Notes under the pieces: model-generated
Told to the model about the DNA's origin: nothing
Database searches by the model: none
Seen by the model: the letters and a program-made list of their open reading frames with translations, nothing else
In this document: one piece after another, positions 1 through 28,323 of the stretch
Layout: the number at the start of each line of letters is the position of its first letter
Position numbering within the stretch: position 1 is the first letter of the stretch
Origin: Poseidonia sp.
Lineage (GTDB): Archaea; Thermoplasmatota; Poseidoniia; Poseidoniales; Poseidoniaceae
DNA length: 28,323 nucleotides
NCBI GenBank assembly: GCA_034402455.1
Contig: DASCRS010000036.1
Location: 1 to 28,323 of the forward strand
Reading direction: 5' to 3'
Program-made: the position numbers and the translations under genes

Positions 1-327
1 CTCAACATCGTGATTCCAGAAAACAGCAATCATTTGCTCAGCCAACTGATGTTCATGTTCGAATACAATGTTCGTCATGGAACAGTTATTGGTATCGTTG
101 GAGCCGGTGGTATTGGTTATTACATCAGTACATATCTCAAGTTTCTCCAGTACGACAAGGTGTTTGCCTTGCTGATTCTAATATTTGTTGTAGTGGTTAT
201 CATTGACCTGCTGTCTCTAATGATGCGGTCTTTTGTTAACGAAGAGGGCGATGTGAGAAAGCCGACATGGCTGGAAATGTTGATGAAGGCAAGAAAGCAC
301 AAGGGCGCCGCTGAAAAGGAATCTTAA
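1..327 (+). CDS. phnE: Phosphonate/phosphate ABC transporter permease, C-terminal part (5' end outside window)
   Basis: FEYNVRHGTVIGIVGAGGIG followed by a hydrophobic helix ending VVVIIDLLS matches the PhnE C-terminus. The true start is upstream of the window. Confidence 0.85.
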   Translation, partial: LNIVIPENSNHLLSQLMFMFEYNVRHGTVIGIVGAGGIGYYISTYLKFLQYDKVFALLILIFVVVVIIDLLSLMMRSFVNEEGDVRKPTWLEMLMKARKHKGAAEKES

Positions 328-543
328 TCAATCCGCAGCAATGTGTAATGAGCCGTCCTTGTAGAATATCTGGATTCGGTCGGATGCTTTCTTACTCAAT
401 GCAGAAATAGCTTCGTAGACTTCATCCTCTGAAACCTTGAATGTCTTCGCAGCGTCTTTTGTTGACCACGGTACGACATGGAATTCACTCTTTGACAGCC
501 ATTTCAATAACCTGGCTTCAAATTCAGAGAGTTCCTCGGACAT
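328..543 (-). CDS. Small hypothetical protein (71 aa), possibly winged-helix fold
   Basis: Fills the gap between phnE and gpsA, has an ATG start and an upstream A/T-rich element. WSTKDAAKTFKVSEDEVYEAISALSKK resembles a helix-turn-helix. Confidence 0.65.
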   Translation of the reverse strand: MSEELSEFEARLLKWLSKSEFHVVPWSTKDAAKTFKVSEDEVYEAISALSKKASDRIQIFYKDGSLHIAAD

Positions 544-589
544 AGTACGCTCACGAGGCTTTTACTCAAAACAGCACCGATGGACTTGG

Positions 590-1588
590 TTATCCAAGAG
601 CAACCATACGTCTGCAACATTCTTCTGCATCAATATCTCCATCGAGCAGCGTATTGAGTGCTTTTGTAAAGGGTACATTAAGTCCGCTGTCTTCAGCCCG
701 CTCAATAAACATCCGGGTCGCTCTTACTCCTTCAGCCACCATATGCATCTCTTCCAACGCTTGTTCAAGGTTGAGTCCAGTGCCGAGTTTTTCCCCCATG
801 CTACGGTTTCTTCCATGAGGTGAGGTTGCTGTAACATACATGTCTCCAAGGCCAGCTGGACCGAATGCAACCTCTGCTCGCGCTCCAAGTTCGGCAAGGA
901 GAAGGCACCCTTCTTTGAAACCAGACATGAAGATGGCCGCCTTGAGATTGTCACCGCCGAGGTCCCCTACTTGCTTCAATCCGTCTACAAGGCCACACGC
1001 AAGTGCTACTACATTCTTGTAGGCGCCCCATAATTCAGCACCCACTGGATCACTTGCTGGATGAAGAATGAAACTCGGCGTGCTGAGTGTACTTGCTAGG
1101 CGATTGGCTACAGCGTCGTCTTCACTGGCAACTAAAGCGGTGGTCATGACGCCACCAGCCGCCTCTGGAGCGATGGTGGGGCCGGTTAGGACCGCAAGAG
1201 GATTGGCTTTACCGGCTTCTTTGAGCATCCCATGAATCGCTTGAGAAATCAGCCTTTTTCCAGGCGCTAGGCCTTTAGCCAGATCAAGAAGGACATGGCC
1301 TGGCTGGAGGTGCGGCATGATGTCTTGAACAACATCAAGGATGACGGAAGAGGGAACTGCAAGGACGATAATTTCACTTCCATCAAGTGCTTCAGAAAGG
1401 TGCATGGTGGCATCCAATCCCCGAACAGGGTGGTCGGGAAGATACTTTGAGTTGATATCATCAAGGGTAATTGATTGATACACTTCTTCTTCAATGGTCC
1501 AACCTTTGACTTTGTGACCTTCAAGCAACCACAGACGTGCAATAGCAGTTCCCCAGTTTCCAAGTCCTAAAACAGCGATATGCGCCAT
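590..1588 (-). CDS. gpsA: NAD(P)H-dependent sn-glycerol-3-phosphate dehydrogenase (bacterial type)
   Basis: Rossmann motif GLGNWGTA, plus AKGL, TGPTIA, GAYKNVVA, GLGDMYVT..S..GRN and VAEGV. Confidence 0.95.
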   Translation of the reverse strand: MAHIAVLGLGNWGTAIARLWLLEGHKVKGWTIEEEVYQSITLDDINSKYLPDHPVRGLDATMHLSEALDGSEIIVLAVPSSVILDVVQDIMPHLQPGHVLLDLAKGLAPGKRLISQAIHGMLKEAGKANPLAVLTGPTIAPEAAGGVMTTALVASEDDAVANRLASTLSTPSFILHPASDPVGAELWGAYKNVVALACGLVDGLKQVGDLGGDNLKAAIFMSGFKEGCLLLAELGARAEVAFGPAGLGDMYVTATSPHGRNRSMGEKLGTGLNLEQALEEMHMVAEGVRATRMFIERAEDSGLNVPFTKALNTLLDGDIDAEECCRRMVALG

Positions 1589-1617
1589 AGCAATCGTCTG
1601 CTTCGCTACTTCTTTGG

Positions 1618-1623
1618 TTTATA
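1618..1623 (-). promoter_or_regulatory. Putative TATA box for gpsA
   Basis: Minus strand reads TATAAA about 30-35 nt upstream of the gpsA ATG. Confidence 0.5.
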
Positions 1624-1682
1624 CCATTTCCCGATGAAATCAACGACTTTATGCGGTTTTTAGAAGTTGAAGGTTAACGCCA

Positions 1683-2855
1683 TCAAAACAAGTCTTCGTC
1701 TTCTTCTTCAAAATCAAAGACATCGTCTTTGGCTTCCTTAGCTTTTGCAGGAGCCTTCTTTTTGTCTTTTGCAGGAGCCTTCTTTTTGTCTTTTGCTGGT
1801 TCCTTTTCGTCTTTCTTTTCGGGCTCGGGAACAGGCTCTTCTTTTTTGGGCTCAGTCGCTTCTTCACGAGCTTGAGCTTGCTGATTTTCACTGGTTTTCA
1901 ATTCTTCTTCACTCTTTCCAGTTTGAAGAGCAAGCGCTCTCCTTCGGTCTTCTCGGGCTTTACGCTCGAGTTGCCTGTGACGAGATTTCTCAATGTTTTG
2001 CATCATGTACATCGCATCGTGCTCCAACAGAGGAGAGTCTGAAATCAAGGTGATATCCAACCATCCGCCATCTTCAACGATGAATTCAGCTAGAGGTTCA
2101 AAGTTGAGGTCGGATTTTTTGATTTGAGTGTAATGCATTGCATTTCCAGTTCGATGCTCTACTCCAGAGAAATGGCAGTAAAATTCCTTGGTTCCAATTG
2201 ATTCTCGAACCATATCAAACAACTCCCCGTAGTCTTCAGAGGTACGCATACGGCCGTGGCCACGAGCATGAATATGAGCGATGTTGAGGACAGGAATAGT
2301 GCCTTCAACGTGATTGACAACTTCAAGAACTTCTTCCAAACTACCCCAGAGTTCTTGGCGCCCTGATGTTTCAACGCCAATCTTTGATGGCGTTCCATCC
2401 TTTATCCATGGGAATACAGGAAATTCATCTTCATCGTCATTCCAAATATCGTGGATGCGGTCAACAATTCCAGAAAATACATTGGCCACCTGTTCGTTTG
2501 CTTGGTGCCCTCTTCCAAATTCGCCGTAGTGACCTGCGTGGAGTGTGATGTGACGGGCATTAATCGTTCGAGCTGCTTGTAGGGTTGCTTCAATCTTAGC
2601 AAGTGAACGGCCCCGTTCAATCTTATTGCCTAGCAGTTCTGAGTAATATGGTCCGTGAATGTTCATCTCAAAATCGGTCTTGTTGGCTAGGACGCCTGCT
2701 TGCCAATATTGTTCAAAATGTTGAGGCGCAACCATGCGAACTGTTTGGACTTCCATTGTCTCAAGACCAAGTGAGATAATATCGTCCATTCCTTCAACAA
2801 TTGTGCGTCCCTTGCATGACAATGGAACGCCTGCTGGACCTAGTTTGATTGGCAT
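1683..2855 (-). CDS. Endonuclease IV-like / AP endonuclease family 2 TIM-barrel protein with a long charged C-terminal tail
   Basis: Starts MPIKLGPAGVP. Motifs IHGPYY, HAG, VETSG, HIHAR, HFSGVE and ISDSP fit the archaeal EndoIV-like family. Start moved to the ATG at 2855 because the ORF-track extension is not family-like. Confidence 0.8.
   Translation of the reverse strand: MPIKLGPAGVPLSCKGRTIVEGMDDIISLGLETMEVQTVRMVAPQHFEQYWQAGVLANKTDFEMNIHGPYYSELLGNKIERGRSLAKIEATLQAARTINARHITLHAGHYGEFGRGHQANEQVANVFSGIVDRIHDIWNDDEDEFPVFPWIKDGTPSKIGVETSGRQELWGSLEEVLEVVNHVEGTIPVLNIAHIHARGHGRMRTSEDYGELFDMVRESIGTKEFYCHFSGVEHRTGNAMHYTQIKKSDLNFEPLAEFIVEDGGWLDITLISDSPLLEHDAMYMMQNIEKSRHRQLERKAREDRRRALALQTGKSEEELKTSENQQAQAREEATEPKKEEPVPEPEKKDEKEPAKDKKKAPAKDKKKAPAKAKEAKDDVFDFEEEDEDLF
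1742..1796. repeat. In-frame 24-bp tandem repeat, about 2.3 copies
   Basis: CTTTTGCAGGAGCCTTCTTTTTGT at 1742-1765 and 1766-1789, plus a partial copy. Encodes the repeated PAKDKKKA unit in the EndoIV-like tail. Confidence 0.95.
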
Positions 2856-2997
2856 ATTTCCCCCCCCGCGAAACCAACCCAAGGTGCACCCTATGATAAC
2901 CTCTTTCTGTTGGCTGTCCGCTGTCATGGTGGCTCGGTGGTTGTTTCGATGGTAATTGCATACGACTCTTCATGAAGGTGAGGCTACAGCCACCTTC

Positions 2998-3723
2998 ATG
3001 GACGCTCGTCTAGAAAAGGCTATCAAGGCCTTCAAAAACGGTGAGCCAGTTTGCCTTTTTGATTCTGAAAAGCGAGAAGGTGAAACTGATTTATTGTTCC
3101 CTGGCGAACATGCAACTCCAGCAACCATGCGTCAGTTGCGTCAAGACTGTGGAGGGCTTCTATTTTTGGCCATTGGAGATGACGTCGGTGAATGCTTTGG
3201 CCTTCCATTTCTTCAAGACATACATACGGAGCCAACAGCGGTTGAGCAATTTCCTGTCTTGTCCCGCTTGGTGACCAACGACCTGCGTTACGACGCACGG
3301 TCAGCGTTCACACTCTCATTGAATCATCGTGAAACCTACACAGGAATCACCGATCACGACCGAGCGCTAACAACACGCCGTTTCGCACAGTTGGCAAAGG
3401 ATACGATGGAGCGTGGAGATGATTCTGAAACAGCCATGGAATCACTCGGAGCGGAGTTCCGAACACCAGGGCATATTCCTGTTTGCCGAGAAGCAAAGGG
3501 GGGGCTGTCTCGTCGCCAAGGCCACACGGAACTGGCAGTAGGGCTTGCACGCTTGGCAGGGATGACGCCAGTAGTCATCGGCGCAGAAATGCTCCAGCCA
3601 GACGGCGACTTTGCGCTGAGCGTCAACGACGCCCGCGAATGGGCCAGTCAACGAGGTATACCTTTCCTGGAAGGGGCTGATTTGATTCAAGCATTCAGCG
3701 AAGTTGGACCGTCATCCTCATGA
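2998..3723 (+). CDS. ribB: 3,4-dihydroxy-2-butanone 4-phosphate synthase
   Basis: LFDSEKREGETD, SAFTLSLNH, TGITDHDRALT, FRTPGHIP and RQGHTE. Start taken at the ATG at 2998. Confidence 0.93.
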   Translation: MDARLEKAIKAFKNGEPVCLFDSEKREGETDLLFPGEHATPATMRQLRQDCGGLLFLAIGDDVGECFGLPFLQDIHTEPTAVEQFPVLSRLVTNDLRYDARSAFTLSLNHRETYTGITDHDRALTTRRFAQLAKDTMERGDDSETAMESLGAEFRTPGHIPVCREAKGGLSRRQGHTELAVGLARLAGMTPVVIGAEMLQPDGDFALSVNDAREWASQRGIPFLEGADLIQAFSEVGPSSS

Positions 3724-4196
3724 AGAGCGAACGCTCCGTTCCCAAAGGTGATACTGTGAAACGCATCATGGCAGTTGGAGTTTTTGACCTGCTTCACGCT
3801 GGTCATCTTCATTATCTTGAACAAGCCAAAGCACTTGGCGACCACCTTACAGTGGTAGTTGCTCACGATGATACTGTTCGCAAGCGCAAGCACGACCCAA
3901 TCACTAATCAAGACCTCAGAAAGCGCATGGTTGAAGGGCTCAAACCGGTTGACAAAGTCATTGTTGGCAACCCTCCAGAAGTTCCAATCTTTGACATATT
4001 GCCAGTCATCAAGCCGAACACCATTGCTCTTGGATACGACCAAGAGCACGCCGAAGAAAACATTCGTTCCGCTCTCAAGTCCCGAGGGTTTGATTCTATA
4101 GAAGTTGTTCGCGTTGAAGGACTTACTGACGACCTCGACGGAACTCGCAAAATAATTGCCCGAATTCTGCAACGTGCGGCTCGAAAGGAGGAATGA
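3720..4196 (+). CDS. ribL: Archaeal FAD synthase (cytidylyltransferase family)
   Basis: GVFDLLHAGHLHYL (HxGH), VVAHD and ALGYDQ, within a riboflavin operon. ATGA overlap with ribB. Confidence 0.85.
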   Translation: MKSERSVPKGDTVKRIMAVGVFDLLHAGHLHYLEQAKALGDHLTVVVAHDDTVRKRKHDPITNQDLRKRMVEGLKPVDKVIVGNPPEVPIFDILPVIKPNTIALGYDQEHAEENIRSALKSRGFDSIEVVRVEGLTDDLDGTRKIIARILQRAARKEE

Positions 4197-4198
4197 GG

Positions 4199-4801
4199 AT
4201 GTTTACCGGAATCGTTCAGGGTAAAGGGACCCTTCTCTCACGCCAAAAAGGTGAACGTGTTGAGACGCTCACCGTTGAATTACCCAATGCGGCTGGACTT
4301 GAGAGAGGAGCAAGTGTAGCCATCAACGGTGTTTGCTTGACAGCAACTAATATTGACGGCCAAAAAGTCGCCTTTGATGTCATTCCCGAAACACTGGAGC
4401 GAACCACCTTGGGGGCGACTACTATTGGCGAATCCGTCAATGTCGAACGTTCGCTCAAGATGGGAGATGAACTCGGAGGGCATTTGCTTTCAGGGCACAT
4501 CATGGCGATGGTGAACGTTGTTCGCCTCATTCCACAAGGAGAAGGAATTGACCTCGCAATGAAAGCGCCTCAGCACCTCATGAAATACATTCACGAAAAA
4601 GGATATATCGGACTAGATGGAACCTCCCTCACTATTGGTGAGGTTAAGGACGATGTATTCAATATCCATCTTATTCCCGAAACGCTGAGTTTGACCACCT
4701 TTGGAGAGACTTCAGTCGGAGACTTGGTTAATGTTGAAATTGATTCCATGACGCAAACGGTAGTGTCAACCGTAGAGAGAATGATGAAACAGGAGAACTG
4801 A
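4199..4801 (+). CDS. ribE: Riboflavin synthase, bacterial/eukaryotic alpha-chain type
   Basis: N-terminal MFTGIV and two lumazine-binding repeats (GASVAINGVCLT, GYIGLDGTSLT). GGAGG lies 8 nt before the ATG at 4199. Confidence 0.95.
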   Translation: MFTGIVQGKGTLLSRQKGERVETLTVELPNAAGLERGASVAINGVCLTATNIDGQKVAFDVIPETLERTTLGATTIGESVNVERSLKMGDELGGHLLSGHIMAMVNVVRLIPQGEGIDLAMKAPQHLMKYIHEKGYIGLDGTSLTIGEVKDDVFNIHLIPETLSLTTFGETSVGDLVNVEIDSMTQTVVSTVERMMKQEN

Positions 4802-4812
4802 GGTGGCAATAC

Positions 4813-5196
4813 ATGAGCAAAAACATCGGCATAGTCTGTGGGTCCTTCCATCGTGAAGAAGTAGAGAGGATGCTTGGATGGGCGAGTGAAGAAGCTGCTG
4901 AGAACAACATGAAGATCACTCAAGTTGTATGGGTTCCCGGTTCAATGGAAGTCCCACTTGCACTTGACCGCATCCTCGAATCTTGCGATGCAGCCGCCTG
5001 TTTAGGAATCATTGAGAAAGGTGAAACACAACACGGGCTCGCTATGGGGCAAGCTGTCATCAAAACCATCCTTGAACTACAGTTAAAACACAACAAACCC
5101 ATTGGTTTGGGAATCATCGGACCAGGTGCTGAACCTCATCACATTGAACCACGCCTTGAACCTCATGCAAGAGCAGCAGTGTTGGCTCTTATTTGA
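4813..5196 (+). CDS. ribH: 6,7-dimethyl-8-ribityllumazine synthase
   Basis: VPGSMEVP, CLGIIEKGETQH and KPIGLGIIGPG. GAGGTGG ribosome-binding site at 4800-4806. Confidence 0.93.
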   Translation: MSKNIGIVCGSFHREEVERMLGWASEEAAENNMKITQVVWVPGSMEVPLALDRILESCDAAACLGIIEKGETQHGLAMGQAVIKTILELQLKHNKPIGLGIIGPGAEPHHIEPRLEPHARAAVLALI

Positions 5197-5210
5197 GCGA
5201 TGAAATATTT

Positions 5211-5870
5211 CTAAGGGCTTCGTCTTCGGATTTCATCTGAGAAGAAATTCATGACTTTGCTTTCAACACGCTGAATTTGCGCTGAAAGTGTAGATTTGGA
5301 AACACCCAAAAGTTCAGCAAGTGTGGTGAGGGTGATCTTTCTTTGAGGGTCGTAAAATCCCTCTCTAATCGCAATATCATAGACTTGACGTTGTCGTTCT
5401 GTCAACAACCGGCTCGAGGTGCTTCGAGTGGACACTAATCGGTGTGGAATATTTTCGTGCTTAAATTCTTCAATGAGTTTTCTCATTTTGTGTCTATCGC
5501 ATTCAATCACCCAATCAACCCATCCATCACGAATTTCAAATGGGGTTCTTGGAATGACGTGCAATTGCAACAAAGGTTTGAGGAAACCCCCTCCTCCAGC
5601 ATTAATAGTTACATGATAGCGATTGCTTTCAACCATTTCAAAGTCTGCTACTCCAAGGTGAGTCATGATGGTGGTCGACAAATCTTCGGTTGAAGAAATG
5701 ATACCTGATCCTTGACCTTTGGCCAAGGCCATGTGTTCGTCTATTCGAATAATAGAAGAAGGATGGCTTCTGGAAACATCGCCAGCCCAATGTCCGTTGG
5801 GTAAACGTACTTCAATTCTCATTTGGTGCGTTGTTTTGTTCTCTTCTCGTGGTTGTGACTTTATCGCCAT
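5211..5870 (-). CDS. HTH_10 (bacterio-opsin activator Bat / DmsR / NarO-type HTH) transcriptional regulator
   Basis: C-terminal LTERQRQVYDIAIREGFYDPQRKITLTTLAELLGVSKSTLSAQIQRVESKV is the HTH_10 signature. Confidence 0.9.
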   Translation of the reverse strand: MAIKSQPREENKTTHQMRIEVRLPNGHWAGDVSRSHPSSIIRIDEHMALAKGQGSGIISSTEDLSTTIMTHLGVADFEMVESNRYHVTINAGGGGFLKPLLQLHVIPRTPFEIRDGWVDWVIECDRHKMRKLIEEFKHENIPHRLVSTRSTSSRLLTERQRQVYDIAIREGFYDPQRKITLTTLAELLGVSKSTLSAQIQRVESKVMNFFSDEIRRRSP

Positions 5871-5933
5871 GCTAAATCTCCCAAAACCCTCAACTCAATA
5901 CAGTGGAGTGACAATTGTTCAAAAACAGTCGTC

Positions 5934-5975
5934 ATAAATAGCATTTGGGCGAACATCTCTTTACGAACATGTTCG
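5934..5975 (-). promoter_or_regulatory. Promoter of the HTH_10 gene: TATA-like element plus two CGAACAT boxes, one a perfect palindrome
   Basis: CGAACATCT at 5950-5958 and the 14-bp palindrome ACGAACATGTTCGT at 5963-5976. The minus strand reads CTATTTAT at 5941-5934. Confidence 0.75.
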
Positions 5976-5984
5976 TGCTGCTCA

Positions 5985-6599
5985 TTAGTCATCCATTGAT
6001 GAGTTCATTTGTTCCATGGTGATGATGAAAATAGCCGCAAAACCTACTCCCAAAAGGATGGTTGCGATCTCTCCTGAAGTGAATCCATCCGGTCCATCAA
6101 CAATAACCGCCTTTTTTGATGTGGTTATGCTTGTCGTGTCTTTCGTCCAGTGGTCACCACTTCCAGCTATACCATCGCCATTCACAGCATTACCGTATGT
6201 TGTGAAGGTTACAACAGTACCTTTGGAAGGTGCGTTCCATTGAACCGTCCAAGTCCGCTCATCGTTTCCTTCAGAGGTATGTGTTGCCTCTCCATCAAGT
6301 ATTTGCGTGAATATGTCCATTGAACCAAGGGTTCCAGTTGAAGCCCGAAGATTGAATCCTCCAGTGTTCAATCCGCTCGATTCTGGACCAGTGAGATTCA
6401 CATAAACAGTGTATGATTCACCGTGAGTCCAATTGAGGGGAACGCCTTCCACTGTCAGAGCAGCCTCATCTGAAATAGCGCCATCTCCATGACATGTACA
6501 TCCTGAATTAACACCATTTATTCCACTACTATAGCCGTTTGATAGGGGTGCTATGAATATCAATAGAAATGCGCAACTTACTCCAATGAGGTACCTCAT
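5985..6599 (-). CDS. Secreted, C-terminally membrane-anchored choice-of-anchor V / Reeler-like protein with a CxCH motif
   Basis: Signal peptide, SGCTCHG, GGFNL, THT, WTVQWNAP, GNAVNGDG and a C-terminal TM helix. Clearly paralogous to the Cox1 N-terminal domain. Confidence 0.8.
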   Translation of the reverse strand: MRYLIGVSCAFLLIFIAPLSNGYSSGINGVNSGCTCHGDGAISDEAALTVEGVPLNWTHGESYTVYVNLTGPESSGLNTGGFNLRASTGTLGSMDIFTQILDGEATHTSEGNDERTWTVQWNAPSKGTVVTFTTYGNAVNGDGIAGSGDHWTKDTTSITTSKKAVIVDGPDGFTSGEIATILLGVGFAAIFIITMEQMNSSMDD

Positions 6600-6636
6600 G
6601 GTGGTGCCTTAACCTTCTATATCACAAAGGTTAGAA

Positions 6637-6656
6637 CGAACATGTAAGCCCAACAT
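6637..6656 (-). promoter_or_regulatory. CGAACATGT-N7-ACAT box upstream of the CxCH protein
   Basis: CGAACATGT at 6637-6645, 38 bp from the ATG at 6599. Second ACAT at 6653-6656. Confidence 0.75.
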
Positions 6657-6668
6657 CTCAGATGCCTT

Positions 6669-7226
6669 TTATCGCAAAAATGGGTATTGCTCAACAATTC
6701 GAATACGACTCCACCACGAACCGAGCCCCCATGTGTCTCCACAGCGCATGTTCGCCATGCCAAGGCAGAGGATGGCATAGATTAGGTGATGATCGAAAAA
6801 AGGATTGTGTTCCTGTGGTATCGCAGATAACCAAATCATGAACAACATGAATGCACCAGAATAACCGCCAATCTGTGTACCCATTCCTGTGATGAATGCT
6901 AAGCCTACCATAAGTAGGCCAATCATGAAAAGCCATTCAACAGTAACACTGGTAGAAAGGCTTTGGAACCAATCTGCAAAAGGCCCTTGAGTGCTGTATT
7001 TGAGAAAACCTTGGGTTGGGTGACCACCGTTCACCCAGGCCTCCTCGCATCCAAATTTAGCTGATCCACCAACATTGCATGTAGAATCCCCTAGGCCAAA
7101 CGTTCGGTCCAAAAATGGCCATAAAAATACACAGCCCATTGCAATTCGAATCAGTGACCAATATCGCTCTTGAAGGAAATTAAACATGGTTGTTTCCTGT
7201 TCCGATTCTGCTTGAATTGGCGACAT
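6669..7226 (-). CDS. DoxX / DoxD-like membrane protein
   Basis: LIRIAMGCVFLWPFLDRTFGLG, WVNGGHPTQGFL, EWLFMIGLLMVGLA, HNPFFDHH and GDTWGLG. Start at 7226 has GGAG 7 nt upstream. Alternative start at 7187. Confidence 0.8.
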   Translation of the reverse strand: MSPIQAESEQETTMFNFLQERYWSLIRIAMGCVFLWPFLDRTFGLGDSTCNVGGSAKFGCEEAWVNGGHPTQGFLKYSTQGPFADWFQSLSTSVTVEWLFMIGLLMVGLAFITGMGTQIGGYSGAFMLFMIWLSAIPQEHNPFFDHHLIYAILCLGMANMRCGDTWGLGSWWSRIRIVEQYPFLR

Positions 7227-7275
7227 TAGGCATCTCCATATGGCGCATATGGAGGATATGTAGAGTATCCTACGC

Positions 7276-7295
7276 CGAACATGTCCCACTTACAT
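7276..7295 (-). promoter_or_regulatory. CGAACATGT-N7-ACAT box upstream of the DoxX gene
   Basis: CGAACATGTCCCACTTACA matches the 14675 site at 18 of 19 positions. It overlaps only a spurious ORF extension. Confidence 0.75.
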
Positions 7296-7311
7296 CAGTT
7301 TCGTAGACATT

Positions 7312-7842
7312 CTAACTACCCTCTGACATATTCCCCGCAGTTGCACCTGCCTTGGGTTGAACAGAAAAAACACCGCTCTCAGTATTGGAGGTTTTTCCAC
7401 AAAAAATCGCACAGTCAACAATCACTGAACCAGCACCAGGGATGTCAATTTGACACATTCCAGTACTCGAAAAGGCATACTCTCCCGGTGCGGGTGCGGT
7501 AAAGACCACACTGCTAGGGTGAGTCAAATCAAATGAATATGAGAGATTCAAATCAGGTACAGTGAGTGAATCAGCGATGAAGTGCTGTTCGTCGTATTTC
7601 CTAAAATGGAGACGTACACATTCATCTTCCTCAAATTCAATTGATGCGGTTTCAAACGTCATGTCGTAATTGACACAACCGTCATCAATCATCGTTTGAT
7701 CTTTGCACTCCTCCAAGAAGGAGCCCACCTCTTCATCACAAATGCTGGTTGACTCAGTGAACATCAGATTCGATGAAAATGATATCAGAACCATAATGGC
7801 ACAAATCAAATGCCCTTTGGCAATTTTCCAATCATTCTCCAT
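7312..7842 (-). CDS. Membrane-anchored cupredoxin-like protein with a degenerate copper site
   Basis: N-terminal hydrophobic helix, then SLTVPDLNLSYSF..VVFTAPAPGEYAFSSTGMC, a cupredoxin-type core lacking the usual first Cys, His and Met. Start overlaps the nirK stop (7842, or 7848). Confidence 0.65.
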   Translation of the reverse strand: MENDWKIAKGHLICAIMVLISFSSNLMFTESTSICDEEVGSFLEECKDQTMIDDGCVNYDMTFETASIEFEEDECVRLHFRKYDEQHFIADSLTVPDLNLSYSFDLTHPSSVVFTAPAPGEYAFSSTGMCQIDIPGAGSVIVDCAIFCGKTSNTESGVFSVQPKAGATAGNMSEGS

Positions 7843-9253
7843 CTTCATCGTAAACGGTGGTGTTTTCCGCACCAGTCACAGAAATAATGCCTATGGCTCC
7901 TTTGTGGAAGGCACGTGTAAGGGCGTGGTCAACCAAGATGTAGTTCGCAGGAACTTCAAAGACAAGGTCAACAATAACAGCTCCACCTGGGGCAACTATA
8001 ACGGTTTGAACGCTTTCCAATGGAGCACTTTCGGTGCTTGCTAGATTGTAGGCTCGGTCGAAAATCTCACCAATGACGTGGAATGATGAAATGGTATTTG
8101 GACCTCCAACTCCGAAATAAATCCTCATTGATTCTCCGACATTTGCTTTGATGGTATCATCTCCAGTGAAGGTTGCAAATTTGCCATTGAACACGACGTA
8201 GGTTGGGCGTTCGTCAAAGAGCGCATCAACATCCATTTCTTGATGACCTTCGGTGCCAGGGCGCCATTTTGTGTACAAATCGCCCTGCATGACGTAAATT
8301 TCTTTGTCGACTTCCGGCAGTGGAACTTCGGGTTCAATGTAGATCATTCCGTACATGCCTTTGCTGATGTGAGTTGGGATGTCAGGTGTCGCGCAGTGGT
8401 ACACATAGAGTCCAGAATGCATGGCAAGGAAGGAGAATGATGTCGATTCTCCTGGAGCGGTCGTCGTTGCTTCAGCTCCGCCTCCTTGTCCAGTTACAGC
8501 ATGGAAATCCACGTTGTGATGCATCATGCTTTCAGCACGATTGCTGAAATGAACAATTACAGTATCGTTAATTCGTGCTCGGAACATTGGCCCTGGTACG
8601 GTTGCGTTGTACGTCCAATATGTGAAGGTCGTACCAGGTTCAAGCTCTGCAGTGACCTCAACAGCCTCAAGATAGATGTGAACCGTGGTTGATGTGTTGC
8701 GCCCTGTTGGTCCAGGAATATCGTAAGGGTCCTTGGCGATATTGTCAACATCGACGGTCAATGCTGGGCCGATGTTTTCAATTAGCGTTGTACTTGACTG
8801 CCCAGAACCAACAATGAGCGTTCCGACCATTCCACCAGCACGGTGCCCTGCAATGCTACAAAAGTATGCAAATTGGCCCTGAGTATCAGCAACAAAGGTG
8901 ACAGAATCTTCAGATCCAGATTCAGTCAATTGTTTTGTCGCAACATCATAACCTTCTACGGAAATATCGTGAAGATTCATTTCACCCATTTCCAAGGTTA
9001 TGGTCACACGATCACCGGTTTGTACCGATAGTTCGGGGTTGACCAGGCCGTCGATGGAACCACCAACACCGATGTAGGACATTTCCTTGCCTTTGAGTGT
9101 GAATTCAACGTCATTGTACATGACTACGCATTTACCATCAACCAGCTCTGTATCCTTGCCACAGGTTGTCGTCGTTTCTTCGTCTCCCAAACAGCCAGAG
9201 AACCCAGCAGTTATCATCACAAGTATCATTATCATTACATTTATTTTTCTCAT
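7832..9253 (-). CDS. nirK: Copper-containing nitrite reductase, lipoprotein, with an extra N-terminal type-1 cupredoxin domain
   Basis: HNVDFH, YVYHC..PTH..KGMYG, SSFHVIGEIFD and LVDH give all T1/T2 Cu ligands plus the catalytic Asp and His. The N-domain has LHD..YFCSIAGHRAGGM. Lipobox-like FSGC. GAGGTGG site before the ATG at 9253. Confidence 0.93.
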   Translation of the reverse strand: MRKINVMIMILVMITAGFSGCLGDEETTTTCGKDTELVDGKCVVMYNDVEFTLKGKEMSYIGVGGSIDGLVNPELSVQTGDRVTITLEMGEMNLHDISVEGYDVATKQLTESGSEDSVTFVADTQGQFAYFCSIAGHRAGGMVGTLIVGSGQSSTTLIENIGPALTVDVDNIAKDPYDIPGPTGRNTSTTVHIYLEAVEVTAELEPGTTFTYWTYNATVPGPMFRARINDTVIVHFSNRAESMMHHNVDFHAVTGQGGGAEATTTAPGESTSFSFLAMHSGLYVYHCATPDIPTHISKGMYGMIYIEPEVPLPEVDKEIYVMQGDLYTKWRPGTEGHQEMDVDALFDERPTYVVFNGKFATFTGDDTIKANVGESMRIYFGVGGPNTISSFHVIGEIFDRAYNLASTESAPLESVQTVIVAPGGAVIVDLVFEVPANYILVDHALTRAFHKGAIGIISVTGAENTTVYDEDGE

Positions 9254-9297
9254 CGTAATACCACCTCTAGTGGTTGTTTCGTGGTCTGTGTTGGGTA

Positions 9298-9324
9298 TTA
9301 TAGCCCCGGCCACGAACATATTAG
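9298..9324 (-). promoter_or_regulatory. nirK promoter: CGAACATATTAG box plus TATA-like CTATAA
   Basis: Box at 9313-9324. Minus-strand CTATAA at 9303-9298, the same box-to-TATA spacing as at cox3 and the CBS gene. Confidence 0.7.
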
Positions 9325-9342
9325 GCGGAGGTGTACGATTCC

Positions 9343-11514
9343 TCACTCGCCCTCTTGGGCGAACGGGTGACCAATAGAATGGTCAAAATTATGAGGTGGT
9401 GGAGGGGATGAAACTGTCCATTCAAGGGTTGACCCATTCCATGGGTTTGGCCCTGCGATCTCACCGTGTTTCATACTGCGCCAGAAGTTGTAAAAGAACA
9501 ACAATTGCCCAGCAAAGACCACAAAACCACCAATGGTAGCAATAAGATGAGCGACTTCCCAGCCAGCTGATTCTTGATAGAAATATATTCTTCGGGGCAT
9601 GTCAGTCAGACCAAACAAGGGAATCCATGTGAGGTTAATTCCAATAAATGTAATCCAGAAATGGTACATTCCCAATTTCTGGTCCATCATTCGACCGAAC
9701 ATCTTCGGGTACCAATAGTAAATTCCACCCAAAGTCATGACTGCAACGGCACCCAGCGTATAGTGGAAATGCGCAACTAGATAATAGGAGCCTCTCAAAT
9801 TGACATCCATGGCGACACTTGAGAGGTAGACACCAGTAATACCTCCAACAAGGAAAATACCGATGGCTCCGGTCACGAAGACAAGAGGAAGTTTTTTCCA
9901 ATCTGGCTTTGAGCGATAAAAAGTTGCTAGCAAGGAGAGATAAATCAAACCGAATGGAACGCTAACAAGTTCCGTTCCAATGGTTTCAATTTTCCTGAAT
10001 GTAGGATTGATTCCAGTGATGAACATATGGTGTGCCCATACCAATACCGATATGATTGAGGCAACAACCAAGGAATAAATGATGATTTTTCGTCCGTAAA
10101 GTGAACGACGGACCGTGTTGGGGATAATTTCCATGGCCATTCCCAATCCTGGTAGGAGGACAATGTAGACCTCGGGATGTCCGAAGAACCAGAAAATATG
10201 CAACCACCATGTTGTTCCATCGATGCTTGGGTCAAAGAACATGGTTCCAAAGACTCGGTCACCAACAAGCATGAGCACCGCTGCCATGAGTGCAGGGAAC
10301 ACCGCGAGCATCAAAATGACGGTAAAAAGAATGTTCCATGTGAACATGGGCATCTTCATCAATGGCATTCCAGGTGTTTTCATTTGCAAGATTGTGACAA
10401 GGAAATTGACCGTGCTAAACGTGACAGAAAGAATCAACAAAACCAGCCCAGCACCCGCCAGACTTATTCCAGCACCAGGGCTGTATTCTATGCTCGTCAA
10501 GGGGCTATAGAACGTCCAACCAGCATCCGCAGCGCCACCAAAGAAGAATCCACTTGCGGCAACGAGGCCGCCAAAGAGAATCATCCAAAATGACATTGCA
10601 TTGAGACGTGGGAAGGCCATGTCCTTGGCTCCAATTTGAAGAGGGACAATGTAATTTGCAAAAGCAAAGGACATTGGAGATACGGCGAACAGAACCATAA
10701 CGGCACCGTGCATGGTGACCGCTTCGTTGAACAACCCTCCAGTCATGAAATCATTATCCGGTACGATCAATTGGATTCGGATGAGCAAAGAGAGCGCAAG
10801 TCCGATAATGGTGAACAAGAGTGTGGTCCAAAGGTAGAGCATTCCGATGTCTTTGTGATTGGTCGTTGTCAACCAATGCATGACTGTTTTTTTGTCCACT
10901 GCTGGGTTTCTGACCATAAGTACAACCACTGCTGCAACCAAGCCAAGGATGGTCAAAACAATGAGCCACCAAGCAAGATTTGTGAAATCAATGATTGGTC
11001 CGCCGTCGGAATTTAACCCTTCTACCAAGATTTCTTGGCTTGACCAAAGGTCTCCAGCAGAATTCAAACCGTCTCCGTCAACGGCGTTGCCGAATACTTT
11101 GAACGAAATGTCGTCGGTGTCATCAAGAGGAGCATTCCATTGAACTGTCCACTCTCTTACATCGTTCCCCTCAAGTGTATGAGTCATCTCAATTCCCTTA
11201 TTTGGGCCATCAATCACTCGCGTGTGGTTGTCAAGCGAAACAAATTCGCCCCCATCAGCATGCAGGTTGAATCCACCAGAGTTTGCTCCGCTCGCTTCAG
11301 GACCCCCAGTGATGTTGATGGTGAGTTCGTAGCTTTCGGAGCCGTTGTAAACGTCTGGTAATCCTGTGATGGTTACTGTCACATCGTTGGATGCACTTCC
11401 TCCTCCGTGGCATGTACATCCACTGTCGACATTAGCGATTCCGTTGGAAACACCTTCCATCGTAGGGGCAAATGCAATCAAAACAAGAATTGCCATTGCG
11501 AGTAAACGCTTCAT
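9343..11514 (-). CDS. coxA: Heme-copper oxidase subunit I (A1-like) with a fused N-terminal extracellular CxCH domain
   Basis: TMHG, KDMAFPRLN, GWTFYSPL, WFFGHPEVY, WAHH, AHFHY and MPRR. Signal peptide, about 160-aa domain and an extra TM helix precede the core. ATGA overlap with cox2; GGAGGTGG site upstream. Confidence 0.95.
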   Translation of the reverse strand: MKRLLAMAILVLIAFAPTMEGVSNGIANVDSGCTCHGGGSASNDVTVTITGLPDVYNGSESYELTINITGGPEASGANSGGFNLHADGGEFVSLDNHTRVIDGPNKGIEMTHTLEGNDVREWTVQWNAPLDDTDDISFKVFGNAVDGDGLNSAGDLWSSQEILVEGLNSDGGPIIDFTNLAWWLIVLTILGLVAAVVVLMVRNPAVDKKTVMHWLTTTNHKDIGMLYLWTTLLFTIIGLALSLLIRIQLIVPDNDFMTGGLFNEAVTMHGAVMVLFAVSPMSFAFANYIVPLQIGAKDMAFPRLNAMSFWMILFGGLVAASGFFFGGAADAGWTFYSPLTSIEYSPGAGISLAGAGLVLLILSVTFSTVNFLVTILQMKTPGMPLMKMPMFTWNILFTVILMLAVFPALMAAVLMLVGDRVFGTMFFDPSIDGTTWWLHIFWFFGHPEVYIVLLPGLGMAMEIIPNTVRRSLYGRKIIIYSLVVASIISVLVWAHHMFITGINPTFRKIETIGTELVSVPFGLIYLSLLATFYRSKPDWKKLPLVFVTGAIGIFLVGGITGVYLSSVAMDVNLRGSYYLVAHFHYTLGAVAVMTLGGIYYWYPKMFGRMMDQKLGMYHFWITFIGINLTWIPLFGLTDMPRRIYFYQESAGWEVAHLIATIGGFVVFAGQLLFFYNFWRSMKHGEIAGPNPWNGSTLEWTVSSPPPPHNFDHSIGHPFAQEGE

Positions 11515-12245
11515 TGTGCACCACCTCCAGAATACCATTGGTCAAAATCGGATTTCTCCATAACTTCGAGTTCACCAATCATGACGGCATGGTCTGCCCC
11601 ACACAATTCATAACAACGAATTGGATAAGTTCCCGTTTCTTCAGCCAAAATCCATCCTATGTTTGGACGACTTGGGAGTGCATCAACCTTAATTCGGTGT
11701 TCTGGCAAGGCGAAGGAATGAAACACATCTCCGCCAATGACTTCGAACACGACTGGGGTGTCAACCGGGATTCGTAATGGTTCATCGGTGGCACTGGTGT
11801 AATTGATTCCATTGGGGTATTCGTATTCCCAATAATACTGCCATCCCGTGACTTGCACGGTGAACGATTCCTCCTCAAGTTCTGGTGTCTCAAAAAATTT
11901 GATTGAATCGAAAGTAACTGAAGAAAGGACGAGAAGAAATACAGTAATGATTACTGTAAGGCTCCATGAAAGTTTGACATTTCCTCGTTCAATAGGCATT
12001 TGTCCCAAGAAAGGAGCATCCGAAGGTTCGACTTCCACTTCAGTCGTTACCAACCAAAGGAAGAAACCGTAGACAGTAACGGCTACAATACATCCTAATG
12101 TCCAGTAAATCAAGAAGAGGTTGTCGTATACCTTGGCGTGTTCTCCAGTTCCAGGTTCTTGGAACCATTTGATGATTGAGCCAAAGGTCAGCATAAGAAT
12201 AACAATCGAGAAGAAAATGAGTCCAAATGCCCGTTTATTCTGCAT
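11511..12245 (-). CDS. coxB: Heme-copper oxidase subunit II, CuA type, no cytochrome c domain
   Basis: Two TM helices, GWQYYWEYEY, DVFHSF and CYELCGADHAVM. GGAGGT site and ATGA overlap with cox3. Confidence 0.95.
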   Translation of the reverse strand: MQNKRAFGLIFFSIVILMLTFGSIIKWFQEPGTGEHAKVYDNLFLIYWTLGCIVAVTVYGFFLWLVTTEVEVEPSDAPFLGQMPIERGNVKLSWSLTVIITVFLLVLSSVTFDSIKFFETPELEEESFTVQVTGWQYYWEYEYPNGINYTSATDEPLRIPVDTPVVFEVIGGDVFHSFALPEHRIKVDALPSRPNIGWILAEETGTYPIRCYELCGADHAVMIGELEVMEKSDFDQWYSGGGAQ

Positions 12246-13057
12246 CAGATAACCTCCACATATACAATCAAGAACAGCACCATCCAAACCACATCAACAA
12301 AGTGCCAATACCATACAATGGCTTGGAATGAATCCCTTCTTCCGTTGTCATAGTATCCTTTTTTGTGTAAGAAAGCGACCCCCCCTAAGGCAATGATTCC
12401 AACCAATACATGGAGTCCATGCAATCCTGTTAAGGCAAAGAAAGCGGTGCCATAAGGATGGTCTTTCCATGTGAACCCTGTATGCATATATTCATACAAT
12501 TGAATAGCCAAAAAGAGAGCACCAAAAGCGATGGTAATGTACAGATTCTTTCGAGAACGAACCAGTGAACCCCGGTCATGGGCGTGAAGAGAAAGGTGGG
12601 CTATGATTCCCGAAGAAAGCAATAATGCAGTGTTGAACATCACCAGCATCATGTTGTGGTGAATCTCTGCTGGTGGCCATGAAGATGAGGCGATTGCTCC
12701 ATCCCAAGAAACAGTGTGCCATTTCGCCCAAAACCAAAATGCAAAGAATCCCGCAAAAACAATGACTTCTGTGAGGATAATCCATACCATTGCCCACGAA
12801 GCATGGCCCATTTTGTGGGTTGAAATCTCACGAAATTGCCAGAGATCAACATCTTCTCTAACCCAAGAGAATATCGACCACACCAACATTGGAATTGCAA
12901 GGAAAGCGATGGGCCATATGAGTAAAGAAGCAAGTGTTAAGGTTACTGAAAGTGAAAAGATTAGAGGTACCAAACTGGAATGAACTTCTCCAGGTTCTCC
13001 GTGAGCATCCATGTTGATTTTCCAAAGCGATTCATTCGGTAAGTGTTCACCATCCAT
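12245..13057 (-). CDS. coxC: Heme-copper oxidase subunit III
   Basis: LTEVIVFAGFF, WPP, NTALLLSSG, FFALTGLHGLHV and YWHFVDVVW. Start 13057 is supported by promoter geometry. Confidence 0.93.
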   Translation of the reverse strand: MDGEHLPNESLWKINMDAHGEPGEVHSSLVPLIFSLSVTLTLASLLIWPIAFLAIPMLVWSIFSWVREDVDLWQFREISTHKMGHASWAMVWIILTEVIVFAGFFAFWFWAKWHTVSWDGAIASSSWPPAEIHHNMMLVMFNTALLLSSGIIAHLSLHAHDRGSLVRSRKNLYITIAFGALFLAIQLYEYMHTGFTWKDHPYGTAFFALTGLHGLHVLVGIIALGGVAFLHKKGYYDNGRRDSFQAIVWYWHFVDVVWMVLFLIVYVEVI

Positions 13058-13079
13058 GGATATTCCAGGGGAGAGAAGA

Positions 13080-13115
13080 ATATACATTGTAACACGAACA
13101 TGTAGGGGGGACATG
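13080..13115 (-). promoter_or_regulatory. cox operon promoter: CGAACATGT-N7-ACATG box plus TATA-like GTATAT
   Basis: Box at 13095-13103, 38 bp from the ATG at 13057. Second ACATG at 13111-13115. Minus-strand GTATAT at 13085-13080. Confidence 0.75.
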
Positions 13116-13143
13116 CCTTACCAGTGTTGGAGTTCCAAGATTC

Positions 13144-13737
13144 ATGAGGGCTGATACTTCAATTGTACTAAGCCTCTTGATTTTAGGAGCATTTCTTTCG
13201 CTTTCCCCACTAATCTTATTTGGCGACTCAGAGCAATTGAATACGGTCACACGAGACGATTTATCCGTTGAACAAATTTCATCATTAAACAATGGGACCT
13301 TCGCTAAAAGTCTCAAAGATAATGATGCCATCATCATTACATCGGCGATTATTGTCAAAGATTCCTTGTTCATCGCAGGTGAATTTTCTGGAGAAATTAC
13401 CATTGGAAATCAATCCTATCTCAGCCAAGGATCTTCGGATCTAATCATGGCAAGGCTTGCACCAAATGGAACATGGATTTGGGTTGAGGTTCTTGGGGGA
13501 GCTGGTAATGACCGTGACGTAACATTTGAGTACAAAAATGAACAATTATTCGTAAAGGGCTCAATTTTTGGTGAAATCAATACTACATCGGGTTATACGG
13601 TAGGCAGTGGAGAAAAAAATGGCCATGAAAGGATTATTGGAGAAATTTCAGTTGAAAACGGTACCTGGAAGTTGCTTACAGTTGACCCGTTTGGAGACCT
13701 AAGTGCGAACCCCTCTCTATGGTGCGGATGGCGATGA
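13144..13737 (+). CDS. Hypothetical membrane-anchored or secreted beta-rich protein
   Basis: N-terminal TM or signal helix. IAGEFSGEITIG..DLIMARLAPNGTWIWVEVLGGAGND resembles archaeal surface beta-propeller repeats. Confidence 0.7.
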   Translation: MRADTSIVLSLLILGAFLSLSPLILFGDSEQLNTVTRDDLSVEQISSLNNGTFAKSLKDNDAIIITSAIIVKDSLFIAGEFSGEITIGNQSYLSQGSSDLIMARLAPNGTWIWVEVLGGAGNDRDVTFEYKNEQLFVKGSIFGEINTTSGYTVGSGEKNGHERIIGEISVENGTWKLLTVDPFGDLSANPSLWCGWR

Positions 13738-13744
13738 TGGGCCC

Positions 13745-14167
13745 TTAGATGTGATCTAGAAGAGCCTCATTGTGAACGAAAGACCATCCATATGCATGGA
13801 AGTCCTTTTTGTCAATTTCTTCAATTTCGCAGCCAAGATGCGACCAAATCAATTCGATGTCGCCTCTTACTTCCATTCGATAAGAGATAATGTCCATCCA
13901 TTTTTTCTTTTGTGTAGTGTCCATCAGCAATATAACTCCGAGGTCTTCGTTAATCTCTTCAAGGGTTGAATGGATTGTTTTTCCTTTGATTTTCAATCCA
14001 TTCTTTGCTGGATCAACGATGAAATATTCCCAATTATCTTTCTCCAATTTTGTGATGATTGACAACCAAGAGTGGTGGTCAATGTTTGAATCGCCAAGAA
14101 GGGCAATTTGCTTCAAACTACGAGCATATTCAATGATCTCATTCGGAAGAAGGTGTTGGTGGGCCAT
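13745..14167 (-). CDS. Divergent CoA-binding (YccU-like) Rossmann domain protein
   Basis: IALLGDS, FIVDP, KGKTIHSTLEEI, IWSHLG and FVHN follow the YccU pattern loosely. Confidence 0.55.
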   Translation of the reverse strand: MAHQHLLPNEIIEYARSLKQIALLGDSNIDHHSWLSIITKLEKDNWEYFIVDPAKNGLKIKGKTIHSTLEEINEDLGVILLMDTTQKKKWMDIISYRMEVRGDIELIWSHLGCEIEEIDKKDFHAYGWSFVHNEALLDHI

Positions 14168-14217
14168 GAGGAGCGATTCTCTTTAGGAGCCTTGTATTTT
14201 TCACGAATATGTCCGTC

Positions 14218-14637
14218 TTATGGGAAATTTTTGTTTTGATTCATGTGCTCAAGAACCGATTGCAATGTGACCAAGCCCAGAATATTTCCATCTTGAATTA
14301 CTGGCAGGCGCTTTACATTGAATGCAGACATCTGCAAGTAGGCGTCATCAATCGTACACAGAGGCCCAATATGATGCAACGCTCTCAGATTAAATGAATA
14401 CAAGGGTCGTTTCCAAAAAGCCTTGATTTGAACCTCACGTTCTTCTTGTAAACGAAGCATTTCTGTTGAAGTGATTATGCTCCACGGACGATTATCTTGG
14501 TCCAAAATTACAAGAGTGCAAGTTCCAAGCTTGCCGATATAATCAGCGGCATCCAAGAAACATACATCAGATGTGATTAGAGGGGGGGAGCATGACATAA
14601 ACTCCCCAACCGTCAATTTATTGCTCAACCTTGGCAT
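14218..14637 (-). CDS. CBS-pair protein
   Basis: VGEFMS..PP, ..WSIITSTEML and AYLQMSAFNVKRLPVIQDGNILGLVTLQSVL form two CBS motifs. Confidence 0.85.
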   Translation of the reverse strand: MPRLSNKLTVGEFMSCSPPLITSDVCFLDAADYIGKLGTCTLVILDQDNRPWSIITSTEMLRLQEEREVQIKAFWKRPLYSFNLRALHHIGPLCTIDDAYLQMSAFNVKRLPVIQDGNILGLVTLQSVLEHMNQNKNFP

Positions 14638-14659
14638 GGCGTGTGAAATTAAACCTAAG

Positions 14660-14693
14660 ATATAGACTTGAAAGCGAACATGTCCAACTTACA
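14660..14693 (-). promoter_or_regulatory. CBS gene promoter: CGAACATGT-N7-ACA box plus TATA-like CTATAT
   Basis: Box at 14675-14683, 38 bp from the ATG at 14637. Minus-strand CTATAT at 14665-14660. Confidence 0.75.
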
Positions 14694-14799
14694 AGGCTTG
14701 TTCTCTTGAGAATTAGTTCAATTGACATAATTGACAAGCGGAGAGCGACGGGCGAACCTTCAAACACCCCCTCCCCCCAAACTCTAGATGGAGAATAGC

Positions 14800-15729
14800 A
14801 TGTCTAAAGTTCGTAATGTCATCATCATTGGCTCGGGCCCTGCAGGATACACCGCAGGATTGTACACTGGTCGGGCCATGCTTAACCCTCTTATGTTTGC
14901 AGGATATATGTCAGGTGGACAATTGATGCTCACTAGCGACATCGAAAATTTCCCTGGCTATCCTAAGGGCATTGGTGGGCCAGAGATGATGTCGGAACTT
15001 CGGGAACAGGCCGAACGTTTTGGTTTGGAAGTCCAAGATCGCAATGTTGATTCTGTGGACACCTCTCAGCGCCCTTTCAAGGTTGAAGTTGAAGGTGAGA
15101 CATTCCTTACTCACTCTATCATTGTCTGCACTGGAGCAGAATCCATTTGGCTCAATGCTCCAGGTGAAGAGGCACAAAAAGGCCGCGGCATTTCCACTTG
15201 TGCCACCTGCGATGGTGCCTTTTTCAGAGATGAAGAGGTAATGGTGATTGGTGGAGGCGACTCCGCTTGTGAGGAAGCGACCTTCCTTACCCGATTTGCA
15301 AGCAAAGTCACGCTTATTCATCGACGTGATGTATTCAAAGCGTCGACGATTATGTATGATAGGGCAGCAAACCATGAGAAAATTGAGATTCGTACCTTCC
15401 GTCAAGTCAAAGAGTGGCTCTCCGATGAAAAAGGCCTTACGGGGGCTGTTTTGGAGAATACTCAAGATGGTTCAACAGAGACCATTAACGTTACAGGAGC
15501 ATTCATTGCTATTGGTCACAAACCGATTACGGGATTCTTGGCAGGCCAAGTTGAGACCGATGAAGATGGCTATATTGTCAACAAGGAGCACACCATGACT
15601 TCAGTACCTGGTATTTTTGCAGCTGGAGATGTAGTTGATACGCGCTATAAGCAAGCCATTACCGCTGCAGGAATGGGTTGTTCGGCTGCTATTGATGTTG
15701 AAAAATGGCTTGAAGAGAACGTCCATTGA
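14800..15729 (+). CDS. trxB: Thioredoxin-disulfide reductase
   Basis: IIGSGPAGYTA, CATCDG, GGGDSACEEA and GIFAAGDV. Alternative start at 14788. Confidence 0.96.
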   Translation: MSKVRNVIIIGSGPAGYTAGLYTGRAMLNPLMFAGYMSGGQLMLTSDIENFPGYPKGIGGPEMMSELREQAERFGLEVQDRNVDSVDTSQRPFKVEVEGETFLTHSIIVCTGAESIWLNAPGEEAQKGRGISTCATCDGAFFRDEEVMVIGGGDSACEEATFLTRFASKVTLIHRRDVFKASTIMYDRAANHEKIEIRTFRQVKEWLSDEKGLTGAVLENTQDGSTETINVTGAFIAIGHKPITGFLAGQVETDEDGYIVNKEHTMTSVPGIFAAGDVVDTRYKQAITAAGMGCSAAIDVEKWLEENVH

Positions 15730-15768
15730 GGGCGGTGGATTCATCAAAGTGGCACCGTTGGAGGGTTC

Positions 15769-16938
15769 ATGGTTGACCTTGAACGGCATGCTCGCCATCT
15801 TTCCTTACCGAATGTAGGGATTGAAGGTCAGAAGAAGTTGGATGCTGCCCGTGTGTTAATCATCGGTGCAGGGGGTTTGGGCTCCCCTGCGGCACTTTAT
15901 CTCGCCGCCGCGGGAGTTGGACACATTGGTTTGGTAGACAATGACATTGTTGACCTGTCCAATCTTCAGCGTCAAATTTTGCATACGACAAAAAGTGTTG
16001 GAACACCTAAAGTTGAATCAGCAAAGGATAGAATTTTAGCACTTGATTCAGGAATCAAAGTGTCAACTTTCAATACTCGATTTAATCCAAAAAATGCAAT
16101 GGAATTGTTGGAAATGGGTTGGGATTTAGTCATTGACGGAACCGATAACATTCCCACACGATACCTTCTTGATGATGTCTGCAACTTGAATGAAACTCCT
16201 TGGGTCTATGGTTCTGTGTTCCAATTTGAGGGACAAGTAACAGTGTTTGGTTATCAAGGAGGCCCATCTTATCGGGATTTGTTCCCCGAACCTCCACCAT
16301 CCAATGCTGTTCCAAGTTGTGAGGAAGCAGGAGTATTTGGTGTACTTCCTGGTGTTATTGGTTTACTTCAAGCAACTGAAGCCATCAAACTGTTGTTAAG
16401 GCTTGAAGTAGCACTTTCAGGACGTTTGCTCATTTACGATGCAACAAAGATGTCGTTCACCTTTCTGTCCTTTGAAATTGACCCTGAGCGTCCAAAGGTA
16501 ACCGATTTGTCACATTCTGCCCCAATGTTTGATTCTTCCGAATGGTGCTCCCTTGACAACGATTCAAATGATGGTGACATTGAAAAAGAGGAAGCCCACG
16601 ATTCAACAAATATGTTCAATCACATTTCAATTGCTGAAGTTTTGAAACGAAGGTCAAGTGGATGGAAACCTTTCGTCATTGATGTGCGTTCAGACGCCGA
16701 ATATCAAGAAGAGCATGCTTCGTCGTGTGACCTTCAAGTTCCTCACGACCAAGTCGTGGCTGCTATTGATAAAATCCCCCCCAATCAAGATATTCTCGTT
16801 TACTGCCGTAGTGGAATGAGGTCACAACTTGCTGCAATGAGCATGCTGCAAGAGGGGTTGAATTCTGTAAGAGTGTACAATCTTGATGGTGGCATTATTG
16901 CATGGAAGGCTGCTGCACCTGATGAAATCGTCAACTGA
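15769..16938 (+). CDS. moeB: MoeB/MoeZ-type E1-like adenylyltransferase with a C-terminal rhodanese domain
   Basis: IIGAGGLGSP, SNLQRQ, DGTDN, PSCEEAGV and rhodanese YCRSGMRS. Zn-binding CxxC motifs are absent (SYRD), as in actinobacterial MoeZ. Confidence 0.92.
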   Translation: MVDLERHARHLSLPNVGIEGQKKLDAARVLIIGAGGLGSPAALYLAAAGVGHIGLVDNDIVDLSNLQRQILHTTKSVGTPKVESAKDRILALDSGIKVSTFNTRFNPKNAMELLEMGWDLVIDGTDNIPTRYLLDDVCNLNETPWVYGSVFQFEGQVTVFGYQGGPSYRDLFPEPPPSNAVPSCEEAGVFGVLPGVIGLLQATEAIKLLLRLEVALSGRLLIYDATKMSFTFLSFEIDPERPKVTDLSHSAPMFDSSEWCSLDNDSNDGDIEKEEAHDSTNMFNHISIAEVLKRRSSGWKPFVIDVRSDAEYQEEHASSCDLQVPHDQVVAAIDKIPPNQDILVYCRSGMRSQLAAMSMLQEGLNSVRVYNLDGGIIAWKAAAPDEIVN

Positions 16939-17758
16939 CGAGCAATGTTTCTCCACAAAACTTGCAATGTTTTGCATTTTTATCATGCCCTTCTTTTGAG
17001 CATGAATTACAAGCTCTTCGGTCTACTTCGCCCAATTTTATCAACTCTGATGAGACAATTCCAGTGGGGACGATGATAAGGCTATAACCAAGAACCATGA
17101 TTGCAACGGCCAAAAATTTGCCCATTGGTGTTGATGGTACGGTATCCCCATATCCAGTACCAGTAATCGTTGTCAGTGACCAATATACGCTTTGAGGAAT
17201 AGATGTGAAACCATTTGTAGGACCTTCCAAGAGGTACATCATCGCCCCGGATATGAACCCTAGAATAGTTACTGTGAATAGAAAGATGATTATTCGTGTT
17301 CTTGACTGTGAAATAGCTTGAATCAATACTTCTCCTTCGTCAATGTATCTACTGAGTTTCAAGACTCTAAACATTCTGAGTAATCGCATTGCTCGAAGGA
17401 CTAGGAGGCTTTGTGCCCCTGGAATAATTAAACTGAGGTATGTTGGCAAAATTGCAATTAAGTCAATCATTCCAAAAAACGATGTAGCATATTTTTGGGA
17501 TTTTTTCGTTGAATATAGCCGAAGTAAATATTCCAATGTAAATAGAATTGTGATGATCCATTCAATCATTCTCAATTCGGCGTGATAGTTTTTGTCTATG
17601 GAATCCACACTTTCAAGAGAAACTGCAACAATTGAGGCTATAATTGCTATGAGCAAAGCAACATCAAAAAATTTCCCAGAGGGAGACTCCGCTTCAAAAA
17701 TAACTCGATGAATGCGCTCTTTCAATGGCCGTTGTTCACTTTGCATTATTTCGGCCAT
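16931..17758 (-). CDS. Voltage-gated K+-channel-like ion transporter (6 TM) with a C-terminal Cys knuckle
   Basis: S4-like LRAMRLLRMFRVLK, pore YWSLTTITGTGYGD and C-terminal CNSC..CKFC. Confidence 0.88.
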   Translation of the reverse strand: MAEIMQSEQRPLKERIHRVIFEAESPSGKFFDVALLIAIIASIVAVSLESVDSIDKNYHAELRMIEWIITILFTLEYLLRLYSTKKSQKYATSFFGMIDLIAILPTYLSLIIPGAQSLLVLRAMRLLRMFRVLKLSRYIDEGEVLIQAISQSRTRIIIFLFTVTILGFISGAMMYLLEGPTNGFTSIPQSVYWSLTTITGTGYGDTVPSTPMGKFLAVAIMVLGYSLIIVPTGIVSSELIKLGEVDRRACNSCSKEGHDKNAKHCKFCGETLLVS

Positions 17759-17916
17759 AATGAGCCTACCTTGGGATTTGTTTAAGGAAGGTTTTGGTAA
17801 AGTAAGGTTAAATGGTGAGTTTTGATACCACTCTCAAGAATACGGGTCCCTTTTGAGTTTCAAAGGGTGATATTGAAAGGTGCTCCTCTCTTCCTCAATT
17901 TGAGGAGGGGGAGAAG

Positions 17917-18990
17917 ATAGCAAGAATCATCGTTGCGGATGAAAACGAAGGGCGGAGAAACCTTCTCGCCAACACCTTCGATAGGGAAGGCTTTGATGTT
18001 ACAAGAACACCCTCTTTGAAGCAGACAGAAGCGACTGCAACAGTTGTATTTCCAGATGTTCTTTTACTAGAGAGTGAATGGGCTGAAGGCAGCGTATTAG
18101 ATGCATGCCAAAGGATGAACGGATTGCCCAAATTCAGAAATAATACTAGGATTGTTATTCTTTCACGTACAACAACACCTGATTTTCTTTCATCTGCCGC
18201 TTTAGCAGGAGTGGCTGAAGTGATAGGAAAGCCAGTTGACATGAACCAACTCATCAGCCAAATTCAGCGCCATGCATCAAAACAATTTGTACCTCCTCCT
18301 GCAGAGGTCTCATCGAATCAAGGTGGCGGAATTGGGGGTCAACGCTTTGATGTTTCAATGACAATGAATGATAGCCAATGGGCCTTACCGATGCTTCGTA
18401 GGCTGGTTGAAGCAGGAAATATTGACGATGATTTTGTTCGTGATATTCAGGCCGAAATGCTTGGAGGTGGCGAGGATGAAGAGGAACCGACTTTGACTTC
18501 CGAAGAATTGACAACAATGATTCGTCTTTCTCTAAACCGTCTTGTTGGCTCTAGTGATTTAGAGTCTCAAGAACCTCCTAAAGAAGCCTCTAAAGGTCCA
18601 TCATTTAGTTCAATAAGCAAAGGAAAATCATTGTCAGGCGGGGCGGGGCAGCCTCTTCCTTCATCTGGAGGCATAGGTGGTTCGATGGAAGATATTCTTG
18701 AAAAGCAAGCCCGAGAACTAGCAGAAGAAATAGAGGGGAAAATGGATGAAATCCTTGATGAGGAGCCAGAATATGTCTCTCTTTTGAACTCTGATGAACA
18801 GTCTTTTATCGATCCTGAAACACTTACTATGACGCAACTAACTACGGAAGTTGTCCATGACTTGTTGAAATTACTAAATCGACCAGGGGCAGTTTCTGAC
18901 CTCACTCTTTTGACTCAAATTGAGGATGCTCTTTCTCTCACTGGAGATGTATTGGAAGCATTGCCTGTGAAGGAGGAAGAGGAGGAATGA
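17917..18990 (+). CDS. Atypical receiver (response-regulator-like) protein with an acidic C-terminal region; apparent ATA start
   Basis: The frame is open upstream of the ORF-track TTG at 18016 and reads (M)ARIIVADENEGRRNLLANTFDREGFDV. Receiver motifs PDVLLLE, IVILS and IGKP follow. GAGGAGG lies 8 nt before ATA at 17917. Confidence 0.75.
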   Translation: MARIIVADENEGRRNLLANTFDREGFDVTRTPSLKQTEATATVVFPDVLLLESEWAEGSVLDACQRMNGLPKFRNNTRIVILSRTTTPDFLSSAALAGVAEVIGKPVDMNQLISQIQRHASKQFVPPPAEVSSNQGGGIGGQRFDVSMTMNDSQWALPMLRRLVEAGNIDDDFVRDIQAEMLGGGEDEEEPTLTSEELTTMIRLSLNRLVGSSDLESQEPPKEASKGPSFSSISKGKSLSGGAGQPLPSSGGIGGSMEDILEKQARELAEEIEGKMDEILDEEPEYVSLLNSDEQSFIDPETLTMTQLTTEVVHDLLKLLNRPGAVSDLTLLTQIEDALSLTGDVLEALPVKEEEEE

Positions 18991-20246
18991 ATAATTCTAT
19001 AGAAAGAGAGCATGATATTGCTTTTCGTGCTTTAATTTCTGCATTCTTCGTCAACTTTCTTGGTTATGCCTTCATTGTTCCGATCCTTCCATCATGGCAA
19101 TCCCAATTTGATATTAACGCAACTCAAGCAACGCTCTTGGTTTCTTTATGGGCGGTTCCAATGTTTCTCATGGGGCCTCTATCTGGTAGAATAACAGACC
19201 GTTATGGGGCGGGGAAAACGATACTGACTAGCCTCATTCTTCTAACATTTTCAAGTGGAGTTTACTTGCTGGCAACAAACGAGTGGCTACCCCATCCCTT
19301 CCTTGCTCTCTGTTTTGCTCGTTTGCTTCATGGAGCATCTGGCGCAACCATCATGACAGCGGGTTTAGCTGCTGCATCGCAATTATGGCCAACTCAATTC
19401 GGTGAACAAGCAGGAAAGTTGCTTGGAATTGCTGCAATTGGAGGTTTGCTTGGTCCAGTTTTTGGTGGAGTTCTTTTCGCGTGGGGAGAAGCATTGGCTT
19501 TCGGTTTCCTTGCTTTTGTAACTCTTTGCATTATACCAATCGTTGCATTTGCAAGTAGGTCCATTGGGAAAGCACAGAAGCCTTCGCTTGGCGGAGCATC
19601 AGTCAAGGTTTTCTTTACCGACCCAGTATTACTCAGAGTTGGCATCCTCCTAACTATCACGACCATTGCTACAGGTGCTCTTGAAGCCGGTGTGCCTTTG
19701 TTTTTGAACGATACATTGGGATTAAGTTCTGCTGAAATCGGCGGCGTATTGTTGGTCATGGTACTGATGCAAGGTTTGGGCTCGTACATCTGGGGTAAAC
19801 TCGTTGACCGAAACGGTCCAACACGTTACATGATTCTGGGATGGTCGGTAGTAGTTTTATCGCTACTCGGGGTTGGTTATGTGGGCTGGAGGTATACGGG
19901 CAATAACGCCGTATTTGGGATGATTATCTTATTGGGCGCCTTCCAATTTTCTATTGCAGCAGCACAAATCCCCATGCTCCCCATTATTGATACCGCCACC
20001 AATCGTGCTTTAGGAGAAGGAAATCCGGGATTGGCTTTTGGGGCATTCGGGACCGCTTGGGCAGCGGGGACCATTCTTGGACCGTTGTTGGTTGGACCCG
20101 TATTCGATGTGTTCCAATCTTGGGCTTTGGCCCTTGGAGTCCTTGCAATACCGGCATCAATAGCGTTGGTCATTACATTGAGGAATAGAGAAATGCTTCA
20201 CGAGTGTTATGATTTAGAGATGCAGCGACGTTTGAATGCTCAATGA
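18987..20246 (+). CDS. MFS transporter
   Basis: About 12 TM helices, motif A GRITDRYG and second-half GKLVDRNG. ATGA overlap with the upstream gene. Confidence 0.9.
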   Translation: MNNSIEREHDIAFRALISAFFVNFLGYAFIVPILPSWQSQFDINATQATLLVSLWAVPMFLMGPLSGRITDRYGAGKTILTSLILLTFSSGVYLLATNEWLPHPFLALCFARLLHGASGATIMTAGLAAASQLWPTQFGEQAGKLLGIAAIGGLLGPVFGGVLFAWGEALAFGFLAFVTLCIIPIVAFASRSIGKAQKPSLGGASVKVFFTDPVLLRVGILLTITTIATGALEAGVPLFLNDTLGLSSAEIGGVLLVMVLMQGLGSYIWGKLVDRNGPTRYMILGWSVVVLSLLGVGYVGWRYTGNNAVFGMIILLGAFQFSIAAAQIPMLPIIDTATNRALGEGNPGLAFGAFGTAWAAGTILGPLLVGPVFDVFQSWALALGVLAIPASIALVITLRNREMLHECYDLEMQRRLNAQ

Positions 20247-20322
20247 GTTCACACTTGGCAAGGGAGTCTATCCAAACATAGTATTGAAACGAAACACTCC
20301 CTAGCAGGGTTGAGGTGGCGTT

Positions 20323-22926
20323 ATGTCTCAAGGTGATCTGCCAAAAATTTTCGGAGCCGTTTGGGCTCCAAAAGAGGCGTTAAAATTTGTTCAGCCGCTC
20401 CTGCAAGATGCCGCTCGTTCTGAAGTGCTATCTTTTGTTGCCCAACGGCATGACGCCCACCTTTTCCTCGTTGCAAATGTTTGGGACCATATGGTAAGTA
20501 ACGAACCAAAACAGTTTGAAGGACCTTCATGGCACACCTTTTCAGAGCGTTTTTTGAATGGGTTAGAGCGAGGGATGAAAAAGCAAGCAAAAACCACGCT
20601 TAAAGACGAACTTGAGCGTGAAGTTGTTCCCCGTCGAAGCATGGGGCTGATGCTTGAGCGTCGGCGCCAATATTTTCTCATTGACATGCGATTGATGTTG
20701 CGCCGTCTTGCACACTACATGGCTATTACAGTGGCTAATCGCATGGAGTGGCAGCGGTACATGACTAGAACTCGCAACCTCGACACTTCGCTCAAAGAAT
20801 TGTTTACAGAAAGAGTTGAGACTCCAGACGGAGGGACCTTTGGTGGCAAAGGATTCCGTTCCACATGGCAGGAAGGAGTTGTTGCTGTTGCTACTGCTCT
20901 TAACCGTCAACCAGATTCTCCTCGTGATGCTCGCCCAGGAGATGGATATGATGGCGATTTGGTCGCTCCGATGATTCGTGACATCGGTCTTTGCCTCGCA
21001 ATGGGGGATACTGCCCTTGATGTGATGGCGGCAAATCTTGGGAAAGTAGGCTCCAACCAAAATGGAGGGTGGGAAGACGCTGGAGGCCGAGACTTGCATG
21101 TTGGAGCATGGCATGTAGGAGTATTACCTCCTACCGCACCACTTCCAATAGCCAGCGTAACAATGACTGGAATGGCTTTTGCCGCATGGCGCCAAGGGCT
21201 CAATAGATTTCATGTAGCGTGTATTGGAGAGGGGTCATCATCAAGCGGAGAGTTTTGGGAAGCAATGAATCTTGCCGGTGCTCGTGGACTTCCTATCACT
21301 TACATTCTTCAGAATAATCAAATTGCTCTAGACACTCCGCCTGCCAAACAATCAGGTGTTGAATTATGGGCAGATAAAGCGGAAGCGATGGGCTTCCCTT
21401 CTTGGACGATTGATGGCTCTGACCCTGCTGCCTGGCATGCATCAACAGCGGTAGCCCGTGAATATTCACTTGCAGGCGGTGGTCCGACACTTATTCATGT
21501 TGAAACCATGCGTGGATGCGGCCATGCTCATCATCACGATGATTTGTATCTCGGCAATCCAAGCGGGACTTCTCCAGGGTATGTGGACAAAGAATTACTT
21601 TCCTATTGGGAAGCTAAGGACCCCATTCCAAATCATCGTAACCTTCTGTTAGATTTGGGTGTTGATGAGAAGGACCTTGAGGCCATGGAATTGGAAGAAC
21701 AAAAAGGAGTTGAAGAAGCCCGTTCTCTTCTTGATAAAATGGATTGGCCAGAACCTGAAACAGTGACAAAGGGCATCACTTCCATCCACGATGCAGAAAC
21801 TCATGAGAGTCACCTAAATCGTCTTGCAGGAAAGAATCGGACAACTCTGGCAAAGTCCCCACTTGAAATTGGTGAGATTCAACTTGTTTACGCTGAAAAA
21901 GGTGGTTGGACGTATGCTCGAGCCATTCAGCAAGCAATGTCCGATATTGCTACCATATTTGGCAAGGATTGTGTATTCATCGGAGAAGATATGGAAGTTG
22001 CTGGTGCATTTGGAATGAATATGGCTCTAAAAAACGCAGGGCATGAAGATAAGTTAGTTGACATGCCTCTTTGCGAAGCAGTCATCGTCCATACAGGAGT
22101 TGGAGCAGCACTTTCAGGAATGCGGCCAATGGTAGAAATTCAATTTGGAGGTTTTGCTGCTTTGGGCTTTAATGCCCTCATTAACAATGCGTCCATGCTA
22201 CGCTGGCGCTGGGGCGCAGATTGTCCTATGACAGTTCGTATTCCGCTTGGAGCCAGAACCCAATCTGGCCCATTTCATGCAAATATGATCGAATCCTGGT
22301 TCGCCAATGACCCCGGACTAATCGTTATCGCCCCAGGTACTCCTCAAGATGCCTACGATTTACTCGTTGAGGCATCACATCTACCAGACCCTGTATTGAT
22401 GCTTGAGCACATCGGATTGTATGGATTGCGAGGAGGGCTAACCGGATGGGGTATGAACATCAATCAAAATGTGGACACTCAGTCGGTCAAAAAGCGAATT
22501 GAATCAGGAGATGGTTTGACCATTGGTCAAGCAAATATTGTTAGAGGTGGGTGCGATGTTACTCTCGTTACATGGGGTGCTATGGTTCACATTGCATTGC
22601 AAGCAGCCAATATTCTCTCAAAGGAAGGTATTGAAGTTGAAATTGTGGACTTAAGGACACTTATCCCCTTTGACGCAACCACATGTATTGAATCGGTTCA
22701 GAGGACAAATAGATTGGTGATTCTTCAGGAAGGGCAATGGTCAGGTGGGTTGGGCCATACGATACAATCTCGAATTTTGGAAGAGTGCTTCTATGACCTA
22801 GAGTCTGCGCCATGCGTCATCGGTGCCTTGGATACACCTGTGCCGTTTTCGCCACCGTTGGAAAAACATACTGTTCCTTCTCTTGAGCATGTGATTGATG
22901 TGGTTCGTACCTCGTTTCAATCCTAA
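20323..22926 (+). CDS. Fused alpha+beta E1 component of a 2-oxoacid dehydrogenase (TPP-dependent) with an N-terminal extension
   Basis: GEG...NN TPP motif, RGCGH, GEDM, DMPLCE, EIQFGGF, GPFH and DLRTLIPFD. GAGGTGG site upstream. Confidence 0.9.
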   Translation: MSQGDLPKIFGAVWAPKEALKFVQPLLQDAARSEVLSFVAQRHDAHLFLVANVWDHMVSNEPKQFEGPSWHTFSERFLNGLERGMKKQAKTTLKDELEREVVPRRSMGLMLERRRQYFLIDMRLMLRRLAHYMAITVANRMEWQRYMTRTRNLDTSLKELFTERVETPDGGTFGGKGFRSTWQEGVVAVATALNRQPDSPRDARPGDGYDGDLVAPMIRDIGLCLAMGDTALDVMAANLGKVGSNQNGGWEDAGGRDLHVGAWHVGVLPPTAPLPIASVTMTGMAFAAWRQGLNRFHVACIGEGSSSSGEFWEAMNLAGARGLPITYILQNNQIALDTPPAKQSGVELWADKAEAMGFPSWTIDGSDPAAWHASTAVAREYSLAGGGPTLIHVETMRGCGHAHHHDDLYLGNPSGTSPGYVDKELLSYWEAKDPIPNHRNLLLDLGVDEKDLEAMELEEQKGVEEARSLLDKMDWPEPETVTKGITSIHDAETHESHLNRLAGKNRTTLAKSPLEIGEIQLVYAEKGGWTYARAIQQAMSDIATIFGKDCVFIGEDMEVAGAFGMNMALKNAGHEDKLVDMPLCEAVIVHTGVGAALSGMRPMVEIQFGGFAALGFNALINNASMLRWRWGADCPMTVRIPLGARTQSGPFHANMIESWFANDPGLIVIAPGTPQDAYDLLVEASHLPDPVLMLEHIGLYGLRGGLTGWGMNINQNVDTQSVKKRIESGDGLTIGQANIVRGGCDVTLVTWGAMVHIALQAANILSKEGIEVEIVDLRTLIPFDATTCIESVQRTNRLVILQEGQWSGGLGHTIQSRILEECFYDLESAPCVIGALDTPVPFSPPLEKHTVPSLEHVIDVVRTSFQS

Positions 22927-22930
22927 GGCG

Positions 22931-23542
22931 TCATTTTTCTCGAAATGCGAGCCGTTTAACATCGCATGCAAGCCATGCTCCTAAAATCGTAGAGGTGCTG
23001 TAAAACAGGAGACTTGGCCACAATCCTGATACAATATTTGGTCCAAAGGTGCGTGCTGGGTTCATACTTGCTCCTGTTTCGGGACCGGCAAAGTATGCGA
23101 GAATTCCCACAGTTGCCCCTACCCACAAGGCGAGGACTGGAATAGAAGGTTCTCTCTGGACAACGAGGAATATGCTAAGCATCAAAATCATAGTTATGAC
23201 AACTTCAATTGTGAACGCTTGAAGGAGTGTAAGATTGGGCGCAATAGTTGTTGGACCAGCGCCTCCTAGCAACATTGCAGCAAATAATGCCCCAGTCAAT
23301 TGTCCACAGATGTAGAGTCGTAGTTGGCGGTTGTCAATTCTCCCCTCTCTCCAAAATGCAATTGATACTGCAGGATTGATGTGGGCTCCACTGATATTTC
23401 CAAACAGAAGGATTGCAAGGGTTACAGCAGCAGCAAAGGTGAAGGAAATCCACTCATGACTTGCGCCATAGTAAACACTTCCACAACCTAGGCCAACCAT
23501 CAATGCGGTGCCAAGGAATTCAGAGATTGATTGGCGGGCCAT
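22931..23542 (-). CDS. Aquaporin / MIP family channel
   Basis: SEFLGT, SGAHINPAVS and GASMNPARTFGP. Start inferred at the ATG at 23542. Confidence 0.92.
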   Translation of the reverse strand: MARQSISEFLGTALMVGLGCGSVYYGASHEWISFTFAAAVTLAILLFGNISGAHINPAVSIAFWREGRIDNRQLRLYICGQLTGALFAAMLLGGAGPTTIAPNLTLLQAFTIEVVITMILMLSIFLVVQREPSIPVLALWVGATVGILAYFAGPETGASMNPARTFGPNIVSGLWPSLLFYSTSTILGAWLACDVKRLAFREK

Positions 23543-23660
23543 ATCCGTCGGGAGTAGGCCATATATTGAAACCATTTTGACCCTATAATGAGGGGCCAAC
23601 CATGCGAATGGTCAATAGGGGAATAGTCTTGGAAGTGTCATGGGGGATGAGGCAGGGGTC

Positions 23661-24773
23661 ATGGGCATTCCCCAGTTAGTCCTCAGTAACACCCTTCTCA
23701 TCAATGGTGCTCTTTTCCTTGGCCTTCTAGTAATTCATTCAGGTATTGAAGAAGCACACCTTGATAGCGTGCCTGTCTCAATCGCTCTTTTGGTCATGGC
23801 CATGGCCTTGCTTATCAAGTCAGCAGATTTCTTCATCGAAGGAGCGAAAGGATTGGCTTATCGCGCAGGCCTTCCAGAGGTTGTAATTGGCTTGACAATC
23901 GTTTCAATTGGCACGTCACTTCCTGAAATTCTCGTAACCACAACTTCTGCCGCTGATATTCGTTTCCGGGGAGCAGATGCTCAATTAGCAGACTTTGCTT
24001 TGGGTGGCATTTTTGGTTCGATTCTCGTCCAAATCACCTTCATTTTAGGGTTTGTTGTTACTTTCCGCGGAGTTAAAATTCGCCCTTCTTGGGTCAAGCG
24101 AGACGGCCTTATTATGCTTGCATCCATTCTATTACTAACATTCTTTTTGATAACAGGAGACCAACTTAGTAGCATGGAAGGTCTTGTATTGGTGATTCTC
24201 TATTGCGCATACATCTACTGGTTATTATCTAATAGAGAGGAAATTTTGCGAGAAGAGACATCCAATGAATCAGAAATTGAACGCACCTCAAATTGGACTA
24301 CTGCTTCGTATATTCTCATGGTCACACTCGGTCTTTTATTGGCTCTGTTCGCAGCACACCATCTGGTTGAAATTGCAAGTGACATGGCCTATGACCTTGC
24401 CATTCCACATGCGGTAGTAGGTACAACAGTGTCTGGTCTTGGCACCTCTTTGCCCGAACTTACCATTGCTTTCATGGCTGCAAAAAGAAGTGAAGGAGTA
24501 GCCATTGGAGCCCTTATTGGTTCTAATATCACCGACCCTCTCCTCTCCGTCGGCCTTGCTGCTATGATCAATCCCTTGGGGCTAACCAGTGGTGGATATC
24601 CCCTAACCATGTATCTCATAATTCCAGCAACTATTGTCGGGACCATCGTCGCTTTGGGAATGATGCGCTCACAATATGAATTCAAGCGATGGGAAGGTAT
24701 TGCCTTAGTCGCATTTTATCTCATCTTTTTGGGACTCCTTGTCGCTCAAAGGCAAGGTATCCTTGTTCTTTGA
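23661..24773 (+). CDS. Sodium:calcium (CaCA, YrbG-like) antiporter
   Basis: Two alpha repeats, GLTIVSIGTSLPE and GTTVSGLGTSLPE, plus IGSNITD. Alternative start at 23640. Confidence 0.9.
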   Translation: MGIPQLVLSNTLLINGALFLGLLVIHSGIEEAHLDSVPVSIALLVMAMALLIKSADFFIEGAKGLAYRAGLPEVVIGLTIVSIGTSLPEILVTTTSAADIRFRGADAQLADFALGGIFGSILVQITFILGFVVTFRGVKIRPSWVKRDGLIMLASILLLTFFLITGDQLSSMEGLVLVILYCAYIYWLLSNREEILREETSNESEIERTSNWTTASYILMVTLGLLLALFAAHHLVEIASDMAYDLAIPHAVVGTTVSGLGTSLPELTIAFMAAKRSEGVAIGALIGSNITDPLLSVGLAAMINPLGLTSGGYPLTMYLIIPATIVGTIVALGMMRSQYEFKRWEGIALVAFYLIFLGLLVAQRQGILVL

Positions 24774-24833
24774 AGGCGAGTTCGCTTGAGTTTGAATCCT
24801 AATCGCCTTAAGGGAGCGGCCCTTGGGTGAAAC

Positions 24834-25982
24834 ATGGTCGACTTCCAACTCGATGAGGTGCAAACGATGCTCAAAGAACTCGCTCACGAGTTCGCAGTTG
24901 ATGAAATTCGACCTAATGCAGAACATTGGGATGAAGAATCTGTTTATCCGATTGAAACTATTCGTCAAGCGCATGAAATGGGATTGCTGAACCTTCACAT
25001 TCCTGAAGCATATGGTGGTGCAGGTTTGGGTTCTCTTGAGGAAGTCCTTGTTAACGAGGAACTTGCATGGGGTGACCCTGGTTTTGCTACTGCTGCGTAT
25101 GCTACGGCTCTCGCTTGTGCGCCTATCATTACAGGGGCAACAGAGGAGCAAAAGAATATCTGGTTGCGTAAAGTCACTGAAGAAGGAGCACTTGCCTCTT
25201 ACGCCATTACTGAACCGGGAGCTGGCTCTGATGTTGCAGCCCTCAAAACCACAGCAATAAGAGAAGGCGATGAATATGTATTGAACGGTACGAAGATGTG
25301 GATTACTGGGGCTGGATATGCCGACTTTTTCTTTGTTCTTGCAAAAACAGATCCCGATGCTGGTTATAGGGGTATGTCTGGATTCATAGTTGAAAAAGAC
25401 ACGCCGGGTTTTTCTCTTGGTAAAAAAGAAACCAACATGGGTCAGCGATGTTCAGACACCCGTTCACTTTCATTTGATAATGTTCGAATCCCTGCAAGCC
25501 ACCTCATTGGTGATTCTGAATCTGGGGGATGGATGAACGCTATGAAGGCGTTTGACATGAGTCGCCCTAACATCGCTGCCCACGCAACAGGGCTAGCAAG
25601 GGCCGCTTACGAGCACGCTTTGAATTATTCAAATGAACGCCAAACCTTCGGTAGTCCTCTTCATCAACATCAAGCCATTCAATTCATGCTTGCTGACATG
25701 AAAACCAACATTGAGGCTGCTCGTATGCTAACTTGGAAATCAGCATCAGAATTTGATAATGAGATTAGAAACACCGAATCCGCAGCGCACGCAAAACGAT
25801 TTGCGGCCGATATGGCAATGGAAGTGACCACCAATGCAGTCCAAATCTATGGTGGATACGGTTATTCAGAGGAATATCCAGTCGCACGTTTGATGCGAGG
25901 CGCCAAAGTTATGCAGATCTATGAAGGTTCATCTCAGGTTCAGCGAATGATCATTGGTCGTGAAATCACCAAAGATATGTAA
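24834..25982 (+). CDS. Acyl-CoA dehydrogenase
   Basis: YAITEPGAGSD, LNGTKMWIT, RQTFG, QIYGGYGY and IYEGSSQVQR. Confidence 0.96.
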   Translation: MVDFQLDEVQTMLKELAHEFAVDEIRPNAEHWDEESVYPIETIRQAHEMGLLNLHIPEAYGGAGLGSLEEVLVNEELAWGDPGFATAAYATALACAPIITGATEEQKNIWLRKVTEEGALASYAITEPGAGSDVAALKTTAIREGDEYVLNGTKMWITGAGYADFFFVLAKTDPDAGYRGMSGFIVEKDTPGFSLGKKETNMGQRCSDTRSLSFDNVRIPASHLIGDSESGGWMNAMKAFDMSRPNIAAHATGLARAAYEHALNYSNERQTFGSPLHQHQAIQFMLADMKTNIEAARMLTWKSASEFDNEIRNTESAAHAKRFAADMAMEVTTNAVQIYGGYGYSEEYPVARLMRGAKVMQIYEGSSQVQRMIIGREITKDM

Positions 25983-25984
25983 GT

Positions 25985-26749
25985 TCAATCTAAACTACGG
26001 AGAAAGTCCTCTTCCCTCTTCCAGATTTCATTTTCATCATGATGCCAAGGTGACGCTTCATTGATGTGTATTTCTTCTTCTTTTTCATCAAACCATTCTT
26101 GGAATTTAATATGTTCATGCAAATTGGCTTCTGCTTGCTCATCGTATGCAAATAACTCTGATATTTGGTCAGACTCTTCAACCAAATAAGTATTCATTTG
26201 GGCTGGTGTAATTGGGTCATACAGGAGTTCATGCTCAGAATAAATCTCTTCGTTATACATGACGCCTTCGGCAGTGAATTTGTAAACATCAATGAGTGCG
26301 TCTCTTGGAGCAATCACAAATTGAGCGATCAAACCGATGCGCACTGCCGTTCTTCGGTCATCTCTCAATCCCATTGCTAGGGTTGCGAGTCGGTCTCCTA
26401 TGGGCATATTTCGACTCCGTCTTTCAGGATGGATGCAGATTCGGACCGAATATTTGTTCATTGCCAATAGGTCTGTTTTCCTTGGGGCGGCCCTCACATC
26501 AAAATTCCAATATACTCCCTTTTCCAAAACACCGTGTTCACTTTCTATTAGCGTGCTTTCGGGATTTGCCACGAGGGAATACCAACGTCTTGAGGTCCCT
26601 TTGACTCGAATTTTCGGCAAGCCATTTGGGAGATTAATCATCTCCATGTATTGCGAAGATTCGCAAATGGACTTGAGGAATTCAAGTCCACGCTCATGCG
26701 CTGCTTTTTTCTTAGCAGGCCATGATACTGGCATTTTCCATACCTTCAT
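25985..26749 (-). CDS. Hypothetical protein with an acidic C-terminus
   Basis: 254-aa ORF that fills the space between convergent and divergent neighbours. No family assigned with confidence. Confidence 0.75.
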   Translation of the reverse strand: MKVWKMPVSWPAKKKAAHERGLEFLKSICESSQYMEMINLPNGLPKIRVKGTSRRWYSLVANPESTLIESEHGVLEKGVYWNFDVRAAPRKTDLLAMNKYSVRICIHPERRSRNMPIGDRLATLAMGLRDDRRTAVRIGLIAQFVIAPRDALIDVYKFTAEGVMYNEEIYSEHELLYDPITPAQMNTYLVEESDQISELFAYDEQAEANLHEHIKFQEWFDEKEEEIHINEASPWHHDENEIWKREEDFLRSLD

Positions 26750-26821
26750 GCTGTTTGTTTTCTTCCACTCTATTTGAAGAAAATAGGAAAAGCACTTTTG
26801 CAGGTATCTCTTGGAATGAGC

Positions 26822-27421
26822 ATGGCTCGTACAATTCCAGCCGTCATTCTCGCTGCAGGCGCTAGCAATCGGCTTGGTGAGCCTAAATCAATGATAGATT
26901 TTGCAGGTTTACCTTTGGTAAGATGGGCTTTTGACCATTTAGCAGCAGCTGGTTGTGAACCAATTTTTATTGTCACCCGTGCGGAATTATCTGTTGATGT
27001 ACTTCTCGCAGTTCCAAATGCAAAGGTTAGCATCAATCCCAATCCTGAATTGGGTCGAACAGGTAGCCTTCAGAATGGTATTTCTTCTCTTTTCTCTGAC
27101 CTTGGAAGTTTACCTAGGAAATTGGTGATAGCCCCAGTTGACCGGCCTGGTTGGAACGCGAAAATGGTCAAAGAATTATTGCTCCAAAAGCACACTGTTT
27201 GCCCATCCTACAAAGGCAGAAAAGGGCATCCTGTAGTCATCAATAGCGCTGATATGGAACAAATTCTTTCAGCTCCAAGCGACATGCCTCTTCGAGATAT
27301 TGTTTCTTTTGTTGAAGTTTCAGTTGAGGCGCCATGGCTTCATCTCAATATCGATACACCCGAAGATATTCGTAATTTGGACGAACATAAGGCTGAACTT
27401 TTTGCTTATTTTCGGCAATGA
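26822..27421 (+). CDS. MocA/MobA-like nucleotidyltransferase (NTP_transf_3)
   Basis: VILAAGASNRLGEPK, NPNPELG, VDRP, GRKGHPV and NIDTPED, next to an XdhC gene. Confidence 0.88.
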   Translation: MARTIPAVILAAGASNRLGEPKSMIDFAGLPLVRWAFDHLAAAGCEPIFIVTRAELSVDVLLAVPNAKVSINPNPELGRTGSLQNGISSLFSDLGSLPRKLVIAPVDRPGWNAKMVKELLLQKHTVCPSYKGRKGHPVVINSADMEQILSAPSDMPLRDIVSFVEVSVEAPWLHLNIDTPEDIRNLDEHKAELFAYFRQ

Positions 27422-27455
27422 CAAGGGATATGAGGTTAAGCCGAGAGGGGCAAAC

Positions 27456-28323
27456 ATGACGGCTCGTGTACTTCAATGGGCCTTGGACCAATTGGATGGC
27501 CGAAATAAGGTAATTCTTGCAACGGTCCTCAATACTTCAGGAAGTGTTCCAGGCAAAACAGGTGCGCGTCTCGCGATGGCGTTTCCTGATTACAAGTGGG
27601 AAGGGACTGTTGGAGGAGCAGGGCTTGAGCACAAGATTCTCAACCGTTGCAGAACATTGCTCAAGGAATCAACATCACCTGCTGCTGAAGTGATTACTTA
27701 TGGATTGAACAAAGGGGCGAAGGGCTATGAAGTACAACCTCTTGATTCACTGTGCGGTGGGCGGGTAACCCTCTCGCTAGAGGTGATGTTTCCTATGCCA
27801 CACATCTTTATCATGGGCGGTGGACATTGTGGACAAGCTCTTGCAACATTGCTTGACCAATTAGGATGGCAGTATTCGGTCCACGATACTCGGTCTGAAT
27901 TTGCATCAGTTGATATTTATCCAAATGCAGTTCTTCGTACATCGGTTGGAATTGACGGCCTTTTTGAAAATGAATCCTTTTCCACTATGGCTCGTTTTTC
28001 GGATGTCTTACTTCTAGGGCATGATTGGAGCGAAGACCAAAACAGATTGCTTGGGATGTTGAGAATGTTCAATGAAGATGGTGTTGTGCTTGATGGTAAG
28101 ATGGCACCACGAATTGGAGTTATCGGAAGTCGGTCTAAGTGGGAAGCATTTCGTAAGGAATGTGAATCACAAGGTTATCCAGCATCCTTGCTAAATCAGG
28201 TAATATGTCCGATTGGATTGAACATTGGGGCAGAATCTCCTGAGGAAATCGCCGTTGCGATTGTGGCTCAAATTATGTCAGCATTCAAGAATAAAGACCC
28301 GAGTGAACCAACTTGGCGTCAAG
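27456..28323 (+). CDS. xdhC: XdhC/CoxI family molybdoenzyme maturation protein (3' end outside window; not in the ORF track)
   Basis: My translation from ATG 27456 gives LATVLNTSGSVPGKTGA, GTVGGAGLE, CGG, IMGGGHCG, IGVIGSRSK, CPIGLNIGAESPEEIAVAIVAQ. Open to the window end. Confidence 0.9.
   Translation, partial: MTARVLQWALDQLDGRNKVILATVLNTSGSVPGKTGARLAMAFPDYKWEGTVGGAGLEHKILNRCRTLLKESTSPAAEVITYGLNKGAKGYEVQPLDSLCGGRVTLSLEVMFPMPHIFIMGGGHCGQALATLLDQLGWQYSVHDTRSEFASVDIYPNAVLRTSVGIDGLFENESFSTMARFSDVLLLGHDWSEDQNRLLGMLRMFNEDGVVLDGKMAPRIGVIGSRSKWEAFRKECESQGYPASLLNQVICPIGLNIGAESPEEIAVAIVAQIMSAFKNKDPSEPTWRQ

Follow-up and report, generated by a model that had tools for sequence, protein, structure and literature searches.

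The nir, nor and nos promoters of Haloferax mediterranei are activated anaerobically, and a motif in them is needed for full anaerobic activity (PMC10062603). The haloarchaeal regulon consists of a CGAAYATDKTYG / CGAA-N4-TTCG box and Bat-like HTH_10 regulators, e.g. NarO of Haloferax volcanii and the candidate E6P09_00735 in the nirK-nor cluster of H. mediterranei, where the nirK promoter carries CGAATATGTTCG (PMC10062603). Short Bat-like HTH_10 proteins have been published as candidate regulators for the motif (PMC11218638). With the box mutated, the nos and nor promoters were significantly less active, the effect on the nirK promoter being non-significant (PMC10062603); the latter result was counted against a low-oxygen reading of the locus presented below. 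In Marine Group II archaea nirK has been noted earlier, and transcripts of the single gene reported were found in suboxic samples only (PMC5596340). Here the window, a stretch of 28,323 nucleotides, is described from a Poseidonia genome. Its positions 5211-14693 probably constitute a horizontally mobile respiratory island of the Poseidoniales (Marine Group II), the genes of which would form a micro-oxic respiratory regulon under the control of low oxygen.

Location, gene content and spread of the island

The island has a size of 9.5 kb and is inserted between ribH and trxB; in the island-free genome G008 of the same genus ribE, ribH and trxB are direct neighbours. The following genes and promoter elements were found:

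5211..5870, minus strand, HTH_10 (Bat-family) regulator of 219 aa (PF04967, 59.5 bits)
5950..5975, minus, the regulator's own promoter, perfect palindrome CGAACATGTTCG at 5964-5975 plus half-site AGATGTTCG at 5950-5958
5985..6599, minus, reeler-fold CxCH / choice-of-anchor-V protein, membrane-anchored, extracellular (NF041895, 82 bits, above the 42-bit cut-off)
6637..6648, minus, box CTTACATGTTCG, 37 nt 5' of the ATG of the reeler-like gene, with TATA-like GATATAG in between
6669..7226, minus, DoxX-like membrane protein, likely start ATG 7226 (Pfam DoxX at E 0.46, i.e. undetected; Atlas feature score 0.96 to DoxX clusters)
7276..7287, minus, box GGGACATGTTCG upstream of the DoxX-like gene
7312..7848, minus, degenerate CuA-type cupredoxin lipoprotein (PF13473, 21 bits, below cut-off)
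7832..9253, minus, nirK, copper nitrite reductase (TIGR02376, 331 bits, above the 296-bit cut-off)
9313..9324, minus, nirK box variant CTAATATGTTCG, followed by TATA-like CTATAATA, 59 nt before the nirK ATG
9343..11538, minus, cox1, accessory heme-copper oxidase subunit I (PF00115, 420 bits; TIGR02891, 553 bits, below the 671-bit cut-off)
11511..12287, minus, cox2, oxidase subunit II (PF00116; TIGR02866, 152.5 bits, above the 147.7-bit cut-off)
12245..13057, minus, cox3, oxidase subunit III (PF00510, 112 bits)
13095..13106, no strand assigned, box CCTACATGTTCG in the divergent region between cox3 and 13144-13737
13144..13737, plus, secreted SBBP-like beta-propeller fragment protein (Atlas feature score 0.92-0.94, structure TM about 0.68 to SBBP repeat proteins)
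13745..14167, minus, small CoA_binding_2 (YccU)-like protein (Atlas structure TM 0.73-0.76 to PF13380 clusters)
14204..14215, minus, box CGGACATATTCG, 36 nt before the ATG of the CoA_binding_2-like gene
14218..14637, minus, CBS-domain protein (PF00571)
14675..14686, minus, box TGGACATGTTCG, 37 nt before the ATG of the CBS gene, with TATA-like CTATATC in between

A sequence-only reading of the window had named ten genes, and all ten were confirmed on the minus strand where it had placed them; its inventory had overlooked the conserved plus-strand gene at 13144-13737, which is divergent from cox3 and has homologs beside cox3 in 11 of 11 other loci. It had also been right about nar, nor, nos, cytochrome c and oxidase-assembly genes, none of which was found anywhere in the window.

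Versions of the module were present in 12 of the 151 Poseidoniales genomes searched. The core order, i.e. the secreted propeller protein, cox3-cox2-cox1, a free reeler-like CxCH protein and the HTH_10 regulator, usually with a BoxB-like gene next, recurs with the box kept in 11 further genomes from two families, and this synteny check bore out the proposed coherence of the module. A variable slot contains either NirK and the degenerate cupredoxin (four genomes) or a CuA-plus-d1-propeller protein (three genomes). One or the other nitrite reductase was found in 7 of the 12 genomes with the accessory oxidase and in 1 of 139 others (Fisher P = 2e-8, a value which takes no account of genome relatedness). 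The CBS protein also occurs in G108 and G133, and homologs of the CoA_binding_2-like protein, which had no Pfam match and was identified from the Atlas only, are found in five other module loci. The DoxX-like protein, proposed as a further component, had no homolog in 13 related loci and is thus confined to the version of this genome.

That the genes form no functional unit, being juxtaposed by chance or located on a mis-assembled or contaminant contig, is hardly credible. In its favour the genome bin is just 55% complete and split into 161 contigs, but the flanks keep the gene order of same-genus genomes at 63-96% protein identity, contigs of an independent sample and run span both junctions with even depth, and chance would not account for the core order repeated in 11 other genomes. 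RNA libraries of the samples holding the island gave zero signal for island and flanks alike.

The accessory oxidase and the nitrite reductase

The oxidase had been called atypical, and the search for a canonical operon had been named beforehand as a check. The genome also has a canonical cox2-cox1-cox3-cox4-SCO1 operon outside the island, on contigs C88 and C54, so that the island oxidase is accessory and not the sole one. Housekeeping-type COX1 was found in 146 of the 151 genomes and the accessory type in 12, with no accessory-type COX1 in the 20 other genomes of the genus. The island is best explained as a second branch added to the aerobic respiratory chain.

The accessory COX1 is built from an N-terminal reeler-like CxCH domain, one extra transmembrane helix and the COX1 core. 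With the A-family (aa3-type) cytochrome c oxidases (Rhodobacter sphaeroides 1m56, Mycobacterium CtaD 8hcr) the island shares subunits I, II and III, the CuA motif, the six histidine ligands, GHPEVY with its Tyr and Glu, and the Asp of NHKDIG. It differs from these enzymes in the K channel, which has Phe and Ile or Val instead of Thr and Lys (VPFGLI in the alignment to Mycobacterium CtaD), in the TIGR02891 score below cut-off, in the added extracellular reeler-like domain and helix, and in the lack of cox4 and SCO1 in the operon. Cox2 has a complete CuA motif (H...CyelCgadHavM), is devoid of a cytochrome c domain and likely starts at ATG 12245; the start of cox3 was taken at ATG 13057, 37 nt past the box. 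The nearest outside relatives of the oxidase were thaumarchaeal and aigarchaeal enzymes, 50-55% identical in the core, which show PFG.I or LPFD.I for PTG.K and have thus also lost Thr and Lys of the K channel. The oxidase belongs to an archaeal lineage without the canonical K-channel Thr/Lys, the thaumarchaeal enzyme included. In contrast to the thaumarchaeal and aigarchaeal oxidases, which comprise fusions of subunits I and III and of which the Nitrosopumilus enzyme is discussed as an intermediate from A to B family, subunits I and III of the island are unfused, the enzyme is accessory rather than the sole oxidase, and only Poseidoniales have the N-terminal reeler-like fusion. A-type oxidases usually have low affinity, which counts against a micro-oxic function. 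The N. maritimus enzyme is discussed as a low-oxygen adaptation (PMC11214002, citing Han 2011).

The free reeler-like protein carries an invariant GCxCH...THT...NGDG...DxW pattern and is, by alignment, a paralog of the COX1 N-terminal domain; its AF2 model (pLDDT 87.7) had the F-spondin reeler domain (2zot/3coo, E 4e-6) as best Foldseek matches. Because the housekeeping COX1 of almost the whole order carries a fused CxCH reeler domain as well, the domain is not module-specific, and the electron carrier role assigned to it in the module gained no support.

NirK is a three-domain lipoprotein composed of an N-terminal type-1 Cu cupredoxin and the NirK core. It aligned over the full length with NirK of Hyphomicrobium denitrificans (PDB 2dv6, 417 bits), and both type-1 Cu sites, the type-2 site and the catalytic Asp and His are shared; with every catalytic residue present the assignment as NirK stands, and the enzyme would reduce nitrite to NO. 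Different from the Hyphomicrobium enzyme, this archaeal lipoprotein has a short loop bracketed by Cys residues behind its lipobox, and the archaeal nirK is always followed by the gene of the degenerate CuA-like cupredoxin (in 5 of 5 genomes), the start of which overlaps the nirK stop in the island. Relative to the CuA domain in the CuA-d1 protein, this cupredoxin retains CxxxC and the first His but no longer has the second His or the Met, and its proposed use as an electron carrier was not supported.

The module could also be a two-step pathway from nitrite to N2O, or one for NO disposal, with the accessory heme-copper enzyme consuming or tolerating NO in place of the qNOR of the haloarchaeal nirK-norB regulon. 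Cells with the related thaumarchaeal oxidase also carry NirK, which was counted for this alternative, and the nitrite-reductase slot has two unrelated enzymes as occupants, arguing for a functional tie to nitrite or NO. Where haloarchaeal clusters have the same box and a regulator homolog, the heme-copper gene beside nirK encodes a protein of 762-766 aa annotated as cbb3-type cytochrome c oxidase subunit I, here read as the NO reductase known from nirK-nor clusters of the H. mediterranei type. Module genomes have just two genes of the HCO superfamily and none of NorB type was found among these, which also counts against the micro-oxic reading. Slow NO reduction by O2 reductases is possible, but the Tyr of the His-Tyr motif is missing from every described NOR family (PMC11214002), and in a motif table of 12 accessory and 5 housekeeping COX1 sequences each of the 12 accessory enzymes displays the hallmarks of O2 reductases, namely GHPEVY as the His-Tyr motif, the three histidines of CuB, and Glu and Asp of the D channel. 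In addition no nitrite reductase was found in 5 of the 12 accessory-oxidase genomes (84-94% complete), so that the oxidase can stand alone, and in G041 NirK, regulator and box are present and the accessory oxidase was not found. NO consumption is therefore unlikely as the function, and the accessory enzyme is, as far as its residues tell, best explained as a CuA-type heme-copper O2 reductase. In a respiratory island, electrons would leave the single cytochrome b complex via copper proteins and would arrive at the CuA site of the oxidase and at the N-terminal cupredoxin domain of NirK.

The promoter box and its predicted regulator

The upstream motif perceived in the sequence-only reading proved to be real: seven island promoters have one box with the consensus CGAACATGTTCG, and on both strands 7 matches lie within 9.5 kb where 0.16 were expected (Poisson P = 5e-10). 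ACATRTTCG occurs exactly at 5964, 6637, 7276, 13095, 14204 and 14675 of the minus strand and nowhere else in the window. At the seven promoters the box is positioned just 5' of the TATA element, and its distance of 36-37 nt to the ATG at four of them suggests leaderless transcripts. The genes for cox2, cox1 and the cupredoxin-like protein lack a box and are operonic. Among 13 related loci from two families the box is kept 5' of the cox3, reeler-like, HTH_10, CoA-binding-like and nirK genes. It is a perfect palindrome between cox3 and the 13144-13737 gene in most of them, and exact boxes precede nirK in G041 and G081. The perfect 12-mer is present in 1-3 copies per genome, almost all inside the module. 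The tandem of palindrome and half-site at the regulator promoter, also found in G100 and G108, makes the suggested self-regulation plausible.

This box matches the motif of the nos and nor promoters in H. mediterranei letter for letter. Full-length homologs of the regulator, about 215 aa long and 29-31% identical (E 4e-28), lie within nirK-norB clusters of Halogeometricum borinquense and Haloferax larsenii, in both of which the same palindrome is located ~45 nt 5' of the regulator gene. Island and haloarchaeal regulon thus have in common the core palindrome, its occurrence at the regulator's own gene, and NirK and copper proteins as members, the pairing of regulator and box being predicted in both groups. 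Unlike the haloarchaeal regulon, the island is found in a marine planktonic aerobe of a different phylum and is devoid of nar, nor and nos; an O2-reductase-type cox3-2-1 operon occupies the position of the haloarchaeal NO reductase, and reeler-like, BoxB-like, CBS and CoA-binding-like members are added. The low-oxygen idea of the earlier reading gains indirect support from box and regulator homology. By homology to the haloarchaeal system, the HTH_10 protein from the end of the island would bind the palindrome and would activate the seven promoters, its own included, once oxygen becomes scarce.

The N-terminal part of the regulator consists of two ferredoxin-like alpha/beta units (AF2 model, pLDDT 86.8). 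PAS, GAF and a Cys cluster are absent, only one Cys is present, no O2, NO or redox sensor domain was recognised in sequence or model, and the model matched no clear sensor fold in the PDB; this was counted against the low-oxygen regulon.

A regulator paralog with the same box precedes the BoxB-like gene, of the type of an O2-dependent di-iron oxygenase, in most island-free Poseidoniaceae genomes, and for this reason the signal could be other than low oxygen. The system might answer, for instance, to an aromatic acyl-CoA substrate, to copper, or to the energy and redox state of the cell as sensed via the CBS and CoA-binding proteins, oxidase and NirK having merely landed beside the regulator. 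No unit in the order is older or commoner than that of HTH_10 protein, box and BoxB-like gene (about 64-69 of 74 oxidase-free Poseidoniaceae genomes), the modelled N-terminal domain of the regulator resembles a small-molecule-binding alpha/beta tandem, and CBS and CoA_binding_2 proteins belong to the regulon. We consider such a signal quite improbable, as the same box and a homologous regulator are found at denitrification genes of a different phylum, the promoters of which respond to anoxia. Moreover, an own box at fixed spacing for each island gene or operon requires selection, for which mere adjacency is insufficient, and boxes precede nirK even where it is located on another contig.

Gene content and recurrence of the island

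The run of minus-strand genes at 5211-14693 of the window, first proposed by a sequence-only reading, was borne out by the ORF list together with Pfam and NCBIfam scans.

Genes of the island (5211-14693)
5211-5870, minus strand: HTH_10 regulator (Pfam, NCBIfam, ORF list)
5985-6599, minus strand: choice-of-anchor-V (reeler-like) protein of 204 aa with a CxCH motif
within 5211-14693, minus strand: DoxX-like membrane protein (DoxX kinship from the protein Atlas only)
7312-7848, minus strand: cupredoxin-like protein (weak)
within 5211-14693, minus strand: NirK
within 5211-14693 (cox1 at 9343-11538), minus strand: heme-copper oxidase (HCO) subunits I, II and III
within 5211-14693, minus strand: protein of 140 aa whose predicted fold resembles CoA_binding_2 (YccU) (Atlas)
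within 5211-14693, minus strand: CBS protein
13144-13737, plus strand: secreted beta-propeller fragment, divergent from cox3 and kept beside cox3 in every related locus

The minus-strand genes of the earlier inventory are real, but the equally real plus-strand gene at 13144-13737 had been overlooked in it. As had been stated before, the window lacks nar, nor, nos and cytochrome c genes and genes for oxidase assembly; its remaining part comprises riboflavin genes and genes for a thioredoxin reductase, for a ThiF-rhodanese protein, for transporters and for acyl-CoA enzymes. Pfam and NCBIfam yielded no match for the 140-aa protein, a 197-aa protein and the DoxX-like protein, for which only Atlas leads are at hand. 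The DoxX-like protein reached E 0.46 and 11.6 bits with Pfam PF07681, and an Atlas feature score of 0.96 with 216 features in common. DoxX as a core quinol link was ruled out, since no other version of the module has the gene.

Among 151 species-level Poseidoniales genomes, a housekeeping-type COX1, as encoded by the canonical cox operon, is present in 146 (37-42% identity to the window COX1). The accessory type encoded by the island (67-77% identity to the window's) is found in only 12 of the 151, and in none of the 20 others of the same genus. A synteny comparison recovered the core gene order in related loci of other Poseidoniales genomes, in agreement with the proposed coherent module. The conserved order consists of the divergent propeller gene, cox3-cox2-cox1, the free-standing reeler-like gene and the HTH_10 gene, usually followed by a BoxB-like gene.

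The segment 5211-14693 is an insertion, because in a genome of the same genus (G008) the gap from the riboflavin synthase gene to trxB is 523 bp, leaving space for ribH alone. Here the interval between ribH and trxB measures 9.5 kb, with the junctions at 5196-5211 and 14693-14788, both of which are spanned at even depth by contigs of an independent sample. Other genomes of the genus carry 3.4-6.8 kb of other DNA at this interval, which is therefore a variable spot in the genus.

Archaea of Marine Group II (MGII) rank with the most abundant ones of the plankton and are regarded as plain aerobic heterotrophs. The best-supported reading of the island is a mobile, self-regulated regulon through which a genome gains a second oxidase, accompanied in some versions by a nitrite reductase; that the regulator binds the shared promoter box is what we infer. 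This transferable combination of second oxidase and nitrite reductase provides a concrete marker gene set for those MGII populations that are adapted to particles or to water poor in oxygen, and the island hints at a possible source of NO or N2O. Already on record were a nirK from a single MGII bin, the box of haloarchaea, HTH_10 proteins which regulate anaerobic respiration, three-domain NirK and the odd thaumarchaeal oxidase. In the literature searched no report of the module in Poseidoniales or of its island character was found.

The promoter box and its putative regulator

The common upstream motif noticed earlier was confirmed: the 9-mer ACATRTTCG occurs in six exact copies on the minus strand, all six upstream of cluster genes, and one of them, in the regulator's own promoter, is the perfect 12-bp palindrome CGAACATGTTCG. 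Genome-wide, 27 copies of the 9-mer were found versus 18.8 expected, which is near chance; seven of the 27 fall within the 9.5-kb island (Poisson P = 5e-10). The nirK promoter has its own variant of the box, CTAATATGTTCG, followed by a TATA-like element. At the CBS, CoA-binding-like, cox3 and reeler-like genes 36-37 nt separate the end of the box from the ATG, and a TATA-like element lies about 10 nt past the box. The spacing at these four promoters is compatible with leaderless transcripts, the box being placed immediately before BRE/TATA, where archaeal activators usually sit. Leaders are longer at DoxX (49 nt), nirK (59 nt) and HTH_10 (93 nt). In all related loci cox3, the reeler-like gene and the regulator gene are each preceded by the box, mostly as the perfect palindrome. 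The perfect 12-mer was counted in five module genomes, where it occurs one to three times per genome and nearly always within the module. In RNA libraries from samples that contain the island DNA no RNA was found for the island, and none for its flanks either, a result which does not speak against expression of the island.

The regulator carries a C-terminal HTH_10 domain (PF04967, 59.5 bits, exceeding 23.1), as in the Bat-family regulators which govern anaerobic respiration in haloarchaea (NarO, DmsR and those of nirK-nor clusters). It has a single cysteine; NarO has an N-terminal cysteine motif. The model of the regulator consists of two ferredoxin-like units, for which a fold search found no sensor fold, the sole match being a weak one to Thermoplasma Ta1207. 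A translated plasmid search revealed full-length homologs of the protein on haloarchaeal megaplasmids. Those of Halogeometricum borinquense and Haloferax larsenii, which over about 205 aa are 29-31% identical to it (E values of 4e-28 and 3e-24), lie within clusters of nirK, NO reductase, halocyanin and DUF2249 genes. In both cases CGAACATGTTCG is found about 45 nt upstream of the start of the regulator gene, with further CGAA-N4-TTCG boxes before the neighbours.

The box of the island is the motif common to the nir, nor and nos promoters of H. mediterranei, which are activated in anaerobiosis and in which mutation of the box significantly lowered nos and nor activity (PMC10062603). The regulator binding the haloarchaeal denitrification motif has been stated to be unidentified, with short Bat-like HTH_10 proteins, above all one inside a nirK-nor cluster, as candidate binders (PMC11218638). 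The pairing of the 12-bp palindrome with a short HTH_10 family across phyla provides comparative evidence on this regulator and makes the question directly testable; no report of this cross-phylum regulator-operator pairing was found in the literature searched. Judging from the control logic common to the island and haloarchaeal denitrification, the island would most likely be switched on at low oxygen. In the sole earlier report of an MGII nirK, transcripts were found only in suboxic samples (PMC5596340).

Since a BoxB-like gene is among the targets and CBS and CoA-binding proteins are among the members of the island, there is room for another signal than low oxygen. BoxB is benzoyl-CoA oxygenase component B, and the BoxB-like gene, coding for a di-iron oxygenase which matches PDB 3per with 195 bits, follows HTH_10 in nearly all module loci. 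In Poseidoniaceae a regulator paralog of 50-60% identity is nearly universal, and most genomes of this family have a perfect box no more than about 15-30 bp from the end of the paralog gene and then the BoxB-like gene. The window's own genome contains this arrangement as well.

Paralog locus in the window's own genome
L004:326-2169 (contig C104): HTH_10 paralog (51% identical), double box AACATGTTCGTACGAATATGTTCG, BoxB-like gene

In Thalassarchaeaceae an ortholog of the regulator is confined to nine genomes, those with the module or NirK. Among the Thalassarchaeaceae genomes lacking the ortholog, 17 of 65 still carry one or two perfect copies of CGAACATGTTCG; the reversed pattern, used as control, occurs in 4 of 74 Thalassarchaeaceae genomes. 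A more distant regulator may use CGAACATGTTCG in these genomes.

The accessory oxidase and its reeler-fold domain

The island is not the sole oxidase of the organism, a possibility ruled out by the separate canonical operon for which a check had been suggested: cox2-cox1-cox3-cox4-SCO1, split across contigs C88 and C54 of the same genome. Subunit II of the accessory enzyme has a full CuA motif and is devoid of a cytochrome c domain. In subunit I the six histidine ligands of the low-spin heme, the high-spin heme and CuB (MHG, GHPEVY, HHMF, HFHY) are present in 12 of 12 accessory sequences and align to 8hcr. The active-site tyrosine of the His-Tyr cross-link and the glutamate and aspartate of the D-channel are likewise kept (GHPEVY, NHKDIG; NHKEIG in one of the 12). 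The threonine and lysine of the K-channel in helix VIII (VPTGxK) are lost, every one of the 12 having VPFG(L)I or VPFALI instead. They are equally lost in the first 39 database relatives listed. Five housekeeping paralogs retain VPTGxK, as does Mycobacterium CtaD. Subunit I is far above the cut-off of Pfam PF00115, and with 552.9 bits it stays below the cut-off of 670.75 for NCBIfam CtaD_CoxA TIGR02891.

The nearest outside relatives (50-62% identity), which share the K-channel loss, are proteins of about 505-528 aa from unknown taxa, plus fusions of subunits I and III labelled Nitrososphaerales, Thaumarchaeota, Caldiarchaeum, Bathyarchaeia and Dehalococcoidia. In a maximum-likelihood tree the accessory clade is placed within this K-channel-less lineage, distant from the housekeeping clade, and its Poseidoniaceae sequences nest among those of Thalassarchaeaceae. 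With the island, the lineage of oxidases devoid of a canonical K-channel is seen to reach beyond Thaumarchaeota. In a passage of PMC11214002 which cites Han 2011, the Nitrosopumilus enzyme is discussed as an intermediate from A to B family tied to low-O2 adaptation.

The active-site tyrosine is missing from every described NOR family, and in the NORs of the HCO superfamily (cNOR, qNOR, eNOR, bNOR, sNOR, gNOR, nNOR) its loss is accompanied by altered CuB/FeB ligands (PMC11214002). Because the accessory oxidase has this tyrosine and all three CuB histidines, its assignment to a described NOR family was ruled out. In five module genomes (84-94% complete) no NorB type was found; each of the five contains exactly two HCO-superfamily genes and one cytochrome b. 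It is a speculative and rather improbable proposal that NirK, or the CuA-d1 protein which replaces it in some versions, has the K-channel-less accessory oxidase as its physiological partner, with the oxidase either reducing NO or respiring traces of O2 amid NO. If it were true, some MGII would be partial denitrifiers in low-oxygen ocean water, converting nitrite to NO or N2O, and the whole thaumarchaeal-type oxidase lineage would be an NO-compatible terminal oxidase. The literature searched contained no report of an enzyme of the O2-reductase type standing in for NOR, nor of the CuA-d1 alternative.

Another finding was that a reeler-fold domain with an invariant GCxCH is attached to the N-terminus of COX1 via one extra transmembrane helix, in accessory and housekeeping enzymes order-wide.

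COX1-fused reeler-fold domains
window 11029-11538, minus strand: accessory COX1
L035:7951-8460: housekeeping COX1 (example)
L033:6344-6853: housekeeping COX1 (example)

Because the CxCH domain is fused to both types of COX1, it is a general feature of Poseidoniales, and what sets the module apart is the free-standing copy alone. The reeler-like CxCH domain scores 82 and 87 bits with NF041895, above the cut-off of 42, and an alignment of 22 copies shows C34, C36, H37, H107, D149 and W151 to be invariant. The AlphaFold model is a beta-sandwich (pLDDT 87.7), with the F-spondin reeler domain (2zot, 3coo; E 4e-6) as best solved match in Foldseek and Reelin-domain proteins as neighbours in AFDB. A reading of this domain as a heme c carrier was ruled out: all 22 copies read C-x-C-H instead of the CxxCH of a c-type heme site, the beta-sandwich is not a cytochrome fold, and the housekeeping oxidase has the domain as well. 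No report of a fusion of a reeler or choice-of-anchor-V domain to cytochrome oxidase subunit I, as it occurs in Poseidoniales, was found in the literature searched.

The nitrite-reductase slot

The NirK of the island (TIGR02376, 331.4 bits, cut-off 296.3) is a three-domain enzyme of the Hyphomicrobium type. In the alignment with 2dv6 (HHNVDFH, YHCATP..H..GM, SFHVIG, VDHA) all copper ligands are kept, i.e., His, Cys, His and Met of the type 1 site and three histidines of the type 2 site, as are both catalytic residues, Asp and His. Full-length NirK is rare, being found in 5 of the 151 genomes, and the nearest copy (84%) is from a genome of the other family. NirK resides within the module in G000, G100 and G043; in G041 and G081 its gene lies outside the module, yet is preceded by an exact box. 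In G041 the reeler-like, HTH_10 and BoxB-like genes lie together (L041:8505-11034) and a boxed nirK-cupredoxin pair is located on another contig; a search for accessory cox3-2-1 in this 88% complete genome found none.

In three further genomes (G133, G121, G128) the place corresponding to that of NirK, beside the accessory oxidase, is occupied by a protein which is confined to these three among the 151.

CuA-d1 lipoprotein of 600 aa
L028:3868-5670 (G133)
L027:14925-16727 (G121)
L029:5168-6976 (G128)

In this protein a cytochrome-d1 beta-propeller (PF02239, 158 bits), for which NirF, NirN and NirS are the nearest PDB structures, is joined to a CuA-type part with the complete motif H...CxxxCxxxHxxM. 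The propeller is of the d1 type as in cytochrome cd1 NirS, but a CuA-type cupredoxin takes the place of the cytochrome c domain. One of these two unrelated nitrite-reductase-type genes, nirK or CuA-d1, is present in 7 of the 12 genomes with the accessory oxidase versus 1 of the 139 others (Fisher P = 2e-8, a value inflated by the relatedness of the genomes).

The cupredoxin-like gene follows nirK in every case. The protein at 7312-7848 keeps one histidine and a CxxxC and is without the second histidine and the methionine of CuA, a ligand set which we take to be reminiscent of Sco copper chaperones. By this analogy its role may be to deliver copper to NirK and not to carry electrons. An N-terminal lipobox and a short loop between two cysteines are common to NirK (window about 9140-9180), most cupredoxin-like proteins and the CuA-d1 proteins. 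The loop reads CG.GT.....C in cupredoxin-like proteins (loci L020, L021, L022) and CuA-d1 proteins and CGKDTELVDGKC in NirK, and might serve as a shared signal for anchoring or maturation.

Follow-up and report, generated by a model that had tools for sequence, protein, structure and literature searches.

The locus examined here raises two questions: what is controlled by a short archaeal transcription factor in which a sensor domain is not readily recognised, and whether the perfect palindrome lying in its own promoter is the site at which it acts. The window, by which we mean the whole 28,323-nt stretch of Poseidonia DNA that was analysed, has a GC content of ~46%, and its closest protein relatives are annotated as Candidatus Poseidoniaceae (Marine Group II, MGII). 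Our preferred answer, to which we give a probability of roughly 0.7, is that the protein (hereafter P0001) is a Bat-like factor dedicated to an accessory respiratory island, which it controls through the palindrome CGAACATGTTCG, and that it is autoregulated. The gene and its two predicted domains are the following:

5211-5870, minus strand: regulator gene P0001, a 219-aa ORF with a BAT-like N-terminal domain and an HTH_10 domain
5415-5822, minus strand: N-terminal domain (residues 17-152), alpha/beta, of probable diverged BAT type, from the structural model, Foldseek, hhalign and invariant columns
5250-5405, minus strand: HTH_10 DNA-binding domain (residues 156-207) with putative recognition helix KSTLSAQIQRVE, from Pfam

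The C-terminal part of P0001 matches HTH_10 (PF04967) in Pfam at residues 156-207 with 59.5 bits for a cut-off of 23.1 (E 2.9e-16). No Pfam or NCBIfam match was obtained for residues 1-155, no PAS or GAF domain was matched by Pfam over all 219 aa, and the protein contains a single cysteine (C124) and ten histidines. In these respects, Pfam, NCBIfam and the amino acid composition bear out the initial annotation, which had described an HTH_10 regulator with no obvious PAS or GAF domain, one cysteine and about ten histidines. Its statement that there is no recognisable sensor domain holds for direct Pfam matches, the BAT family (PF15915, "GAF and HTH_10 associated domain") being missed in P0001 even at E 10, but the N-terminal domain proves to be BAT-like when profiles (hhalign, 99.9%) and structures (Foldseek matches to Bat, NarO and DmsR) are compared. 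Indeed, Bat, HVO_1357, NarO and DmsR were the only strong matches to the AlphaFold model of P0001 (pLDDT 84) in AFDB Swiss-Prot. Weak Pfam BAT matches occur in just four of 30 marine family members (best E 0.0011). Since P0001 itself has no direct Pfam BAT score, the call of this domain rests on transitive homology and fold. Searching the PDB with the sequence returned nothing, and searching it with the model by Foldseek gave no convincing match (an M20 peptidase, Sapep/DapE, and Ta1207 at TM 0.43); likewise, NCBIfam returned nothing for the N-terminal domain and the cluster names of its distant relatives offered no clue to function. Residues 1-16 are modelled with low confidence and weakly conserved, so that translation may instead begin at Met17 (nt 5822). 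Judged from sequence and predicted fold, P0001 is a short BAT-plus-HTH_10 transcription factor of the nirK-cluster type.

The structure most similar to the P0001 model is the C-terminal BAT plus HTH_10 module of Bat from Halobacterium salinarum (E 3e-12 in Foldseek, over residues 12-210). Bat acts from an upstream activating site. It differs from P0001 by its length (674 aa), by PAS and GAF sensor domains that P0001 lacks, and by its operator and regulon. NarO and DmsR (Haloferax volcanii, Halobacterium salinarum) resemble P0001 in size, C-terminal HTH_10, predicted fold (Foldseek E 3e-10 to 2e-8) and association with alternative respiration. However, NarO (pHV3) carries a DmsR_N domain (PF24277, E 4e-39) and a CxnCxCx7C motif with four N-terminal cysteines, and P0001 has neither; the sequence similarity between the two is confined to the HTH, and no CGAACATGTTCG-like box is present in the narO-nar intergenic region of H. 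volcanii. On the grounds of domain, cysteine motif and similarity, we rejected P0001 as a member of the NarO/DmsR group. The cysteine richness of NarO, mentioned in the initial annotation, is real: the H. volcanii sequence contains a CxCx7C stretch.

The P0001 gene is preceded by an intergenic region of 114 bp that contains two putative operator boxes:

5964-5975, palindromic: distal box, perfect palindrome CGAACATGTTCG, a 12-mer sequence match
5950-5961, minus strand: proximal box, reading AAGAGATGTTCG on the gene strand; its centre is 14 bp from that of the distal box, and 9 nt separate it from the TATA-like element downstream
5934-5940, minus strand: TATA-like element TATTTAT of the regulator promoter, predicted from sequence

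The perfect 12-mer is unique both within the window and across the 1.1-Mb metagenome-assembled genome (MAG), in line with the earlier description of two boxes in this promoter, one of them the only perfect intergenic palindrome. The proximal box is half-conserved, its TATA-proximal half ...GATGTTCG alone being kept, and the position of TATTTAT implies a regulator transcript with a predicted 5' leader of ~40 nt. Sites with at most two mismatches number nine in the window for 1.3 expected, a figure that none of 100 shuffles reached. The oriented 9-mer ACATGTTCG is present 19 times in the MAG; ten copies are intergenic in a genome that is ~93% coding, and six of those ten fall in the 9-kb cluster described below, the regulon list being partial since the MAG is 55% complete. 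Wherever two boxes occur together, in every lineage examined, they are spaced 14 bp centre-to-centre (12-bp boxes, 2-bp spacer), or about 1.3 helical turns. The tandem pairs are at these positions:

Window: 5950-5975
Locus L004: 9894-9919
Locus L006: 10624-10649
Locus L014: 7930-7955 and 9340-9365
Locus L087: 8619-8644

Upstream of the regulator, the minus strand carries in order genes for a choice-of-anchor-V protein, a DoxX-like protein, a cupredoxin-like protein, NirK, Cox1, Cox2, Cox3, a 140-aa ORF and a CBS-domain protein. The boxes are distributed over this cluster as follows:

5985-14637, minus strand: predicted regulon with anchor-V, DoxX-like, cupredoxin-like, nirK, a second A-type heme-copper oxidase, the 140-aa ORF and the CBS protein
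9343-11538, minus strand: cox1
11511-12287, minus strand: cox2
12245-13057, minus strand: cox3
6637-6648, minus strand: box before the choice-of-anchor-V gene (5985-6599), 38 nt from the ATG
7276-7287, minus strand: box before the DoxX-like gene (probable start 7226)
9313-9324, minus strand: variant box, gene strand CTAATATGTTCG, before nirK (7832-9253), 10 nt before TATAAT
13095-13106, minus strand: box before cox3-cox2-cox1, arranged as box, 10 nt, TATATT, 21 nt, ATG
14204-14215, minus strand: variant box before the 140-aa ORF (13745-14167)
14675-14686, minus strand: box before the CBS-domain gene (14218-14637), arranged as box, 10 nt, TATATC, 21 nt, ATG

On the gene strand, the transcription units share one layout, in which ...ACATGTTCG is followed after ~10 nt (14 nt in two cases) by a TATA-like hexamer. 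At these target promoters, conservation of the palindrome is confined to the TATA-proximal half. The distance from the hexamer to the ATG is ~21 nt in most units (cox3, CBS and anchor-V), so that the genes would be leaderless and the box would sit just upstream of BRE/TATA. The longest ORFs of cox3 and of the DoxX-like gene run through the operator box (13058-13114 and 7227-7289). Homologue lengths and promoter geometry indicate that cox3 actually starts at 13057 (270 aa, matching relatives) and the DoxX-like gene probably at 7226.

P0001 has close paralogues, and their distribution bears directly on the question of which protein reads the box. Its own genome contains three HTH_10 genes, one of which (C104:326-949) encodes a protein 51% identical to P0001 with a nearly identical recognition helix (KSTLSAQIQRVES against KSTLSNQLQRIES). 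Regulators of P0001's kind (type A, 72-91% identical) adjoin nirK in all five distinct loci and cox3-cox2-cox1 in four of the five; one or two boxes precede their own ATG by 82-119 nt in 5/5 loci, and the boxes of cox3 and of the anchor-V gene stand at a distance of exactly 38 nt. Type B is encoded in 91 of 99 genomes of the family. Its gene lies directly upstream of an operon for a PaaA/BoxB-like di-iron protein of 386 aa, from which it is separated by a tandem palindrome. In other lineages, type C (~30% identical) occupies the position of P0001 after the anchor-V gene and is directly followed by type B. In a maximum-likelihood tree, the P0001 clade (support 100/100) falls inside the type-B radiation, near one genus, and the long-branched type C lies alongside. 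The BoxB-like operon (C104:326-2169, which is L001; also L006, L008, L014 and L103-L107) additionally encodes a 178-aa protein of no known function, an EamA transporter and a 3-hydroxyacyl-CoA dehydrogenase; in MGIIb and in genome G128, it forms one continuous stretch with the oxidase cluster. In family f3 and G128, the genes follow the order cox3-cox2-cox1-(orf)-anchorV-regulator-BoxB-like operon; palindromes precede cox3 and anchor-V and, in G128, the BoxB-like gene too. This organisation suggests that a single ancestral regulon, comprising the di-iron enzyme and the second oxidase, may have been split later on. A relative of 69% GC (L013) shows no linked boxes.

It is conceivable, although we regard it as unlikely, that the boxes of the cluster are served mainly by the type B paralogue. 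P0001 would then be dispensable, form heterodimers with it, or compete with it for these sites as a modulator or anti-activator. The near-identity of the recognition helices, the prevalence of type B in the family, always beside the same palindrome, and the single regulator placed between oxidase cluster and BoxB-like operon in f3 and G128 all speak in this direction. With such a helix and the same tandem box in one genome, whether P0001 or the C104 paralogue would occupy a given box is ambiguous at the level of sequence. However, wherever the oxidase/nirK cluster stands apart from the BoxB-like operon, or exists as an extra copy, it is accompanied by its own adjacent regulator, whose promoter has a tandem box (window, L004, L095-L097, L014, G100 and G108), and the P0001 clade is a separate, well-supported lineage. 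The initial annotation had considered that co-occurrence of the box with a different regulator across genomes would speak against P0001 as its binder. Such co-occurrence is found, with type B beside the BoxB-like operon and type C beside the oxidase cluster, but every regulator concerned is a paralogue of the same family.

The preferred reading, a regulator dedicated to the accessory island, gains from the distribution of the island itself, which was surveyed in 201 Poseidoniales species genomes with window-type cox1 defined as at least 67% identical. This second oxidase was found in 14 of the 201 genomes and a family regulator in 14/14, on the same contig and at most ~2 kb downstream of cox1 in 12 of them, the other two being contig breaks; nirK was found in seven of the 201, again with a regulator in every case (7/7), counts that span nine genera and come from related genomes, hence are not independent trials. 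In family f3, where there is no type B alone, the regulator is present in 12 of 99 genomes, ten with the oxidase, one with nirK and one represented by a weak HTH-only match, and no genome of this family has the oxidase without the regulator. Genomes with type B only have a single cox1, 38-39% identical to that of the window and located in a cox2-cox1-cox3 operon. This housekeeping operon carries no box. It is also present in P0001's own genome, split at contig ends (C88:2739-3809 and C54:37-1143), and housekeeping and window oxidases are 34-40% identical there and 35-39% identical in relatives. We therefore discarded the idea that the window oxidase is the organism's main one, given the additional box-free housekeeping cox operon at ~35-40% identity. 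The accessory oxidase/NirK island, present in ~7% of sampled species, thus very probably comes with its own switch.

The perfect palindrome is more frequent than the regulator in family f3 (31 versus 12 of 99 genomes). Five regulator-less f3 genomes were checked, and four of the sites (L098-L101, in G039, G053, G021 and G019) turned out to lie inside a conserved gene of ~396 aa, in which CCGAACATGTTCGG encodes P-N-M-F-G. From its N-terminus (LPGDG.G...IPCGGEH), we take this gene to encode an isopropylmalate/isocitrate-type dehydrogenase. These palindromes were rejected as operators and are regarded as coding coincidences of the P-N-M-F-G codons, which are a source of false operator matches in genome-wide motif scans.

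Support for a cognate pair also comes from another phylum. In Haloferax mediterranei, the motif of the nor and nos promoters is exactly CGAACATGTTCG, that of nirK is CGAATATGTTCG, and the consensus is CGAAYATDKTYG (PMC10062603; PMC11218638). Point mutations of the box lower promoter activity in this species (PMC10062603). According to a transcriptome paper of 2024, the binder of CGAAYATDKTYG "remains undisclosed", and a Bat-like gene of the nirK-nor cluster, E6P09_00735, was proposed as the candidate: its promoter contains the motif, and its expression rises under denitrification together with that of the targets (PMC11218638). Using tblastn against plasmid records, we found full-length matches to P0001 in many haloarchaea at 26-33% identity. 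The homologue of Haloferax larsenii (WP_007541329.1, 213 aa; 31% identity over 205 aa, E 3e-24 in BLASTP) is encoded between qNor (norB) and nirK, and that of Haloprofundus beside nirK. The H. larsenii protein, the sole haloarchaeal one scanned, reaches the Pfam threshold for BAT (28.5 bits, cut-off 25.8) in addition to HTH_10, and profile-profile comparison by hhalign joins the marine (30 sequences) and haloarchaeal (12 sequences) families at 99.9% over 200 columns (E 1e-33).

The box follows the regulator in these organisms as well. The H. larsenii locus has three perfect boxes, before a radical-SAM gene, the regulator itself and nirK, and five with one mismatch, among them those of the halocyanin and norB promoters. 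In 28 of 32 haloarchaeal species, a box with at most one mismatch is located 26-47 bp (mostly 43) upstream of the regulator ATG, and nirK and/or norB lie within 6 kb of the regulator in 22 of the 32. In these species, the perfect 12-mer occurs 35 times in 371 kb for ~0.02 expected. Besides, regulator orthologues in Halodesulfurarchaeum MAGs (L038, L039, L042-L044 and L046) keep the box in their own promoter; no nirK or norB was found within 6 kb of the regulator in these loci, whose regulon must consequently differ.

P0001 and the haloarchaeal nirK-nor regulator (E6P09_00735; WP_007541329.1) are thus alike in size (~210-220 aa), in a BAT-type N-terminal domain joined to HTH_10 with full-length homology, in adjoining nirK, in the lack of an N-terminal cysteine motif, and in having an identical 12-bp box at their own promoter and at neighbouring respiratory genes. 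Yet they share only ~31% identity, and P0001 belongs to another phylum (Poseidoniales, 46% GC, marine plankton). The haloarchaeal regulon centres on nor/nos, whereas that predicted for P0001 centres on a second heme-copper oxidase, with boxes that are mostly reduced to a half-site before target genes and paired 14 bp apart before the regulator gene. Moreover, the haloarchaeal counterpart is itself a proposed regulator (PMC11218638). As far as sequence comparison allows, P0001 is a cross-phylum addition to the group of short Bat-like HTH_10 proteins associated with the CGAAYATDKTYG operator. This box travels with one such family across two archaeal phyla, the regulator's own promoter included. 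As homologous regulators in two phyla have the same box at their own promoter and at neighbouring respiratory genes, it is very probable that P0001 binds the box as its cognate protein and controls its own gene, and that it is the autoregulated switch of the accessory oxidase/NirK island. The earlier proposal that P0001 binds the box and controls itself thereby receives support of a comparative kind. The comparative evidence for a cognate regulator-box pair is strong, and it bears on the question of the denitrification binder in haloarchaea. In Marine Group II, which is abundant and uncultured, it delineates a compact regulon that could be traced in metatranscriptomes.

How such a regulator would operate can be outlined from promoter architecture and haloarchaeal analogy. 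P0001 would bind the palindrome CGAACATGTTCG, presumably as a dimer given the symmetry of this operator, and would switch on the accessory island, i.e. the second A-type heme-copper oxidase, NirK and membrane/copper accessory proteins. At target promoters, it would act from one well-kept half-box ACATGTTCG ~10 nt upstream of the TATA element of mostly leaderless genes. Archaeal activators sit just outside BRE/TATA. At its own promoter, the two boxes placed 14 bp apart next to the TATA element may provide positive autoregulation. Domain content, box positions, homology and co-occurrence are results of the analysis; from them we infer DNA binding, the dimeric state, activation over repression and the trigger alike.

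The opposite sign of regulation was also considered: P0001 may bind the box as a repressor, so that both the island and its own gene stay silent until it is released by a signal. The short distance between boxes and TATA elements (9-14 nt) is compatible with this possibility, and the two adjacent boxes of its own promoter could hinder TFB/TBP assembly. However, the boxes end upstream of the BRE position and cover neither TATA nor start site, box mutation in H. mediterranei lowers promoter activity, and the homologous regulator goes up with its targets (PMC10062603; PMC11218638), so that we hold repression to be distinctly improbable. The location of the box just upstream of BRE/TATA, together with the activating box and the co-induction seen in Haloferax, rather points to P0001 being an activator. 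It is very improbable that the box is read by an unrelated factor (another TF family or a specialised TFB), HTH_10 adjacency reflecting hitch-hiking on a mobile island: although the binder is at most a candidate in any organism, the island is patchy and nirK has apparently been exchanged between families, the own-promoter box recurs in two phyla (46% and 63% GC), even without nirK/nor (Halodesulfurarchaeum) and at the unrelated BoxB-like operon, and the palindromes of regulator-less genomes are the dehydrogenase coding coincidences (P-N-M-F-G) noted above.

By analogy with the haloarchaea, the trigger of the proposed activator is probably low oxygen or nitrogen oxides. MGII nirK transcripts have been reported in suboxic samples only (PMC5596340). 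An island with its own switch bears on how "aerobic" archaea cope with oxygen-poor water. As P0001 lacks PAS, GAF and a cysteine motif, its signal would enter through a lineage-specific conserved pocket of the N-terminal domain or indirectly, via partners or expression level; the protein contains no heme or Fe-S motif. The N-terminal domain of the marine family displays the invariant motifs GHWxGD, EHM, GGGG and PF.xRDGW, common to types A and B. Within EHM, Met47 is invariant and His46 conserved, and His27, His71, Asp31/Asp115 and Trp117/Trp120 are further invariant residues. His27, His71, GGGG, Trp117 and Trp120 are invariant in the marine family but absent in the haloarchaeal one. The residues invariant in the marine domain may line a pocket for a ligand or belong to an interface. 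A bolder proposal, which we hold as tentative and rather doubtful, is that the marine BAT-type domain is a new sensor with a metal (copper?) or gas/redox site built without heme, Fe-S or cysteine, from His27/His71, EHM, Asp31/Asp115, Trp117/Trp120 and the GGGG loop. In such a scheme, paralogues A (oxidase/NirK) and B (BoxB-like) would read different signals at one shared operator, and the regulator-box pair would be ancient or laterally shared with Halobacteria. If true, two inputs would converge on one operator in a respiratory circuit of an uncultured and globally abundant archaeon.

Finally, some observations made beyond the cluster concern the possible extent and history of the regulon. 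On contig C60 of P0001's own genome, a further ACATGTTCG site (C60:4951) precedes a Bcp-like peroxiredoxin gene by 155 nt, and in the type-A relative L004, an AhpC/DUF899 gene (10740-11336) directly follows the regulator. An oxidative-stress arm of the regulon is possible in view of these peroxiredoxin and AhpC/DUF899 neighbours. In the same vein, a box CGAACATATTCG precedes the gene of a ScdA_N/hemerythrin di-iron protein right after the regulator in another MGII lineage (L015 3735-3782), an arrangement reminiscent of the haloarchaeal regulon with its DUF2249/hemerythrin-like accessory genes. As for nirK, the gene of an MGIIb genome (G041:C8:644-2068) is 85% identical to that of the window (7832-9253), the best cox1 of that family being 72% identical, which hints that nirK moved between two MGII families independently of the oxidase.

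Follow-up and report, generated by a model that had tools for sequence, protein, structure and literature searches.

The Haloferax denitrification promoter motif precedes respiratory genes in an uncultured marine archaeon

In an uncultured marine archaeon, at least eight respiratory genes are preceded by the same box that turns on denitrification genes in Haloferax. The window (the whole stretch of DNA analyzed, 28,323 nucleotides long) belongs to a Poseidoniaceae, Marine Group IIa (MGII) MAG. The sites sit at a locked distance from start codons, are conserved in relatives, and co-occur with a gene for an HTH_10 regulator. We regard the box as almost certainly a real cis-regulatory site, and a dimeric HTH_10 factor of the NarO/DmsR type probably binds it and activates from upstream of BRE/TATA.

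The box and its promoters

In full, the element spans 12 bp and is palindromic, CGAACATGTTCG; the half nearer the promoter, ACATGTTCG, is almost invariant. The original prediction had recognized the site but had taken it for a 9-mer, CGAACATGT. Exact + strand copies of this 9-mer lie where they had been reported, at 5964, 6637, 7276, 13095, and 14675 (five in the window), and a sixth match falls on the - strand because positions 5964 to 5975 form a perfect palindrome. Dinucleotide shuffles give an expectation of 0.20 copies in the window, and 0 of 100 shuffles reach six. The two variants that had been listed are also present, CGAACATCT at 5950 and CGAACATAT at 9313, and the sites at 7276 and 14675 are indeed identical at 18 of 19 nucleotides. 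One box, at 14204 to 14215 before orf140, had been overlooked. The window therefore holds eight boxes for eight promoters within 8.7 kb, and at least one further boxed promoter lies on another contig of the same MAG, so that the proposed regulon, which is kept at orthologous promoters, stands while its count of six promoters does not. The features are as follows.

5211 to 5870, - strand: HTH_10 regulator P0001, 219 aa, candidate box binder (PF04967; AlphaFold/Foldseek; haloarchaeal homologues)
5934 to 5941, - strand: TATA-like CTATTTAT, 9 nt past the proximal HTH_10 box
5950 to 5961, - strand: proximal, weaker box AAGAGATGTTCG (gene orientation), start 14 bp from the palindrome start
5964 to 5975: perfect palindrome CGAACATGTTCG, the more distal of the two boxes in the HTH_10 promoter
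5985 to 6599, - strand: choice-of-anchor V (CTCH) protein, secreted and anchored; regulon member (NF041895, 82 bits)
6637 to 6648, - strand: box CTTACATGTTCG, 37 nt before ATG 6599
6669 to 7226, - strand: membrane protein, 185 aa; regulon member
7276 to 7287, - strand: box GGGACATGTTCG, 49 nt before ATG 7226; short leader implied
7312 to 7872, - strand: cupredoxin-like gene overlapping nirK
7832 to 9253, - strand: nirK, copper nitrite reductase bearing an additional cupredoxin at its N terminus (TIGR02376, 331 bits, cut-off 296; Pfam)
9296 to 9303: nirK TATA-like CTATAATA, implying a leader of ~22 nt
9313 to 9324, - strand: variant box CTAATATGTTCG, 59 nt before nirK ATG 9253
9343 to 13057, - strand: cox3-cox2-cox1 operon, A-type heme-copper oxidase
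13095 to 13106: box CCTACATGTTCG (cox3 orientation), centre of an 86-bp divergent gap
13144 to 13737, + strand: orf197, divergent from cox3, same box
13745 to 14167, - strand: orf140; regulon member
14204 to 14215, - strand: box CGGACATATTCG, 36 nt before orf140 ATG 14167 and 2 nt past the CBS stop codon
14218 to 14637, - strand: CBS-domain protein; regulon member
14658 to 14665: CBS TATA-like CTATATCT
14675 to 14686, - strand: box TGGACATGTTCG, 37 nt before CBS ATG 14637

Neither the membrane protein nor orf140 has a family match. Cox1 has a choice-of-anchor V domain at its N terminus. On a related contig, CBS genes adjoin the cox3 end of the island.

Every site is intergenic and lies 5' of a minus-strand gene (starts at ATGs 6599, 7226, 9253, 13057, and 14637), as had been described, except that the box at 13095 additionally serves the divergent + strand gene orf197; 37 nt separate it from the cox3 ATG (13057) and likewise from the orf197 ATG (13144). 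The spacing given as 38 bp for CxCH, cox3, and CBS corresponds to 37 nt when only the bases separating the box from the A of the ATG are counted. Typically, the box ends 36 to 37 nt before the ATG and a TATA-like element starts ~8 to 10 nt past it; TATA-like octamers begin 9 to 10 nt past the box at HTH_10, nirK, cox3, and CBS, in agreement with the original prediction, and 14 nt past it at CxCH. Only the 12 bp and the TATA-like element are common to the promoters and the flanks differ, indicating that these are not duplicated segments. Tandem 12-mers with starts 14 bp apart occur at the regulator's own promoter and at the BoxB-like promoter, and this spacing at the HTH_10 promoter matches the BoxB-like promoters of relatives. 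Given the distances between box, TATA-like element, and start codon, boxed genes probably yield mRNAs with little or no leader, and the site would occupy about -48 to -37, immediately 5' of BRE/TATA. RNA runs gave three short contigs in the window; an RNA-library contig at 13077 to 13313 crosses the box, which counts against this reading.

Distribution in the genome, the family, and diverged relatives

Across the whole MAG the 9-mer occurs 19 times, with ~10 copies intergenic though only ~7% of the DNA is, and the first ATG of an ORF most often stands 36 to 37 nt from the box (6 of 41 pairs; expectation 0.5), a bias on which the original prediction depended. Some copies elsewhere are plainly coding, such as one at the rpl15e N terminus on contig C24, and in the sister family the P-N-M-F-G-D codons of a conserved gene account for most palindromes.

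The perfect 12-mer is found in 37 of the 40 Poseidoniaceae genomes that encode the HTH_10 regulator and in 0 of the 20 that lack it, counts drawn from related genomes that are not independent samples; three genera each contain both states, box and regulator present or absent. Three genomes with the regulator are exceptions; in one of them, G061, the variant CGAATATGTTCG stands 14 nt from the gene, and in another, G052, this spot is masked with Ns. When family loci were fetched by the palindrome, the HTH_10 gene adjoined it in 25 of 30, and in 24 the palindrome lay between the HTH_10 gene and a BoxB-like gene. A reversed control pattern is almost absent (~9 matches versus ~150). The footprint over 48 distinct Poseidoniaceae BoxB-like promoters reaches 1.97 bits per position in the proximal 12-mer and 1.59 in the distal one, against 0.68 in the 2-nt spacer and 0.4 to 1.0 in the flanks. 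The predicted core target family-wide is the BoxB-like di-iron gene, not the respiratory island. No such box was seen near distant homologues of the regulator in other Thermoplasmatota families.

The island is retained in metagenome contigs L029, L031/L032, L066, and L027, whose regulators are 65 to 83% identical, and boxes and ATG distances are retained with it, in keeping with the original prediction. Boxes lie 36 to 38 nt before cox3, CxCH, and orf197 in these diverged contigs; in L029, L031, and L066 the CxCH gene still has one 37 nt away, and L029 and L066 retain the symmetric cox3/orf197 layout. Variant boxes occur 50 to 58 nt before nirK in L027, L029, and L031 and also before the regulator gene. 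In L031 the gene homologous to orf140 is preceded by TGAACATGTTCG; an in-frame ATG follows at 36 nt, yet another ATG comes earlier, at 18 nt.

The haloarchaeal parallel and the HTH_10 regulator

The Haloferax denitrification motif, CGAAYATDKTYG, is semi-palindromic and is found in the nir, nor, and nos promoters of H. mediterranei, as CGAACATGTTCG at nor and nos and as CGAATATGTTCG at nir (PMC10062603). The link that had been suggested to Haloferax denitrification promoters is thus borne out by the published motif, and is closer than had been stated: the core is identical, 5964 to 5975 is the nor/nos form, and positions 960 to 971 of contig C104 are the nir form. The remaining seven boxes of the window agree with the consensus at 7 to 10 of 12 positions, and all but the orf140 box have an intact proximal half. 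In Haloferax, mutation of the motif lowers promoter activity, and full nor/nos activity requires it (PMC10062603); the genes concerned are induced in denitrifying conditions, and among them is the gene for the Bat-like regulator of the cluster itself (PMC10062603, PMC11218638). As cited in PMC10062603, Hattori et al. 2016 report motifs of this type in other haloarchaea.

In both systems the box is repeated five to eight times in a 10- to 25-kb respiratory island with nirK and copper proteins, stands a few tens of nucleotides before start codons, and occurs in the promoter of a small Bat-like HTH_10 regulator within the island. The lineage is a distant one, as had been supposed: Poseidoniaceae belong to another phylum than the haloarchaea, and the host is marine and non-halophilic, with 47% GC versus 61 to 62%. 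Most respiratory promoters here keep only the proximal half and the CATG centre (ACATGTTCG); in haloarchaeal sites, by contrast, both halves are retained and it is the centre that varies. The distance from box to ATG is 36 to 37 nt here versus ~42 nt in the haloarchaeal loci examined and 66 to 79 nt as published. Unlike in Haloferax, an A-type oxidase and a BoxB-like di-iron operon are among the proposed targets, and no nor, nos, or DUF2249 genes were seen in the MGII island loci examined.

Residues 156 to 207 of P0001 match a C-terminal HTH_10 domain (PF04967, E 2.9e-16; 59.5 bits, cut-off 23.1). With its AlphaFold model (pLDDT 84.7), the only significant Foldseek matches in Swiss-Prot are Bat, NarO, HVO_1357, and DmsR (residues 2 to 218). 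The N-terminal region is predicted to be the Bat-associated alpha/beta type, without PAS or GAF domain, as in NarO (E 4e-10) and DmsR (3e-9) over the full length. NarO and DmsR are small HTH_10 proteins of the Bat type that regulate anaerobic respiration in Haloferax and Halobacterium; P0001 resembles them in size (~210 aa), in its C-terminal HTH_10, and in adjoining respiratory genes that it is predicted to control, but identity is only 14 to 20%. Hattori et al. 2016 reportedly describe an N-terminal cysteine cluster in NarO as a redox or oxygen sensor. P0001, in contrast, has a single Cys, C123, and therefore would not sense through such a cluster; it is accordingly not classed as a NarO orthologue. 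No Cys column is conserved among 34 MGII homologues.

Closer relatives are haloarchaeal, uncharacterized nirK/nor-cluster regulators (26 to 33% identity), with which P0001 aligns over its full length and shares an LPxGxW.GD motif. All five of the best plasmid homologues examined are ~210-aa HTH_10 genes within nirK/nor/halocyanin/DUF2249 clusters, each with 2 to 8 CGAAC-N2-GTTCG palindromes versus ~0.02 to 0.03 expected, and in four of the five a palindrome lies 42 to 48 nt before the regulator's own ATG. Reverse searches from the haloarchaeal regulators match the copies on C36 and C104, which are paralogues 51% identical, and not a third HTH_10 gene.

Binding factor and mode of action

We think it quite likely that the HTH_10 protein is what binds the box, and comparison of the loci suggests that the regulator encoded beside it is likely the binder in both Poseidoniaceae and haloarchaea. 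Candidate binders are the regulator at 5211 to 5870 and the C104 paralogue, which could share or split the sites. The factor would most likely recruit TFB/TBP, activating transcription. Co-induced genes would be its own, the A-type heme-copper oxidase operon, and nirK, along with those for the choice-of-anchor V protein, the membrane protein, orf197, orf140, and the CBS protein and, elsewhere in the genome, the BoxB-like di-iron oxygenase operon. Hypoxia or N-oxides, by analogy with Haloferax, are tentative candidates for the inducing signal, and the "anaerobic" role is suggested by homology. The oxidase is A-type and not obviously low-oxygen, which counts against this reading.

The same site and protein could instead form a repressor operator, with a factor against BRE blocking TFB/TBP until a signal arrives. 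The box does end only ~6 nt short of the BRE position that flanks TATA, and a BRE-abutting site could repress too; moreover, tandem boxes 10 to 35 nt from a regulator gene's ATG in L031 and L040 occupy a typical autorepression position. At most promoters, however, the box lies entirely upstream of TATA, never covering TATA or the start, and the conserved half-site is the promoter-proximal one, as expected for contact with the basal machinery. Mutating the identical Haloferax motif lowers nor/nos promoter activity, which is activator behavior. Repression thus seems rather unlikely, and we lean toward an activator. It is distinctly unlikely that another protein binds and that the neighboring HTH_10 gene is a mere regulon member. 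The HTH_10 assignment draws on genomic association (adjacency, co-occurrence, autoregulatory sites), the recognition-helix residues (K-S-T-x-S...R-x-E) are conserved family-wide and therefore are no proof of subfamily specificity, and a second small HTH gene, whose product could be the binder there, adjoins the HTH_10 gene in haloarchaeal clusters. The MGII island, however, has no small second HTH gene, HTH_10 is the sole regulator gene common to box-bearing loci of both phyla, and box and gene are co-present or co-absent among 61 Poseidoniaceae genomes. A box without regulatory meaning, whether from chance, composition, duplicated-promoter remnants, or a small mobile repeat, is highly improbable: the coding copies elsewhere fit such an origin, but the shuffles, the reversed control, and the differing flanks speak against it, and the position lock and cross-genus footprint are incompatible with chance.

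Activation from this position has precedents. Ptr2 of Methanocaldococcus jannaschii and TFB-RF1 of Pyrococcus furiosus are activators that bind just upstream of BRE/TATA, where recruitment of TBP or TFB is known to work. The box, given its fixed distance to the ATG, would likewise lie directly upstream of BRE/TATA; those activators are Lrp/AsnC and others, whereas the candidate here is HTH_10. The bacterial FNR/DNR/NnrR box, TTGAT-N4-ATCAA centred near -41.5, differs in sequence, in the unrelated CRP/FNR fold of its regulators, and in serving sigma-70 promoters, but it too is a single palindromic box at a fixed promoter position that unites terminal oxidase and denitrification genes.

Promoter boxes in the respiratory island

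Contig C36 of a 1.1-Mb MAG (55% complete, 46.6% GC) makes up the window, and close homologues of its HTH_10 regulator carry the name Candidatus Poseidoniaceae, i.e., Marine Group IIa. Exact matches to the 9-mer CGAACATGT lie on the plus strand at 5964, 6637, 7276, 13095, and 14675, the five positions of the original prediction. A sixth match, on the minus strand at 5964-5975, arises because the site there is a perfect palindrome, CGAACATGTTCG. Dinucleotide shuffles give an expectation of 0.20 copies, far below the number seen, and none of 100 shuffles reached six; a chance origin of the repeats is effectively excluded. The variants predicted at 5950 and 9313 are both present. With gene starts set at the ATGs at 5870, 6599, 7226, 9253, 13057, and 14637, the sites are, as proposed, intergenic and upstream of minus-strand genes. 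The proposed regulon is supported, but its size of six promoters is wrong: there are at least eight in the window, and the box of orf140 had been overlooked.

Boxes of the window (12-mers, written in gene orientation)
5964-5975, distal box of the HTH_10 regulator gene, CGAACATGTTCG
5950-5961, proximal box of the HTH_10 regulator gene, AAGAGATGTTCG
6637-6648, box of the CxCH gene, CTTACATGTTCG
7276-7287, box of the membrane-protein gene, GGGACATGTTCG
9313-9324, box of nirK, CTAATATGTTCG
13095-13106, box of cox3, CCTACATGTTCG
14675-14686, box of the CBS gene, TGGACATGTTCG
14204-14215, box of orf140, CGGACATATTCG; ATG 36 nt downstream

Genes behind the boxes
5211-5870, minus strand, HTH_10 regulator gene with a box-bearing promoter
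5985-6599, minus strand, CxCH gene, with its own box; the product is a choice-of-anchor V protein (CTCH motif)
Start at 7226, membrane-protein gene with a box-bearing promoter
7832-9253, nirK; the copper nitrite reductase passes the equivalog model TIGR02376 (331 bits, cut-off 296) and has one additional cupredoxin domain at its N terminus
Overlapping nirK, a cupredoxin-like gene
Start at 13057, cox3-cox2-cox1, A-type oxidase in which Cox1 has a choice-of-anchor V domain as fusion partner
orf197, orf140, and CBS-domain protein genes, with boxes upstream of each

The 13095 box lies exactly at the center of the 86-bp divergent gap at 13057-13144, 37 nt from the ATG of cox3 and 37 nt from that of orf197. 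This symmetric layout, in which one 12-mer faces two starts, is kept in two further loci (L029 and L066). The TrxR gene (14788) was considered as a regulon member and left out of the count because the 14675 box, 101 nt away, is not position-locked to it.

A TATA-like octamer begins 9 to 10 nt past the box at HTH_10, nirK, cox3, and CBS, in agreement with the prediction, and 14 nt past it at CxCH. Promoters of the BoxB-like gene described below have GGTATAAGG or a variant at this place. Where the ATG is 36 to 37 nt past the box, the TATA center falls ~26 nt before the ATG, which is the standard archaeal TATA-to-start distance, suggesting leaderless or near-leaderless mRNAs. Starts predicted in this way fall no more than a few nt from 6599, 13057, 13144, 14167, and 14637; relative to them, the box would span about -48 to -37 and abut the BRE. 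The nirK and membrane-protein mRNAs would have short leaders, with starts near 9275 and 7238. Metagenomes of runs X1 to X3 contain 82 to 99% of the window. RNA-labelled runs containing window DNA yielded three short contigs only. A contig from a 454 "transcriptomic" run (13077-13313) extends over the box into the 5' part of the orf197 gene. If this contig is RNA, some transcription may run across the box; the alternative is DNA carry-over. Promoters with a single box have a degenerate distal half and, ~13 nt further upstream, a conserved TGT that corresponds to the "second ACA(T)" noted originally. This TGT resembles a remnant of the second box of tandem sites, whose starts are 14 bp apart.

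Distribution of the box in the MAG and in Poseidoniaceae

The MAG holds 19 copies of the 9-mer, ~10 of them intergenic, although intergenic DNA makes up only ~7% of the total. We paired matches with at most one mismatch with each ORF-opening ATG up to 150 nt downstream. The box-to-ATG distance is 36 to 37 nt in 6 of 41 pairs across the MAG, against 0.5 expected, so that the predicted positional bias holds genome-wide along with the intergenic excess. One more promoter is on contig C104, which carries a paralogous HTH_10 gene 51% identical to that of the window. Directly after its stop codon come CTAACATGTTCG, two bases, CGAATATGTTCG, and a TATA-like element, and 37 nt past the second box is the ATG of a gene for a di-iron protein, followed by orf181, EamA, and 3-hydroxyacyl-CoA dehydrogenase genes.

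Feature of contig C104
1009-2169 (locus L021), BoxB/PaaA-like di-iron protein gene (TIGR03225, 231 bits, under the cut-off of 499)

On sequence evidence, the box is a transcription-factor site whose regulon comprises at least eight promoters in the window and the BoxB-like operon. The CARDB-domain protein gene on contig C9, with the near-match AGAACATGTTTG 36 nt before it (L083, 2326-2337), is only a possible member. A 9-mer copy on contig C60, in the divergent gap between AhpC and NUDIX genes (L022, 4951-4959), was rejected as not position-locked.

Judged from its distribution, the respiratory island is accessory. A close homologue of the window cox3 is found in only 1 of 40 other family genomes sampled, and the same island recurs on metagenome contigs whose regulators are 65 to 83% identical to the window regulator. 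Its usual order is CBS, CBS, orf140, orf197 (opposite strand), cox3, cox2, cox1, nirK, CxCH, and HTH_10. On some contigs it is inserted downstream of glpX and ahead of the HTH_10/BoxB-like pair, so that two HTH_10 genes stand in tandem; in two loci these paralogues, placed between the island and the BoxB-like gene, are only ~30% identical to each other (L031, 7961-9318; L040, 1553-2894). Boxes stand at the same promoters and distances in these related contigs, which bears out the prediction at orthologous promoters: the ATG is 37 to 38 nt from the box at cox3, 37 nt at CxCH, and 36 to 37 nt at orf197, and the orf140 homologue of L031 has an in-frame ATG 36 nt from its box. In the same contigs nirK is preceded by variant boxes at 50 to 59 nt and the regulator by tandem boxes.

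The BoxB-like di-iron gene is the family-wide core target of the box. Nineteen species of the window's genus share the order glpX, HTH_10, double box, BoxB-like gene, with invariant double boxes and a variable spacer between them. A search of 61 Poseidoniaceae genomes with CGAAYATGTTCG gave ~150 matches, against ~9 for the reversed control. The palindrome adjoins an HTH_10 gene in 25 of 30 fetched loci, in 24 of them between HTH_10 and the BoxB-like gene. Of 40 genomes encoding the regulator, 37 have the perfect 12-mer; none of 20 without the regulator has it, and both states occur inside three genera. In one genome (G069) the regulator copy is interrupted by a contig end. Among the three exceptions, G061 carries a variant, CGAATATGTTCG, at 14 nt from its regulator gene. 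In the complete genome G052, also an exception, the apparent absence of the box carries no information, since an N run (L070, C1 ~1483-1497) covers exactly its expected place, with HTH_10 on one side and the BoxB-like gene on the other. In a set of 48 distinct BoxB-like promoters, the information per position is 1.97 bits in the proximal 12-mer and 1.59 bits in the distal one, against 0.68 bits in the spacer and 0.4 to 1.0 bits in the flanks; as related genomes are not independent, these values describe a footprint, not a probability.

Outside the family, palindromes in 14 of 29 genomes of the sister family were rejected as a wider regulon because in eight of the nine loci read they lie inside coding sequence. 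In six of these loci (L085, L088 to L092) the palindrome falls within one conserved gene, on the codons P-N-M-F-G-D, and in two further loci of the nine it is inside other ORFs. One MGIIb genome (L086) has a true island with boxes at looser spacing. In other Thermoplasmatota families, distant full-length homologues (27 to 33% identity) have no such box within ~6 kb; the protein family as a whole therefore does not share it.

The candidate regulator and its haloarchaeal counterparts

The haloarchaeal denitrification motif named in the original prediction is a published one. The nar, nir, nor, and nos promoters of Haloferax mediterranei have CGAAYATDKTYG in common, in the form CGAACATGTTCG at nor and nos, identical to the window palindrome, and CGAATATGTTCG at nir; its mutation lowers nos and nor promoter activity (PMC10062603, PMC11218638). 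Eight copies lie in the 12.5-kb nirK-nor cluster and five in the nar-nos region, and the small Bat-like regulator E6P09_00735 of the nirK-nor cluster, which carries the motif and is induced in denitrifying conditions, has been proposed as a candidate binder (PMC10062603, PMC11218638). Our literature search found no description of the motif outside haloarchaea.

A tblastn search of plasmids with the window regulator (P0001, 219 aa) returned haloarchaeal records only, at 25 to 33% identity over ~90% of its length. We opened the five best-ranked matches (Haloferax larsenii, Haloprofundus, Halogeometricum, Halomarina, and Halorussus). In all five an HTH_10 gene of ~210 aa lies within a nirK/nor/halocyanin/DUF2249 cluster, beside coxAB too in one. 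Each cluster contains two to eight CGAAC-N2-GTTCG palindromes, against ~0.02 to 0.03 expected, and in four of the five a palindrome stands 42 to 48 nt before the regulator's own ATG. The reverse search recovers the C36 and C104 genes (E values of 1e-14 to 1e-22) and did not match the MAG's third HTH_10 gene. The haloarchaeal clusters differ in having a second small HTH gene beside HTH_10 (L023, 12676-13050; L033, 8807-9181; L034, 8730-9104) and several DUF2249 genes; the MGII island loci that we read showed neither.

The alignment of P0001 with the regulators of the haloarchaeal clusters extends over the full length. Common to them are LPxGxW.GD, a motif near the N terminus, and K-S-T-x-S...R-x-E in the HTH_10 helix. 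Its AlphaFold model (pLDDT 84.7) has two alpha/beta modules followed by the HTH, and the only significant Swiss-Prot structural matches, all full length, are Bat, NarO, HVO_1357, and two DmsR proteins. For the N-terminal fold, PDB fold and profile searches gave only weak matches to ferredoxin/ACT-like modules. We file P0001 as NarO/DmsR-type by architecture and not as a NarO orthologue, since it has a single cysteine and an alignment of 34 homologues shows no conserved Cys position.

Proposed mechanism and implications

The adjacent HTH_10 protein, possibly with its paralogue, is most likely the binder: no other regulator gene is shared by the box-bearing loci of the two phyla, gene and box occur together, and the strongest sites are in the gene's own promoter. 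The rival reading, that another protein binds the box, draws on the recognition helix, which is conserved across the whole family and so is no proof of common specificity. At the box, the HTH_10 factor would recruit basal factors and activate transcription. Repression from the same site is the rival mode; we favor activation because the box would lie directly upstream of BRE/TATA and the identical Haloferax motif behaves as an activator site. The regulator and BoxB-like promoters have strong tandem palindromes where the respiratory promoters have half-sites, which suggests that induction would be graded and autoamplified. The inducing signal may, by homology, be low oxygen or N-oxides. This step is the weakest because the island encodes an A-type oxidase and no known cofactor motif is present in the sensor region.

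Motif and regulator type are already known from haloarchaea. New are the presence, tight position lock, and regulon of the box in Marine Group II, its coupling to the BoxB-like operon across the family, and cross-phylum evidence pointing to the likely binder of the Haloferax motif. We give somewhat less than an even chance to the idea that HTH_10 and the CGAAC-N2-GTTCG operator form one respiratory switch, ancient or laterally shared, of Halobacteria and Poseidoniales. If so, nir, nor, and nos of Haloferax would have the HTH_10 protein of the nirK cluster as their master regulator, and some populations of the abundant "aerobic" Marine Group IIa archaea would have an oxidase and nitrite-reductase module inducible in low-oxygen or nitrite-rich water, e.g., on particles or in oxyclines. 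The link between HTH_10 and box is open to direct test in the tractable Haloferax.

Few ocean microbes are as abundant as Marine Group II archaea, which are usually called strictly aerobic; to our knowledge, none has been cultured and gene regulation there is almost unexplored. The gain here is a cis-element with sharp limits, a candidate regulator that can be named, and a regulon in which a terminal oxidase and a copper nitrite reductase are tied to an operon for a di-iron oxygenase; the box-bearing genes can serve as metatranscriptome markers of low-oxygen or N-oxide responses. The MGII NirK is 45 to 47% identical to haloarchaeal NirKs. In Cox1 (9343-11538) the N-terminal choice-of-anchor V domain covers residues 20 to 168 (NF041895, 87 bits) and has the CTCH motif in common with the free-standing paralogue encoded at 5985-6599; domain and paralogue may form an unusual module through which electrons enter the oxidase or its metals are handled.

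What the first reader, a model, noticed from the sequence alone, without database searches (positions are those of the whole stretch)
5985..6599. Free-standing paralog of the Cox1 N-terminal domain
Seen: shared blocks with the Cox1 extension are V.SGCTCHG, GGFNL, THT.EGND.R.WTVQWNAP, GNAV.GDG and GD.W. The protein has a signal peptide, a C-terminal anchor and its own regulon box. Inference: a duplicated membrane-tethered redox or metal-handling module that may serve NirK or a second partner.
Basis: partly seen in the sequence, partly recalled or inferred. Interest (0 to 1): 0.7.

Follow-up and report, generated by a model that had tools for sequence, protein, structure and literature searches.

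The report
Tethered Reeler-fold CxCH cytochrome candidate
This small outward-facing, membrane-anchored protein of a Marine Group II archaeon is one of several copies of a Reeler-type domain that most likely carries a covalently bound haem on an unusual Cys-x-Cys-His site and passes electrons to a second, separately regulated respiratory oxidase (and to nitrite reductase where that gene is present), but no experiment has yet shown the haem.

Summary
ORF 5985-6599(-) encodes a 204-aa protein with a signal peptide and a C-terminal anchor. Its one domain is 47% identical (E 5e-42) to the N-terminal extension of CoxI in the same cluster.

It is not a lone duplicate. Both are NCBIfam NF041895 "choice-of-anchor V" domains with a Reeler fold. 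This MAG holds at least 7 copies, and all 121 Poseidoniales genomes sampled hold copies.

Best reading (about 0.6): a membrane-tethered mono-haem c-type cytochrome with a CxCH site.
- Cys36-His37 are invariant, while the first Cys varies in spacing or is absent.
- Bathyarchaeial orthologues alternate CXXCH and CXCH and lie beside ccmABCEF.
- In a phylum sample the family occurs only in genomes with PF01578 (51 of 82 against 0 of 69).
- A closed relative has variant System I (CcmC, CcmE, CcmF) but no CXXCH cytochrome.
- Sister copies head the Rieske/cytochrome b operon and are fused to CoxI.

Its constant neighbours are the oxidase genes and an HTH_10 regulator, all carrying a conserved CGAACATGT box. 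nirK is present in only 4 of 8 syntenic modules, so a specific role for NirK is weakly supported.

There is no biochemistry. Reeler-fold CxxCH cytochromes were predicted for Ignicoccus in 2015. This scan had already flagged the MGII family in at least 14 other genomes.

The parts
5985..6599 (-). Gene for the free-standing 204-aa choice-of-anchor V (Reeler-fold) protein
   Evidence: ORF. NF041895 scores 82 bits against a cut-off of 42. AF2 model pLDDT 91.6.
6534..6599 (-). Signal-peptide-like N-terminus (residues 1 to about 22)
   Evidence: Read from the sequence: MR, then a hydrophobic stretch, then PLSNG. AF2 helix 2-20. The cleavage site is inferred, not predicted by a dedicated tool.
6120..6533 (-). 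Reeler-like beta-sandwich domain (residues about 23-160)
   Evidence: Foldseek matches the F-spondin reeler domain (2zot/3coo) at E 8e-6. VIA-align gives Z 10.0 to 3coo and Z 9.9 and 9.4 to cytochrome f.
6489..6500 (-). Cys34-Thr-Cys36-His37 (CxCH), the proposed haem-attachment site with proximal His
   Evidence: C36 and H37 are invariant and C34 is present in 103 of 105 aligned homologues. Codons read.
6279..6281 (-). His107 in the THT block, the candidate distal ligand
   Evidence: His in 100 of 105 homologues, Gln in 4 and Asp in 1. Kletzin 2015 names a conserved His111 as a distal-ligand candidate in its Ignicoccus model; equivalence to His107 is my reading.
6015..6068 (-). C-terminal transmembrane anchor (residues about 178-195)
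   Evidence: Hydrophobic stretch IATILLGVGFAAIFIITM. AF2 helix 175-203.
6637..6645 (+). CGAACATGT box 38 nt upstream of the ATG (reads ACATGTTCG on the coding strand)
   Evidence: conserved in position upstream of the orthologues.
6611..6632 (.). Inverted repeat AACCTT-N10-AAGGTT between the box and the start codon
   Evidence: Unique in the window. It is not conserved as such in the orthologous promoters, so its role is unknown.
10894..11514 (-). Paralogous choice-of-anchor V domain forming the N-terminal extension of CoxI (CTCH site)
   Evidence: NF041895 scores 87 bits. 47% identical to the free-standing protein.
9343..11538 (-). CoxI fusion protein (731 aa)
   Evidence: PF00115 at E 1.6e-125 over residues 230-673.
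11511..13114 (-). cox2 and cox3 of the same module
   Evidence: PF00116 and PF00510.
7832..9346 (-). Copper nitrite reductase NirK with an extra N-terminal cupredoxin domain; a facultative member of the module
   Evidence: TIGR02376 scores 331 bits against a cut-off of 296. Absent from 4 of 8 syntenic modules.
5211..5870 (-). HTH_10 regulator, always next to the free-standing gene
   Evidence: PF04967 at E 2.9e-16. Synteny.
5964..5975 (.). Palindromic box CGAACATGTTCG upstream of the HTH_10 gene
   Evidence: The same palindrome is found in L011, L012 and L133-L137.

Best explanation
The gene encodes an exported protein held on the outer face of the membrane by a C-terminal helix. Its single Reeler-fold (choice-of-anchor V) domain most likely binds one haem covalently through Cys34 and Cys36 of a CxCH site. 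His37 would be the proximal ligand and His107 the likely distal ligand. Attachment would be by the archaeal variant System I (CcmC, CcmE with CxxxY, CcmF). It would act as a tethered one-electron carrier. It would take electrons from the Rieske/cytochrome b complex, whose operon is headed by a sister copy. It would pass them to the HTH_10-regulated second haem-copper oxidase, whose CoxI carries another sister copy, and to NirK in genomes where nirK has been inserted into the module.

Shown: paralogy, fold, motif conservation, synteny, the shared promoter box, and the presence of Ccm without canonical cytochromes c. Inferred: haem binding, the axial ligands, and the direction and partners of electron transfer.
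For: 1. Motif behaviour is that of a haem-c site. C36-H37 are invariant in 105 homologues. The first Cys sits at spacing 1 in 139 of 156 sequences, but also at spacing 2, 4, 6 or 9, or is replaced (ATCH).
2. In a Bathyarchaeial orthologous group (54-81% identity) the site alternates between canonical CXXCH and CXCH. The gene lies directly beside ccmB-ccmA-ccmE-ccmC and ccmF in L125 and L129, and 3.5 kb from them in L130/L131.
3. In the phylum sample of 151 genomes, all 51 genomes with the domain have PF01578. None of the 69 genomes without PF01578 has the domain.
4. All 121 Poseidoniales genomes sampled have both the domain and PF01578. CcmE is present in the four genomes tested and has CPSKY in the two inspected (own and G003). 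PF13442 is over its cut-off in 0 of 61 genomes and PF00034 in 0 of 4.
5. In the closed genome G003 no CXXCH protein is a cytochrome c. The exported proteins with a CxCH site are six family members and the Rieske protein; a seventh, weak member has CX3CH.
6. Sister copies sit where cytochrome c domains sit elsewhere. One is fused to CoxI. One is the first gene of the operon choice-V / Rieske-like / cytochrome b. Others are fused to a plastocyanin-like domain or to DUF4079, and the fold matches part of a protein annotated as cytochrome c peroxidase.
7. Fold: the Reeler domain (Z 10.0) and cytochrome f (Z 9.9 and 9.4, 124-130 residues aligned, including the N-terminal segment that carries the site) are the top matches.
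8. The module cox3-cox2-cox1(fusion)-...-this gene-HTH_10 and its box are conserved in two Poseidoniales families.
9. Literature: MGII have cytochrome b and Rieske genes but no canonical bc1 (PMC6336850). Reeler-fold CxxCH proteins of Ignicoccus were predicted to be monohaem cytochromes c (PMC4429474).
Against: - No biochemical evidence exists for this family. Covalent haem on a CxCH site has not, to my knowledge, been demonstrated for any protein, and the literature searches found none.
- Eukaryotic Reeler domains, such as that of F-spondin, are haem-free.
- Some homologues are fused to non-redox parts: Endonuclease I and long Ig-like stalks.
- His107 is Gln in the Bathyarchaeial members next to ccm, so the distal ligand is uncertain.
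- The cytochrome f match is no stronger than matches to generic beta-sandwiches (cohesin Z 9.5).
- The co-occurrence with Ccm could partly reflect a shared respiratory lifestyle, and related genomes are not independent observations.
- Model coordinates could not be read, so the distance between His37 and His107 was not checked.
- No RNA run holding the locus was listed.
Confidence: 0.6

Rival explanations
1. The protein is a copper-handling protein. The Cys-x-Cys-His site, with His107, binds Cu(I) or Cu(II). The tethered domain would deliver or buffer copper for CuA/CuB of the oxidase and for the type 1 and type 2 sites of NirK, in the manner of PCuAC, Sco or YcnI.
For: It sits at the end of a cox (and sometimes nirK) cluster, where copper chaperones are often encoded. 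It is a membrane-tethered beta-sandwich, like PCuAC and YcnI; YcnI appears among the fold matches at Z 7.4. Cys and His are good copper ligands. PCuAC (PF04314) was not found in 5 genomes searched, so that role is unfilled.
Against: - The same domain is permanently fused to CoxI and heads the copper-free Rieske/cytochrome b operon.
- Bathyarchaeial orthologues lie beside ccm genes.
- The family is confined to Ccm-bearing genomes.
- The variable Cys spacing and single-Cys variants are atypical of a fixed metal site.
- Sco1/SenC is present in all 5 genomes searched, in G003 next to the housekeeping cox genes.
- There is no Pfam or NCBIfam match to chaperone families.
Confidence: 0.1
2. The domain carries no cofactor and is structural. 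In this reading the Reeler-type surface domain uses its Cys pair as a disulfide, and the protein serves as an assembly, docking or cell-surface subunit rather than an electron carrier.
For: The closest solved fold is the haem-free F-spondin reeler domain. Many homologues sit at the tip of long Ig-like stalks or are fused to a nuclease. The NCBIfam name reflects varied surface anchors.
Against: - A disulfide does not explain the invariant His next to the second Cys, nor variants that keep only that Cys.
- It does not explain the ccm adjacency.
- It does not explain why an order with a complete Ccm system has no other candidate substrate.
Confidence: 0.1
3. The protein binds haem but acts as a sensor. 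The outward-facing domain would sense O2, NO or redox state and control the adjacent HTH_10 regulator, which has no recognisable sensor domain, rather than carry electrons.
For: The gene is always directly next to the HTH_10 gene and has its own copy of the box. The regulator's N-terminal 150 residues match no known sensor domain.
Against: The cytoplasmic tail is only about 9 residues (MEQMNSSMDD), so there is no evident way to signal to a soluble regulator. Sister copies are built into complex III and IV genes, which argues for electron transfer.
Confidence: 0.07

Closest known systems
Predicted Reeler-fold monohaem cytochromes c of Desulfurococcales (Kletzin et al. 2015, PMC4429474, cluster 38: Igni_0759, Igni_1052, Hbut_1376, Pyrfu_1333)
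   Same: Signal peptide, a Cys/Cys/His site near the N-terminus, a beta-sandwich modelled on the F-spondin reelin-N domain (3COO) with PF02014, a conserved distal-His candidate, and a C-terminal TM helix in most members. The sequences printed in Table S1 show the same blocks by eye: GC..CH, GLP..Y.PG, GGF, THT.EG, R.W.V.W.AP and ANGDG.
   Different: Those proteins have canonical CxxCH, while this one has CxCH. They are only predictions, with no haem shown. They were not linked to an oxidase, to a Rieske/cytochrome b operon or to Marine Group II.
NCBIfam NF041895 choice-of-anchor V domain, and the Pfam Reeler domain PF02014 (F-spondin reeler, PDB 2ZOT/3COO)
   Same: The protein is a member of NF041895 by HMM score (82 bits against 42). 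It shares the Reeler fold. Relatives P0056 and P0125 reach the PF02014 gathering score.
   Different: The database entries assign no function. Animal Reeler domains lack the CxCH site and bind heparin or microbial surfaces rather than a redox cofactor (the latter from my own knowledge).
Membrane-anchored cytochromes c (cytochrome cy of Rhodobacter, c552 of Paracoccus) and the cytochrome c domain of caa3 oxidases (my own knowledge)
   Same: The proposed job is the same: a tethered one-haem carrier between the bc-type complex and a terminal oxidase or NirK, and a carrier domain fused to an oxidase subunit.
   Different: The fold is unrelated (class I cytochromes are all-alpha). Those proteins use CxxCH with His/Met ligation. 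In caa3 oxidases the carrier is fused to subunit II, not subunit I.
Cytochrome f of b6f complexes
   Same: A beta-sandwich c-type cytochrome with the haem site in the N-terminal segment and a C-terminal TM anchor. It is the second-best structural match (Z 9.9 and 9.4). A sister copy heads the Rieske/cytochrome b operon.
   Different: There is no sequence-family match. Cytochrome f has CxxCH, uses the N-terminal amino group as a ligand, and has an extra small domain. The Z score is no higher than for generic sandwich folds.
Copper chaperones PCuAC and Sco1/SenC
   Same: A tethered extracytoplasmic domain with Cys and His residues, encoded with cox genes.
   Different: There is no HMM match. Sco is encoded separately. 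The family's other genomic contexts are unrelated to copper.

Membership tests
NCBIfam NF041895 (choice-of-anchor V domain) | HMM score above the curated cut-off of 42 bits | tested here: met
   82.0 bits over residues 16-155. The CoxI extension scores 87.2 bits.
Pfam PF02014 Reeler domain | HMM score above the gathering threshold of 21 bits | tested here: not met
   No Pfam hit at E <= 0.1 for this protein. Relatives P0056 (25.3 bits) and P0125 (22.5 bits) do pass, so the link is through intermediates.
Pfam PF02014 Reeler domain | Reeler beta-sandwich fold | tested here: met
   Foldseek gives E 8e-6 to 2zot/3coo, with TM by target 0.57-0.59. VIA-align gives Z 10.0, the top of 48,161 chains.
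c-type cytochromes | CxxCH or an accepted variant, with the His serving as axial ligand | tested here: inconclusive
   The site is CTCH, with one residue between the cysteines. Close Bathyarchaeial orthologues alternate CXXCH and CXCH. CxCH itself is not an established haem motif.
c-type cytochromes | Export to the extracytoplasmic side | tested here: met
   Signal-peptide-like N-terminus and C-terminal TM helix, judged from the sequence and the model only.
c-type cytochromes | A cytochrome c maturation system in the genome | tested here: met
   PF01578 matches twice in the own genome. CcmE PF03100 is present and carries CPSKY.
c-type cytochromes | Covalently bound haem | not testable with these tools
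   This needs haem staining, a pyridine haemochrome spectrum or mass spectrometry.
Kletzin 2015 cluster 38 (predicted Reeler-fold monohaem cytochromes c) | Sequence similarity to Igni_0759, Igni_1052, Hbut_1376 and Pyrfu_1333 | not tested
   The shared blocks were seen by eye in Table S1. No formal comparison was run because the sequences have no reference id.
Cytochrome f (PF16639/PF01333) | Sequence-family match | tested here: not met
   No Pfam hit.
Cytochrome f (PF16639/PF01333) | Fold of the large domain with an N-terminal haem segment | tested here: inconclusive
   Z 9.9 (2jxm_B, 130 residues aligned, model 23-162) and Z 9.4 (4ogq_C). Cohesins score 9.5.
Copper chaperones PCuAC (PF04314) and Sco1/SenC (PF02630) | HMM match | tested here: not met
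   No Pfam hit for this protein. Sco is encoded elsewhere in the genome.

The most novel reading that the evidence does not exclude
CxCH is a genuine new covalent haem-attachment motif processed by the archaeal variant System I. Reeler-fold cytochromes would then be the entire c-type cytochrome complement of Marine Group II archaea, replacing cytochrome c1, the mobile cytochrome c and the caa3-type fused domain. The free-standing copy would be the tethered shuttle of a separately regulated (HTH_10/palindrome box) alternative oxidase and NirK branch.
Probability: 0.5. Interest if true: 0.8.

Novelty: new variant of a known kind. Interest (0 to 1): 0.6.

Why it matters
Marine Group II archaea are among the most abundant surface-ocean microbes. 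Published reconstructions note that they have a Rieske/cytochrome b pair and cytochrome c oxidases but no canonical bc1 (PMC6336850); no canonical cytochrome c family was found in the genomes searched here.

If this family binds haem c, three things follow.
- It supplies the missing electron-transfer links in the MGII respiratory chain.
- It adds a beta-sandwich class of c-type cytochromes.
- It extends the rules of covalent haem attachment to a one-residue Cys spacing.

The free-standing copy then defines a compact module of oxidase (with or without nirK), carrier and regulator. Its patchy distribution, roughly 19 of 121 species genomes at E <= 1e-30, may mark adaptation to particular oxygen or nitrite regimes.

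The claim can be tested directly with one recombinant protein.

Tried and rejected
- Pfam and the PDB sequence search gave nothing for the protein itself.
- The search for related loci with the 105-sequence alignment failed because no stretch was conserved enough, so no named bacterial genomes were obtained.
- The contexts of P0081, P0060, P0135, P0151 and P0101 were uninformative: short contigs or no DNA held.
- Literature searches for CXCH or CX1CH haem motifs, and for Reeler plus c-type cytochrome, found no description.
- No RNA run holding the locus was listed, so expression and transcript starts were not examined, and read laying was not used.
- Model coordinates are not exposed, so the His37-His107 distance and the size of the pocket could not be measured.
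- I considered and rejected a recent duplication from the CoxI extension, because the tree places the two in separate supported clades.
- I considered and rejected a dedicated NirK partner, because nirK is missing from half of the syntenic modules.
- I considered the inverted repeat at 6611-6632 as an operator. It is unique to this window and not conserved, so no role is claimed.
- A formal comparison with the Ignicoccus proteins was left out because their sequences have no reference id.

Full report
**The object.** The minus-strand ORF 5985..6599 encodes 204 residues. It has a signal-peptide-like N-terminus, a domain of about 140 residues, a linker of about 15 residues, a hydrophobic C-terminal helix (about 178-195) and a 9-residue acidic tail.
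- BLASTP against the 731-aa CoxI of the same cluster (9343..11538, -) gives 47% identity over 161 residues, E 5e-42.
- Pfam finds nothing.
- NCBIfam NF041895, the choice-of-anchor V domain, matches this protein (82 bits) and the CoxI extension (87 bits) against a cut-off of 42.

**A family, not a single duplication.** The 55%-complete MAG holds 7 NF041895 matches.
- Two are in the window.
- One is on a second CoxI, which follows a cox2 (L004).
- One is a 302-aa protein upstream of a small membrane protein and a Rieske-type protein (L002).
- One is the N-terminus of a surface protein of more than 830 aa with Ig-like repeats. There is also a weak CX3CH member and a partial copy.
- All 121 Poseidoniales genomes sampled (at least 80% complete) have the domain.
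- In a tree, the free-standing clade (window plus P0001-P0004, support 97/99) and the CoxI-extension clade of the same module (100/99) are distinct, on an unresolved backbone. A recent duplication of one from the other is therefore not shown.

**Fold.** An AF2 model built from 105 homologues has mean pLDDT 91.6.
- Foldseek's best solved match is the F-spondin reeler domain (E 8e-6).
- AlphaFold DB clusters are named Reelin-domain proteins, and one match is a 635-aa protein annotated as cytochrome c peroxidase.
- Two relatives pass the Pfam Reeler threshold.
- An exhaustive VIA-align search ranks the Reelin-N domain first (Z 10.0). Cytochrome f ranks second and fourth (Z 9.9 and 9.4, with 130 and 124 residues aligned, starting in the N-terminal segment that carries the Cys/His site).
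- Cohesins score 9.5, so the cytochrome f likeness is only suggestive.

**The site.**
- Among the 156 proteins then held (the hits), 139 have CxCH and 4 have CxxCH. Others have CX4CH, CX6CH or CX9CH, and two keep only the second Cys (ATCH).
- In the 105-sequence alignment, C36, H37, G81 and W117 are invariant. C34 is present in 103 of 105. H107 is His in 100, Gln in 4 and Asp in 1.
- An invariant Cys-His preceded by a Cys at variable distance is how haem-c sites vary. It is not how fixed metal sites or disulfides usually behave (established knowledge of c-type cytochromes).

**Independent links to haem-c maturation.**
1. A Bathyarchaeial orthologous group (P0129, P0157-P0164; 54-81% identity; all clear NF041895 members where tested, P0129 at 122 bits) alternates between CTPCH, CAPCH or CGGCH and CDCH or CTCH. 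The gene lies directly beside ccmB-ccmA-ccmE-ccmC and ccmF in L125 and L129, and 3.5 kb from them in L130/L131. The L129 protein is itself a CTCH form.
2. In a sample of 151 genomes of the phylum, all 51 genomes with the domain have PF01578, and none of the 69 genomes without PF01578 has the domain. Outside Poseidoniales the figures are 19 of 50 against 0 of 69. Related genomes are not independent and lifestyle is a confounder, but this test could have failed and did not.
3. All 121 Poseidoniales genomes have PF01578, usually one CcmF-like frame of 800-900 aa and one CcmC-like frame of about 245 aa. CcmE is present in the four genomes tested and carries the archaeal CxxxY variant, CPSKY, in the two inspected (own and G003).
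4. No canonical cytochrome c family was found: PF13442 is over its cut-off in 0 of 61 genomes at least 90% complete, and PF00034 in 0 of 4.
5. I assembled the closed 2,064,136-bp genome of a same-family relative (G003) from 104 fetched pieces and took a census of it. The ten ORFs with CXXCH are UvrA, zinc ribbons, a glycosyltransferase, two thioredoxin-like proteins, an Fe-S protein and the like. None is a cytochrome c. The exported proteins with a CxCH site are six family members and the Rieske protein; a seventh, weak member has CX3CH.

A complete maturation system therefore has no other visible substrate.

**Position in the respiratory genes.**
- In G003 the order is choice-V protein (282 aa, NF041895 at 80 bits), a 148-aa membrane protein, a Rieske-like protein (CTHLCC...CICH; TIGR01416 at E 4e-9, below its cut-off), cytochrome b (PF00033 at E 9e-42), then a 942-aa Fer4/CCG protein. 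The own-genome contig C136 shows the first three genes before it ends.
- Tully 2019 notes that MGII have cytochrome b and Rieske genes but lack a canonical bc1 (PMC6336850).
- Other architectures in the family are fusions to COX1, to CARDB plus a plastocyanin-like domain, to Ig-like repeats plus DUF4079, to Endonuclease I, and to many Ig-like stalks.

**The module that holds this gene.**
- Orthologues at 52-89% identity are all 205 aa.
- Eight syntenic modules were compared: the window, L008, L011, L133 (G100), L134 (G108), L135 (G035), L136 (G119) and L137 (G081). The last three belong to the other large family of the order.
- All eight have cox3-cox2-cox1(fusion) ... free-standing gene-HTH_10.
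- nirK (TIGR02376 at 331 bits against 296) lies between cox1 and the free-standing gene in four modules. In some of these it is accompanied by a cupredoxin-like and a DoxX-like gene. It is absent in the other four, where the free-standing gene follows cox1 by 30-146 bp.
- The constant partners are therefore the oxidase and the regulator.
- About 19 of 121 species genomes have a hit at E <= 1e-30, so the module is accessory.
- The box CGAACATGT, often the palindrome CGAACATGTTCG, lies 38 nt upstream of this gene's ATG. It also lies upstream of cox3, the HTH_10 gene and others in the window.
- It is at the same position upstream of the orthologues despite diverged flanks, and is present in the other family's modules.

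**Mechanism proposed.** The protein is a tethered one-haem carrier. The short linker would hold the domain at about the same height above the membrane as the CoxI-fused sister domain, whose own linker is about 20 residues. This would allow lateral haem-to-haem transfer into the oxidase. Where nirK is present, the extra cupredoxin domain of NirK is a plausible second acceptor. Electrons would come from the complex III-like unit, whose own sister subunit has a longer linker. All of this is inference.

**Rivals.**
- A copper chaperone fits the location and the ligands. It does not fit the fusion to CoxI, the Rieske/cytochrome b context, the ccm adjacency or the variable spacing. Sco is encoded separately, and PCuAC was not found.
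- A cofactor-free Reeler surface module fits the nuclease and stalk fusions. It does not fit the invariant Cys-His pair or the ccm links.
- A sensor for the HTH_10 regulator is conceivable but has no visible signalling route.

**Comparison with what is known.**
- Kletzin et al. 2015 predicted that four Desulfurococcales proteins (Igni_0759 and relatives) are monohaem cytochromes c. They modelled them on the F-spondin reelin-N domain, with an N-terminal CxxCH and a conserved distal-His candidate. They remarked that bacterial homologues keep the motif, 'sometimes with different spacing' (PMC4429474).
- The sequences printed there share this family's blocks by eye. I did not run a formal comparison.
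- That work is a prediction without biochemistry. It does not cover CxCH, MGII, the oxidase fusion or the complex III position.
- I found no paper describing these points.
- This scan had already flagged the MGII family in at least 14 other genomes, with similar readings. I reached the ccm, census and module results independently here.

**Verdict.** The best explanation has confidence 0.6. The novelty class is a new variant of a known, predicted kind. Interest is 0.6.

Noticed in passing
window 5964-5975, 6637-6645, 7276-7284, 13095-13103, 14675-14683; also L008, L011, L012, L133-L137: The palindromic box CGAACATGTTCG (or half-site CGAACATGT) lies upstream of cox3, the free-standing gene, the HTH_10 gene and other genes of the module. 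It is conserved across two Poseidoniales families, so it is probably the operator of the HTH_10 regulator.
   Followed up: partly
window 7832-9346 (-); L134-L137: nirK (TIGR02376 above its cut-off, with an extra N-terminal cupredoxin domain) is a facultative insertion between cox1 and the free-standing gene. It is present in 4 of the 8 modules compared.
   Followed up: partly
L132 (G003:956500-966500), minus strand: The complex III-like operon runs: choice-V protein, DUF7318-like membrane protein, Rieske-like protein, cytochrome b (288 aa), then a 942-aa protein with Fer4 and CCG (HdrD-like) domains. This is an unusual partner for a Rieske/cytochrome b unit.
   Followed up: partly
own genome C65:852-1133 (-); C2:5429-7048; G003:1954659-1957325: The cytochrome c maturation system is of the archaeal variant type: CcmE carries CPSKY (CxxxY). 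The CcmF-like proteins of the order are long (about 800-900 aa, against about 650 in Bathyarchaeia loci L125 and L129).
   Followed up: partly
L005/L007 (own genome C84): A surface protein of more than 830 aa carries a choice-V CSCH domain at the tip of a long stalk of Ig-like repeats with a C-terminal anchor. Next to it is a 325-aa weak family member with CGGACH. Such a domain held far from the membrane fits poorly with a simple carrier role.
   Followed up: no
P0101, P0030, P0125 (homologues): Other fusions of the domain are to Big_7 repeats plus a DUF4079 membrane domain, to CARDB plus a plastocyanin-like domain, and to Endonuclease I. The first recalls, from memory, the Reeler-DOMON-cytochrome b561 layout of animal ferric-chelate reductase 1.
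   Followed up: no
L133 8652-10009 and L134 7916-9251: In genus g3 the module ends with two tandem HTH_10 genes. One is 65-66% identical to the window's regulator and the other about 30%.
   Followed up: no
P0129, P0157-P0164 C-termini: The Bathyarchaeial members end in IPEFPG followed by a hydrophobic helix and a basic tail, which looks like a PEF-CTERM-type archaeosortase signal. The window protein instead has a plain helix with an acidic tail.
   Followed up: no
G003:35918-37630 (-): A 570-aa ORF with a Sco1/SenC domain lies directly downstream of the housekeeping cox2-cox1(fusion)-456-aa gene cluster.
   Followed up: no

Follow-up and report, generated by a model that had tools for sequence, protein, structure and literature searches.

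Analysis of the 28,323-bp stretch of DNA presented above (the window) revealed a nirK gene predicted to encode a functional, NO-forming three-domain copper nitrite reductase, probably lipid-anchored, which is located on a 9.5 kb accessory island putatively exchanged among MGII archaea as a low-oxygen supplement. Taken jointly, this was considered the best explanation of the data, with a probability of roughly 0.7. MGII archaea, which are regarded as strict aerobes, are among the commonest heterotrophs of the surface ocean. With a transferable nitrite-reducing module in about 3% of the sampled MGII species, populations of oxyclines and particles could make NO and possibly N2O. The features of nirK and of its surroundings are listed in Table 1.

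Table 1. Position and supporting evidence of nirK, its N-terminal elements and the island features in the window.
Feature	Position	Strand	Evidence or remark
nirK, 473-aa three-domain copper nitrite reductase	7832-9253	-	TIGR02376, PDB alignments, ligand columns
Signal peptide ending in lipobox FSGC (Cys21)	9191-9253	-	Sec-type; conserved [LFIM][AST]GC
Cys31-x10-Cys42 loop (CGKDTELVDGKC)	9128-9163	-	Both Cys 26/26 in MGII clade
Promoter-box variant, ATATGTTCG on gene strand	9313-9321	+	60 nt upstream of nirK ATG, then TATA-like CTATAATA
Accessory island, 9.5 kb, ribH-trxR interval	5229-14744	.	Sister species G023 near-empty here
HTH_10 (Bat/NarO-family) transcription regulator, island edge	5211-5870	-	PF04967, E 2.9e-16
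o204, free-standing, C-terminally anchored paralogue of Cox1 N-terminal choice-of-anchor V domain	5985-6599	-	NF041895, E 4e-23
o206, membrane protein	6669-7289	-	Zero family matches; conserved in L009, L104
o186, membrane-anchored cupredoxin-fold protein	7312-7848	-	Alignment, AF2 model
Island-type Cox1, A-family heme-copper oxidase subunit I	9343-11538	-	Motifs, family match
Cox2	11511-12287	-	Intact CuA motif H...CxExCGxxHxxM
Cox3	12245-13114	-	
o197	13144-13737	+	Inside island
o140	13745-14167	-	Inside island
CBS protein	14218-14637	-	Inside island

Domain architecture and copper sites of NirK

The nirK reading frame contains no internal stop codon and remains open further upstream, as far as a GTG at 9346. 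Translation likely starts at the ATG at 9253, which is preceded by GAGGTGG, results in a normal n- and h-region and agrees with the starts of homologues. The deduced protein consists of a signal peptide with a lipobox (residues 1-21) and the Cys31-Cys42 loop, followed by an N-terminal cupredoxin domain (residues ~50-150) and a class II NirK core (residues ~165-470). It scored 331.8 bits against the NCBIfam equivalog TIGR02376, above the cut-off of 296.3, and its residues 56-470 aligned with PDB entries 2dv6 (E 1.2e-123) and 6tfd (E 3.4e-121). The alignment to 2dv6 was collinear across all three domains, in accordance with the N-terminal cupredoxin fusion of Hyphomicrobium denitrificans to which the initial annotation had likened the protein.

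The N-terminal cupredoxin, in which PF00127 matched residues 106-148, contains a complete type-1 copper (T1Cu) set (H95, C132, H137, and M142). The core contains a second complete T1Cu set (H246, C287, H295, and M300), a complete type-2 copper (T2Cu) set (H251, H286, and H443), the catalytic residues D249 and H392, and the gating residue I394. Both H392 and I394 lie inside SSFHVIG (residues 389-395), which carries the signature of clade II NirK, defined by SSFHV/I/P around the catalytic His (Decleyre 2016, PMC4770552). The intact extra type-1 copper domain and the complete core with SSFHVIG, both claimed from the first inspection of the sequence, were therefore confirmed.

Comparison of 57 aligned homologues revealed that 12 of the 14 copper-ligand and catalytic columns are invariant, namely H246, C287, and H295 of the core T1Cu, H95, C132, and M142 of the N-terminal T1Cu, and H251, H286, H443, D249, H392, and I394. 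The two others, H137 and M300, are conserved in 56 of the 57 sequences, the exceptions being, respectively, a single Tyr and a single Leu, each in a non-MGII Thermoplasmatota-like sequence; within the MGII homologues both residues are found in 26 of 26. Such conservation makes a chance occurrence of these features unlikely. Based on its sequence, the protein is a copper nitrite reductase of the three-domain Hyphomicrobium type and of clade II, with predicted NO-forming activity.

Electrons would presumably pass from the membrane chain to blue-copper carriers, suggested as donors because MGII archaea have no cytochrome c, and from these to the tethered T1Cu or to the core T1Cu. From there they would pass through the Cys-His bridge to the T2Cu, the site at which nitrite would be reduced to NO. 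Whether the tethered cupredoxin acts as the built-in electron carrier proposed in the initial annotation is uncertain by analogy, since the solved structures of the Hyphomicrobium enzymes place the tethered T1Cu beyond the range of effective transfer to the core T1Cu. When PF00127 was used to look for free cupredoxins in the MAG, zero matches were obtained and even the domain of NirK itself was missed, so that the search is too insensitive for such short domains.

The lipobox and the cysteine loop

The N-terminus of NirK starts with MRK and a hydrophobic stretch that ends in the lipobox-like tetrapeptide F18-S-G-C21, and no twin-arginine motif was found in its signal peptide. The protein would be exported via the Sec pathway, cleaved and probably lipid-modified at Cys21, and held on the outside of the cell membrane through a short stalk, which the Cys31-Cys42 loop would stiffen. 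The Phe at position -3 falls outside the strict lipobox consensus [LVI][ASTVI][GAS]C (PMC12462473). Among MGII homologues this position is occupied by L, I, F, or M, and the pattern [LFIM][AST]GC is kept in all full-length sequences. The two elements reported in the initial annotation, the lipobox-like FSGC and a short Cys loop, are indeed present, and Cys21, Cys31, and Cys42 are each conserved in 26 of 26 MGII homologues (65-98% identity) while the surrounding signal peptide varies freely. None of the three Cys was found in the non-MGII archaeal homologues; one bacterial row of the alignment has a Cys in the Cys21 column.

Alternatively, the N-terminus could be a signal anchor that stays uncleaved, or a conventional signal peptide that is removed, with Cys21 otherwise used (e.g., as a third disulfide or metal-binding Cys). 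This would agree with the Phe at -3, with the plain transmembrane helix without lipobox at the start of non-MGII Thermoplasmatota homologues, and with the gaps that the archaeal lipidation enzyme family AliA/AliB shows in Thermoplasmata. This is nevertheless unlikely, as the Cys directly follows the h-region, has small residues at -1 and -2, and is invariant while the remaining signal varies. In addition, LAGC and LSGC signals are present on other exported proteins of the same MAG, including a 704-aa ORF on contig C122, and lipoboxes are present on all haloarchaeal NirKs.

With Cys21 taken as the probable lipid anchor, the loop (C31-GKDTELVDGK-C42) would probably form a disulfide hairpin between anchor and cupredoxin domain. 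It does not represent a general stalk motif of MGII, as NirK was its sole instance in the MAG. A similar motif, CG[DE]GT...C, was observed at the N-terminus of o186 homologues from other MGII lineages.

The accessory island, its exchange and its second oxidase

The membership of nirK in an island had been missed by the initial annotation. In the sister species G023, the locus shows a clean 9.5 kb gap with a junction of merely 27-74 bp, while the island was found at the same locus and with the same gene order in the independent contigs L009, L104, and L105. The empty site of G023 keeps about 20 nt matching the last HTH_10 codons, which would favor a deletion of the island in that strain; the same stretch may also be the ribH 3' region. 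A classical integrative element was rejected: the window contains no tRNA, the island is not flanked by convincing direct repeats, and the island ORFs scanned include no integrase.

The survey of MGII genomes detected nirK in 12 of 400 species (~3% of Poseidoniales). The species of the window is the sole carrier among 60 representatives of the genus Poseidonia; the island interior was absent from all 59 other Poseidonia species and is variable within one species. The nearest NirK (85%) belongs to another family. When compared to L009, nucleotide identity was 72-83% in the flanks and 92-97% across nirK-cox1, and the gene tree conflicts with the family taxonomy, with monophyly of Poseidoniaceae NirK rejected by the AU test (p 1e-4). 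Since nirK-cox1 is closer than its flanks and the monophyly is rejected, the sequence comparisons indicate that the island has been exchanged among MGII lineages by horizontal transfer.

This patchy pattern, with one carrier in 60 genus representatives, a nearest relative from another family and a fragmented MAG (161 contigs, 55% complete), could also be expected if assembly or binning had joined foreign DNA to a Poseidonia contig, but such an artefact is extremely improbable. Both island junctions are crossed by contigs of an independent run, and the same junctions occur on contigs of 39, 63.5, and 12.5 kb from other samples. The flanking genes are typical of the genus (the E1 dehydrogenase shares 73-88% identity within its own genus and ~60% with the other family), the island is not marked by any break in GC content, and near-identical nirK DNA was present in runs of about 10 studies. 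The chimeric or mis-binned contig that the initial annotation had named as a possible refutation was thus rejected by flank identities and independent contigs, and the contig is sound. The proposed MGII host was also confirmed, the MAG being a Poseidonia (MGIIa) and the proteins of the sister species being named Candidatus Poseidonia by NCBI.

The start of o186 overlaps the nirK stop, and a downstream o186 was detected at 11 of the 13 nirK loci that were compared. Its invariant residues include His89, Cys132, and Cys146-x3-Cys150. The AF2 model (mean pLDDT 72) gave its best fold matches, all weak (E ~1e-3), to the CuA domains of NosZ and Cox2 and to the Cu(I) chaperone CupA. Because both the T1Cu and the CuA ligand sets are incomplete, o186 was rejected as a normal carrier of the blue-copper or CuA kind. 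Copper loading of NirK would take place extracellularly, possibly by this translationally coupled, Cys-rich cupredoxin-fold protein.

The island genes share a common promoter box, ACATGTTCG, whose exact form is confined to the island. The exact box also precedes nirK in four other genera, about 60-115 nt upstream in G058, G341, G351, G217, and G251. The HTH_10 gene and the island oxidase co-occur in other genera, and the regulator is a candidate binder of the box. The island would most likely represent an inducible low-oxygen respiratory supplement. Two RNA-type libraries each contained one 176-nt contig identical to this nirK, which is short and for which DNA carry-over is possible.

The Cox1 encoded on the island has an N-terminal choice-of-anchor V domain (Reeler-like, with CxCH) and an intact GHPEVY motif, while the Thr and Lys of the K-channel are replaced by Phe and Ile, respectively. 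It shares 64-77% identity with genes of other MGII genera and 36-38% with the canonical Cox1 of its own genus. This type of Cox1 was found in 9 of the 12 nirK-bearing species, as compared to 20 of 400 species overall. A known NO reductase (NOR) family was rejected, since Cox1 retains the Tyr of GHPEVY together with the heme and CuB His motifs in the alignment, whereas the described NOR families are not known to carry this Tyr. It is tempting to regard the island as a self-contained mobile low-oxygen module in which this oxidase, with catalytic Tyr and D-channel but no Thr and Lys in its K-channel, would be the partner that NirK otherwise lacks, either as an NO-tolerant oxidase or as an NO reductase of undescribed type, although this seems quite doubtful. 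If true, some MGII would convert nitrite to N2O without a canonical NOR and add to marine N2O and NO fluxes.

Physiological role and comparison with known systems

As the initial annotation had observed, no NO reductase is present among the ORFs of the window. A PF00115 search for NorB-type NOR, covering the MAG and five further MGII genomes with nirK (completeness 55-91%), found Cox1 genes only. No nosZ above the cut-off was detected in those five genomes, and narG was present in G058 only among the nirK-bearing MGII genomes searched. A respiratory chain ending in toxic NO is therefore awkward, and NirK could instead serve nitrite detoxification, NO signalling, or NO-based antagonism on particles, with little or no proton-motive gain and with NO diffusing off or being consumed by neighbours. 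The rarity of nirK, together with the lower nitrite reductase activity and slow product release reported for Hyphomicrobium-type NirKs, would be in line with such a role. It is still considered improbable, because nirK co-occurs with, and often adjoins, a terminal oxidase operon with dedicated regulator and common promoter box, which gives it the look of a respiratory module, and because expression of an MGII nirK was specific to suboxic samples (PMC5596340).

The lack of a detected NOR partner would also fit a NirK acting mainly on another substrate or in another direction (reducing O2, or turning over NO or hydroxylamine), a matter of debate for the thaumarchaeal enzyme. The physiological role of NirK in non-denitrifying archaea is indeed under debate, and this speaks for such a function. 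It is nevertheless very unlikely, given that the active site is canonical and complete (Asp, His, Ile, and three His) and that the protein is highly similar over its full length to enzymes whose nitrite reductase activity has been measured; nitrite reduction to NO is retained as the predicted reaction.

With standard nirK primer sequences of unreliable accuracy, the best sites in this gene have 3-8 mismatches, and 7-8 for the reverse primers. On this basis, nirK surveys with standard primers would probably miss MGII nirK. The island also supplies testable parts, namely the lipobox NirK, the Cys-rich cupredoxin partner, the oxidase without K-channel, and the HTH_10 regulator with a defined box.

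The initial annotation had presented a lipid-anchored three-domain NirK in MGII as a novelty; enzyme and host stand, the novelty was overstated. Close homologues from Poseidoniales and Thalassarchaeaceae MAGs carry a Cu-NirK annotation in NCBI, and expression of an MGII nirK in suboxic samples has been described by Thrash et al. (2017; PMC5596340). Only narGHI was reported for MGII by Rinke (2018), and nirK is not mentioned by Tully (2019). NirKs with an N-terminal cupredoxin and NirKs with a lipobox (haloarchaea, AniA) are known kinds. What is new is the context: the 9.5 kb accessory island, its patchy spread, the second oxidase, the ACATGTTCG box, and no NorB-type partner in the six nirK-bearing genomes searched.

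The H. denitrificans enzyme (HdNiR; 2dv6 and 6tfd) resembles MGII NirK in its plastocyanin-like N-terminal cupredoxin with His-Cys-His-Met ahead of a two-domain clade II core that contains SSFHV, and differs in having a soluble N-terminal peptide in place of the lipobox and Cys31-Cys42 loop, and in its host, as the MGII host is an archaeon without cytochrome c. That peptide carries a conserved His27 that helps to anchor nitrite, a feature of two solved enzymes and not a definition of the class. No His is found between Cys21 and Lys55 of MGII NirK, a segment that is unaligned, as the alignment to HdNiR begins at residue 56.

Other Thermoplasmatota NirKs (e.g., of Euryarchaeota archaeon RBG_16_67_27) form the sister clade (support 100) and share the three domains at 54-59% identity, but start with a plain transmembrane helix and have neither the lipobox Cys nor the Cys loop. 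Haloarchaeal NirKs (Haloferax, Haloarcula) are likewise archaeal, extracytoplasmic Cu-NirKs in which the lipobox is the rule (PMC8301774), although they are two-domain enzymes with Tat signals and part of full denitrification pathways, whereas MGII NirK has a Sec-type signal and a fused third domain, and NOR and NosZ were not found in the MGII genomes searched. AniA of Neisseria gonorrhoeae (1kbv and 5tb7) is also a lipoprotein of clade II, its core aligning at E 1e-95, but has two domains, resides in the bacterial outer membrane and is lipidated by the Lgt pathway. The MGII nirK of Thrash et al. (2017; Bin 15, northern Gulf of Mexico), transcribed in suboxic water, agrees in host group and gene; neither its architecture and anchor nor any island or oxidase context is described in that paper. 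Within the NirK field, the enzyme described here would be viewed as an ordinary member of the Hyphomicrobium type with a clade-specific anchor.

The nirK gene and its product

The nirK reading frame has a stop-free translation of 473 amino acids and extends open in the 5' direction as far as a GTG at 9346. The likely start codon is not this GTG but the ATG at 9253, which GAGGTGG precedes, from which translation yields a normal n-region (MRK) and hydrophobic core, and which agrees with the starts of homologues. The protein contains the Pfam domains Copper-bind, Cu-oxidase_3 and Cu-oxidase_2, and scored 331.8 bits against the NCBIfam equivalog of copper-containing nitrite reductase (TIGR02376; cut-off 296.3). 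Its closest solved structures were 2dv6 (E 1.2e-123) and 6tfd (E 3.4e-121), both three-domain enzymes of Hyphomicrobium denitrificans, with alignments covering residues 56 to 470. The features on which the initial annotation was built, namely F-S-G-C21, the loop C31-GKDTELVDGK-C42, the N-terminal cupredoxin and the complete NirK core including SSFHVIG, were all present in the translation. In an alignment of 57 homologues (26 from marine Group II archaea, MGII; 12 other Thermoplasmatota-like; 19 bacterial), the copper-ligand and catalytic columns checked were invariant except for H137 and M300; at each of these two, a single non-MGII Thermoplasmatota-like sequence has another residue.

In every full-length MGII NirK homologue (65-98% identical) a variable signal peptide is followed by [LFIM][AST]GC and, C-terminal to this putative lipobox, by a C-G-x-x-T-x6-C loop; Cys21, Cys31 and Cys42 were each conserved in 26/26 MGII sequences. 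In the same alignment these cysteines were not found in the non-MGII archaeal relatives, which begin with a plain transmembrane helix; among the bacterial sequences, one has a Cys at the position of Cys21. Since no twin-arginine motif was found in the NirK signal peptide, the predicted route of export is the Sec pathway. LAGC and LSGC signals occur on other exported proteins of the same MAG, including a 704-aa ORF on contig C122; gaps in the AliA/AliB family of lipidation enzymes have been described in Thermoplasmata (PMC12462473). Some lineages have homologues of o186, the neighboring island ORF, that start with a CG[DE]GT-x6-C hairpin, and its resemblance to that of NirK suggests an N-terminal module common to the two adjacent genes.

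Features of the nirK locus and of related sequences (window positions unless a contig or a NirK residue is named)
Feature	Position	Remark
ribH-trxR junctions	5197-5228; 14745-14787	G023:C97 about 34075-34149
HTH_10 regulator		island
o204	5985-6599 (-)	island; free choice-of-anchor V protein
o206		island; membrane protein
o186		island; cupredoxin-fold protein
nirK	7832-9253 (-)	island
cox1-cox2-cox3 operon		island
Island-type cox1	9343-11538 (-)	
Cox1 helix VIII	about 9940-9960	
Cox1 choice-of-anchor V domain	10900-11538 (-)	NF041895, E 1e-24
o197, o140		island; unknown ORFs
CBS protein		island
MoeB-rhodanese fusion	15769-16938 (+)	ThiF + Rhodanese
E1 dehydrogenase	20323-22926	
Exact box	5964, 6637, 7276, 13095, 14675	
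One-mismatch box	9313, 5950, 14204	
Tethered T1Cu ligands	H95, C132, H137, M142	N-terminal cupredoxin
Core T1Cu ligands	H246, C287, H295, M300	
T2Cu ligands	H251, H286, H443	
Catalytic residues	D249, H392, plus I394	
o186 homologues with hairpin	L094 7310-7912; L096 7281-7868; L098 890-1489	
Canonical cox1 of the MAG	G000 C54 40-1005; C88 3420-3797	split across contig ends
narG of G058	C5:29334-32999	1400 bits, cut-off 1084

A variable island exchanged within MGII

The MAG that holds the contig comprises 1.10 Mb in 161 contigs and is 55% complete. NCBI names the proteins of its sister species (G023) Candidatus Poseidonia, and the source genus is therefore Poseidonia (MGIIa); Thalassarchaeaceae (MGIIb) is the second large family. 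The gene for E1 dehydrogenase shows 73-88% identity within the genus and about 60% to Thalassarchaeaceae, which places the contig backbone in the genus. Gene order across both island junctions was repeated in the ENA contigs L009 (39 kb) and L104 (63.5 kb) and in the Logan contig L105 (12.5 kb). An unrelated seawater run of 2025 gave contigs that cover 4500-5849 and 13369-15108 with 1-4 differences, and near-identical nirK DNA was found in runs of about ten studies. On the junctions in independent assemblies, the genus-typical flank and the recurrence of nirK, an assembly or binning artefact is rejected, and with it the chimeric or mis-binned contig around nirK that the initial annotation named as grounds for refutation.

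At the ribH-trxR site G023 has a few tens of bases in place of 5229-14744. The flanks of L009 are 98-99% identical to those of G023, hence the same species, yet L009 has the island at the same place; the island is thus a presence/absence polymorphism within a species. Its interior was found in 0/59 other Poseidonia species representatives. In the closest species the site is empty and measures about 70-80 bp, and in more distant ones several kb of other cargo (3.5-8 kb) separate the two flanks, which makes the ribH-trxR spacer of Poseidonia a variable hot spot. Searches for a tRNA, an integrase and clear flanking repeats at the island were all negative. The MoeB-rhodanese fusion adjoining it is typical of MGII (PMC11237513).

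Nucleotide identity between the window and L009 was 72-83% in the flanks and island edges and 92-97% in the nirK-cox1 core. TrxR is 95% identical as protein and only 74-81% as DNA, whereas NirK is 98% identical as protein and 93-97% as DNA. Conservation of the core thus extends to synonymous sites, a pattern that suggests recent exchange more than selection. MGII-type nirK occurred in 12/400 species sampled across the order (Poseidoniaceae 3/199, Thalassarchaeaceae 9/199) and in 7/26 genera, not counting the window's own. In the NirK tree the MGII sequences formed one clade (support 100), sister to other Thermoplasmatota NirKs, with the two families intermixed inside it, and the AU test rejected a monophyletic grouping of those from Poseidoniaceae (delta lnL 233, p 1e-4). 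The closest genome-derived NirK is from a Thalassarchaeaceae genome (G058, 85% identity), which lacks the island-type Cox1.

The 9-mer CGAACATGT (ACATGTTCG on the gene strand) has five exact window sites, all within the island, one of them palindromic and matching both strands. A one-mismatch copy lies 60 nt upstream of nirK, and in four other genera nirK has an exact box about 60-115 nt upstream; the box also recurs upstream of cox genes in other MGII genera. A 20 kb stretch of the G023 locus, where the island is missing, does not contain the box. The HTH_10 regulator of the island probably uses it as its operator.

The island oxidase, o186 and the fate of NO

In the island-type Cox1 (A-family) the catalytic Tyr of GHPEVY and the Asp of the D-channel are intact, but VPFGLIYL stands in place of the [IV]PTGxKIF of canonical MGII Cox1, the K-channel Thr and Lys being replaced by Phe and Ile. 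This replacement is common to 8/8 island-type sequences from six genera, while Thr and Lys are kept in 6/6 canonical ones. The MAG has a separate canonical cox1, and therefore two different A-type oxidases. The N-terminus of MGII Cox1, island-type and canonical alike, is a choice-of-anchor V (Reeler-like) domain containing C-x-C-H, of which o204 is a C-terminally anchored paralogue (E 4e-23). The island-type gene was found in 20/400 species and in 9/12 nirK carriers; nine co-occurrences compare with about 0.6 expected under independence, related genomes being non-independent samples. The oxidase occurs without nirK in 11 species and nirK without the oxidase in three, so that neither is strictly dependent on the other.

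A homologue of o186 lies directly 3' of nirK in 11/13 loci compared. His89, Cys132 and Cys146-x3-Cys150 are among the residues that do not vary in the o186 alignment, which shows neither a T1Cu nor a CuA ligand set. With a mean pLDDT of 72, the AF2 model gave weak matches to the CuA domains of NosZ and Cox2 and to the Cu(I) chaperone CupA. The protein may be a copper-handling accessory, and is less likely an electron carrier.

A PF00115 search of the window's MAG and five nirK-bearing MGII genomes (67-91% complete) retrieved nothing except Cox1 genes, and nosZ was not found above cut-off in those five. The pathway as assembled ends at NO. Among the genomes examined narG was found solely in G058, and not in the window's MAG; G058 could thus have the capacity to convert nitrate to NO. 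An MGII nirK was transcribed in two suboxic samples (Thrash et al. 2017, PMC5596340). Two RNA-type libraries each held one 176-nt contig identical to the window's nirK, only a hint of its expression.

Comparison with known nitrite reductases

The MGII enzyme shares the three-domain architecture of the H. denitrificans NirK, whereas the match to the two-domain AniA of Neisseria is limited to the core. N-terminal cupredoxin extensions of NirK are widespread (PMC4770552). In solved three-domain enzymes the distance between tethered and core T1Cu is too great for effective transfer, and the tethering is ascribed a 'more complex role' (PMC7201279). The observations of the initial annotation stand and its interpretation is borne out in part; given the distance in the solved enzymes, a built-in electron carrier is an uncertain reading. 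Neisseria NirK likewise has a lipobox, as do haloarchaeal NirKs, but the latter with Tat signals (PMC8301774). MGII NirKs already carry annotations in NCBI; narGHI alone was reported for MGII by Rinke 2018, and no nirK by Tully 2019. In the literature searched, neither a Sec lipobox combined with a Cys loop on a three-domain NirK, nor the accessory island or its exchange among MGII, nor a link of NirK to an oxidase without a K-channel was described. The NirK itself is of a known enzyme type, and its island context is of more interest.

Follow-up and report, generated by a model that had tools for sequence, protein, structure and literature searches.

The coxIII-coxII-coxI operon of Poseidonia sp. 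encodes, with a probability of roughly 0.78, an O2-reducing A1-type heme-copper oxidase with CuA electron entry, belonging to a pan-archaeal "Aeropyrum-type" clade in which the canonical K-pathway residues are replaced. The most likely fit for the enzyme is an O2 reductase whose K-pathway has been rebuilt or bypassed. The operon lies on a 28,323-nucleotide stretch of contig DASCRS010000036.1 (the window). Features discussed here are listed below, and residues are compared by R. sphaeroides numbering unless P. denitrificans is stated.

12245-13114, minus strand: coxIII, subunit III, a separate gene and the first of the operon (PF00510, E=6.7e-32)
11511-12287, minus strand: coxII, subunit II, protein P0002 (TIGR02866 CoxB, 152.5 bits, exceeding the cut-off)
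9343-11538, minus strand: coxI, protein P0001, 731 aa (PF00115, E=1.6e-125, residues 230-673)
7832-9346, minus strand: nirK with an N-terminal cupredoxin domain (TIGR02376, 331 bits, cut-off 296)
7312-7872, minus strand: small cupredoxin-like gene 3' of nirK (weak PF13473 match)
11973-11975, minus strand: Lys105 of CoxII, aligned with the K-channel entry Glu (E101 in R. sphaeroides, E78 in P. denitrificans) by HMMER and MAFFT
11035-11481, minus strand: N-terminal extracellular choice-of-anchor V domain of CoxI, which contains a CTCH motif and precedes one extra transmembrane helix (NF041895)
10132-10134, minus strand: M469 of CoxI, the S299 position, followed by E470; the residue after M469 is E/D in every clade member
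9919-9984, minus strand: helix VIII of CoxI, residues 519-540
9970-9972, minus strand: E523 at position 353, the only carboxylate on helix VIII here
9790-9795, minus strand: R582-G583, replacing the Mg/Mn-site ligands H411-D412 (R in 197/204 and G in 204/204 clade members)
9601-9603, minus strand: D646, a clade-specific acid two residues ahead of the R481/R482 pair (D/E in 194/204 clade members)

The arrangement with coxIII upstream of coxII-coxI was kept in 6/6 Marine Group II loci. The reading frame of coxI is unbroken and its stop is overlapped by the start of nirK, while coxII probably begins at the ATG at 12245. Database copies of coxI start eight codons downstream, at 11514. The CuA motif H..C.E.C...H..M is complete in CoxII, from residue 190. 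NF041895 scored 87 bits on CoxI against a cut-off of 42, and the choice-of-anchor V domain was also found on the canonical oxidase of the same genome.

In the Pereira/Sousa scheme A-type oxidases possess both D- and K-channels, and the canonical K-channel is absent here. In phmmer searches against solved CtaD/CoxI chains, LVSVPFGLIYLS of CoxI aligned with LIAVPTGIKFFN, which places F529 at the T359 position and I532 at the K362 position. Helix VIII maps as T522 to T352, E523 to 353, S526 to 356, F529 to T359, G530 to 360, I532 to K362 and Y533 to 363. An earlier note on this DNA, made by manual alignment, had read T359F (9952-9954), K362I (9943-9945) and a Met at S299; the alignment bore out the two helix VIII substitutions, M469 is that Met, all subunit I coordinates given there were exact, and the "new Glu and Tyr" it described in helix VIII are E523 and Y533. 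For subunit II, it was correct that the entry Glu is lost, but the proposed Ser (Ser107, 11967-11969) was rejected as the E101 equivalent, the register being off by two residues both by HMMER against the R. sphaeroides chain 1m56_B and by MAFFT of 24 CoxII sequences, each of which gave Lys105. Canonical enzymes carry E at this entry position, whereas the partners of K-less oxidases carried K or R (9/10) or else G. "Apparently deleted K-channel" is acceptable wording for the canonical residues (I532, F529, M469 and K105).

The active site and the D-channel are complete, and the note had listed most of these residues. The six His ligands are H277, H454, H503, H504, H590 and H592, all invariant in the clade, and the GHPEVY motif at residues 453-458 supplies E456 (E286) and Y458 (Y288), each found in 204/204 clade members. 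N295, D306, N313, S371 and N378 correspond to the D-channel residues N121, D132, N139, S200 and N207, each kept in at least 197/204 members; catalytic and D-channel residues were invariant in 203 to 204 of 204. With the fold and six His, the HPEVY Tyr, E286 and the D-channel present, the enzyme has the features of the A family of the heme-copper oxidase superfamily. It resembles the canonical A1 aa3 oxidases (R. sphaeroides, P. denitrificans and Mycobacterium CtaD) in fold, which identity to solved chains is enough to establish (E ~1e-130 to CtaD; 2.5e-130 against the solved CtaD chain 8hcr_F), the six His, Y288, E286, a full D-channel, a CuA subunit II and a subunit III. Unlike them, it lacks K362, T359, S299, E101(II) and the Mg-site H411 and D412, and CoxI stays below the cut-off of the TIGR02891 CtaD_CoxA equivalog (552.9 versus 670.75 bits), although this was its top-scoring model.

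The missing lysine is neither chance nor a sequence error. K was found at position 362 in 117/117 sampled canonical A-family sequences and in 0/204 clade members, helix VIII was identical among orthologues that are 64 to 86% identical overall, and marine metagenomes from at least seven studies contain nearly identical DNA. The clade comprises archaeal A1-type oxidases of Marine Group II, Thaumarchaeota, Aigarchaeota, Marsarchaeota and Desulfurococcales. CoxI and the Aeropyrum pernix protein (P0330) fell into one clade with full support in both FastTree (100) and IQ-TREE LG+C20 (SH-aLRT 100), the latter placing 30 rows on one side of the branch; the outgroup of canonical bacterial oxidases came from the related-locus search of genome contigs, which, since the best conserved peptides are common to both, returned mostly such enzymes. 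HMM and phylogenetic placement, suggested earlier as a check, hence assigns the enzyme to the A family and, within it, to the archaeal A1 clade. The coordinated loss in two subunits had been attributed to selection, which is borne out by its invariance across a large clade. The impression of a singular, highly surprising enzyme did not survive, as the pattern defines the clade.

Could the gene instead be a decaying or non-functional paralogue, its loss of essential residues tolerated thanks to a canonical oxidase? The source genome does have a second, canonical oxidase, and most Poseidoniales do without the K-less copy. Nevertheless, the intact frame, the complete conservation of helix VIII among the diverged orthologues and the invariance of all catalytic residues across the 204 sequences leave this reading a negligible probability; the conservation pattern effectively refutes a pseudogene. 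Orthologues in Caldiarchaeum and Thaumarchaeota, moreover, belong to ordinary complex IV operons (coxII, coxI+III, coxIV and cupredoxin), with a cupredoxin gene likewise 3' of the oxidase genes, and the thaumarchaeal one adjoins CtaA and UbiA-family (CtaB-like) heme synthesis genes.

Part of this variant is on record. Degli Esposti et al. (2021; PMC8239418, supplementary tables) enter Aeropyrum and Marsarchaeota COX1-3 as "A1, K-channel: no, modified", so the K-channel change was already known for these proteins, and the present enzyme is not unique but a further member of a variant already tabulated. The aoxABC of A. pernix, a strict aerobe and the one clade member of known O2 reductase activity, was isolated as an active aa3/oa3 TMPD/cytochrome c oxidase (PMC3062577); it shares the clade with CoxI (SH-aLRT 100) and is 49% identical to it over the core. 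The possibility left by the earlier note, that the sequence belongs to an already characterised subfamily with activity, is therefore largely realized. An O2 reductase with normal energetics would be an extrapolation from the A. pernix turnover assays. CoxI and the Aeropyrum/Marsarchaeota COX13 proteins have in common HPEVY, T359F, a hydrophobic K362 position, A/G/M at S299, an acid next to the S299 position, loss of the subunit II Glu, R-G in place of the Mg-site ligands and a single carboxylate on helix VIII. In P. denitrificans numbering, the residue marks of that group (HPEVY, T351F, K354 to A/M/I, S291 to A (or G/M) and COX2 E78 to a non-acidic residue) were all found. Unlike in those proteins, subunit III is here a separate upstream gene rather than fused to subunit I; it is also unfused in Marine Group II members and in some clade members of 510-560 aa, and hence the COX1-COX3 fusion is not universal in the clade. 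The enzyme also differs from these proteins, among them that of A. pernix, whose helix VIII sequence PFEMA shows T359F, K362A and an acid at 360, in its N-terminal choice-of-anchor V domain and extra transmembrane helix, in carrying the carboxylate at 353 (E523) rather than 360, and in being an accessory second oxidase linked to nirK. What goes beyond the published table is a one-carboxylate rule, the Mg-site replacement and a patchy distribution in Poseidoniales that co-occurs with NirK.

The carboxylate in question was found at position 353 in 117 and at position 360 in 87 of the 204 clade members, never at both and never at neither, whereas 0/117 canonical enzymes had an acid at 353 or 360. 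On a clade tree built without the helix VIII columns, the acid switched position at least six times, and positions 462 (helix VI) and 573 (helix IX) changed together with it. At the other changed sites, canonical enzymes have H in 98/117 and D in 92/117 (Mg/Mn site) and G in 113/117 (the D646 position).

Among the options raised by the earlier note, the data favour an alternative channel. The helix VIII carboxylate may functionally replace the Lys-based K-pathway, a proposal drawn from sequence patterns to which we assign somewhat less than even odds. S526, T522 and the invariant E/D470 would work alongside it. It would either belong to a rebuilt route for substrate protons or store protons locally and balance charge during heme a3/CuB reduction, with the remaining protons arriving via the D-pathway. 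By helical-wheel arithmetic, positions 353 and 360 would lie about 160 to 180 degrees from K362, their putative contacts being read solely from covariation; on the far side of the helix, the carboxylate would be no simple in-place substitute. It is also no general requirement for lysine loss, since other K-less A-family lineages have no such acid (Deltaproteobacteria L053, Binatia L082, P0149 and P0260). Across the A family, independent contrasts of K loss against acid gain yielded only two to four informative pairs and were not significant (p ~0.25).

A rival proposal is a D-only single-channel O2 reductase, whereby chemical and pumped protons all pass via D306/N295/N313 and E456, no K-pathway substitute exists and the helix VIII carboxylate is structural, serving for example helix VIII/IX packing or compensation for the lost Mg site. 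Such an enzyme would mirror the B-type oxidases, which use the K-analogue alone. In agreement with it, neither the D-channel nor E286 varies in the clade, hydrophobic or non-protonatable residues occupy all four positions of the canonical K-pathway (K362, T359, S299 and E101(II)), the bacterial K-less lineages do without any helix VIII acid, and wheel arithmetic sets the acid on the face opposite K362. Canonical enzymes mutated at K362, however, stall when the binuclear centre is to be reduced, despite an intact D-channel, and a strict one-acid rule that survived at least six position switches is less easily explained by a structural residue. A single channel is therefore a minority reading, and one that we would take seriously. 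B-family (ba3) oxidases run on a K-type pathway without lysine, a K-analogue built from Thr/Ser/Tyr, so that Lys is not chemically required. Membership of CoxI in that family was rejected: B-family enzymes lack the D-channel and E286, whereas CoxI has both, carries F and I at the analogous helix VIII sites and matched ba3 chains at only ~1e-15. A-family oxidases of acidophilic iron oxidisers (Acidithiobacillus and Acidiferrobacter) are possibly without a functional K-channel as well, and the D-only idea has been raised for them (Degli Esposti 2020/2021). They likewise have K354 replaced by Ile (P. denitrificans numbering), COX2 E78 substituted and the D-channel kept; by description, they differ in being bacterial, A2 by the evocell classifier and equipped with two extra N-terminal transmembrane helices.

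In Poseidoniales, a canonical oxidase was present in 117/121 genomes and the K-less oxidase in only nine, every time beside the canonical one. NirK was found in 5/121 genomes, four of which have the K-less oxidase, and nirK adjoins the oxidase genes in 4/7 loci (the window, L005, L006 and L008). The Marine Group II K-less enzyme is thus not a housekeeping oxidase but a patchy second oxidase accompanied by NirK and cupredoxins. A search of RNA runs listed no metatranscriptome that contains the gene. Most plausibly, the enzyme would serve as part of a copper-protein-fed module for low-oxygen, nitrite-containing water.

This linkage could alternatively mean that the Marine Group II enzyme is mainly an NO reductase or an NO-tolerant scavenger, forming with NirK a two-step module from nitrite to N2O. 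Consistent with such a module, no third heme-copper oxidase or NOR homologue was found in five such genomes (86 to 89% complete), and NO reduction can do without a cross-linked Tyr and consumes just two protons (PMC11214002). The NORs derived from heme-copper oxidases (cNOR, qNOR, eNOR, sNOR, gNOR and nNOR) resemble the enzyme in superfamily and denitrification gene context, and some have a helix VIII Glu. These families, however, are all described as lacking the Tyr, usually also the D-channel, and as having altered active-site ligands (PMC11214002), whereas the full O2-reductase active site is kept here. With Y458, the three CuB His, E456 and the D-channel present and invariant, membership in the NOR families was rejected, and E523 cannot be an FeB ligand because 87/204 members lack it. 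Furthermore, the K-less state is older than, and independent of, the NirK link: no nirK was found near the oxidase in the Caldiarchaeum and Thaumarchaeota loci, and no NirK in 5/9 K-less Poseidoniales genomes. NirK and the oxidase may merely have a cupredoxin electron donor in common. An NO-reductase role is hence unlikely, and the nitrite-to-N2O module improbable. The earlier suggestion of a different reaction, NO or peroxide reduction, gains only circumstantial backing, from the NirK linkage in Marine Group II, and finds none in the active site, as the Tyr, E286, the D-channel and the three His of CuB do not vary in the clade.

A bolder form of the carboxylate proposal would be that a carboxylate device replaces the lysine K-pathway throughout this pan-archaeal A1 branch, as a third, undescribed way of proton delivery or charge compensation, and that in Marine Group II the enzyme was recruited with NirK because, where NO formed from nitrite poisons the canonical oxidase, it still works or reduces NO. 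Taken as a whole, this remains speculative and would more probably prove wrong than right. The claim that all A-type oxidases need K362 fails for a large, environmentally abundant archaeal clade, members of which genome papers still label, by classifier, as "D- and K-channel possessing A1". The strict one-carboxylate rule offers a concrete residue to mutate. Marine Group II are usually treated as plain aerobic heterotrophs, and the NirK and second-oxidase module of a minority among them points to metabolism at low oxygen or of nitrite.

The oxidase genes formed a minus-strand operon, listed here with neighbouring features:

12245-13114, minus strand: coxIII, oxidase operon
11511-12287, minus strand: coxII (protein P0002), oxidase operon
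9343-11538, minus strand: coxI (protein P0001, 731 aa), oxidase operon
11035-11481: choice-of-anchor V domain with CxCH motif, N-terminal on the K-less CoxI
7832-9346: nirK, copper nitrite reductase with N-terminal cupredoxin domain, directly after the cox genes
7312-7872: small cupredoxin-like gene, after nirK in the same cluster
5211-5870: HTH_10 regulator gene

PF00115 covered CoxI residues 230-673 (E=1.6e-125), and solved actinobacterial CtaD chains matched at about 1e-130. The first ~215 residues comprised the choice-of-anchor V domain (NF041895), whose CxCH motif reads CTCH, and one extra transmembrane helix. A free-standing paralogue of this domain, kept in related loci, was encoded downstream of nirK (5985-6599), and the canonical (K362-retaining) oxidase of the same genome also bears an N-terminal choice-of-anchor V domain (CxCH) and extra transmembrane helix (799-1400 of locus L003). 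Database copies of CoxI begin at 11514, not 11538. The listed coxII ORF begins at a TTG and so runs 43 bases into coxIII (region 12243-12287); an ATG at 12245, sharing a single base with the coxIII stop, is the likelier start.

phmmer alignment paired LVSVPFGLIYLS of the window with LIAVPTGIKFFN of solved structures, so that F529 corresponds to T359 (R. sphaeroides numbering; 9952-9954) and I532 to K362 (9943-9945), as proposed in the earlier note, which read them as an apparently deleted K-channel. The reported replacement of S299 by M469 (10132-10134) was confirmed, and the six His ligands, E286, Y288, D132, N121 and N139 were all found, together with W280, S200, N207 and R481/R482. In subunit II, the claimed loss of E101 held in either register, but its assignment to Ser107 was two residues off: both HMMER against R. 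sphaeroides 1m56_B and MAFFT of 24 CoxII sequences placed Lys105 (11973-11975) opposite E101(II). Of the ten extractable CoxII partners of oxidases lacking K362 (K-less), nine had K or R at this site and the tenth had G, whereas all sampled canonical partners with an alignable TM2 had E. The CuA ligand motif of the window CoxII was intact.

In each of the 121 closest database homologues, position 529 was F, never T, and position 532 was I, M, V, A or L, never K; their sources were Marine Group II, Thaumarchaeota/Nitrososphaerota, Caldiarchaeum and Bathyarchaeia, plus a small number of entries labelled Dehalococcoidia. With sampling widened by 150 representatives at ≤50% identity and canonical bacterial enzymes, FastTree put the window enzyme in a clade (support 100) whose every member was K-less with GHPEVY. 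In an IQ-TREE tree (LG+C20, 87 rows), a branch with SH-aLRT 100 likewise set the 30 archaeal K-less rows apart from the rest. Named members of the clade included Hydrothermarchaeota, Desulfurococcales, Sysuiplasma, Marsarchaeota and Nitrososphaerota. Loss of the K-channel residues marks the whole clade and is not peculiar to the window enzyme. Automatic NCBI names label P0019, P0020, P0023, P0330 and others 'cbb3-type cytochrome c oxidase subunit I', a misnomer for these A-type proteins.

A second database search recovered the Aeropyrum pernix subunit I+III protein (P0330), 49% identical to the core of the window CoxI and placed inside the K-less clade by IQ-TREE. In helix VIII it has PFEMA, which gives T359F, K362A and a Glu at position 360; T359F is common to both enzymes, whereas the window enzyme has its helix VIII acid at 353, an unfused coxI and a separate coxIII. 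A. pernix is a strict aerobe, and its aoxABC A-type enzyme has on two occasions been isolated as an aa3/oa3 cytochrome c oxidase that accepts TMPD or cytochrome c (PMC3062577, citing Ishikawa 2002). Degli Esposti et al. 2021 mapped K-channel variants on archaeal COX1 and inferred seven independent losses (PMC8239418); in the supplementary tables of that paper, 'Aeropyrum COX13' and 'Marsarchaeota COX13' are entered under type A1 with the K-channel given as 'no, modified' (S291A, K354A/M, T351F and COX2 E78L). Given an active isolated relative and a variant already tabulated, the enzyme largely falls in a characterised subfamily, an outcome that the earlier note had named as refuting its proposal. 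The earlier observations stand except for the subunit II register, their interpretation is partly supported, and the 'deleted K-channel' is not itself new. With its separate coxIII, its added N-terminal domain and its link to NirK, the window enzyme is a new representative of a tabulated archaeal oxidase type.

Helix VIII held exactly one acid in 204/204 clade members, at 353 (E523 in the window enzyme) in 117 and at 360 in 87, with both or neither in none; of the canonical enzymes compared with them, 0/117 had an acid at either position. On a tree made without helix VIII columns, the acid switched position at least six times, and helix VI position 462 (Tyr + four residues) and helix IX position 573 changed along with it. 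S526 (the A356 position) was kept in 202/204 members and T522 in 201/204, while position 470 was E or D in all. On a helical wheel, positions 353 and 360 are separated from K362 by about 160-180 degrees. From these patterns, the acid looks like a selected functional replacement, its geometry inferred; when the entire A family is considered, only about three independent contrasts link lysine loss with the acid. The Mg/Mn-site ligands H411 and D412 were replaced by R582-G583 (9790-9795; R in 197/204, G in 204/204), and a new acid, D646 (9601-9603), stood two residues ahead of R481. These features were nearly invariant in the clade and absent from canonical enzymes; the metal may have given way to an Arg-Asp pair.

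Nor was lysine loss rare in other parts of the A family that was sampled; at least 11 changes are needed on the tree. T359F and K362I also occurred in bacterial A1-type oxidases from a Deltaproteobacteria MAG (L053) and a Candidatus Binatia MAG (L082), which fell in a different part of the tree; bacterial K-less lineages such as these lacked the helix VIII carboxylate. Three K-less A-family proteins outside the archaeal clade (P0234, P0158, P0176), one of them A2-type (SHPAVY), carried TEL at 352-354, suggesting convergent gain of Glu353. A further uncharacterised K-channel variant is a large A-family clade in which K362 is replaced by Gln or His; its members are ~840 aa subunit I+III fusions, usually with Ser at T359 (P0140, P0145, P0148, P0151, P0161 and related representatives), many with N139 changed to S/T/G.

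The window corresponds to contig C36 in a genome of 1.1 Mb that is 55% complete. Among named organisms, Thalassarchaeaceae and Poseidoniaceae, both Marine Group II archaea, are closest to it. We surveyed 121 Poseidoniales species genomes. A canonical oxidase, with 37-44% identity to the query, was detected in 117 and the K-less oxidase, with ≥77% identity, in nine, spanning two families and six genera, always alongside the canonical enzyme; it was detected in 0/15 other genomes of the window's own genus. The window's genome also encodes a canonical oxidase (helix VIII IPTGAK), its coxII-coxI-coxIII operon split over contigs C88 (L003) and C54 (L002), whose ends share 27 residues; the joined CoxI (773 aa) has T359 and K362 intact.

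NirK was detected in five of the 121 genomes, four of them with the K-less oxidase, and nirK adjoined the oxidase in the window and three of six related loci; five such genomes, 86-89% complete, showed no third HCO or NOR homologue. In the NirK-bearing genome where no K-less oxidase was detected, nirK (G041:C8:644-1588) lies about 640 bases from a contig end, and the K-less oxidase may be absent from the assembly instead of the organism. All six exact CGAACATGT boxes of the 28 kb window fell within 5964-14683, inside the oxidase/NirK cluster; allowing one mismatch gave 18 matches against 7 expected. Linkage to NirK within Marine Group II is the only basis for an NO-reductase role there, which is unlikely and conflicts with all HCO-derived NORs, in which the Tyr has gone and the active site is remodelled (PMC11214002). 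Both NirK and the oxidase may simply draw on one cupredoxin donor as parts of a co-regulated low-oxygen module. The Caldiarchaeum and Thaumarchaeota orthologues, by contrast, belonged to plain complex IV operons that include a cupredoxin gene but lack nirK, and the Thaumarchaeota one adjoined CtaA and UbiA-family (CtaB-like) genes.

The best reading of the window enzyme is that it reduces O2 and belongs to the archaeal A1 clade already known for its 'modified K-channel', given the fully conserved active site and D-pathway, a relative that turns over O2, and the ordinary complex IV operon in other archaea. During reduction, substrate protons may reach the binuclear centre through a carboxylate-based replacement route or proton store, which the one-acid rule favours; delivery by a D-only enzyme is the second option. 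Two points merit testing: the strict carboxylate rule, and the module of NirK and a second oxidase in Marine Group II.

What the first reader, a model, noticed from the sequence alone, without database searches (positions are those of the whole stretch)
10900..11514. Oxidase subunit I fused to an extracellular CxCH (choice-of-anchor V / Reeler-like) domain
Seen: signal peptide, a domain with CTCH (11407-11418) and a conserved THT, an extra TM helix, then the normal cytoplasmic Cox1 start. The topology is coherent and there is no stop or frameshift. Subunit II has no cytochrome c domain. Established: c-type heme motifs are usually CxxCH, and caa3 oxidases fuse cytochrome c to subunit II, not I. 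Inference: the domain may be a non-canonical heme or Cu electron-entry module, with the THT His as a possible second ligand.
Basis: partly seen in the sequence, partly recalled or inferred. Interest (0 to 1): 0.82.

Follow-up and report, generated by a model that had tools for sequence, protein, structure and literature searches.

The report
Haem-type Reeler domain on oxidase
In this Marine Group II archaeon the core subunit of the oxygen-reducing respiratory enzyme carries an extra outward-facing domain that very probably holds a covalently bound haem on an unusual Cys-x-Cys-His site, and it is the best candidate for the missing electron carrier of this abundant ocean group.

Summary
Window 9343-11514 (minus strand) is one 723-aa gene: signal peptide, Reeler-fold domain (NF041895, 87 bits against a cut-off of 42) with C33-T-C35-H36 and T-H112-T, an extra membrane helix, then a complete Cox1.

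It is not an assembly artefact. 36 fused homologues keep G-C-x-C-H and H112 invariant.

The haem reading is strongly supported:
- Across the family the "CH" is invariant, while the Cys spacing varies (1, 2, 3, 4 or 9 residues, and one single-Cys form). That is the pattern of haem c sites, not of a disulfide.
- The genome has an archaeal Ccm system (CcmC, CcmF, CcmE with CxxxY).
- No classical cytochrome c was found in 41 relatives.
- In a 201-genome phylum sample, all 73 genomes with the domain hold a CcmC/CcmF-family gene, against 30 of the 128 without it.
- A homologue in Pyrolobus (CxxCH) belongs to the group that Kletzin et al. 2015 predicted to be Reeler-fold monohaem cytochromes c.

Covalent haem, and electron transfer to CuA, remain unproven.

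A paralogue heads the Rieske/cytochrome b operon. Cytochrome f ties as the best structural neighbour.

This scan has found the same fusion before in other MGII genomes. I found no description of it in the papers I searched.

The parts
9343..11514 (-). cox1 fusion gene, 723 aa: signal peptide, Reeler-fold CxCH domain, extra membrane helix, Cox1 core
   Evidence: ORF list and translation; Pfam COX1 and NF041895; full-length AlphaFold2 model with pLDDT 86.6
11452..11514 (-). signal peptide, residues 1-21 (MKRLLAMAILVLIAFAPTMEG); the start ATG overlaps the cox2 stop (ATGA)
   Evidence: sequence; modelled as helix 2-19
11017..11442 (-). exported Reeler-fold beta-sandwich domain, residues 25-166
   Evidence: NF041895 at 87-91 bits; model pLDDT 90.2; F-spondin reeler domain is the top Foldseek match at E 5e-7 and has VIA Z 10.5; 56 of 150 family members match Pfam Reeler
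11407..11418 (-). C33-T34-C35-H36, proposed contracted haem c attachment site with His36 as proximal ligand
   Evidence: C35 and H36 are invariant and C33 is 98% conserved in 150 representatives; all three are invariant in 36 fused Cox1; the Cys spacing varies across the family
11176..11184 (-). T111-H112-T113; H112 is the candidate distal haem ligand
   Evidence: H is 94% conserved (Gln in 5%) in 150 representatives and 36/36 in fused Cox1; it aligns with the THT of the Pyrolobus homologue; Kletzin et al. name the conserved His111 of the Ignicoccus homologue as a candidate distal ligand
10909..10986 (-). extra membrane helix TM0, residues 177-202, which returns the chain to the cytoplasmic side before Cox1 helix I
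   Evidence: sequence; helix 177/180-202 in both models
9379..10875 (-). Cox1 core (A-type haem-copper oxidase subunit I), residues 214-712
   Evidence: TIGR02891 at E 6e-166 and PF00115 at E 1.5e-125
11511..12245 (-). cox2, with an intact CuA site and no cytochrome c domain (the ORF lists from TTG at 12287; the ATG at 12245 abuts the cox3 stop)
   Evidence: PF00116 and TIGR02866; CuA motif in the translation
12245..13114 (-). cox3
   Evidence: PF00510 at E 7e-32
5985..6599 (-). free-standing, C-terminally anchored paralogue of the Cox1 N-domain (GCTCHG), a candidate tethered electron shuttle
   Evidence: NF041895 at 83 bits; 48% identical to the Cox1 N-domain, E 9e-41; motif seen

Best explanation
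The N-terminal 170 residues of this Cox1 are an exported monohaem c-type cytochrome domain of the Reeler fold. Haem would be attached by thioether bonds to Cys33 and Cys35 of a contracted Cys-x-Cys-His site, by the archaeal Ccm system (CcmABC, CcmE of the CxxxY type, CcmF). His36 would be the proximal iron ligand and His112 probably the distal one. An extra membrane helix tethers the domain to the outer face of the oxidase. There it would act as a built-in electron entry point: it takes electrons from paralogous Reeler-fold cytochromes (one heads the Rieske/cytochrome b operon, one is a free anchored copy in this gene cluster) and passes them to CuA of Cox2. This is the role the fused cytochrome c plays in caa3 oxidases. 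Shown here: the architecture, fold, motif conservation, maturation genes and phyletic pattern. Inferred: haem attachment, the ligands and the direction of electron flow.
For: (1) Architecture and fold: NF041895 above its cut-off, model pLDDT 90, reeler fold.
(2) Haem-site signature: C35 and H36 are invariant in 150 representatives out of 799 clusters. The Cys spacing is CxCH in 137, CxxCH in 5, Cx4CH in 5, Cx9CH in 2 and a single-Cys A-T-C-H in 1. A paralogue in this genome has Cx3CH.
(3) G-C-x-C-H and H112 are invariant in 36 fused Cox1 that are as little as 48% identical, while the x varies.
(4) Maturation genes in this genome: a CcmF-like gene, a CcmC-like gene next to an ABC ATPase, and CcmE with C-P-S-K-Y. 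In 41 genomes of the order (this one plus 40 relatives), PF01578 is in 40 and CcmE in 37.
(5) The Ccm system has no other obvious substrate. PF00034 and PF13442 score above cut-off in 0 of the 41 genomes. The three long ORFs with CxxCH in this genome are cytoplasmic. In a closed 1.6-Mb relative, no exported protein with C-x(1-4)-CH matched a known cytochrome c family in Pfam or by motif context: six are Reeler-like, two are thioredoxin-like and three are unknown surface proteins.
(6) Phyletic containment in 201 genomes of the phylum: all 73 with the domain have PF01578, against 30 of the 128 without it. 58 of the 73 have CcmE, against 8 of the 128.
(7) Direct homology (E 2e-25, with CH and THT aligned) to the Pyrolobus fumarii CxxCH protein Pyrfu_1333. 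Kletzin et al. 2015 name P. fumarii homologues of the Ignicoccus proteins they predicted to be Reeler-fold monohaem cytochromes c; that Pyrfu_1333 is one of them is my inference.
(8) Respiratory context: Cox2 has CuA but no cytochrome c domain. A paralogue heads the Rieske/cytochrome b operon of this genome. The literature says MGII lack cytochrome c1 (PMC6336850).
Against: No biochemical evidence exists for haem in any member of this family; the Ignicoccus case is also only a prediction. To my knowledge CxCH is proven as a haem site in only one protein (Kuenenia KsTH, Ferousi et al. 2019, cited from the reference list seen). Eukaryotic reeler domains carry no cofactor. 15 of the 73 domain-positive genomes gave no CcmE hit, including all four of one family, although all have PF01578. 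Related genomes are not independent samples, so the phyletic counts overstate the support.
Confidence: 0.6

Rival explanations
1. The domain does bind haem c, but it is not the entry point of the oxidase. It could instead branch electrons to the co-transcribed copper nitrite reductase or other partners, or act as a docking or sensor module or supercomplex connector.
For: nirK, with its own plastocyanin-like domain, follows cox1 directly in the same direction. There are 3-9 paralogues per genome in varied architectures, including proteins of 800-900 aa.
Against: The fusion to Cox1 is conserved throughout the order, in genomes where no linkage to nirK was looked for. Cox2 has no donor domain of its own.
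Confidence: 0.15
2. The Cys-x-Cys-His site binds copper. The domain would be a Cu chaperone for CuA/CuB assembly or a redox copper site, not a cytochrome.
For: Cys and His are good Cu ligands. The copper-binding proteins YcnI and CutI appear among the weaker structural neighbours (Foldseek E 6.5e-4, VIA Z 7.5). The gene cluster is rich in copper proteins.
Against: A metal site would not tolerate Cys spacings of 1, 2, 3, 4 and 9 residues and a single-Cys variant while the adjacent His stays invariant. It does not explain why the domain is found only in genomes with Ccm genes, or why the Ccm system otherwise has no substrate. The match to YcnI is no better than to many unrelated beta-sandwiches.
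Confidence: 0.12
3. The domain has no cofactor. It would be a structural, adhesive or assembly domain of the Reeler type, with the two Cys forming a disulfide or having no special role.
For: The solved reeler domains (F-spondin) carry no cofactor. The family name 'choice-of-anchor' reflects surface-protein architectures, and some members carry PKD or Ig domains.
Against: The sequence alignment to F-spondin starts only after the CxCH segment, and F-spondin has no His at the THT position. The archaeal family keeps both invariant. The domain recurs in respiratory complexes: fused to Cox1 and at the head of the Rieske/cytochrome b operon. The phyletic tie to Ccm also argues against it.
Confidence: 0.08
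4. The fusion is an assembly or gene-calling artefact.
For: The genome is a fragmented MAG of 161 contigs, 55% complete.
Against: The same 704-754-aa architecture occurs in 36 aligned homologues from NCBI, JGI, ENA and Logan assemblies and in a closed relative genome. The domain and the Cox1 core are contiguous in five checked loci.
Confidence: 0.01

Closest known systems
Predicted Reeler-fold monohaem cytochromes c of Desulfurococcales (Igni_0579/Igni_1052 of Ignicoccus hospitalis, with homologues in Pyrolobus fumarii and Hyperthermus butylicus; Kletzin et al. 2015, PMC4429474)
   Same: Same protein family: the Pyrolobus member Pyrfu_1333 (annotated 'choice-of-anchor V') aligns with the Cox1 N-domain at E 2e-25. 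Both have a signal peptide, a haem-type motif near the mature N-terminus, a reeler beta-sandwich, a conserved His near residue 111-112 and often a C-terminal membrane helix.
   Different: Those proteins have the canonical CxxCH and are free-standing. Here the motif is the contracted CxCH and the domain is fused to oxidase subunit I through an extra helix. Neither has been tested biochemically.
caa3-type cytochrome c oxidases (Thermus, Bacillus)
   Same: An A-type oxidase (Cox1, Cox2 with CuA, Cox3) with its electron donor built into the enzyme on the outer face.
   Different: In caa3 a class I all-helical cytochrome c (CxxCH) is fused to the C-terminus of subunit II. Here a beta-sandwich Reeler-fold domain with CxCH is fused to the N-terminus of subunit I, and no class I cytochrome c was found in the lineage.
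Cytochrome f of the b6f complex
   Same: A beta-sandwich c-type cytochrome with the haem motif close to the mature N-terminus and a membrane anchor after the domain. It ties as the best structural neighbour in an exhaustive search (Z 10.6 and 10.5, 133-137 residues aligned, from model residue 22). A paralogue of the domain heads a Rieske/cytochrome b operon.
   Different: There is no detectable sequence similarity. Foldseek does not rank cytochrome f among its top 1000 matches. Cytochrome f uses CxxCH and the N-terminal amino group as ligand (from my own knowledge). Here the motif is CxCH and the candidate distal ligand is His112.
Contracted CxCH haem site of Kuenenia stuttgartiensis KsTH (Ferousi et al. 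2019, J Biol Chem 294:16953)
   Same: A Cys-x-Cys-His motif that binds haem c covalently. This shows that such a site can work.
   Different: KsTH is a bacterial multihaem cytochrome with an unrelated fold, and its contracted site is an exception among canonical ones (from my own knowledge; the paper was not readable here). In this archaeal family CxCH is the rule, in 137 of 150 representatives.
Eukaryotic Reeler domains (F-spondin, reelin, insect defence proteins, ferric-chelate reductase 1)
   Same: Same fold, with weak but real sequence similarity: Foldseek E 5e-7, profile E 0.005, Pfam Reeler in 56 of 150 members.
   Different: In the sequence-profile alignment to F-spondin, the match starts after the N-terminal GCxCH segment and there is no His at the THT position. 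No cofactor is known in them.

Membership tests
NCBIfam NF041895 choice-of-anchor V / Reeler superfamily | HMM score above the curated cut-off | tested here: met
   87.2 bits on the protein and 91.5 bits on the genome, against a cut-off of 42
NCBIfam NF041895 choice-of-anchor V / Reeler superfamily | Reeler-type beta-sandwich fold | tested here: met
   Model pLDDT 90.2. F-spondin reeler domain is the top Foldseek match (E 5e-7) with VIA Z 10.2-10.5. Pfam Reeler is matched by 56 of 150 family members.
NCBIfam NF041895 choice-of-anchor V / Reeler superfamily | N-terminal exported domain followed by one of several alternative C-terminal anchors (meaning of the family name, from my own knowledge) | tested here: inconclusive
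   The domain is followed by a membrane helix, but that helix leads into Cox1 rather than ending the protein. Free paralogues end in a single helix.
c-type cytochrome (covalently bound haem) | Cys-Xn-Cys-His attachment motif on the polypeptide | tested here: met
   C33-T-C35-H36. The CH is invariant and the spacing varies among homologues as in known haem c sites. The spacing here is non-canonical (n = 1).
c-type cytochrome (covalently bound haem) | Export to the outer side of the membrane | tested here: met
   An N-terminal signal peptide and an extra helix before the cytoplasmic Cox1 start give a coherent topology. This is a prediction from sequence only.
c-type cytochrome (covalently bound haem) | A cytochrome c maturation system in the genome | tested here: met
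   CcmF-like gene, CcmC-like gene, ABC ATPase and CcmE (CxxxY) in this genome. All 73 domain-positive genomes of the phylum sample have PF01578.
c-type cytochrome (covalently bound haem) | Haem demonstrably attached by thioether bonds, with the characteristic spectrum | not testable with these tools
   Needs haem stain, pyridine haemochrome or mass spectrometry.
caa3-type oxidase | A-type Cox1 with Cox2 (CuA) and Cox3 | tested here: met
   TIGR02891, TIGR02866, PF00510 and a complete CuA motif
caa3-type oxidase | Class I cytochrome c domain fused to the C-terminus of subunit II | tested here: not met
   Cox2 has only the COX2 domain. PF00034 and PF13442 score above cut-off in none of the 41 genomes of the order.
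Cytochrome f | Sequence membership (Apocytochrome f families) | tested here: not met
   No cytochrome f hit in the Pfam scans of 150 members or in the PDB profile search
Cytochrome f | Large-domain beta-sandwich with an N-terminal haem segment | tested here: inconclusive
   VIA Z 10.6 and 10.5 to two cytochrome f chains, the top of 48,161 chains. This comes from one aligner only, Foldseek does not find it, and the residue-level alignment was not available.
YcnI/CutI-type copper-binding domain | Close structural match | tested here: inconclusive
   Only mid-rank fold similarity (Foldseek E 6.5e-4, VIA Z 7.5), no better than many unrelated beta-sandwiches. The copper ligands were not compared.

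The most novel reading that the evidence does not exclude
Reeler-fold CxCH proteins are the only c-type cytochromes of Marine Group II archaea, and they are evolutionary kin of cytochrome f. The MGII chain would then be a b6f-like Rieske/cytochrome b complex with a cytochrome-f-like subunit, feeding an oxidase that has the same kind of domain built into subunit I. This would give cytochrome f, so far without known relatives (to my knowledge), a wide archaeal and eukaryotic (Reeler) family, and would define a new structural class of cytochrome c with a contracted haem site.
Probability: 0.2. Interest if true: 0.92.

Novelty: new variant of a known kind. Interest (0 to 1): 0.78.

Why it matters
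Marine Group II archaea are among the most abundant microbes of the surface ocean and have no cultured member. Published genome surveys note that they have a Rieske protein, cytochrome b and a cytochrome c oxidase but no cytochrome c1, and they name no carrier between the two complexes (PMC6336850). If the Reeler-fold CxCH domain is a cytochrome, that gap is filled and the role of their otherwise substrate-less Ccm system is explained. It would also add a beta-sandwich class of c-type cytochromes in which the contracted CxCH site is the norm, and the first oxidase I know of with a donor domain fused to subunit I. All of this can be tested directly with one recombinant domain.

Tried and rejected
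(1) The conserved distance of 8 to 17 kb between ccmE and one paralogue in many relatives looked like functional linkage. The genes in between are unrelated (tatC, a peptidase, tRNA endonuclease, a kinase, archease), so it is only conserved gene order.
(2) Canonical CxxCH proteins as Ccm substrates: the three long ORFs with CxxCH in this genome are a helicase, an aIF5B-like GTPase and a zinc-finger protein, all cytoplasmic. In the closed relative the exported CxxCH hits are thioredoxin-like active sites, an Fe-S protein, or large surface proteins with no cytochrome family match.
(3) The search for related loci with the 150-sequence alignment failed because no stretch was conserved enough. I took organism names from cluster members instead.
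(4) The distance from CxCH to CuA, and the contact between H112 and H36, could not be measured. Model coordinates are not exposed, and only single chains can be predicted.
(5) Sequence-level kinship with cytochrome f was not found. Foldseek does not support the structural match either.
(6) The Ferousi et al. 2019 paper could not be read. It is cited only by the title seen in a reference list.
(7) Literature searches for MGII with cytochrome c maturation, Reeler or choice-of-anchor found no description of this fusion.
Full report
**What is there.** Window 9343-11538 holds one uninterrupted minus-strand ORF.
- The likely start is the ATG at 11514. It overlaps the cox2 stop as ATGA and gives 723 aa, the length of the nearest homologues.
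- The protein has a hydrophobic signal peptide (residues 1-21) and then a beta-rich domain (about residues 25-166).
- An extra membrane helix follows (residues 177-202), then a complete A-type Cox1: PF00115 over residues 222-665 at E 1.5e-125, and TIGR02891 over 214-712.
- NCBIfam NF041895 (choice-of-anchor V) matches residues 12-160 at 87 bits against a cut-off of 42.
- Upstream lie cox3 and cox2. Cox2 has a full CuA site (H...CYELCGADHAVM) and no cytochrome c domain.
- Downstream lie a copper nitrite reductase with a plastocyanin-like domain, a cupredoxin-like gene and a free-standing anchored paralogue of the N-domain (5985-6599; 48% identical, E 9e-41).

**It is real and lineage-wide.**
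- A full-length search gave 36 alignable fused homologues of 704-754 aa from NCBI, JGI, ENA and Logan assemblies. The named ones are Candidatus Thalassarchaeaceae, Candidatus Poseidoniaceae and 'Euryarchaeota archaeon' MAGs, so the organism is a Marine Group II archaeon (Poseidoniales). They are annotated only as oxidase subunit I.
- In all 36, G32, C33, C35, H36, H112, W122, W126, D155 and W157 are invariant, while the x of CxCH varies among T, N, V, F, L, M and S.
- All 40 sampled relatives (3 families, 11 genera) have the domain in 2-9 matches each. At least 32 have an open frame of 770-796 aa that starts with it. In five loci I confirmed that the domain and the Cox1 core are contiguous.
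- An assembly artefact is therefore excluded.

**Fold.**
- The N-domain model is confident (pLDDT 90.2), and so is the full-length model (86.6).
- Foldseek puts the F-spondin reeler domain first (E 5e-7). Swiss-Prot hits are insect reeler defence proteins, ferric-chelate reductase 1 and spondins.
- A profile of the family finds spondin at E 0.005, and 56 of 150 members match Pfam Reeler.
- The sequence alignment to F-spondin begins only after the CxCH segment, and F-spondin has no His at the THT position.
- An exhaustive VIA-align search placed cytochrome f on top (2jxm_B Z 10.6, 4ogq_C Z 10.5; 133-137 residues aligned, starting at model residue 22). This is level with the reeler chains (Z 10.2-10.5). 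Foldseek does not rank cytochrome f in its top 1000, and there is no sequence signal, so I treat this as a lead.

**Why haem c.**
1. In 150 representatives of 799 clusters, the second Cys and the His are invariant and the first Cys is 98% conserved.
2. The spacing between the two Cys varies: CxCH in 137, CxxCH in 5, Cx4CH in 5, Cx9CH in 2 and one single-Cys A-T-C-H. A paralogue in this genome has CGGACH. Variable spacing before a fixed 'CH', with occasional loss of the first Cys, is the known behaviour of haem c sites. It is not that of a disulfide or a metal site.
3. This genome carries an archaeal System I: a CcmF-like gene, a CcmC-like gene next to an ABC ATPase, and CcmE with the archaeal C-x-x-x-Y motif.
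4. In the 41 genomes of the order (this one plus 40 relatives), PF01578 is present in 40 and CcmE in 37, yet PF00034 and PF13442 score above cut-off in none.
5. The three long ORFs with CxxCH in this genome are cytoplasmic. A census of a closed 1.6-Mb relative found these exported proteins with C-x(1-4)-CH: six Reeler-like proteins (one of them the Cox1 fusion, one with Cx3CH), two thioredoxin-like proteins and three unknown surface proteins. None matched a known cytochrome c family.
6. In 201 genomes of the phylum that are at least 80% complete, all 73 with the domain have PF01578, against 30 of the 128 without it. CcmE is in 58 of the 73, against 8 of the 128. Related genomes are not independent, but the containment also holds family by family.
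7. One CxxCH member is Pyrfu_1333 of Pyrolobus fumarii, annotated 'choice-of-anchor V'. It aligns with the Cox1 N-domain at E 2e-25, with the CH and THT in register. Kletzin et al. 2015 (PMC4429474) predicted Igni_0579/Igni_1052 and their homologues in P. fumarii to be monohaem cytochromes c modelled on the reelin-N fold, with a conserved His111 as a candidate distal ligand. That prediction has not been tested biochemically either. That Pyrfu_1333 is one of those homologues is my inference.
8. A functional contracted CxCH site is documented in Kuenenia (Ferousi et al. 2019). I saw this only as a reference title.

**Proposed mechanism.**
- The apoprotein is exported by its signal peptide. The Ccm system attaches haem to C33 and C35, with H36 as the proximal and H112 as the probable distal ligand.
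- TM0 tethers the domain to the outer face of Cox1.
- The domain takes electrons from the paralogous Reeler-fold proteins and hands them to CuA, then to haem a and the binuclear centre.
- In this genome one paralogue (CLCH) heads the operon Reeler-like / small protein / Rieske-type protein / cytochrome b (contig C136). This is the position where cytochrome c1 or f would be expected, and Tully 2019 notes that MGII lack a canonical bc1.
- The architecture, the motif pattern, the maturation genes and the distribution are shown. Haem attachment, the ligands and the electron path are inferred.

**Rivals.**
- A haem domain with another role, such as feeding NirK or docking: 0.15.
- A copper site or chaperone: 0.12. 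YcnI is only a mid-rank structural neighbour, and this reading is hard to square with the variable Cys spacing and the tie to Ccm.
- A cofactor-less structural domain: 0.08.
- An artefact: 0.01.

**Comparison and novelty.**
- Functionally the closest system is the caa3 oxidase, but there a class I cytochrome c is fused to subunit II. That defining feature is not met here.
- By family the domain belongs to NF041895/Reeler and to the group Kletzin et al. predicted as cytochromes.
- New here are the contracted motif as the rule, the fusion to subunit I, and the role as apparently the sole candidate cytochrome c family of MGII.
- None of the papers I could search describes this.

**Earlier scan notes.** This scan has reported the same fusion and its Rieske-operon paralogue before, in other MGII genomes. 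I re-tested those claims here.

Noticed in passing
L025:1506-4585 (own genome, contig C136): Respiratory operon in this genome: a Reeler-like CLCH protein (302 aa), a small DUF7318-like protein, a 281-aa protein with Rieske-type CTHLCC/CICHS boxes (no Pfam hit), cytochrome b (PF00033) and a 466-aa ORF. The Reeler-like gene sits where cytochrome c1 or f would be expected.
   Followed up: partly
L023:502-3977 (own genome, contig C84): Two adjacent Reeler-like genes: an 833-aa protein with CSCH and a 325-aa protein with CGGACH (Cx3CH). This shows that the Cys spacing varies even within one genome.
   Followed up: partly
L069:15316-16782 (-) and L041:18781-19452 (-) in relative G039: A 488-aa protein joins an exported thioredoxin-like domain (DCSNCH) to a polytopic membrane domain with an SPCAFP motif reminiscent of CcdA. 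A 223-aa lipoprotein-like AhpC/TSA protein has the motif CQGCH. They may be the thiol-reducing branch of cytochrome c maturation. The HMM support is weak (E 0.007 and 2e-5).
   Followed up: partly
N-domain model, residues 22-170: Cytochrome f (2jxm_B, 4ogq_C) ties with the reeler domain as the best structural neighbour by VIA-align (Z about 10.5). Foldseek and the sequence profiles do not find it.
   Followed up: partly
window 11511-11514, 12243-12247 and 9343-9346: Start and stop codons overlap between cox3/cox2 and cox2/cox1 (ATGA), and possibly cox1/nirK. This suggests translational coupling along the cluster.
   Followed up: no
L021:1171-7048 (own genome, contig C2): The CcmF-like gene lies next to UbiA prenyltransferase, UbiD-family decarboxylase and geranylgeranyl-reductase-like genes, that is, quinone or lipid biosynthesis.
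   Followed up: no
L030:1455-3694 (relative G006): One Reeler-like paralogue (334 aa) sits directly upstream of a TatC-like gene. It keeps a constant distance of about 8 kb (genus) or 16 kb (other family) from ccmE across many relatives. The genes in between are unrelated.
   Followed up: yes
G033:C24:4972-5460 (relative, not fetched): A 912-aa open frame with the Reeler-like domain gives a weak PF13442 hit (E 0.007) over the haem-motif region of the class I cytochrome c model. It may be a CxxCH variant.
   Followed up: no
phylum sample: G081, G163, G174, G206 (family f28) and G055 (f17): These genomes have the domain and PF01578-family genes but gave no CcmE hit. Either their CcmE is too divergent for the model or they use a CcmE-independent route.
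   Followed up: no
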